Source: Thermoproteota archaeon (GTDB lineage: Archaea > Korarchaeota > Korarchaeia > Korarchaeales > Korarchaeaceae). Taken from it: a DNA stretch of 16,326 bases. Below, piece by piece: positions 1 to 16,326 of this stretch. Position 1 is the stretch's first letter. Every line of letters starts with the position of its first letter. Under the pieces are notes generated by a model that ran no database searches, was not told the DNA's origin, and worked only from the letters and a program-made list of their open reading frames with translations. The position numbers were made by a program, and so were the translations under genes. Location of the stretch: the NCBI GenBank assembly GCA_027491435.1, contig JAOZFG010000008.1:1-16326 (forward strand). The letters run 5' to 3'.

Positions 1-344
1 AAGGAAGGTACAGGTTTAGGCAGGATGAGCGAGATCATGGCTGTTAAAAGCAAGGGAGTGGCTGTCGTGGACGAGACAGTCGTGAACTTCGCTGTAAGGT
101 TTACTGGGGTGGCGCTGGACCCTGAGATAGGCTTGATCTGGCTTATAACCACAAGTATATGCTGTTCGTCGGTTTTCAATCCCTTAACTTATTTCAAAGA
201 GAAGTCGCCTTCAGTTGAGCCAAATTTATAGCTTACCGCAAGGTGAGAGAACGACTCTAAACCATTTCAACAACATTTGAGGGCTATCGCACGAAGACGT
301 TCCTGAGCTTACCGAGTAACGTATCTTCCATCGAGAATTACCCT

Positions 345-749
345 CTAGCCCAGCAGAACCACTCTCCTCTTCAGGTCATGCGGGAGCCTCTCATATAACT
401 TTCTGTCTGTCGTGACTAGTCTAGTGTCCAGCTGTATAGCTAGAGACAGGAAGAGAGCATCATATAACGTTATCCCTAGATTTACAGCCAGCCTCATCGA
501 ATTTAGGAGCAGCTCGTCAGAACCGTACACTTTGGATGACCTTATCAGGGCCTTGAGCAGGTTAACTCTCTTTTCAACCTCTTCCTTCGCTATCCTACCC
601 ATCCTCACATGTTTCCAGAGCACATTTCCCGCCTCAGCGAAGGCGATATCGACTGTGGCCTTGTCCTCCAACAGGTACTCTTTGCACTCCTCGTAGAACT
701 CGTCCTTCACTATCACGCTGGCGAATACGCTGGAATCAATGACCAGCAT
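345..749 (-). CDS. vapC: VapC-type PIN-domain ribonuclease toxin
   Basis: 134 aa with the PIN acidic tetrad: D5 (VIDSS), E39 (FAEAGN), D97 (LYDALF), D115 (TTDRKL). Overlaps the upstream small gene by 14 nt. Confidence 0.9.
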   Translation of the reverse strand: MLVIDSSVFASVIVKDEFYEECKEYLLEDKATVDIAFAEAGNVLWKHVRMGRIAKEEVEKRVNLLKALIRSSKVYGSDELLLNSMRLAVNLGITLYDALFLSLAIQLDTRLVTTDRKLYERLPHDLKRRVVLLG

Positions 750-966
750 CCCTGTCCTCCCTTATCAACTTCCACGAGGGCGTTTTACCCGGCTTCAAAC
801 CTTTATTAATCTCATCTATCTCAGCTAGAATCTCTTGAGTCTCAAGTTGCCTTATCTTACTTTCTATTGCCTCTAGAATTACCTCCCTCCAGTTCACATC
901 CCCGTACTTCCTAACTTTCTTCCTCAATCTCTTAGGAATTCGAATGCTTATCACATCGGATGACAT
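736..966 (-). CDS. vapB: VapB-type antitoxin, ribbon-helix-helix (CopG-like)
   Basis: 76 aa. N-terminal VISIRIPKRLRKK...VNWREVILEAIE fits an RHH pattern, and the C-terminal LIREDRD is typical of archaeal VapB. Lies immediately upstream of the PIN gene. Confidence 0.85.
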   Translation of the reverse strand: MSSDVISIRIPKRLRKKVRKYGDVNWREVILEAIESKIRQLETQEILAEIDEINKGLKPGKTPSWKLIREDRDAGH

Positions 967-976
967 CGCGTATTCT

Positions 977-996
977 TAATGTATACATTATATAAA
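977..996 (-). promoter_or_regulatory. vapBC promoter: TATA box plus palindromic operator
   Basis: Minus-strand TTTATATAA at 988-996 lies 22-30 nt upstream of the vapB ATG (leaderless geometry). The perfect 14-bp palindrome TAATGTATACATTA at 977-990 overlaps it. Confidence 0.7.
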
Positions 997-1290
997 CATA
1001 TGGATAAGAGCCGTAACGATGAAGATAAGTGAAGTTATGAAGTACAGAGAAACTTTAAAGGGAGCAGAGAAGGGCCCCAAGAAGACTGGAGATGACCCTA
1101 ACAGAATTGGTGGGGCTACCTCTAAGTGTTGTCAGCTTAAGCACTTCCTCTCCACTCGTACCATAGCCTCAATTGACGGTGTCTGTAGGACTTCCAGGTT
1201 CAAACTCACGAGAAGAATAGAGGAATCCCAACTCAATTAAAGCCCTCAAGCTGAGGCACCATTGAACGAGAAGACGATTTACTGAAGATG

Positions 1291-1299
1291 AATAAAAAA
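1291..1299 (-). terminator. Oligo-T terminator of gdhA
   Basis: Minus strand reads TTTTTTATT, starting 5 nt after the gdhA stop codon; archaeal U-tract type. Confidence 0.55.
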
Positions 1300-1303
1300 G
1301 GGT

Positions 1304-2572
1304 TTAGGGCCAGATGCCCCTTATCTCCATGGCCTTCACTACACGCTCGACAGCCAGCACCAGAGCGGCAGTCCTCATGTCCACCTTCAGCTCATTGTGC
1401 TTGTTGTAGACGTCCCTGAAGGCCTTGGTCATCTTGGCCCTGAGCTTCTGTCTTACGGTGTCTATGTCCCACCACTCCCTGGTCCTGGCCTGGACCCACT
1501 CGAAGTAGCTGACGGTGACTCCACCGGCATTGGCGAGGATGTCGGGTATTATGAGCACTCCCTTCTCGTACAGTATCTGGTCAGCCTCAGGGGTGGTCGG
1601 CCCGTTGGCGGCCTCGGCTATCAGCTTGGCTCTAACGTTGTCTGCGTTCTCCTTGGTTATCACGTTCTCTATGGCGGCAGGTATCAGCACGTCCACGTCA
1701 AGCTCGAGCAGCTTCTTGTTGCCCTCAGCAGGGTCAGCAGCCAGCGGGGTGGAGCCGGGGAAGTCCTTGACGCTACCGGTCTTCTTCTTGTGTTCCAGGA
1801 CGGCGTCAGGATCTAGTCCGTCAGGGTTGTATATGGCTCCTCTGGTGTCGCTGACGGCCACTACCTTCATTCCAAGCTCGTGCATGAACTTGGCTGAGAA
1901 GTAGCCAGCGTTTCCGTATCCCTGCACTGCAGCAGTTGCGTTCTTGGGGTCTATGTTGAGTACCTTAAGGGCCTCCTCCACGGTGTACTGCAGACCCCTG
2001 GCGGTGGCCTCAACCCTCCCCTCGCTACCGCCAACCTCTAGGGGCTTACCAGTTATAACGCCGGGCTCAGGGTAGCCCTTTAACATGCTGTAGGTGTCCA
2101 TTATCCAGGCCATTTCCCTGGGGCTGGTGTACACGTCAGGGGCGGGTATATCTATGTTAACCCCTATTATGGGGCTTATCATGTAAGCGTACCTTCTAGT
2201 GAGCCTCTCCAATTCACCAAGGCTCAGCTTGTGGGGGTCAACCCTTATACCGCCCTTAGCGCCTCCGAAGGGTATGTCAACTACGGCAGTCTTCCAGGTC
2301 ATCCACATAGCCAGTGCCTTTACCTCATCAGCGTCAGTGTTGGGGTGATACCTGATACCTCCCTTGAAGGGACCCCTAGCGTCGTTGTGCTGGACCCTCC
2401 AACCGGTGAAAACCTTTATAGAACCATCGTCCATTCTAACGGGAATCTGTACCTCCAAAACCCTCTTCGGCTGGGCTAAAACAGCGTGTAAACCAGGGTC
2501 GAGGTTCATTACCTTGGCAGCCTTCTCAAGCTGCTTCAGAGCGACTTCCCAAGGGTTAAGATGCTGGGTCAT
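1304..2572 (-). CDS. gdhA: Glutamate dehydrogenase (NAD(P)+), Glu/Leu/Phe/Val dehydrogenase family
   Basis: Motifs GPFKGGIRYHP, MTWKTA, PFGGAKGG (catalytic Lys), DIPAPDV, GRVEATARG, QGYGNAG (Rossmann), EAANGPTT, PDILANAGGVTVSYFEW. SD GGAGGTG at 2580-2586. Confidence 0.97.
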   Translation of the reverse strand: MTQHLNPWEVALKQLEKAAKVMNLDPGLHAVLAQPKRVLEVQIPVRMDDGSIKVFTGWRVQHNDARGPFKGGIRYHPNTDADEVKALAMWMTWKTAVVDIPFGGAKGGIRVDPHKLSLGELERLTRRYAYMISPIIGVNIDIPAPDVYTSPREMAWIMDTYSMLKGYPEPGVITGKPLEVGGSEGRVEATARGLQYTVEEALKVLNIDPKNATAAVQGYGNAGYFSAKFMHELGMKVVAVSDTRGAIYNPDGLDPDAVLEHKKKTGSVKDFPGSTPLAADPAEGNKKLLELDVDVLIPAAIENVITKENADNVRAKLIAEAANGPTTPEADQILYEKGVLIIPDILANAGGVTVSYFEWVQARTREWWDIDTVRQKLRAKMTKAFRDVYNKHNELKVDMRTAALVLAVERVVKAMEIRGIWP

Positions 2573-2613
2573 AGGATAACACCTCCCTTAGGGGGCATCC
2601 TATATGAACGGGT

Positions 2614-2630
2614 ATAATTATTAAATATTA
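2614..2630. promoter_or_regulatory. Overlapping divergent TATA elements for gdhA and capC
   Basis: AT block ATAATTATTAAATATTA in a 77-bp intergenic gap. Plus-strand TTAAATA at 2621-2627 is 23-29 nt before ATG 2650; minus-strand TTTAATAA at 2618-2625 lies upstream of the gdhA SD. Confidence 0.55.
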
Positions 2631-2649
2631 AGGTCTTTAACTAACCCGG

Positions 2650-3117
2650 ATGAAGGGCGTCCCCATGACGTTAATGTATTTAACATTAACAGCGTTCAAC
2701 ACCCAGCAAGAGGTCACCGTTTACGCCGTAATACTCCTTGAGATGTTCCTAGCCTGGGGGTATTATGAACTAACGGGAAAGAGGGACTTCTCTCTGGCCT
2801 CACCGCTGCTGGCAGGCTACTTGGCAACTTACCCTGAGAGCTGGCCATGGGTTGTCGCCTCCTTCACCATCTCATTGCTTATTATCGAGCTCTTCTACTG
2901 GAGGTTTCTTTTCTACGGAATGAGATCCCTTTACCTGGCGATGACCGTGAGCTCCTTAATTATCTTGGTCCTTGTGGGTGCCTCTATAACTTCTTTGCTT
3001 ATGTCCACGCTCCCAGGGCTCCTAGCTTATGATGTGCACGCCTCAATGGATAGGAAGCGCACCTTAATGGCCTCCTGGGGGCTCATTTTAATAACCTGTT
3101 TCATAATGACCTGGTGA
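2650..3117 (+). CDS. capC: Poly-gamma-glutamate biosynthesis membrane protein CapC/PgsC-like
   Basis: 155 aa, very hydrophobic. LLAGYLA, FLFYGMR and LPGLLAYD parallel the PgsC motifs (V)PGYLA, LYGRR and PGLIAN. Directly precedes a CapB-like gene. Confidence 0.75.
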   Translation: MKGVPMTLMYLTLTAFNTQQEVTVYAVILLEMFLAWGYYELTGKRDFSLASPLLAGYLATYPESWPWVVASFTISLLIIELFYWRFLFYGMRSLYLAMTVSSLIILVLVGASITSLLMSTLPGLLAYDVHASMDRKRTLMASWGLILITCFIMTW

Positions 3118-3121
3118 GCCC

Positions 3122-4096
3122 TTGAGGATTGCCGTGATGGGGACTAGGGGCAAGACCAGCACCGCAATACTCCTTTACACGGAACTCAGGAGGAGAGGGT
3201 TCAGAGTAGTGTGCAAGGCCACAGGAGCCCTGCCTTTCCTTTGCCACGACGGCAGGTGTTTCAGAATAAAAAGGAGAGGGAGAACTAGGCTCTACGAGAA
3301 CCTGGAGGCGTTGAAGCTCGACGCTGACTTCTACATCATGGAGAACCATGGGACGAACCCGTACACAATGAGGGCCTTCAACCACTTCGTTAAGCCTGAT
3401 GTGGTCGTCCTTACCAACGCTAGGCTGGACCACACAGAACACATGGGTGAGAGTAAACGGACAATAGCTGAGAACATGGCGAAGGCCGTTGGTAAGGTGA
3501 AGCTGGTGGTCATGGGGGAGGACTTCCCGATACAGGGTGTTAAGGTCTTCCCCACTGAGATGCCCGGGTCGGAGGTTCCTAGGCTAGTGGACTTGCTGCT
3601 AAAAGAGTTGGGGCTGGGGGGAATTGACGTGTCCCTCTACGATAAAATGATATCAAGAGAGCTCAGGTATAGGGATGGGCCAGTCAGGTGGTTTGACGCC
3701 TCCAAGGTCAACGACCCTGAGAGCTTTTCCATGATAGTTAGCTGGCTCGATGAAAAGCCTAATCTGGCGATACAGCTAAGGAGGGACAGGCCCGGCCGTA
3801 CAAAGGTATTTCTCAACTACATAAGGGAGAACAGGGGGAGCTTCGGCAGAATAGCTGTTGCAGGGGCTTGGGCAAGCAGGTTCGCTGACTTGGTTGAGGG
3901 CAGGAGCTTCAGAGAGTCGAGCGAGGGGGCTAGGAGGGCCCTGTCCTGGTTAGAGGGGCCCGTGCTGACCGCTGTAAATAGAAGCGGCGAGTTTATGTCG
4001 TCCTTTCTCTCCCTGTTGGGGGCTCCCAACGGAATCCCGACGATATTCGGGACCTTCAAGCCTGAGAGGATATGCTCCGGGCTGATAAGGTCCTGA
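3122..4096 (+). CDS. capB: Poly-gamma-glutamate synthase CapB/PgsB-like (Mur/FolC ligase family)
   Basis: P-loop GTRGKTS, KATG, MENHGTNPYT, TNARLDHTEHMG, VNDPES and LRRDRPGRT match CapB-type motifs. TTG start, with SD GGTGA overlapping the capC stop. Confidence 0.8.
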   Translation: MRIAVMGTRGKTSTAILLYTELRRRGFRVVCKATGALPFLCHDGRCFRIKRRGRTRLYENLEALKLDADFYIMENHGTNPYTMRAFNHFVKPDVVVLTNARLDHTEHMGESKRTIAENMAKAVGKVKLVVMGEDFPIQGVKVFPTEMPGSEVPRLVDLLLKELGLGGIDVSLYDKMISRELRYRDGPVRWFDASKVNDPESFSMIVSWLDEKPNLAIQLRRDRPGRTKVFLNYIRENRGSFGRIAVAGAWASRFADLVEGRSFRESSEGARRALSWLEGPVLTAVNRSGEFMSSFLSLLGAPNGIPTIFGTFKPERICSGLIRS

Positions 4097-4172
4097 CAGC
4101 CTTCCTGTACGGACACCCTCGGGCTCCCATTAATTTTTTAGAAAGTCGGGTACTGAAGTGAAGGTGCAATAA

Positions 4173-5246
4173 ATGAGCTACAAGATGGTGGGGGCCTTTC
4201 TCATTATAGGAGCCCTCGCCATCGCCTTTGCCGTTGGAGGAAGGCTGTCCAATGTTAAGGTCTTGGGATCAGGCTCCTCTTTCATTTACCCGCAGATGTC
4301 CGTCTGGATAAAGGAGCTCAAGGGGAAGGCGCCCTGGATAACCCTCAACTACAACCCCGTAGGCAGCGGCACAGGGCAACAACAGTTTCTCTCAGGACTG
4401 GTTGACTTCGCCGCCAGCGATCCACCGTTGAACGAGGAGAAGTGGTCTCAGCTCAGGGGAAAGGTTATTCAGATGCCCATAGTCTTAGGGGCCGTGGCCG
4501 TCGTCTACAACGTGCCTGAGGTTGATGAGCTCCGCCTGGATGGCAGGGCCTTGGCCCTGATCTACTCCGGGGAGGTGAAGTACTGGGACGATCCAGTTAT
4601 TTTGGAACTCAATCCTGGGGTCAGGTTTCCCCATAAGCCCATAGTGGCGGTTCACAGGTCTGACTCAAGCGGCACCACCAACGTCTTCACATACTTCCTG
4701 TACAAAGCCGCTCCAGACGTTTGGCCAGCTGAGAGGGTAGGCAAGACGGTGGATTGGCCGGTTGATGGCTTGGGCAACGGTGTTGGGAGCAAGGGGAACC
4801 AGGGGGTAGCTCAGACCCTAGCTAGCACCCCCTACTCCCTGGGCTACGTCGAGCTCTCCTACGCGATCCAGGAGGGCATGAAAGTAGCCCTAATAAAGAA
4901 CGCTGACGGCAAGTTCGTGAAGCCCACGGTGAAGGGGATAATGCAAGCTGCCAAGGAGGCCTTCAAAAACATGCCTAAGAGCCCCCTAGATGACTTCAGC
5001 CGTGACATGGACGCCCTCATACTGGCGCCCGGAGAGGAGTCGTACCCCATAACCTCCTTCGTCCACCTGATCTTCAGGACGGAGTACAGCGAGGAGAAGG
5101 TCAAGGCTATAAGGCTCTTAATAGAGTTCTTCAACACCGAGGGACAGGAGATGATAGTTGAAGGCTACGCGCCCATCCCGGTAGAGCTCAGGAAGACTAA
5201 CCTCAAGGCCCTGGAGTTCCTGAGGGTGTCTTCCCATGAAGGCTAA
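4173..5246 (+). CDS. pstS: Phosphate ABC transporter substrate-binding protein
   Basis: N-terminal hydrophobic anchor; motifs GSGSSFIYP, YNPVGSGTG, DFAASD, HRSDSSGTT, GSKGNQGV, GYVE, YPITSF. Confidence 0.96.
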   Translation: MSYKMVGAFLIIGALAIAFAVGGRLSNVKVLGSGSSFIYPQMSVWIKELKGKAPWITLNYNPVGSGTGQQQFLSGLVDFAASDPPLNEEKWSQLRGKVIQMPIVLGAVAVVYNVPEVDELRLDGRALALIYSGEVKYWDDPVILELNPGVRFPHKPIVAVHRSDSSGTTNVFTYFLYKAAPDVWPAERVGKTVDWPVDGLGNGVGSKGNQGVAQTLASTPYSLGYVELSYAIQEGMKVALIKNADGKFVKPTVKGIMQAAKEAFKNMPKSPLDDFSRDMDALILAPGEESYPITSFVHLIFRTEYSEEKVKAIRLLIEFFNTEGQEMIVEGYAPIPVELRKTNLKALEFLRVSSHEG

Positions 5247-6165
5247 GCACGATAAGCTCTTCTACCTCTCCCTGCTCCCCTTCGCCTCGGTAATCTTCGT
5301 CATATTCGCCCTGCTGACCTTCGTCCTGGTCAGCGAGTCCTGGCCAGCCGTTCAGAGGTGGGGCCTATCCCTCTTCACCGAGAACGTCTGGAAGCCCTCT
5401 GAGGTTAGCGTTGAGCAGGCCAGGTACGGACTGCTCGCCCCCATGTATGGCACCTTGTTAACCTCTGTCTTAGCCGCTGCAATAGCCTTGCCGCTTTCTA
5501 TCTCCACAGTGTACTTCATAGAGGAACTAGCGCCCAGAAGGGTTAGGGACTTCTTCTCTTCGGTGATAGATCTCATGGCCGGGCTTCCCACGATAATTTA
5601 CGGGCTCTGGGGGTTAGAGGTGCTGGTTCCCTTCCTAAGAGACTCATTAATGTACCCGCTGAGGCACTCCCTTCCCTTTCTGCCCCTTTTCTCCTGCGAT
5701 CCCACGGCAGGAACTTCCCTTTTGGCCGCTGGAGTCCTACTCTCCATAATGATAATTCCCTACATGCACGGGGTCATTAAGGAAGCCTACAGCTCGATAC
5801 CTTACACCTACAAGGAGGCAGCCCTCTCCCTGGGGACCACCAGGTATGAGTACTTCAAAATAATGTTGGGGCTCATCAGGCCGGCGGTCTTAGCAGCCCT
5901 CCTCCTGGGCCTTGGGAGGGCCGCCAGCGAGACGGTTGCCGTTGCCCTGGTGGTCGGAAACGCCTTCAACGTCTCACCCTGCCTGTTCGCTCCGGGCTAC
6001 ACCATATCTTCCCTCATAGCCAACCAGTTCTCCGAGGCCTCCTTCTACCCACTTATGGAGAACGTGATGTTCGCTGGGAGCCTAGTCCTCTTAGTCATAG
6101 GGGTGCTGTTCAGCGGCCTGGGGGTTGTGATGATGAGGAGGGTGAGGGAACTCTATGGACGCTAG
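5236..6165 (+). CDS. pstC: Phosphate ABC transporter permease
   Basis: Motifs YGTLLTS, AGLPTIIYGLWG, EAA loop KEAALSLGTT, GRAASETVAV, IANQFSEA. Overlaps pstS by 11 nt. Confidence 0.95.
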   Translation: MKAKHDKLFYLSLLPFASVIFVIFALLTFVLVSESWPAVQRWGLSLFTENVWKPSEVSVEQARYGLLAPMYGTLLTSVLAAAIALPLSISTVYFIEELAPRRVRDFFSSVIDLMAGLPTIIYGLWGLEVLVPFLRDSLMYPLRHSLPFLPLFSCDPTAGTSLLAAGVLLSIMIIPYMHGVIKEAYSSIPYTYKEAALSLGTTRYEYFKIMLGLIRPAVLAALLLGLGRAASETVAVALVVGNAFNVSPCLFAPGYTISSLIANQFSEASFYPLMENVMFAGSLVLLVIGVLFSGLGVVMMRRVRELYGR

Positions 6166-6994
6166 GTACCTTAAGGAGAGGGCCTTCCTGATAATCACCG
6201 TGGCCCTAGCGGTCATAGCAGTATTCCCGGTTTTCCATGTCCTCTTCACCATCCTGGTTAGGGGAGGACAAACCCTCCTCAAGGCTGGCCCTTCCTTCCT
6301 GCTGGACGTCCCACCTCCTCCCGGGAAGGGGCTAGGAGGGATAGCTCCATCTCTGGCTGGAACGCTCATGCTGGCCTTCTACTCCTCCATAGCAGGAATA
6401 CCCCTATCCTTCTTCGCTGCAATCCTAGCAGTGGAATTTCCCAGGAGCCTAATAGCTAAGGGCGTCAGGGTCCTGAGCAAAGCCCTCCTCGAGATCCCTT
6501 CAGTAGTCGTGGGAATGCTTGTCTACGCCATAATGGTGGTCCCCATGGGGCAGTTCTCCATATTAGCTGGCGCGGTGGCTCTGGCCATAATGATGATCCC
6601 CTACGTCACCACCTACGTTGAGGAGGCCCTCGAGTCAGTTCCCTTTACCTACAGGGAGGCCGGCTTCAGCGTCGGGATGCTTAGGTCTCAGGTGGTATTC
6701 AAGGTGGTGGTGGGGATAGCTAAGAGAGGCATACTTACTGGGATGCTCATAGGCATAGCCAAGGTGCTGGGGGAGACGGCGCCCCTGCTATTCACCCTCG
6801 GGAGGGACAGGTACAGCGTTCCCACCAACGTATTCGAGTACGGGGACTCCATATCCCTTCTAATATTCGACTACGTCCAGACGCCCTACGCCAACATGCA
6901 CGAGGTGGCCTGGGGGGCTGCCCTAGTGTTGACCCTAATGTTTCTGGCCCTCTTCACCCTGGTGAAGAGGTACGCTGGGGAGGTGAGGCTTTGA
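6155..6994 (+). CDS. pstA: Phosphate ABC transporter permease
   Basis: Motifs GGIAPSLAGT, IPSVVVG, EEALESVP...REAGFSVG, GETAPLLFT, AWGAALVL. Overlaps pstC by 11 nt. Confidence 0.95.
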   Translation: MDARYLKERAFLIITVALAVIAVFPVFHVLFTILVRGGQTLLKAGPSFLLDVPPPPGKGLGGIAPSLAGTLMLAFYSSIAGIPLSFFAAILAVEFPRSLIAKGVRVLSKALLEIPSVVVGMLVYAIMVVPMGQFSILAGAVALAIMMIPYVTTYVEEALESVPFTYREAGFSVGMLRSQVVFKVVVGIAKRGILTGMLIGIAKVLGETAPLLFTLGRDRYSVPTNVFEYGDSISLLIFDYVQTPYANMHEVAWGAALVLTLMFLALFTLVKRYAGEVRL

Positions 6995-7752
6995 AGGAGT
7001 TCGCCTTGGAGGTTAAGGACCTAAATGTGTGGATAAGGGACAAGCACATAATAAAGGGGGTGTCCGTTCAGATTCCCAGGGCCAAGATATTAGCTGTGAT
7101 GGGTCCCAGCGGCTCAGGCAAGTCCACCATGCTTAGAGCCATAAACAGGCTCATAGAGCTCATTCCCGACGCTAGGGTGGAGGGCAGAGTTGAGGTCTAC
7201 GGGAGGGACGTGTACGCCGAGGACCCTTACAAGATAAGGAGGATAATGGGGACCGTCTTCCAAACGCCTAACCCGTTCCCCCACATGTCCATATACGAGA
7301 ACGTGGCCATAGGTCCCAAGATAAACCGGCTGGTTAAGAGCAAACGTGAGCTTGATGAGCTGGTTAGGTGGGCCCTGGAAAAGGCGATGCTCTGGGACGA
7401 GGTGAAGGACAGGCTCCACGACCCCCCTCACAGGCTGAGCGGAGGTCAGCAACAGAGGCTATGCCTGGCCAGGGCCTTGGCCCTCAAGCCGAAGCTCCTG
7501 CTTCTGGATGAGCCTACCGGCAACGTGGACCCAGTTAACGCCGTGAAGATAGAGGAGGCCCTTAAAGGCCTAGTGAAGGAGCTGGGCCTCACTATAGTTC
7601 TGGTGACTCACACCCCGCAGCAGGCGGTCAGGATCTCAGATTACATAGCCTTCCTCTACATGGGGAAGCTCGTGGAATTCGGGCTCACTGACAGGATAGC
7701 TTTGAACCCGAGCCACGAGCTGACGGTCAAGTTCCTGAGGGGCGAGGTATAG
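6991..7752 (+). CDS. pstB: Phosphate ABC transporter ATP-binding protein
   Basis: Walker A GPSGSGKST, VFQTPNPFPHMSIYENVA, signature LSGGQQQRL, LLLDEPT, VTH. The TTG start overlaps the pstA stop (TTGA), with SD GGAGGTGA upstream. Confidence 0.96.
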   Translation: MKEFALEVKDLNVWIRDKHIIKGVSVQIPRAKILAVMGPSGSGKSTMLRAINRLIELIPDARVEGRVEVYGRDVYAEDPYKIRRIMGTVFQTPNPFPHMSIYENVAIGPKINRLVKSKRELDELVRWALEKAMLWDEVKDRLHDPPHRLSGGQQQRLCLARALALKPKLLLLDEPTGNVDPVNAVKIEEALKGLVKELGLTIVLVTHTPQQAVRISDYIAFLYMGKLVEFGLTDRIALNPSHELTVKFLRGEV

Positions 7753-7760
7753 TCAACCCC

Positions 7761-7804
7761 ATTTTACCATAACTTTTATATTATTGGTTAACCAAATTTT
7801 ACCA
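7761..7804 (+). promoter_or_regulatory. Promoter/operator of the AAA ATPase gene
   Basis: TTTTATATTA at 7774-7783, perfect palindrome TTGGTTAACCAA at 7784-7795, and direct repeat ATTTTACCA at 7761-7769 and 7796-7804, directly before ATG 7805. Confidence 0.6.
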
Positions 7805-8998
7805 ATGTGGCTGGACGAGCTCAGTTACAGGATGAGGCTTAGGGCTGAGAGGGCCTCCAGGTACAGGAAGAGGTTCTTCCTGAAGGAGCTCCCTAAGGGC
7901 AGGGTGGTCCTCCTTCCTGGTATAAGGGGCGTGGGGAAGAGCGTCGCCTTACTTCAACTCTTCTTTGAGGTAGGAGGTTACCTATTCTGGGTTGACGAGC
8001 TCTCTCTGTTTTACGGGATGGGCCTGACTGACCTCTTAAGGGAGATAGAGAGGAGGGAAGGCGAGCCAATTGAGAGACTCAACGTCACGATAATGTTGGA
8101 CGAGGTGCATTACGACAGCAAATGGGCCCTGGCCCTCAAGTGGCTGGCTGACGCCTTCCAAGGAAGGGTCATAGCCACGGGCTCATCGGCCCTTGCCTTT
8201 CAGATGACTCCTGAGCTGGGCAGGAGAGCCAAGGTCAGCTGGGTCTGGCCCCTCTCCTTTTACGAGTGGCTCTACCTTAGGGGAGAGGATGTGAGACCAG
8301 TTAGGCTGGAGGACCTATTCTTCAAGGATGTCCAGCCGGAGTACAGGCCTGGCTTCGAGAGGTTCCTCAAGGAGGGAGGCCTCCCCGTAACCTTGGAGTT
8401 CGGGATAGACTCTGTCCTTAGGTCTGTGGAGAGGGCGATCTTCGGCGACATGCTAGTGGTTGGAGGCTTCGACAGGAAGACGGTCTCTTTAACCCCTCAG
8501 CTCCTTAGGAGGCTGGCCCTCAACCCATCTATAAGCGTGGAGAGGTTGGCTTCAGAGGTAGGTCTGTCCAAACCCACTGTCGTGTCGGTGCTCGACTACC
8601 TGGAGAAGGCCGGGCTCATAATACAGCTCAGGCCCTACGGGCCGCTCTCCTCCCTAAGGAAGGGGTTGAAGAGGTACTTCGTGACTCCGACCATAAGGTA
8701 CGCTTTAACTGCCCCCAGCTACGACCTCGGAACTCTCCTGGAGGAGTACGTTGCCTCCCAACTCTACCTGATGGCCCTGAGGAACGGCTGGGACCTCACC
8801 TTCTGGCCTAAGGATGGGCCGGACTTCGTGCTTACAATGGGCGGTAAAAGGGTAGCCATTGAGGTGGGGTTCGGGAAGAAAGGTTACTCCCAGGTGGTTA
8901 AGGCCCTAGGGAAAGTCGACGAGGTGGTGGTGATATCTGAGGAGGGGCCCAAGGGGGTTAAGTGGATACCCTTGCAGGCCTTCTACCGTGCCTGGTAA
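7805..8998 (+). CDS. AAA+ ATPase (AAA_14/DUF4143-type) with winged helix and C-terminal restriction-endonuclease-like domain
   Basis: Walker A GIRGVGKS, Walker B IMLDEVH, ATGSS, wHTH SVERLASEVGLSKPTVVSVLDYLEKAGLI, C-terminal LEEYV...PDF...IEVG. ATG 7805 is preferred over the track's TTG 7784 because the TATA box ends at 7783. Confidence 0.85.
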   Translation: MWLDELSYRMRLRAERASRYRKRFFLKELPKGRVVLLPGIRGVGKSVALLQLFFEVGGYLFWVDELSLFYGMGLTDLLREIERREGEPIERLNVTIMLDEVHYDSKWALALKWLADAFQGRVIATGSSALAFQMTPELGRRAKVSWVWPLSFYEWLYLRGEDVRPVRLEDLFFKDVQPEYRPGFERFLKEGGLPVTLEFGIDSVLRSVERAIFGDMLVVGGFDRKTVSLTPQLLRRLALNPSISVERLASEVGLSKPTVVSVLDYLEKAGLIIQLRPYGPLSSLRKGLKRYFVTPTIRYALTAPSYDLGTLLEEYVASQLYLMALRNGWDLTFWPKDGPDFVLTMGGKRVAIEVGFGKKGYSQVVKALGKVDEVVVISEEGPKGVKWIPLQAFYRAW

Positions 8999-9034
8999 GG
9001 TTTAAACTAATTGGTGTGGGACTTCCGGGTCAAC

Positions 9035-10816
9035 ATGCTGGGGTATGGTAGAGTTACCTTCGTGGACCTCACCTCAGGCAAGGTTAGGGAGGAGAACCTG
9101 AGCGACGAGTTGGCCCTCTCCTTCATAGGCGGGAAGGGGTTGGGACTCTACTACCTTTACAGGATGACCGACAGGTACACCGACCCCCTGGGGCCAGCTA
9201 ACCCCCTGATACTGGCCATCGGGCCCTTCACTGGCACTTCTGTACCCTACTCCGGGAAGGCAGCCTTCATCTTCAAGTCTCCCCAAACGGGAATACTGGG
9301 CGAATCAGTTGTAGGAGGCACTCTAGGAGCTTTCATGAGGTGGGCTGGACTCACTGCCCTCATCATCACCGGGAGGTCCAGCTCCCCCGTCTACCTTTAC
9401 GTCGACGAGTCAGGGGTTGAGATAAAAGACGCTAGCCACCTCTGGGGTAAGGGGATATACGAGACGGAGGAAAGCCTGAAGAAGGAGCACGGGAAGGTGA
9501 GCGTGGCCAGCATAGGGCCGGCTGGAGAAAACCTGGTTAAGTTCGCCGCTATAGGGAATGAGAAGTGGAGGCAGGCCGGGAGGACCGGGGCTGGAGCAGT
9601 AATGGGGTCTAAGAAGCTGAAAGCCATTGTAGTGGGGGCCTCTGGGATAAATTGGGATGCTCACGACCCCGAGGGGGTGAGGGAGTTCACCTCCAGCGAG
9701 ATAATTCCCAGGGCAAGGGAGGCCATGGCCTCCTACTTCAAGTCCGGGACCACAGCTTTAACCTCTCTTGCCAACGAGATGGGTTTCTTCCCAAGCTATT
9801 ACTGGAGTAAAGGCTCCGTGGATGGTTGGGAGAGGATAGCCTGGGAATCCCTGGAGAAGGAGGTGTTCGTACACCCCAAGGGGTGCTTCGGATGCCCAAC
9901 CCCTTGCGGGAGGTACAGCAGGAGTAAGAGGGGAGGGGAGGTGGAGATAGAGTACGAGACGGTCTACTCCCTGGGAGGGCTGGCGGCCATCACAGATCCC
10001 CACGCTTTGGTCTGGCTGAACGACCTGATAGACGACCTGGGCATGGACTCCATAACCACGGGCAACGTTCTGGCCTTTGCTATAGAGGCTAAGAGGAGGG
10101 GCCTCCTGGATACGGAGTTAAAGCTAGAGTACGGCGACCCGGAGCCCCTGTACGAGCTGGTGAAGATGATAGCTTTCAGGCAAGGCATTGGAGACCTTCT
10201 GGCTGAAGGAGTTGCCGGAGCTTCCAGGGCTCTAGGGGCTGAGGATCTGGCAGTCCACGTTAAGGGCCTTGAGCCAGCTGGTTACGATCCCAGGACCCTG
10301 AAGAGCATGTCCCTGAGCTACGGGGTCAGCTCAAGGGGGGCCTGCCACCTGAGGCTTATGGGCTACTTCGCCGACATAAAGGGTTTGGGAGGGGATAGAA
10401 ACGCCGTAACCAGGGAGAAAGTGGAGGCAGTTGCTGATTTGGAGGAGAAGGGCGTTCTAGAGGACTCCCTGCTGCTCTGCAAGTTTACCAGGACCCTGAT
10501 ATCCTGGCCGGAGATGGTCAAGTACTTCAGGCTGATAACTGGGGTTAACTTGAGCGAGCTGCAGCTTAAGGAAGCCGCTAGAAGGATAATAACGCTGTCC
10601 AGGATGTACAACGTCAGAATGGGGATTTCCAGGAAGGATGACAGGCTGCCGAAGAGGCTACTGAGGGAGTCCTTCCGGCACAAGGGGGAGGTCAGGAGGA
10701 TCACGGAAGAGGAGATGGAGAAGTTCCTGGACATGTATTACGATCTCAGGGGCTGGGATGAGAACGGGGTTCCTAAAAGGGAGGTTGTGGAGAGGTACCT
10801 CCCCGGCCTAGCTTGA
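9035..10816 (+). CDS. aor: Tungsten-containing aldehyde:ferredoxin oxidoreductase family protein
   Basis: Motifs FIGGKGLG, KSPQTG, SIGPAGENLV, AGRTGAGAVMGSKKLKAI, the 4Fe-4S motif CFGCPTPC plus RGACH, EYET, DDLGMDSI, YYDLRGWDENGVP. Start is probably ATG 9035 (TTTAAA at 9001-9006); the track start is TTG 9011. Substrate subfamily cannot be determined. Confidence 0.92.
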   Translation: MLGYGRVTFVDLTSGKVREENLSDELALSFIGGKGLGLYYLYRMTDRYTDPLGPANPLILAIGPFTGTSVPYSGKAAFIFKSPQTGILGESVVGGTLGAFMRWAGLTALIITGRSSSPVYLYVDESGVEIKDASHLWGKGIYETEESLKKEHGKVSVASIGPAGENLVKFAAIGNEKWRQAGRTGAGAVMGSKKLKAIVVGASGINWDAHDPEGVREFTSSEIIPRAREAMASYFKSGTTALTSLANEMGFFPSYYWSKGSVDGWERIAWESLEKEVFVHPKGCFGCPTPCGRYSRSKRGGEVEIEYETVYSLGGLAAITDPHALVWLNDLIDDLGMDSITTGNVLAFAIEAKRRGLLDTELKLEYGDPEPLYELVKMIAFRQGIGDLLAEGVAGASRALGAEDLAVHVKGLEPAGYDPRTLKSMSLSYGVSSRGACHLRLMGYFADIKGLGGDRNAVTREKVEAVADLEEKGVLEDSLLLCKFTRTLISWPEMVKYFRLITGVNLSELQLKEAARRIITLSRMYNVRMGISRKDDRLPKRLLRESFRHKGEVRRITEEEMEKFLDMYYDLRGWDENGVPKREVVERYLPGLA

Positions 10817-12334
10817 CCTCTTCATTATTTTGTTTACTGCGTCCTCGAAGGCGTTTAAAGAGGCCTCCAATATATCCTCGCTTATCCCTGAAGCCTCAAC
10901 CTCTCCCTTAGGGCCTAAAACCCTGACCAAAACCTCTCCTAAAGCTTCAGTCCCTGATGAGATGGCCCTGAGCCTGAACCTCCTCAGTTTAAAGCCCGGA
11001 ACTCCCTCTATCTCCCTTAAAGCGTTAGCTAAAGCGTCTACCGGTCCCACGCCCACTGAAGCCGATCTCACCTCCTTCCCATTGACCTTGGCCCTCACGT
11101 GGGCCAGCGGAGTTATCCCGGAGCCCGTGACGACGGTCCACTCCTGAACCTCGAAGGGCTTCTCCAGTTTGGCTCCCAACACCTCTTCCACCGCCTTCAT
11201 GAAGACGCTTTCAGTTATCCTGACCCCCTGATCGGCCAAGGCCTTTATCCTTATGAGTATGGCCTCTATCTCCTCGTCCTTGGCCTCAATTCCCATGTCT
11301 TTAAGGACCTGCTGGACGGTGGACTTGCCCGAGAGCTTGCCCACCACTATCCTCCTCCTTTTACCCACCTTCTCAGGAGGTATCGGCTCGTAAGTCGAGG
11401 GGTCGGCCATCAAACCGTGGACGTGGACCCCAGCCTCGTAGGTGTAAACTAAGGGGCCGACCACGGGCATTATCTCGTAGAGGGTTATGCCGCTCAACCT
11501 TTCCACTAGCTCTGACACCTCCGAGAGCATTTGGGTCTGGACGTTGGTCTCAACCTTCAGGATCTCGTGGAGGGCCATCACCACCTGCTCCAGGGGAGCT
11601 ATCCCAGCCTTTGGACCTAAACCATTCACCGAGACGTGGACGTTCTCGGCTCCAGCTTCCACGGCGGCTATGGTGTTGGCGGTCGCCATTCCGAAGTCGT
11701 TGTGGAAGGTGACCCCTAAAGGCTTAGAGACGACCCTCTTGGCCTCTATAACCATCTTCTTAGCTCCTGTAGGGGTCAACAGGCCCAGGCTATCGGTCAG
11801 GTTTATGTAATCGGCGCCAGCCTCTTCAGCGGCCTTGAGGATCTCCCAGAGGTACTCGACGTCGGCCCTGCTAACGTCCTCCGCTATGAACTCCACCTTA
11901 GCCCCTCCCGATTTTGCTAACTCTATTGACTGGACTACTGACTCCTTGACCTCCTCCCTGGTCTTCCTAAGCCTCTTCTCAATGTTTATGTCTGAGACCG
12001 GGGCGAATATGCTCACGTAATCGGTCTCGGTTTGTAGGGCTATCTCCACGTCGTCCTTCCTGGCCCTGGCCATACAGCTTATCTCCGAGGAGAAGCCGGC
12101 CCTAGATATCCTCCTGACGGCCTTAACAACTTCTTCGACCGCTCTCTTCTCCCCCTCAGAGGTCGCTGGAAAGCCGGCCTCTATGACGTCGACGCCCAGG
12201 GCGTCAAGGGATTCGGCTATCTCCACCTTAGCTTGTGCGGTGAATGAAACCCCCGGGACCTGTTCGCCCAGGGTCAGGGTGGAGTCGAATATCCTCACCC
12301 TGGAGGGGAGCATCGAGGGGAACTCGTTGAACAT
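10808..12334 (-). CDS. 2-isopropylmalate/citramalate synthase (LeuA/CimA) family protein with degenerate active site
   Basis: Full DRE-TIM barrel (IFDSTL..GEQ, IEAGFP, AED, HNDFGMATAN), linker (GKLSGK) and C-terminal allosteric domain (GVGPVDA, GTEALGEV, DILEASLNAF). Strong SD GGTGAT. Catalytic residues are altered (see findings). Converges on aor with a 9-nt overlap. Confidence 0.9.
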   Translation of the reverse strand: MFNEFPSMLPSRVRIFDSTLTLGEQVPGVSFTAQAKVEIAESLDALGVDVIEAGFPATSEGEKRAVEEVVKAVRRISRAGFSSEISCMARARKDDVEIALQTETDYVSIFAPVSDINIEKRLRKTREEVKESVVQSIELAKSGGAKVEFIAEDVSRADVEYLWEILKAAEEAGADYINLTDSLGLLTPTGAKKMVIEAKRVVSKPLGVTFHNDFGMATANTIAAVEAGAENVHVSVNGLGPKAGIAPLEQVVMALHEILKVETNVQTQMLSEVSELVERLSGITLYEIMPVVGPLVYTYEAGVHVHGLMADPSTYEPIPPEKVGKRRRIVVGKLSGKSTVQQVLKDMGIEAKDEEIEAILIRIKALADQGVRITESVFMKAVEEVLGAKLEKPFEVQEWTVVTGSGITPLAHVRAKVNGKEVRSASVGVGPVDALANALREIEGVPGFKLRRFRLRAISSGTEALGEVLVRVLGPKGEVEASGISEDILEASLNAFEDAVNKIMKRSS

Positions 12335-12673
12335 GGTATCACCTTCTCAGGTAAATGGAGGCGCCTTCATTATAACGATTCCCAGCTCTCTCTACTTAGC
12401 TGTCCGCAACGCGAGAAGGGGGCTCCAAAAAGCTTTTTTCTCATAGGAGCAGGCCAGCGCCTCTTACTCGAGGACAGACCTCTAAATGAACGGGTCCATA
12501 TAGTCATGAGCCGTTCTCGGACGTGAAGGTATTATTTAATCCTCTGGCCTGACAGAGGGCCCCACTACCACCTCTTAGGATATGAAACTGATGGCGGCTA
12601 TTCCTAAATCAAAGAAATTGACCGGGTGACCGAAATTTTTTCTTAAACTGGTTCCCCGAACTAAGGTGATAAC

Positions 12674-13540
12674 ATGTTGTTATTTGACTGGGGAACGTAT
12701 AACGGGCTAACTAAGCTGAAGGCGGCCGCCACGTTGGGAACCAAACTCACCGAAATACCTCCCTATGACTTCTCCAGGAGGAGGCCCGACGAGTACTTCA
12801 CCAGCTACAGGGAGCTGGCTTTGAAGGCGTTCACCACAATAACAGCACACGCTCCTTACTACAACGTGGTCTCCACCAATAAGGCAGTTCAAGAGTCTGT
12901 GAAGAAAGCCTTACTCAACGCCGTGAGGAAGGCTAAGTTGGCTGGAGCCGAGATATTCAACCTCCACCTGGGGTGGAGGGCCTTCCTCGACGAAAGGGAC
13001 CTGGAGACAGCTTCAAACGTCTTGAAGAGCCTGTCCGAGCACATGCTGATAAGCGTGGAGGTTCCTTACACCAGGAGGATGCTGGGCCTCTGGGACGAGG
13101 TGAAGGCGTTAAGGGAGGTTGTAGGAGAGGACAAGCTGATAGCATCAGTACAACTGGAGAACGCCTGGTTACTTGAGACGGGAGCTTCTGAAACAGGCGA
13201 CTTCGAGGGAGCTGATAAGCAGGCGACTGTGGACTTCTGGAAGGGGATACTGAACAAGACCTTACAGCTAAGCAAGGGCTTCCTATCCCTGAGGTTCAGC
13301 CAGGTCATAGGGTTCGCCCTTGGTAGGAGGATACTGAAGAAGAGGGTTCCCTTGGGAAAGGGTTACCCTGATCTGGCCCCCCTAGCCAAGGCACTGGCGG
13401 AGTTCATGGTAAAGGAGGTTAGGGAGAAGGAAATCCCGTTGAGAATGCACCTAATATACACTGGGCCTCCAAAGACCAAGTACAGGGATACGATAACGCT
13501 CTACGCCGAGGTCATGAAGGAGGTGGTGAACTTCCTGTAG
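12674..13540 (+). CDS. Endonuclease IV-like (AP endonuclease 2/xylose isomerase-like) TIM-barrel protein, divergent
   Basis: ITAHAPYYN, AGAEIFNLHLGW and SVE...LG.WDEV follow the archaeal Nfo motif order, but C-terminal metal ligands are replaced. SD GGTGAT just upstream of the ATG. Confidence 0.75.
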   Translation: MLLFDWGTYNGLTKLKAAATLGTKLTEIPPYDFSRRRPDEYFTSYRELALKAFTTITAHAPYYNVVSTNKAVQESVKKALLNAVRKAKLAGAEIFNLHLGWRAFLDERDLETASNVLKSLSEHMLISVEVPYTRRMLGLWDEVKALREVVGEDKLIASVQLENAWLLETGASETGDFEGADKQATVDFWKGILNKTLQLSKGFLSLRFSQVIGFALGRRILKKRVPLGKGYPDLAPLAKALAEFMVKEVREKEIPLRMHLIYTGPPKTKYRDTITLYAEVMKEVVNFL

Positions 13541-13599
13541 GGGCTCGGCTGAGGGGTGTATCATCACCCTTCAGGTGTCCCCTCCTGCCTCATAGCCCC
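13540..13599 (-). ncRNA. Box C/D 2'-O-methylation guide sRNA (dual guide), predicted
   Basis: Minus strand reads GGGGC-U-[C: AUGAGGC]-AGGAGGGGACAC(12 nt)-[D': CUGA]-AGG-[C': GUGAUGA]-UACACCCCUCAG(12 nt)-[D: CCGA]-GCCCC. It has a terminal 5-bp stem, is 60 nt long and lies in the intergenic gap. Confidence 0.78.
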
Positions 13600-13630
13600 C
13601 TCATTTTACGGAGCATGGCTTTTTACCCTT

Positions 13631-14542
13631 TTACAGGAGCTTCCCCAGGGACTTGTCCCTCACAGCCCAAAGGGTGAGGACGGCCGACCCAACGAAAGCT
13701 GCGGCCAGGGGCGAGAATACGATCAGGTCCACTCTAAAGGTTATGAATGATAGGAAGGCCACAAGAGAGGAGGTCACAACCTCCTGTAGGAGCACCGTGC
13801 TCCAGCTCACTCCCTGGGATATCAAGAGCCCCACCTGTTTAAGGTCCCTGCTGACCTCAAGCCACCTTATGATGGCAACCCCCAGGGCAGACATGGCCAG
13901 TGAAATCGTGAAAATTGTATCAACCACCCCCTTTCGCTTAACCATTCCCTTGATGAGGTCCTCTGATGGGCCCAGGTAAATTAGAGTGCCGCTCGTCAAG
14001 CCGCTCAACTTCTTCAGAACCTCTCTCGATCCCTTGACCTTGATCTCCAACACGTGCTCAACGTGCCTTACTCCTGAGATCGGGAAGCCGGTAATTAGAT
14101 CTCCCTTCGGTAGGGCCCATCCTTGGAAGGCCCCCACCACCCTGCACCTGAAACTTGATAGGTTCAGCCAGGAGTTCAGGGATAAGTTAAACCTCTCAAG
14201 CAGGTCAGAGCTGGCCAAGCACTCCCCGCTCCTGGGGATCTTATCCACGGGCAACAAGGGTTCAGGCACCTCCTTAACGTAGATCGCCGTGATGTTGTCT
14301 GTTAGCACGAAGGTCAGCTCATGTACCGCTTTCACGCCGGGGATCCTCCTGATTAGGTCCTCCCGCATCCCAGGTATCACAGCGTAACCAGTTAGACTCT
14401 CGGTCAAGTTATGGATCGAGTCAGCTAAGCGATCACTGGACTCCTTTATGGAGGCGTTAGTGAAGAGAAGGGAGGTTAGCACTATAAAAAGAGCCAGCCT
14501 TCTCCTCCAGGAAGCTCCAATCAAGTAACTCAGGCTGCTCAC
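13631..14542 (-). CDS. FtsX/MacB-like ABC transporter permease
   Basis: N-terminal RRR plus TM helix, an extracytoplasmic core (PRSGECLAS...RVVGAF), C-terminal TMs and VGLLISQG resembling the FtsX 'EIGILKALG' motif. GTG 14542 (preceded by GAGGG) is preferred over 14689, which would overlap the neighbour by 124 nt. Confidence 0.65.
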   Translation of the reverse strand: MSSLSYLIGASWRRRLALFIVLTSLLFTNASIKESSDRLADSIHNLTESLTGYAVIPGMREDLIRRIPGVKAVHELTFVLTDNITAIYVKEVPEPLLPVDKIPRSGECLASSDLLERFNLSLNSWLNLSSFRCRVVGAFQGWALPKGDLITGFPISGVRHVEHVLEIKVKGSREVLKKLSGLTSGTLIYLGPSEDLIKGMVKRKGVVDTIFTISLAMSALGVAIIRWLEVSRDLKQVGLLISQGVSWSTVLLQEVVTSSLVAFLSFITFRVDLIVFSPLAAAFVGSAVLTLWAVRDKSLGKLL

Positions 14543-14565
14543 CCCTCGAAGGGTTTCTTGTCCCG

Positions 14566-15693
14566 TTAGAGGAGCTCCCATAAGGCCCTCCTGCCGAAAA
14601 GCCTTATCATAAGGGCTTGAAACGCGAAGCTCAGGCCTATAATTCCGAGCAAAGCTAACAGCCCCTGAGGGGAGAGCCCCTGCCTCCACATGTACACCAG
14701 GGAGGCCTTATATTCGGTCAGCAACTCGGACAGAAATGGACCAAGGTTTCCTAGGAAGGCACCTAGGATAATCCCGAGTAACTGAGAACTCATCATCAGG
14801 GCCATTACATGTGAAACGTCCGGGGGTCTACCCTGGGACGTTAGGATGGCCAGGTACCTTTTAGCTGAGGCGTAAGCCAAGTAGTTAGCTGATAAAGTCA
14901 TAATTACGCCTATGGCCAAGGAGCCCATCGTTATAATGGAGAATTTGTATTTAAGGTCCTCGTAGATCTTCCTGGCCTTGTCATACCTTAAGGCGAAGAC
15001 CTTAACGGGAGGTACCTTCGCGATTGAGCGCAGCCCCTCATAATCCTTTGAGAACATTATGACGAATAATTGAACGTTTAGCTTGATCGAGGAAGGGTCC
15101 AAGCTAGCCCTCTTGATGACCTCGACGAAATGGGTCTGGTCGGTTATTAGTGAGCCCATGAACTCTATTCCGAATTCGCGGGGCGCATAAGTTCCTACAA
15201 CTTTGCAGGAGTAGTTCAGTTCGGTGTAGTTTAGGGACTTACTCGTCACGAATAAGACGTTGACGCTAACGCTCTGAGGGAGTGAAATGGATAAATTTCT
15301 AAAGAGGAATTCCGTGATTAAACACTCTCCAGCTTTCTCCGGGTATCTGCCCCTTACCAGTTGGTGTTTGGCTATTTCAGGAACTTGGGAGAAGTTAATT
15401 AGCTTTAATCTTAGAGAGACGCTGTCAATTCTGGCTGCTCCGATAAGCTCCTCCCTCAGGTAATAGGTGATGTTCAACTCCCGCAATTTCCGCTCGAGCT
15501 GAGCCCAACTCTGTCCAGAGATGCTCTCTTCAACGTAATAGTAATTCTTGAGATCTTCAAGTCTTTTTAACTCATGATCCACGGCCGATAGCGAGGATGT
15601 GGTTTGAGCCAACAGGAGGGCTGTAATTAGGAAGATGAGCAGGTTTGACAACAGGTAGCTGCATTCCAGTGAAAACCAGAGCCTCAGGCCCAC
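14566..15693 (-). CDS. FtsX/MacB-like ABC transporter permease
   Basis: One N-terminal TM, a large extracytoplasmic region with LVRGRYPEKAGECLITE...KVVGTY (MacB periplasmic core pattern), three C-terminal TMs and LAILTSQG. GTG start with GGGTGG upstream. Confidence 0.7.
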   Translation of the reverse strand: MGLRLWFSLECSYLLSNLLIFLITALLLAQTTSSLSAVDHELKRLEDLKNYYYVEESISGQSWAQLERKLRELNITYYLREELIGAARIDSVSLRLKLINFSQVPEIAKHQLVRGRYPEKAGECLITEFLFRNLSISLPQSVSVNVLFVTSKSLNYTELNYSCKVVGTYAPREFGIEFMGSLITDQTHFVEVIKRASLDPSSIKLNVQLFVIMFSKDYEGLRSIAKVPPVKVFALRYDKARKIYEDLKYKFSIITMGSLAIGVIMTLSANYLAYASAKRYLAILTSQGRPPDVSHVMALMMSSQLLGIILGAFLGNLGPFLSELLTEYKASLVYMWRQGLSPQGLLALLGIIGLSFAFQALMIRLFGRRALWELL

Positions 15694-15818
15694 TTGCCCA
15701 CCCTAGTGTTACCTATACACCTCGCATATTCTATACCAAATTTTTAGAATAATGAGGCCTATATTATTTGTAATTTTGACGTATAATACAGGACTAGGCC
15801 AGCTTATGTAAGTAGACC

Positions 15819-16055
15819 TTAAGGTGTAGAAAGGGGGCTCGCGTAGACTACGTAAGCGTATGCATAAGAAGCGCTGGGAGATATGGGATGAATCGCTTCG
15901 TATGTATCCCTAACGTAAAGTTTTATGGGATCGCTGCAGACGACTATGGTTTGTGGCTCTCTTATCACTGGCAACTCAGCAGCTCCAGCCATCATAAGAT
16001 GAATCAGCAACAATATGACGGATATTAGTAATAATAATTTTAATTCAAGTTTCAC
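15819..16055 (-). CDS. Small hypothetical exported protein (signal peptide), possibly frameshift-truncated
   Basis: MKLELK, a hydrophobic stretch and AGAA form a Sec-like signal. SD GAGGGTGG precedes the GTG, and a TTTATATA box lies at about 16102-16109 on the minus strand. Confidence 0.5.
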   Translation of the reverse strand: MKLELKLLLLISVILLLIHLMMAGAAELPVIREPQTIVVCSDPIKLYVRDTYEAIHPISPSASYAYAYVVYASPLSTP

Positions 16056-16326
16056 GAGTAACCACCCTCTAATTTCTCAGATTAAAGGATAGAATCAATA
16101 ATATATAAAGTTTGTGCTGTCAACTTAAGGTAACTTCTACCCTAACCGCTAGCATGAACATTTTCTACATTCTAGGCCTGATACAAAGTAATAACCCCTA
16201 GGGTCATGTGGCTGACGGAGTTGTGAAGACATGAAGCCGTAAGCTTTCCTAGTCGTTAGCAGGTAACGCTCGCTGAATAGACGTCGAAATCCCCTGAGCT
16301 CCTTATGGTCTCTATGACCTTAACTA

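Follow-up and report, generated by a model that had tools for sequence, protein, structure and literature searches.

Organization of the locus

The window considered here, i.e. the whole stretch of 16,326 nucleotides that was analysed, comes from a Thermoproteota archaeon and includes a divergent block of three genes. On the minus strand, gdhA (1304..2572), recognized from its ORF and Pfam domains, encodes a 422-aa glutamate dehydrogenase of the Glu/Leu/Phe/Val dehydrogenase family. Its ELFV_dehydrog (279.5 bits) and ELFV_dehydrog_N (199.5 bits) domains both clear the Pfam threshold widely, and its best NCBIfam model is that of archaeal GdhA, NF040817 (626.4 bits, below the cut-off of 750). 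On the plus strand, a capC/pgsC-like gene (2650..3117, whose start could be the ATG at 2650, 2665 or 2674) encodes a multi-pass membrane protein of 155 aa assigned by profile-level homology, and a pgsB/capB-like gene starting with TTG (3122..4096) encodes a Mur-family amide ligase of 324 aa assigned by models and tree. The intergenic region between gdhA and the capC-like gene is only 77 bp long (2573-2649) and the gap between the two plus-strand genes is 4 nt (3118-3121); the coordinates, the spacing and the C-B gene order given by the first-pass annotation are therefore those read from the ORF list and the sequence. The same annotation described the host as an apparently thermophilic archaeon, and the genome indeed encodes a reverse gyrase (1249.5 bits for a cut-off of 471.7).

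The two plus-strand genes form an operon. A Shine-Dalgarno-like GGTGA (3113..3117, plus strand) overlaps the stop codon of the capC-like gene and lies 4 nt before the TTG of the ligase gene, an arrangement that may couple the translation of the two genes. Downstream, the 76-bp spacer that precedes pstS contains a T-rich run, TTAATTTTTT (4130..4139, plus strand), which probably marks the end of the two-gene operon and could act as an archaeal oligo-T terminator. The stem-loops proposed by a bacterial-type scan fall within the ligase gene and were disregarded for the definition of the operon end.

A ligase of the PgsB/CapB clade devoid of membrane anchor

The ligase had been described as beginning directly at the P-loop strand, without membrane anchor, and its start codon and an upstream stop codon confirm this. 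Indeed, the protein begins at MRIAVMGTRGKTS, its homologue P0004 has the same start residue and an in-frame TGA lies at 3107, 15 nt upstream of the start, so that a longer N-terminus is impossible. No N-terminal membrane helix is present according to the ORF and to an alignment with bacterial PgsB.

The ligase matches the Pfam domain Mur_ligase_M (28.5 bits for a cut-off of 24) and its best curated model is TIGR04012 (PgsB), with 75.1 bits (E 4.4e-21), below the cut-off of 222.7; this match spans only positions 30-167 of the 380 positions of the model, i.e. the N-terminal half of the ligase. For comparison, eight bacterial proteins from loci L011-L020 match the same model over the full length with 241.6-304 bits. 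The other models score far lower, with 26.3 bits for FolC (cut-off 162.65) and at most 20 bits for the Mur and pseudomurein ligases. A tree of 60 rows rooted on MurD/MurE (including three FolC, three MurD and three MurE; quick search, no bootstrap) places the ligase within a PgsB-like clade of 51 rows separated from FolC with an SH-aLRT of 99. Within this clade, an archaeal subclade of 42 rows (SH-aLRT 99) gathers the ligase of the window and haloarchaeal-type ligases, and its sister group is made of eight bacterial PgsB (SH-aLRT 99). Models and tree thus agree with the first-pass annotation in grouping the ligase with PgsB/CapB, away from FolC, MurD and MurE, and the ligase is, from its sequence, a homologue of PgsB/CapB.

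The ligase carries ATP/Mg motifs and other motifs that are common to bacterial PgsB (GxRGK[ST], KxTG, E59, E74, NxRxDH, ND(P)ES and RxDRxxR). Among 18 family members, no or almost no variation is seen at GTRGKT, K32-T34-G35, E59, E74, N99-R101-D103-H104, N197-D198-S201, R220-D222-R223-R226 and N286. In a second alignment of 18 rows, seven of which are bacterial PgsB scoring above the PgsB cut-off, the listed motif residues are identical in all rows, except R220, which is nearly invariant. The AF2 model of the ligase (pLDDT 85.3) displays a two-domain Mur-ligase fold whose top Foldseek matches are MurE, FolC and MurF (E 6e-9 to 1e-8). The ligase is the only Mur-ligase-family protein encoded by the genome.

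A membrane partner related to CapC

The label "capC-like" was harder to sustain with curated models. The membrane protein scores below the cut-off of the Pfam CapC model PF14102 (13.5 bits, E 0.1, for a cut-off of 27), which its closest relatives match with 15.8-25.5 bits, and TIGR04011 (PgsC) matches neither the protein searched at E up to 1 nor the genome searched at E up to 10. At the level of profiles, the label holds. A family profile built from 21 members (A2) was searched against 1.84 billion proteins and retrieved 85 at E up to 0.001; 81 remote matches were scanned, and 79 of them carry PF14102. The comparison of the family with CapC by hhalign gives a probability of 99.3% (E 1.3e-20, 143 columns), for a target set that was chosen by the same family profile and whose Pfam labels are independent. 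Furthermore, the motifs FLFYGMR and PGLLAYD of the membrane protein correspond to the canonical LILFGxRRF and PGLxAN, and the AF2 model (pLDDT 85.7) contains six helices (18-42, 50-60, 62-86, 91-109, 113-131 and 135-154). At profile level, the membrane protein thus belongs to the CapC superfamily. This result shows that divergent CapC partners exist beside archaeal pgsB-like genes, to be compared with a 2015 BLAST survey that, in its available text, did not find PgsC in archaea (PMC4497714).

The capC-like and ligase genes are adjacent or overlapping in all relatives. Structure prediction weakly supports the pairing of their products: the predicted complex scores 0.52, versus 0.02 for the best control, a mark met by 116 of 157 solved complexes and by two of 215 mismatched pairs; among the pairs scoring 0.60 or under, it was met by only 18 solved complexes and by both mismatches. 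At least 96% of the contacts agree between runs and the partner pLDDT is at least 80.

Conservation and distribution of the block

The divergent gdhA|capC-capB block is found in all the related genomes with enough flanking sequence (16/16, belonging to two genera), so that the adjacency to gdhA noticed in the window is conserved. The outer flanks vary: VapBC and pstS in the window, and a radical-SAM/SPASM gene, Liv-type permeases or class-III and class-I/II aminotransferases in relatives. The pair was found in only two genera of a single family, and the ligase in two of the seven genera searched in the class. The related genomes are Thermoproteota or Crenarchaeota MAGs.

Compared with genomes of the same genus, the ligase is 34-47% identical and the capC-like protein 27-45%, whereas a LeuA-like enzyme reaches 56-69%, PstS 56-65% and the glutamate dehydrogenase encoded beside the pair 82-92%. 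On these alignments, the pair diverges faster than the LeuA-like and PstS comparators, which could reflect either an altered specificity or a relaxed constraint. No gdh gene lies beside the haloarchaeal locus L010 or beside the bacterial loci L011-L018 and L020 (L019 contains only a fragment, at the end of its contig). As the linkage is known only within one family, shared descent contributes to it.

The gdhA-capC intergenic region

Two elements were read from the 77-bp spacer. The first, GGAGGTG (2580..2586, minus strand), lies 8-14 nt 5' of the gdhA ATG; a G-rich or GGTG element is found at the equivalent position in the 15 intergenic regions compared, and it presumably functions as a Shine-Dalgarno sequence. 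The second, TATTAAATATTAAGGTCTTTAAC (2619..2641), is a 23-nt AT-rich element conserved across intergenic regions and present as a single copy in the window, where 46 nt separate it from the gdhA ATG and 8 nt from that of the capC-like gene. It lies at 45-47 nt from the gdhA ATG in 9/15 regions. In the eight relatives that possess it, a further 59-64 nt follow and include another conserved element, TTCGCCWTTTGAY, which is absent from the window. Globally, 14 of the 15 spacers measure 126-167 nt and harbour separate conserved elements near each gene, which makes two independent promoters likely in the relatives.

The AT-rich element is probably the TATA region of gdhA and, in the genome of the window, also that of the capC-like gene, so that both transcription units would share a single promoter region. 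The first-pass annotation mentioned overlapping TATA elements: the AT-rich sequence is present, and its role as a promoter is plausible from its sequence and position. If shared, this element may couple the expression of gdhA and capCB. It is rather doubtful, although not far-fetched, that the adjacency has no function, i.e. that the arrangement is ancestral and was retained through descent, with gdhA and the pair regulated independently. The confinement of the block to one family, the separate elements found in the longer spacers and the lack of gdh beside haloarchaeal and bacterial pgsB-like genes would all be expected from simple descent. However, the block persists while both outer flanks change, and it occurs in genomes that have diverged to the point where their LeuA-like and PstS orthologues share only 56-69% identity with those of the window. 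In the window, moreover, the spacer has shrunk to 77 bp, with one AT-rich element left for both genes.

Genes of poly-gamma-glutamate systems missing from the genome

As previously claimed, no capA, capD or glutamate racemase gene was found in the window. The search was extended to the genome, which is 99.46% complete: it contains no match to PgsA/CapA (PGA_cap, PF09587), to the bacterial third component TIGR04332, to GGT/CapD (PF01019) or to the PGA hydrolase PghP (PF05908). Its sole gene of the Asp/Glu-racemase superfamily (PF01177, 40.6 bits, contig C16) is Amdase/EutA-like and belongs to an ABC operon of the Liv type. As CapA, TIGR04332, GGT/CapD and PghP are all absent, the pair has no known export, anchoring or turnover partner.

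A minimal gamma-glutamyl ligase complex?

Producers of poly-gamma-glutamate are known in Bacillus, in a few other bacteria and, on the archaeal side, in halophiles. The presence of the pair, always back-to-back with gdhA, suggests that this archaeon may make a glutamate polymer. The preferred reading, to which we give a probability of about one half, is that the pair encodes a gamma-glutamyl ligase complex of the PgsBC type, reduced to a minimum and without anchor, which draws on the glutamate pool. In this reading, the operon would specify a minimal archaeal counterpart of the PgsB-PgsC core found in poly-gamma-glutamate synthase. Its soluble ligase would use ATP to activate the gamma-carboxyl of glutamate, or of a glutamyl chain, and add L-glutamate to it. 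Lacking a membrane helix, the ligase would act while docked on the CapC/PgsC-like protein, which would retain it at the membrane and export the gamma-glutamyl chain as it grows. The large cellular glutamate pool, set by the neighbouring glutamate dehydrogenase, would supply the substrate. The data establish the homology of both proteins, the operon structure, the conserved ATP/Mg motifs, the linkage to gdhA and the narrow distribution, whereas the use of glutamate, the formation of a gamma-linked polymer or oligomer, the docking, the export and the co-regulation with gdhA are conjectural parts of this reading.

Experiments in Bacillus subtilis, as described in the available text of PMC6029982, indicate that a two-gene core can suffice, because pgsBC without pgsA yields 26 g/L of L-rich PGA; the proposal that the polymer could be L-PGA would fit this product by analogy. 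By contrast, an anchorless PgsB is not known to work: according to the accessible part of PMC7490850, B. subtilis PgsB deprived of its first 21 residues is diffuse in the cytoplasm of Escherichia coli, and PgsBdelta21-CAE gives no detectable PGA in this host. From what is available of both reports (PMC6029982, PMC7490850), there is still no agreement on what PgsC and PgsA do.

The same machinery might instead make another product, by adding glutamate or another amino acid to an envelope glycan, lipid or protein, or by making short intracellular gamma-glutamyl peptides used as a solute or nitrogen store, with no free capsule-type PGA. This is unlikely on balance, and several data nevertheless point in its direction. 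The C-terminal domain is the diverged part of the ligase, since the match to the PgsB model stops at position 167, and in Mur ligases this domain binds the incoming amino acid. The archaeal clade stands apart from bacterial PgsB, the pair diverges rapidly, and CapA, TIGR04332, CapD and PghP are absent. In addition, PMC11915815, in its accessible portion, reports CapB as ubiquitous in Halobacteria and proposes, as a suggestion rather than a demonstration, that haloarchaeal CapB genes participate in building glutaminylglycan, a wall glycoconjugate with a poly-gamma-L-glutamate backbone; the same suggestion also serves as a precedent for the preferred reading. However, the C-terminal ND(P)ES, RxDRxxR and GN motifs are shared with bacterial PgsB in the full-length alignment, glutamate is the amino acid suggested by the strict linkage to gdhA, and no glycosyltransferase or modifying gene is conserved beside the pair.

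It is very improbable that the ligase is a FolC-like enzyme that extends a cofactor, such as a pterin or folate, with gamma-glutamyl tails, with a functionally unrelated membrane protein as neighbour: although it is the sole Mur/FolC-family member of the genome, has FolC as second-best curated model and among its best structural matches, and belongs to a family reported in the available text of PMC11915815 as closest to FPGS, its FolC score is far below the cut-off, the tree sets it apart from the three FolC proteins, a CapC-like gene accompanies it in every genome examined, and its occurrence in only two of seven genera would be odd for a core cofactor enzyme.

Beyond the minimal complex itself, a broader scenario is possible and is offered tentatively: a hyperthermophilic archaeal lineage would make a gamma-glutamyl polymer with a two-protein synthase, the simplest yet, whose anchorless ligase is kept at the membrane solely by its CapC-type partner. 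This synthase would dispense with PgsA, PgsE and CapD, and a promoter region common to both transcription units would wire it to gdhA. For the glutamate hub of peptide fermentation, the polymer would be a store or an overflow; alternatively, it would form a sheath that binds cations at hot vents. A real product would extend gamma-glutamyl polymers to hyperthermophiles and connect them directly with glutamate dehydrogenase, the enzyme at the centre of amino-acid fermentation. A version of the synthase that is naturally thermostable, consists of two proteins and has no anchor helix would offer a clean system to study the minimal synthase and the mechanism of PgsC, and would be well worth pursuing in structural work. 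A sequence search of the PDB retrieved no solved structure of a PGA synthase. In the literature consulted, CapB homologues have already been noted in Korarchaeota, and no account of their partner, synteny or architecture was found.

Comparison with known systems

FolC shares with the ligase the superfamily fold and the chemistry of ATP-dependent gamma-glutamyl ligation. However, it belongs to a separate clade and has no known membrane partner.

The PgsBCA(E) system of B. subtilis and the bacterial loci L011-L020 likewise associate, side by side, a Mur ligase of the PgsB clade and a small membrane protein of the CapC superfamily. The pair of the window differs from them by its C-B order (B-C in bacteria) and by scores far under the curated cut-offs for both proteins. 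Its ligase is about 65-75 aa shorter than bacterial PgsB: it lacks both the approximately 30 extra N-terminal residues that include a hydrophobic helix and the insert located between the two domains. Unlike the bacterial synthase, the pair is encoded by a genome devoid of PgsA/CapA, TIGR04332 protein and CapD, and is linked to gdhA.

Other close counterparts are the haloarchaeal CapB-like ligases (from locus L010 of Haloprofundus, and the "Mur ligase" of Haloglomus and Halapricum), which belong to the same archaeal clade and share 31-34% identity with the ligase of the window over more than 90% of its length. In both cases, the PgsB model covers only the N-terminal half. The haloarchaeal proteins are nevertheless longer (383-440 aa versus 324 aa) and carry a non-hydrophobic N-terminal extension. 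The CapC encoded upstream of the ligase in L010 is a tandem duplication of 389 aa that passes the Pfam cut-off with 88.5 bits. The C then B order is also found in L010, the one haloarchaeal locus examined, and in the paralogous pair L038; both this order and the lack of an anchor on the ligase seem to be general traits of the archaeal clade.

Organization of the locus

The three genes that the first-pass annotation had placed in this part of the window are found where it put them: gdhA (1304–2572, minus strand), a capC-like ORF encoding a 155-aa membrane protein (2650–3117, plus strand) and a pgsB-like ORF encoding a 324-aa ligase from a TTG start codon (3122–4096, plus strand). The gdhA ORF encodes both ELFV dehydrogenase domains (279.5 and 199.5 bits on Pfam) and its best curated model is the archaeal GdhA (626.4 bits, cut-off 750). 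A spacer of 77 bp separates it from the divergent capC-like gene, which is followed after 4 nt by the ligase gene, a GGTGA sequence (3113–3117) overlapping its stop codon. Between the ligase gene and a pstSCAB operon lies a second spacer, of 76 bp, with a T-rich run (4130–4139); therefore, the capC-like and ligase genes probably form a two-gene unit. A scan of positions 3900–4300 for bacterial-type promoters and terminators, which does not model archaeal signals, returned three stem-loops, all within the ligase gene.

The genome (1.64 Mb, 43 contigs, 99.46% complete) encodes a reverse gyrase (1249.5 bits, cut-off 471.7). Together with the record titles of relatives, which name Thermoproteota or Crenarchaeota MAGs, this supports the earlier assignment to a thermophilic archaeon.

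The remainder of the window carries a VapBC toxin-antitoxin pair (345–966, minus strand), made of a PIN-domain protein (345–749, 40.9 bits on Pfam) and a VapB antitoxin (736–966, 80.2 bits on NF050799, cut-off 60) whose genes overlap by 14 nt. Downstream of the ligase gene lie the phosphate-type ABC transporter operon (4173–7752, plus strand; PstS-like binding protein, two permeases and ATPase), of which a second, 60% identical PstS-like copy is found on contig C40, an AAA_14/DUF4143 ATPase with a winged-helix domain (7784–8998) and an aldehyde:ferredoxin oxidoreductase (9011–10816). The 3' end of the latter overlaps by 9 nt a convergent LeuA/homocitrate-synthase-like gene (10808–12334, minus strand), which has two or three paralogues per same-genus genome. 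Two long ORFs of 352 and 375 aa (13631–15693, minus strand) match no Pfam or NCBIfam model and overlap by 124 nt, so that one of their starts was probably called too early.

The ligase belongs to a PgsB-like clade

The ligase gene is the sole Mur-family gene of the genome. On Pfam, its product matches the Mur ligase middle domain alone (28.5 bits, cut-off 24), and its best NCBIfam model is clearly PgsB (TIGR04012; 75.1 bits, E 4.4e-21), the FolC model reaching 26.3 bits and every Mur and pseudomurein ligase model 20 bits or less. The PgsB match is limited to positions 30–167 of the 380 of the model and is far under the cut-off of 222.7. A full-length MAFFT alignment extends the homology to bacterial PgsB through the C-terminal domain, the motifs in common being GxRGK[ST], KxTG, two acidic residues, NxRxDH, ND(P)ES, RxDRxxR and a late GN.

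A quick IQ-TREE phylogeny (SH-aLRT support alone, rooted on MurD/MurE) included 60 proteins: the ligase of the window, 33 database homologues, seven more relatives from genomes of the same family, one haloarchaeal ORF, nine bacterial proteins (eight over the PgsB cut-off) and three each of FolC, MurD and MurE. A PgsB-like clade of 51 rows, which includes the ligase of the window as expected from its CapB label, is split from FolC with a support of 99. Within it, bacterial PgsB (eight rows, support 99) stand beside an archaeal clade (42 rows, support 99) that unites the family of the window ligase with the haloarchaeal-type ligases. Two long rows, from a bacterial pgsB locus (L016) and from a paralogous pair of a same-genus genome (L038), are uncertainly placed. 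The FolC split, together with the lower FolC score, leads us to reject the ligase as a FolC paralogue.

The AlphaFold model of the ligase (18-row alignment, pLDDT 85.3) displays a two-domain Mur-ligase fold, for which Foldseek returned 163 PDB matches at E ≤0.001 headed by MurE, FolC and MurF. By sequence, the PDB returned FolC and pseudomurein ligases alone, at E 0.26 or worse, and no PgsB chain.

The membrane protein is a distant relative of CapC

No curated model accepts the capC-like protein (Pfam CapC, PF14102, 13.5 bits, E 0.1; no match to the PgsC model TIGR04011), and a word-based search found only five such proteins including the query, the CapC score of one of them being 25.5 bits. 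When 1.84 billion representatives were searched with a profile built from 21 family members, 85 proteins were retrieved at E ≤0.001, just four of them at E ≤1e-30. Pfam CapC (E ≤0.001) was found in 79 of the 81 hits scanned, the four closest of the 85 being left out. An hhalign comparison of the family set with the remote set gave 99.3% (E 1.3e-20, 143 columns), a figure that is not independent, since the query profile picked the target set; the Pfam labels are independent. Furthermore, FLFYGMR and PGLLAYD correspond to LILFGxRRF and PGL[LI]AN of TIGR04011-positive bacterial PgsC. The capC-like label of the first-pass annotation thus stands as profile-level homology, owing to the CapC domain of the retrieved proteins, but not on the curated PgsC and CapC models.

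The AlphaFold model of this protein is a six-helix bundle (pLDDT 85.7). It had no Foldseek match in the PDB at E ≤0.001 (best E 0.94), a PDB sequence search returned nothing, and thus no PgsC chain, and the ESM Atlas was uninformative (best 0.77, a bacterial cluster; recognition 1532). The N-terminal 20 residues are confined to the closest relatives of the window and are poorly modelled, so the start codon (2650, 2665 or 2674) is uncertain.

Duplicated forms of the CapC unit were also encountered. In Haloprofundus (locus L010, 4277–5446), a CapC of 389 aa made of two units in tandem is encoded upstream of the ligase; 24 of the 85 profile hits are 368–405 aa long with two matched stretches, and a single 1321-aa protein contains eight.

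Conservation of the pair and of its linkage to gdhA

In all genomes examined, the capC-like and ligase genes either lie next to each other or overlap. Prediction of a complex of the two proteins gave weak support, with a score of 0.52 versus 0.02 for the best control, at least 96% of contacts agreeing between runs and partner pLDDT of at least 80. Among solved complexes, 116 of 157 attain the 0.52 mark, as do 2 of 215 mismatched pairs; of these, just 18 solved complexes, along with both mismatches, lay at 0.60 or under. The prediction is a modest point for docking of the ligase on the capC-like protein, and no more.

Among 40 genomes of the class, the ligase family occurs in 17 of the 20 other same-genus genomes and in all four genomes of a second genus within the window's family. 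Searches of 15 genomes from five other genera (0/5, 0/5, 0/1, 0/2 and 0/2) and of 12 sampled genomes from other classes and phyla did not find it. The three same-genus genomes devoid of a hit are 63%, 70% and 94% complete. The predicted gdhA-capCB adjacency is conserved: gdh is divergent and upstream of the pair in all 16 relatives with a readable flank (11 + 5 loci), a count that leaves out G001, three second-genus genomes and G004, whose contig of 2113 bases is too short. No gdh was found within the fetched flanks of the haloarchaeal locus or of the bacterial pgsB loci. The outer flanks of the block vary, from VapBC and pstS in the window to a radical-SAM/SPASM gene, Liv-type permeases, or class-III and class-I/II aminotransferases in relatives.

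The radical-SAM/SPASM gene (about 480 aa), absent from the window, adjoins the block in most of the relatives' loci (L002–L009 and L033–L037); one subclade has it next to gdh, the other next to the ligase gene. A same-genus genome (G007) carries a second, paralogous C-B pair on contig C18 (L038, 3395–6490), whose 164-aa CapC exceeds the PF14102 cut-off (54.1 bits) and whose gene overlaps that of a 430-aa PgsB-like ligase (80.8 bits on TIGR04012), after which comes a 113-aa ORF that falls in no family. Immediately upstream are an ABC operon of Liv type and a racemase-superfamily gene that is Amdase/EutA-like; the Liv and the Amdase-like genes recur in the genome of the window (L054), which lacks the second pair.

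Against same-genus genomes, identity is 82–92% for Gdh, 56–69% for the LeuA-like enzyme, 56–65% for PstS, 34–47% for the ligase and 27–45% for the CapC-like protein. By this measure, the pair has diverged more quickly than two comparators, LeuA-like and PstS; the comparison does not indicate the cause.

The gdhA-capC spacer

An AT-rich element of 23 nt (2619–2641), occurring once in the window, lies 45–47 nt from the gdhA ATG in nine of the 15 spacers compared. The eight relatives that carry it have 59–64 nt more and a second conserved element 32–37 nt before capC. The window is devoid of this segment, the capC ATG lying 8 nt after the 23-nt element. In the other subclade, the five spacers have another AT-rich element about as far from gdhA, and one spacer (L032) has neither. 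The 23-nt element is a putative gdhA TATA region, followed by a leader that bears GGAGGTG (2580–2586), and in the genome of the window it would also serve a putative leaderless capC transcript. We put the odds that the gdhA linkage means co-regulation at roughly two to one in favour.

Putative function and alternatives

The best-supported reading, with a probability of about 0.5, is a minimal archaeal complex of PgsB-PgsC type, a putative gamma-glutamyl ligase that would draw on the glutamate pool, because both proteins are homologous to the PGA components, strictly paired and linked to gdhA in a conserved manner, and the catalytic motifs are kept. Against it, both proteins score far under the curated cut-offs and no known export or turnover partner was found. 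Indeed, the absence of capA and capD reported for the window extends to the whole genome, in which neither PGA_cap/CapA, GGT/CapD, the bacterial third component TIGR04332 nor a PghP-type hydrolase was found; its one racemase-superfamily gene is Amdase/EutA-like. In three bacterial loci from Aminicenantes and Acidobacteriota-type MAGs (L012, L014, L020), pgsB and pgsC are followed by a TIGR04332 "poly-gamma-glutamate system protein" (293–340 bits) that stands where PgsA/CapA would.

A tentative alternative is that the ligase uses a different acceptor, or makes short peptides only; the missing partners would suit it, whereas the conserved gdhA linkage, which counts against it, points to glutamate. 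A FolC-like cofactor role, to which the FolC structural matches might point, is very improbable given the position of the ligase in the tree.

Comparison with known systems

A passage of PMC11915815 places CapB in Halobacteria, a few Methanosarcinales and "Korarchaota", closest to FPGS; this occurrence is thus already known, from the only relevant line found. According to an excerpt of PMC4497714, BLAST in archaea found PgsB homologues but not PgsC. Searches of the literature on archaeal PGA genes and Korarchaeota returned no description, for this lineage, of a CapC partner, a C-B order, an anchorless ligase or a linkage to gdhA, although supplements of these two papers may list the genes; PMC12787533 is silent on glutamate, Mur ligases, gdh, capsules and exopolymers.

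In the MAFFT alignment, the ligase of the window differs from bacterial PgsB by lacking the N-terminal hydrophobic helix and the insert between domains. A longer, anchored form starting upstream is ruled out by an in-frame stop codon at 3107, 15 nt 5' of the TTG, and the anchorless CapB initially described is therefore confirmed. In an excerpt of PMC7490850, Bacillus subtilis PgsB deprived of its first 21 residues is cytoplasmic and the construct yields no detectable PGA, which counts against the minimal PgsB-PgsC complex. In its favour, B. subtilis pgsBC without pgsA produces L-rich PGA, as stated in an excerpt of PMC6029982.

Follow-up and report, generated by a model that had tools for sequence, protein, structure and literature searches.

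What does a full-length homologue of 2-isopropylmalate synthase (LeuA, EC 2.3.3.13) do once the residues that carry catalysis in its family have been replaced? The question is raised by a gene in the window (the whole stretch of DNA analysed, 16,326 nucleotides) whose product, P0001, was originally predicted to be maintained in a non-catalytic role rather than to be decaying, with an amino-acid sensor, a regulatory subunit paired with an active paralog, or altered chemistry as the proposed functions.

The gene and its domains

As that prediction had it, the frame is uninterrupted and encodes 508 aa (window positions 10808-12334). It starts with an ATG and is preceded by a Shine-Dalgarno-like AGGTGAT that is presumably complementary to the 3' end of archaeal 16S rRNA. 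The neighbours in the window are AOR and an AP_endonuc_2-like gene, and the leuACDB context is absent. The gene comprises the following features:

10808..12334, minus strand: coding sequence of the degenerate LeuA paralog, protein P0001 (508 aa plus stop)
12338..12344, minus strand: Shine-Dalgarno-like AGGTGAT, 3 nt before the ATG, read directly from the sequence
12370..12375, minus strand: TATA-like TTATAA, putative promoter element, 41 nt before the ATG
11504..12301, minus strand: HMGL-like (DRE-TIM) barrel lacking the metal site, residues 12-277 (Pfam PF00682, 241.7 bits)
11225..11464, minus strand: HCS_D2 linker subdomain, residues 291-370 (PF22617, 81.4 bits), which keeps H304 and Y315
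10823..11218, minus strand: LeuA_dimer allosteric/dimerisation domain, residues 373-504 (PF08502, 105.5 bits), which holds GVGPVDA, a match to GxGPxDA of the family core

The barrel, linker and regulatory domain said to be kept were thus recovered by Pfam as HMGL-like, HCS_D2 and LeuA_dimer. P0001 also passes the NCBIfam subfamily model NF002085 (533 bits, cut-off 517) and falls under every equivalog cut-off (NF002086, 408 versus 532; TIGR00973, 358 versus 599; NF041069, 370 versus 600). In the AlphaFold2 model the barrel blocks have a pLDDT mostly of 85-97 (lowest 66) and residues 283-329 are of low confidence. The model barrel superposes on that of 3EWB with an rmsd of 1.5 Å over 281 columns, and the best structural matches found by Foldseek are homocitrate synthase (HCS), MAM synthase and LeuA structures. 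The nearest solved structure is the Sulfolobus acidocaldarius homocitrate synthase 6KTQ (sequence E = 5.6e-81), which is also the top Foldseek match, at 38% identity. By Pfam, model and Foldseek, the LeuA fold and all three domains are retained.

An active site without its metal ligands

The motifs of P0001 were compared by alignment to the solved homologues 6KTQ, 6E1J and 3RMJ, which carry LRDGEQ or LREGEQ, HxHND, GERxG[NI] and (P/A)DTVG at the corresponding places. The replacements are located as follows:

12269..12274, minus strand: codons of T21-L22 in the motif DSTLTLGEQ, where 6E1J has the essential Arg R89 and the metal-binding Asp D90
11783..11797, minus strand: TDSLG, residues 180-184, replacing PDTVG; S182 takes the position of the 2-oxoacid-binding Thr (T257 of 6E1J)
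11702..11710, minus strand: T209-F210-H211 in the motif TFHND, replacing the metal-binding HxH
11600..11617, minus strand: GPKAGI, residues 240-245, replacing GERAGN; P241 and K242 do not vary in the clade described below

Sequence and alignment agree with all the motifs first quoted for this protein (DSTLTLGEQ, TFHND, GPKAGI, TDSLG and GVGPVDA, the last at residues 428-434). The Brassica methylthioalkylmalate synthase/IPMS active site (6E1J) can be aligned to residues 5-377 of P0001 (E = 1.8e-66). According to its description, D90, H288 and H290 of that enzyme bind the essential metal, R89A, R89K and R89Q are all inactive, and across the DRE-TIM metallolyases the Arg is invariant and essential and the metal site is a central feature of the superfamily (PMC11532901). 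In the clade of P0001, by contrast, the three metal ligands as well as R89 are replaced, and 6KTQ likewise differs from P0001 in having LREGEQ, HAHND and GERVG intact. The divalent-metal site, which requires the Asp/Glu of RD(E) and the two His of HxH, is represented in P0001 by L22, T209 and H211, and the invariant Arg, whose part in the family is to bind the 2-oxoacid and stabilise the enolate, by T21. Lacking this site and the essential Arg, P0001 would be unable to perform the metal-dependent Claisen condensation of the family.

The claim that the catalytic machinery has been removed holds for the Arg, the Asp and the first His and does not extend to the equivalents of the general-base His (H304, H388 of 6E1J), the stacking Tyr (Y315, Y399 of 6E1J) and the supporting Glu (E152, corresponding to E227), all of which are retained. 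Similarly, GPKAGI is present but its final Ile alone is no sign of loss, since Ile in place of Asn also occurs in 6KTQ and in 10 of 149 family representatives with otherwise intact motifs.

A duplicated lineage that shares the replacements

The degenerate pattern is common to 19 of the 121 protein clusters compared, with identities to P0001 of 56-95%, and the members of this clade that carry source names are called Korarchaeum or Korarchaeota. Among the 102 other relatives the Arg-Asp pair is found in 100 (the remaining two are gapped) and HxH in all 102, so the sharing of the replacements is far beyond chance. None of the close orthologues keeps either RD or HxH, whether at 95%, 86% or down to 56% identity, and wherever the N-terminus of an orthologue locus is readable it shows the [TS][LQ] replacement (17 of 17). 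The presence of the pattern in all 19 clusters and at all 17 loci contradicts a lesion confined to one strain or a fault of the assembly. A match of the degenerate type was also found in 18 of the 20 other genomes of the genus.

Within the clade (n = 19) the former active-site positions vary: the position of R89, T21 in P0001, is Thr in 12 members and Ser in 7, that of D90 is Leu in 12 and Gln in 7, and that of T257 (S182) is Ser in 8, Pro in 8 and Thr in 3. The position of H288 (residue 209) is Thr in 13 and Ala in 6, and that of H290 (residue 211) is Ser in 7, Phe in 5, His in 4 and Tyr in 3, the second His being lost in most members. The counterpart of GERAGN is GPKAG[ILMV]. On the other hand, E152, Y315 and H304 are invariant (19/19), and P241, K242, F210 and Y299 are newly fixed. 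A profile of the clade gives 937 bits for a clade representative and no more than 441 bits for everything else.

The clade forms a monophyletic group (support 100/100) whose sister is the genus's intact LeuA (support 100/99). Its stem is longer than that of the intact proteins (0.93 versus 0.36 in a quick tree, 0.49 versus 0.32 in a careful tree), and the branch of the source genome is among the shortest within the clade. By this topology the degenerate clade is a lineage-specific leuA duplicate: leuA was duplicated in the ancestor of a single archaeal genus, and after a burst of change the copy from which P0001 descends was left with neither the essential Arg nor the divalent-metal site. The intact LeuA (P0020-P0031, source-named Korarchaeum sp. 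2-isopropylmalate synthase) has the same three-domain layout, about 48% identity to the degenerate copy and, like it, passes NF002085. The degenerate copy differs by the absence of the Arg, the Asp and the first His, by GPKAG[ILMV] in place of GERAGN, by a 7-residue insertion at positions 64-70 and by scores under all LeuA equivalog cut-offs. Additionally, the intact paralog heads leuACDB in the relatives, whereas the degenerate copy lies outside that operon.

Selection on the degenerate paralog

Purifying selection on the degenerate paralog is as strong as on the active one (dN/dS about 0.03-0.08 for both). By the NG86 method, close pairs give 0.025-0.078 for the degenerate paralog and, with the genome pairs unchanged, 0.028-0.084 for the intact one, values far from 1; the YN00 medians are 0.054 and 0.029 respectively. 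Missing catalytic residues might also be seen in a pseudogene undergoing decay, in a lesion of one strain or through an error of assembly, but the intact frame, the occurrence of the pattern across clusters and loci, these dN/dS values and a barrel modelled with confidence leave such an explanation with a next to negligible probability. The proposal of a maintained non-catalytic role in preference to decay is thereby supported, since the orthologues share the pattern and dN/dS is low. With essential residues lost, and with the loss conserved in orthologues under purifying selection, P0001 would qualify as a pseudoenzyme.

Where this selection acts was considered by domain. The dN/dS of the degenerate paralog is 0.053 in the barrel, 0.061 in the linker and 0.036 in the regulatory domain, differences between domains that are small, and that of the intact paralog is 0.042, 0.040 and 0.049 respectively. 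Family-conserved positions are kept in the degenerate clade at 52 of 94 sites in the barrel, 14 of 31 in the linker and 18 of 25 in the regulatory domain, which also holds 10 of the 19 clade-specific invariant residues (binomial p = 0.015). The regulatory domain thus appears to be the most constrained part of the degenerate paralog, and constraint seems to have moved away from catalysis, the old active-site positions being variable within the clade. A role as an amino-acid sensor is consistent with the constraint on the regulatory domain, which in P0001 aligns weakly with that of 3F6G (E = 0.011).

The barrel might instead have been rebuilt as a new enzyme, for metal-independent chemistry or for binding an acyl-CoA tightly and turning it over, through Glu152-Tyr315-His304 together with Lys242, Tyr299 and Phe210. 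All 19 members share the triad, the switched residues do not vary between them and the barrel dN/dS is near that of the active paralog. The strong constraint on the barrel (dN/dS 0.053), the invariant triad and the newly fixed residues would suit a new function of the barrel, either catalysis or the binding of a specific ligand, just as well as the non-catalytic role. Contrary to what a new catalytic centre would show, the replacements of the Arg and the metal ligands are not fixed in the clade (T/S, L/Q, T/A, S/F/H/Y, I/L/M/V), a variability that also weighs on the altered chemistry first proposed. Moreover, the Arg is invariant and essential and the metal site central in the DRE-TIM metallolyases (PMC11532901), and metabolic gene context is absent around the degenerate paralog. 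We regard a new enzyme as decidedly unlikely.

A source genome with no intact LeuA detected

The source genome (G000) is a 43-contig assembly, 99.46% complete, and contains two HMGL-like genes in total. No intact LeuA-type gene, KARI_C match or ILVD_EDD_N match (KARI, DHAD) was detected in it, whereas three 99%-complete relatives carry all three. Downstream of CDC48, where the relatives have leuACDB, the source genome has other genes in the interior of a contig and leuACDB is not there; the evidence for these absences thus comes from three independent loci plus a single syntenic site, in a genome that is not closed. The role of the degenerate paralog would be independent of leucine biosynthesis, given that this genome keeps the gene without that pathway.

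This bears on whether the degenerate paralog is a regulatory or half-site subunit that heterodimerises with the intact LeuA of the cell, supplying the lid (H304, Y315) in trans while its regulatory domain tunes leucine feedback. The two paralogs are sisters, the lid residues are invariant in the clade, and matches of both types occur together in 17 of the 20 other genomes of the genus (degenerate type in 18, intact type in 19). Co-occurrence within a genus, however, reflects shared ancestry and is not independent evidence, and the paralogs are never adjacent, the intact one lying in leuACDB and the degenerate one elsewhere. The source genome in particular has a short-branch degenerate paralog, yet intact LeuA, the accompanying leuCDB genes, KARI and DHAD all went undetected in it, which makes an obligate partnership with an active LeuA unlikely there and weakens, for this genome, the original suggestion of a regulatory subunit paired with an active paralog. 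Such a subunit is on the whole an unlikely explanation.

Proposed role and comparable proteins

The reading that we consider somewhat more probable than all others together is that P0001 is a pseudoenzyme derived from a leuA duplication and maintained by selection, a LeuA-type dimer that is non-catalytic, binds a small molecule and signals to a partner; it would act by binding a ligand or as a scaffold in the dimer. It has kept the TIM-barrel fold and the C-terminal LeuA_dimer allosteric domain, as well as the residues through which lid and barrel touch (E152, Y315, H304), and most likely dimerises in the LeuA manner. The ligand of the regulatory domain would be a small molecule, with a branched-chain amino acid as the most plausible candidate, and the remodelled barrel could bind a CoA ester or a 2-oxoacid; the ligand signal would then be passed on to a partner protein.

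HisZ is a paralog of histidyl-tRNA synthetase that has lost catalysis. As the regulatory subunit of ATP phosphoribosyltransferase, it is described as non-catalytic and as mediating allosteric control by an amino acid (PMC9734150). It is an analogue of P0001 in the way it works, as a non-catalytic protein in amino-acid metabolism, and not a relative: the fold is unrelated, and the partner of HisZ is known, whereas the obvious partner of P0001, LeuA, is absent from the source genome.

The NurA-HerA context

In most relatives the degenerate paralog follows a NurA-HerA pair, which raises the possibility that it senses metabolites on behalf of a second NurA-HerA nuclease-helicase module, as an accessory protein modulating DNA end processing or a defence-like system. 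The gene lies directly 3' of NurA-HerA on the same strand at 9 of 9 other genome loci, and the same order is found at all 7 metagenome loci whose sequence extends upstream, of which no fewer than two repeat genome loci. The gaps are 21, 21, 21, 45 and 46 nt at five loci and 558 nt at one, figures that cover six loci, the start calls being off in three more. The pair exists alongside the canonical NurA-HerA-Mre11-Rad50 operon. Next to it lies a divergently oriented wHTH gene whose match to Csa3 is weak, and the NurA and HerA of the pair match PADLOC models (E = 1.2e-5 and 1.4e-24 respectively). The HerA of this second module carries an intein.

A precedent within the enzyme family of P0001 is yeast Lys20, a homocitrate synthase whose non-catalytic function in DNA double-strand-break repair survives in a dead mutant, Lys20-E155A still suppressing DNA-damage sensitivity (PMC4330366). 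Unlike the degenerate LeuA, Lys20 is an active enzyme and uses a fungal C-terminal segment, while the archaeal link to DNA is synteny alone, inside one genus, and is absent in the source genome, where NurA-HerA is on contig C17 and the degenerate LeuA on C30. The degenerate LeuA has no PADLOC match. A TATA-like hexamer also stands 26-29 nt before the ATG in 17 of 17 other orthologues, over the HerA stop or just past it, which suggests that the degenerate paralog has a promoter of its own. An accessory of NurA-HerA is accordingly a distant prospect; if true, the protein would let the amino-acid or acyl-CoA state of the cell influence defence or the processing of DNA ends, and archaea would have a counterpart of what yeast Lys20 does at double-strand breaks independently of catalysis.

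Implications and other altered LeuA-like proteins

Much is on record about pseudoenzymes in eukaryotic signalling and little about those in archaeal metabolism. The literature searched, most subscription journals being outside its scope, yielded no catalytically dead member of the LeuA/homocitrate/citramalate synthase family. The degenerate LeuA clade would offer a clean natural case, with a dated lineage-specific duplication, complete loss of the metal site by which the DRE-TIM superfamily is defined, selection matching that of the working enzyme and a copy that survives in a genome that discarded the leucine pathway. There is also a consequence for annotation: the sources call members of the clade "2-isopropylmalate synthase", a name that can make the leucine pathway look complete, wrongly, when the metabolism of Korarchaeota is reconstructed.

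Reuse of the LeuA scaffold as a ligand-binding module may recur, because other altered LeuA-like proteins also keep the regulatory domain. Four other independent representatives with altered Arg and/or metal residues (P0196, P0176, P0205 and P0261) keep the three domains; they differ from the degenerate clade in having other replacements and in belonging to other lineages, and P0196, with 21 members, is source-named Alphaproteobacteria.

Gene and domain architecture

The protein encoded by the gene under study (P0001, the dead LeuA paralog) shows the complete layout of an isopropylmalate synthase, with all three domains recognized by Pfam. The gene and protein features are the following:

10808-12334, minus strand: P0001 CDS, 508 codons from an ATG start without interruption
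3 nt upstream of the ATG, minus strand: AGGTGAT, Shine-Dalgarno-like site (sequence read)
41 nt upstream of the ATG, minus strand: TTATAA, TATA-like (sequence read)
Residues 12-277: HMGL-like barrel (Pfam, 241.7 bits)
Residues 291-370: HCS_D2 linker (Pfam)
Residues 373-504: LeuA_dimer domain (Pfam)
Residues 180-184: TDSLG, opposite (P/A)DTVG of solved homologues
Residues 240-245: GPKAGI, opposite GERxG of solved homologues
Residues 428-434: GVGPVDA

The unbroken 508-aa frame with its Shine-Dalgarno site and the barrel, linker and regulatory domain described in the original prediction were recovered. Against NCBIfam, P0001 just passes NF002085, one LeuA subfamily model (533 bits, cut-off 517), and falls far under the cut-off of every LeuA, CimA and homocitrate-synthase equivalog model. 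Rfam (gathering thresholds) and a tRNA scan gave no match in the window. The AF2 model of P0001, computed from a 19-sequence alignment, averages a pLDDT of 74.8, with the barrel blocks mostly at 85-97 (lowest 66). Its top Foldseek matches are 6KTQ (Sulfolobus acidocaldarius homocitrate synthase), 6E1J (Brassica methylthioalkylmalate synthase/IPMS) and M. tuberculosis LeuA entries, and its barrel fits 3EWB with 1.5 A over 281 columns. Residues 283-329, which overlap the linker, have a low pLDDT; in the IPMS dimer the linker packs on the opposite chain (PMC9860122, available part) and these low values may be an effect of single-chain modelling. An attempt to place Leu/Ile contacts in the regulatory domain by comparison with 3F6G gave a weak match only (E = 0.011).

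Active-site residues

In the alignment to solved homologues, the T21/L22 motif of P0001 lies opposite LRDGEQ or LREGEQ, and T209-F210-H211 opposite HxHND; these residues, like GPKAGI, TDSLG and GVGPVDA, are exactly those quoted in the original prediction. The 6E1J chain is numbered in this alignment as in PMC11532901. According to the available part of that source, the essential divalent metal of the 6E1J enzyme is held by Asp90, His288 and His290, the 2-oxoacid is held by Arg89 and Thr257, and the likely general base is His388, stacked on Tyr399, which is in turn held by Glu227; R89A, R89K and R89Q showed no activity. The same text states that the Arg does not vary among DRE-TIM metallolyases and that the metal site is central to the superfamily (PMC11532901).

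Table. Functional residues of 6E1J, their roles and the aligned residues of P0001
R89 (binds 2-oxoacid, essential): T21
D90 (metal ligand): L22
Q93 (bridges 2-oxoacid and CoA): Q25
E227 (supports Tyr): E152
T257 (binds 2-oxoacid): S182
H288 (metal ligand): T209
H290 (metal ligand): H211
H388 (general base): H304
Y399 (stacks on His): Y315

This residue-by-residue comparison indicates that P0001 lacks the essential Arg and two of the three protein metal ligands. The claim that the catalytic machinery had been removed holds for these residues and goes too far for the His-Tyr-Glu triad, which is still present. Replacement of the Asn of GERAGN by Ile, which had been taken as a further sign of loss, is normal in homocitrate-synthase-like enzymes: Ile occurs in 6KTQ and also in 10 of 149 representatives whose other motifs are intact.

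Conservation of the loss and distribution

The best 120 relatives from a word-indexed search were aligned with the query (121 sequences), and the degenerate pattern proved common to 19 clusters (P0001-P0019) that are 56-95% identical. In these 19 clade members, position 21 is T (12) or S (7), position 22 is L (12) or Q (7), position 209 is T (13) or A (6) and position 211 is S (7), F (5), H (4) or Y (3); position 245 is I, L, M or V, and GPKAG and YTYEAG are fixed in all 19. The other 102 aligned relatives carry R-D in 100 cases (the remaining 2 are gapped there) and HxH in 102/102. When 1.84 billion 50%-identity representatives were searched with a profile of the 19 sequences, a single one reached 937 bits and the runner-up 441; judged from sequence, the dead clade is a single narrow family. 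Its members have 'Candidatus Korarchaeum' or 'Korarchaeota' as source names, and '2-isopropylmalate synthase', 'alpha-isopropylmalate synthase regulatory domain-containing protein' or 'Pyruvate carboxyltransferase' as product names.

A search of 43 genomes of the phylum gave matches of at least 55% identity in the window's genus alone, where 18 of 20 further genomes had one; the two without a match are 70% and 83% complete. The [TS][LQ] replacement is present in 17/17 genome loci with an N-terminus, and orthologues therefore share the degenerate pattern, a point on which the earlier reading had turned. Metagenome contigs yielded no relative with a single-protein query, and 8 loci in a second scan with an alignment as query.

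One genome, G025, has dead LeuA twice (at L004 and L027, with 69% and 66% identity to P0001), and each copy follows a NurA-HerA pair of its own; it is listed with 7% contamination, and the two copies may reflect a two-strain mixture, not a duplication.

Origin by duplication

Both trees recover the dead clade as one group (support 100). Its partner is the genus's own intact LeuA (P0020-P0027, which share 47-49% identity with P0001), the two being separated from every other archaeal relative in the sample with an SH-aLRT of 99 (quick tree) and a UFBoot/SH-aLRT of 100/99 (careful tree). A longer stem leads to the dead clade (0.93 under LG+C20, 0.49 under LG+G4) than to the intact clade (0.36 and 0.32, respectively), the pattern left by a duplication and a subsequent burst of change. 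Relatives carry the intact copy as the first gene of a leuA-leuC-leuD-leuB operon beside a CDC48 gene; the dead copy is never at this operon and always at another site.

Selection and location of constraint

For genome pairs with unsaturated dS and at least 89% amino-acid identity, NG86 dN/dS was 0.025-0.078 in the dead paralog and 0.028-0.084 in the intact paralog (same pairs), with YN00 medians of 0.054 and 0.029 respectively (8 usable pairs each). The ratio is thus not near 1, the value that the original prediction had named as a mark against it. At deeper divergence, the dead paralog reaches a dN of about 0.31 against 0.17 for the intact paralog, a ratio of about 1.8, indicating that the dead paralog evolves somewhat faster overall yet is clearly maintained. 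Decay or an artefact was ruled out by the conservation across 19 clusters, the 17/17 loci and the low dN/dS. The core claim of a maintained, probably non-catalytic role stands, and the sequence comparisons mark P0001 as a selection-maintained LeuA paralog that is predicted to be catalytically disabled, its clade being a probable pseudoenzyme branch of the LeuA family.

Table. Constraint by domain: mean pairwise identity, dead/intact (13 genomes with both paralogs); dN/dS, dead/intact (14 close pairs); family-conserved positions (at least 90% conserved in the 102 other relatives) kept by the dead clade
Barrel: 0.72/0.85; 0.053/0.042; 52/94
Linker: 0.72/0.82; 0.061/0.040; 14/31
Regulatory domain: 0.72/0.75; 0.036/0.049; 18/25

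The per-domain dN/dS contrasts are small and have the same direction as the other constraint measures. Of the 19 positions with one residue throughout the clade and several elsewhere, 10 fall in the regulatory domain, which is 27% of the length (binomial p = 0.015); W399, R451, E478 and E497 are among these 10. Constraint is still strong in the dead-clade barrel, and P241, K242, F210, Y299 and L295 are newly fixed. The barrel may have a specific function, whether as a ligand-binding site, as an interface or in new chemistry, the last being a minority possibility. The former substrate and metal positions are not only changed but also variable inside the dead clade, which fits relaxed constraint there and not a rebuilt catalytic centre. 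Only members of the clade have a 7-residue insertion, at positions 64-70.

A genome probably without leucine synthesis

The window's own genome (G000) is a 1.64 Mb draft in 43 contigs, 99.46% complete, and only two HMGL-like genes were found in it: the dead leuA and a gene for a 421-aa protein on contig C40, the first of an operon.

L070 (G000:C40) 977-4996: C40 synthase operon, divergent 421-aa HMGL-like synthase first

This synthase keeps the TLRDGQQ, HGHND and GERAGN motifs intact but lacks a regulatory domain, and the NCBIfam model that it matches best is the NifV-type homocitrate synthase (187 bits, cut-off 463). Its gene is followed by genes for the homoaconitase/IPM-isomerase large and small subunits and by a gene of the IPM/homoisocitrate-dehydrogenase family. 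Among the 20 other genomes of the genus, 18 have an orthologue (63-73% identity), as has one genome from another genus. Co-distribution of this synthase with the dead LeuA was dropped as evidence, being confounded by shared ancestry in one genus.

With tblastn, the 43-contig draft yielded no orthologue of the operon that carries the intact LeuA, and downstream of CDC48, the leuACDB site in relatives, G000 has other genes in a contig-internal position. Additionally, KARI_C and ILVD_EDD_N gave no match in G000, although three relatives that are 99% complete have both. G000 looks like a branched-chain amino-acid auxotroph in an otherwise prototrophic genus. Its dead LeuA has one of the shortest root-to-tip paths in the clade, and retention of this paralog on a short path while three branched-chain amino-acid synthesis loci are missing argues, within the limits of a draft genome, for a function independent of active LeuA or leucine synthesis. 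The proposal of a regulatory subunit pairing with an active paralog agrees with the presence of both copies in relatives; as an obligate LeuA subunit, P0001 is unlikely in G000, in which no intact LeuA was found.

Gene neighbourhood and the NurA-HerA pair

9011-10816, plus strand: aldehyde:ferredoxin oxidoreductase gene, convergent with dead leuA, 3' ends overlapping by 9 nt
L069 (G000:C17) 4128-8676 and L033 3609-8189: second NurA-HerA pair, with a HerA intein (Pfam Intein_splicing, PADLOC homing-endonuclease models)

In the window, dead leuA is divergent from the gene of a 288-aa protein, whose AP_endonuc_2 match is below threshold; homology of this protein to the wHTH neighbour of relatives was rejected (BLASTP E = 9.7). 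In relatives, dead leuA directly follows NurA and HerA on the same strand in 9/9 genome loci and in all 7 metagenome loci that extend upstream of it (two or more of them duplicates of genome loci); the wHTH gene lies upstream of this array in divergent orientation, and a convergent Ldh_2 gene is immediately 3' of dead leuA in 5/9 genome loci and one gene away in 2/9. The NurA (~353 aa) and intein-containing HerA (~830 aa) of this site are a second copy, the canonical NurA-HerA-Mre11-Rad50 operon being elsewhere (L068). PADLOC gave weak to moderate matches for the second pair (NurA 'type III coevolved', 1.2e-5; HerA, 1.4e-24), a weak Csa3 match for the wHTH neighbour (2.7e-4) and no match for dead LeuA.

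This recurrent adjacency makes a NurA-HerA connection a minority possibility for P0001. In G000 the wHTH-NurA-HerA trio is on contig C17, apart from dead LeuA on C30, and in 17/17 other orthologues a TATA-like hexamer starts 26-29 nt before the ATG, just past or overlapping the HerA stop, the spacing expected of a leaderless archaeal transcript with its own promoter; G000 differs by its TTATAA at -41 and its Shine-Dalgarno site. Both the separation and the hexamers weaken a functional link. A search for RNA or DNA sequencing runs covering the gene found none. A catalytically dead yeast homocitrate synthase, Lys20, still works in DNA-damage repair (PMC4330366, available part), which is an analogy only.

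Elsewhere in the window, two long ORFs of 352 and 375 aa (13631-14689 and 14566-15693, minus strand) share 124 nt, and Pfam matched neither. At 2650-4096 (plus strand), genes for a 155-aa protein with no Pfam match and a 324-aa protein with a weak Mur_ligase_M match only (28.5 bits) lie upstream of a PstS-like/permease/ABC ATPase transporter cluster (4173-7752).

Proposed mode of action

No paper on a Korarchaeum or pseudoenzyme isopropylmalate synthase was found, nor any mention of a dead LeuA in the titles and abstracts searched, which leave out most subscription journals, so a prior description is possible. The mode of action of P0001 is most likely non-catalytic. It would form a LeuA-type dimer and bind a small molecule, chiefly through its highly constrained, specialised regulatory domain, and would act on a putative partner, in a mode similar to that of HisZ with ATP phosphoribosyltransferase.

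Other independent LeuA-like representatives (P0196, P0176, P0201, P0205 and P0261) have the Arg and/or metal ligands replaced, and dead or repurposed LeuA copies may be recurrent. P0196, from a 21-member cluster source-named Alphaproteobacteria 2-isopropylmalate synthase, reads 'TLFAGDHA / VDCPND / GARAGH', and P0176 has 'TLCDGEQ / IRAYND' in place of the catalytic motifs; the four tested (P0196, P0176, P0205 and P0261) all keep the three Pfam domains.
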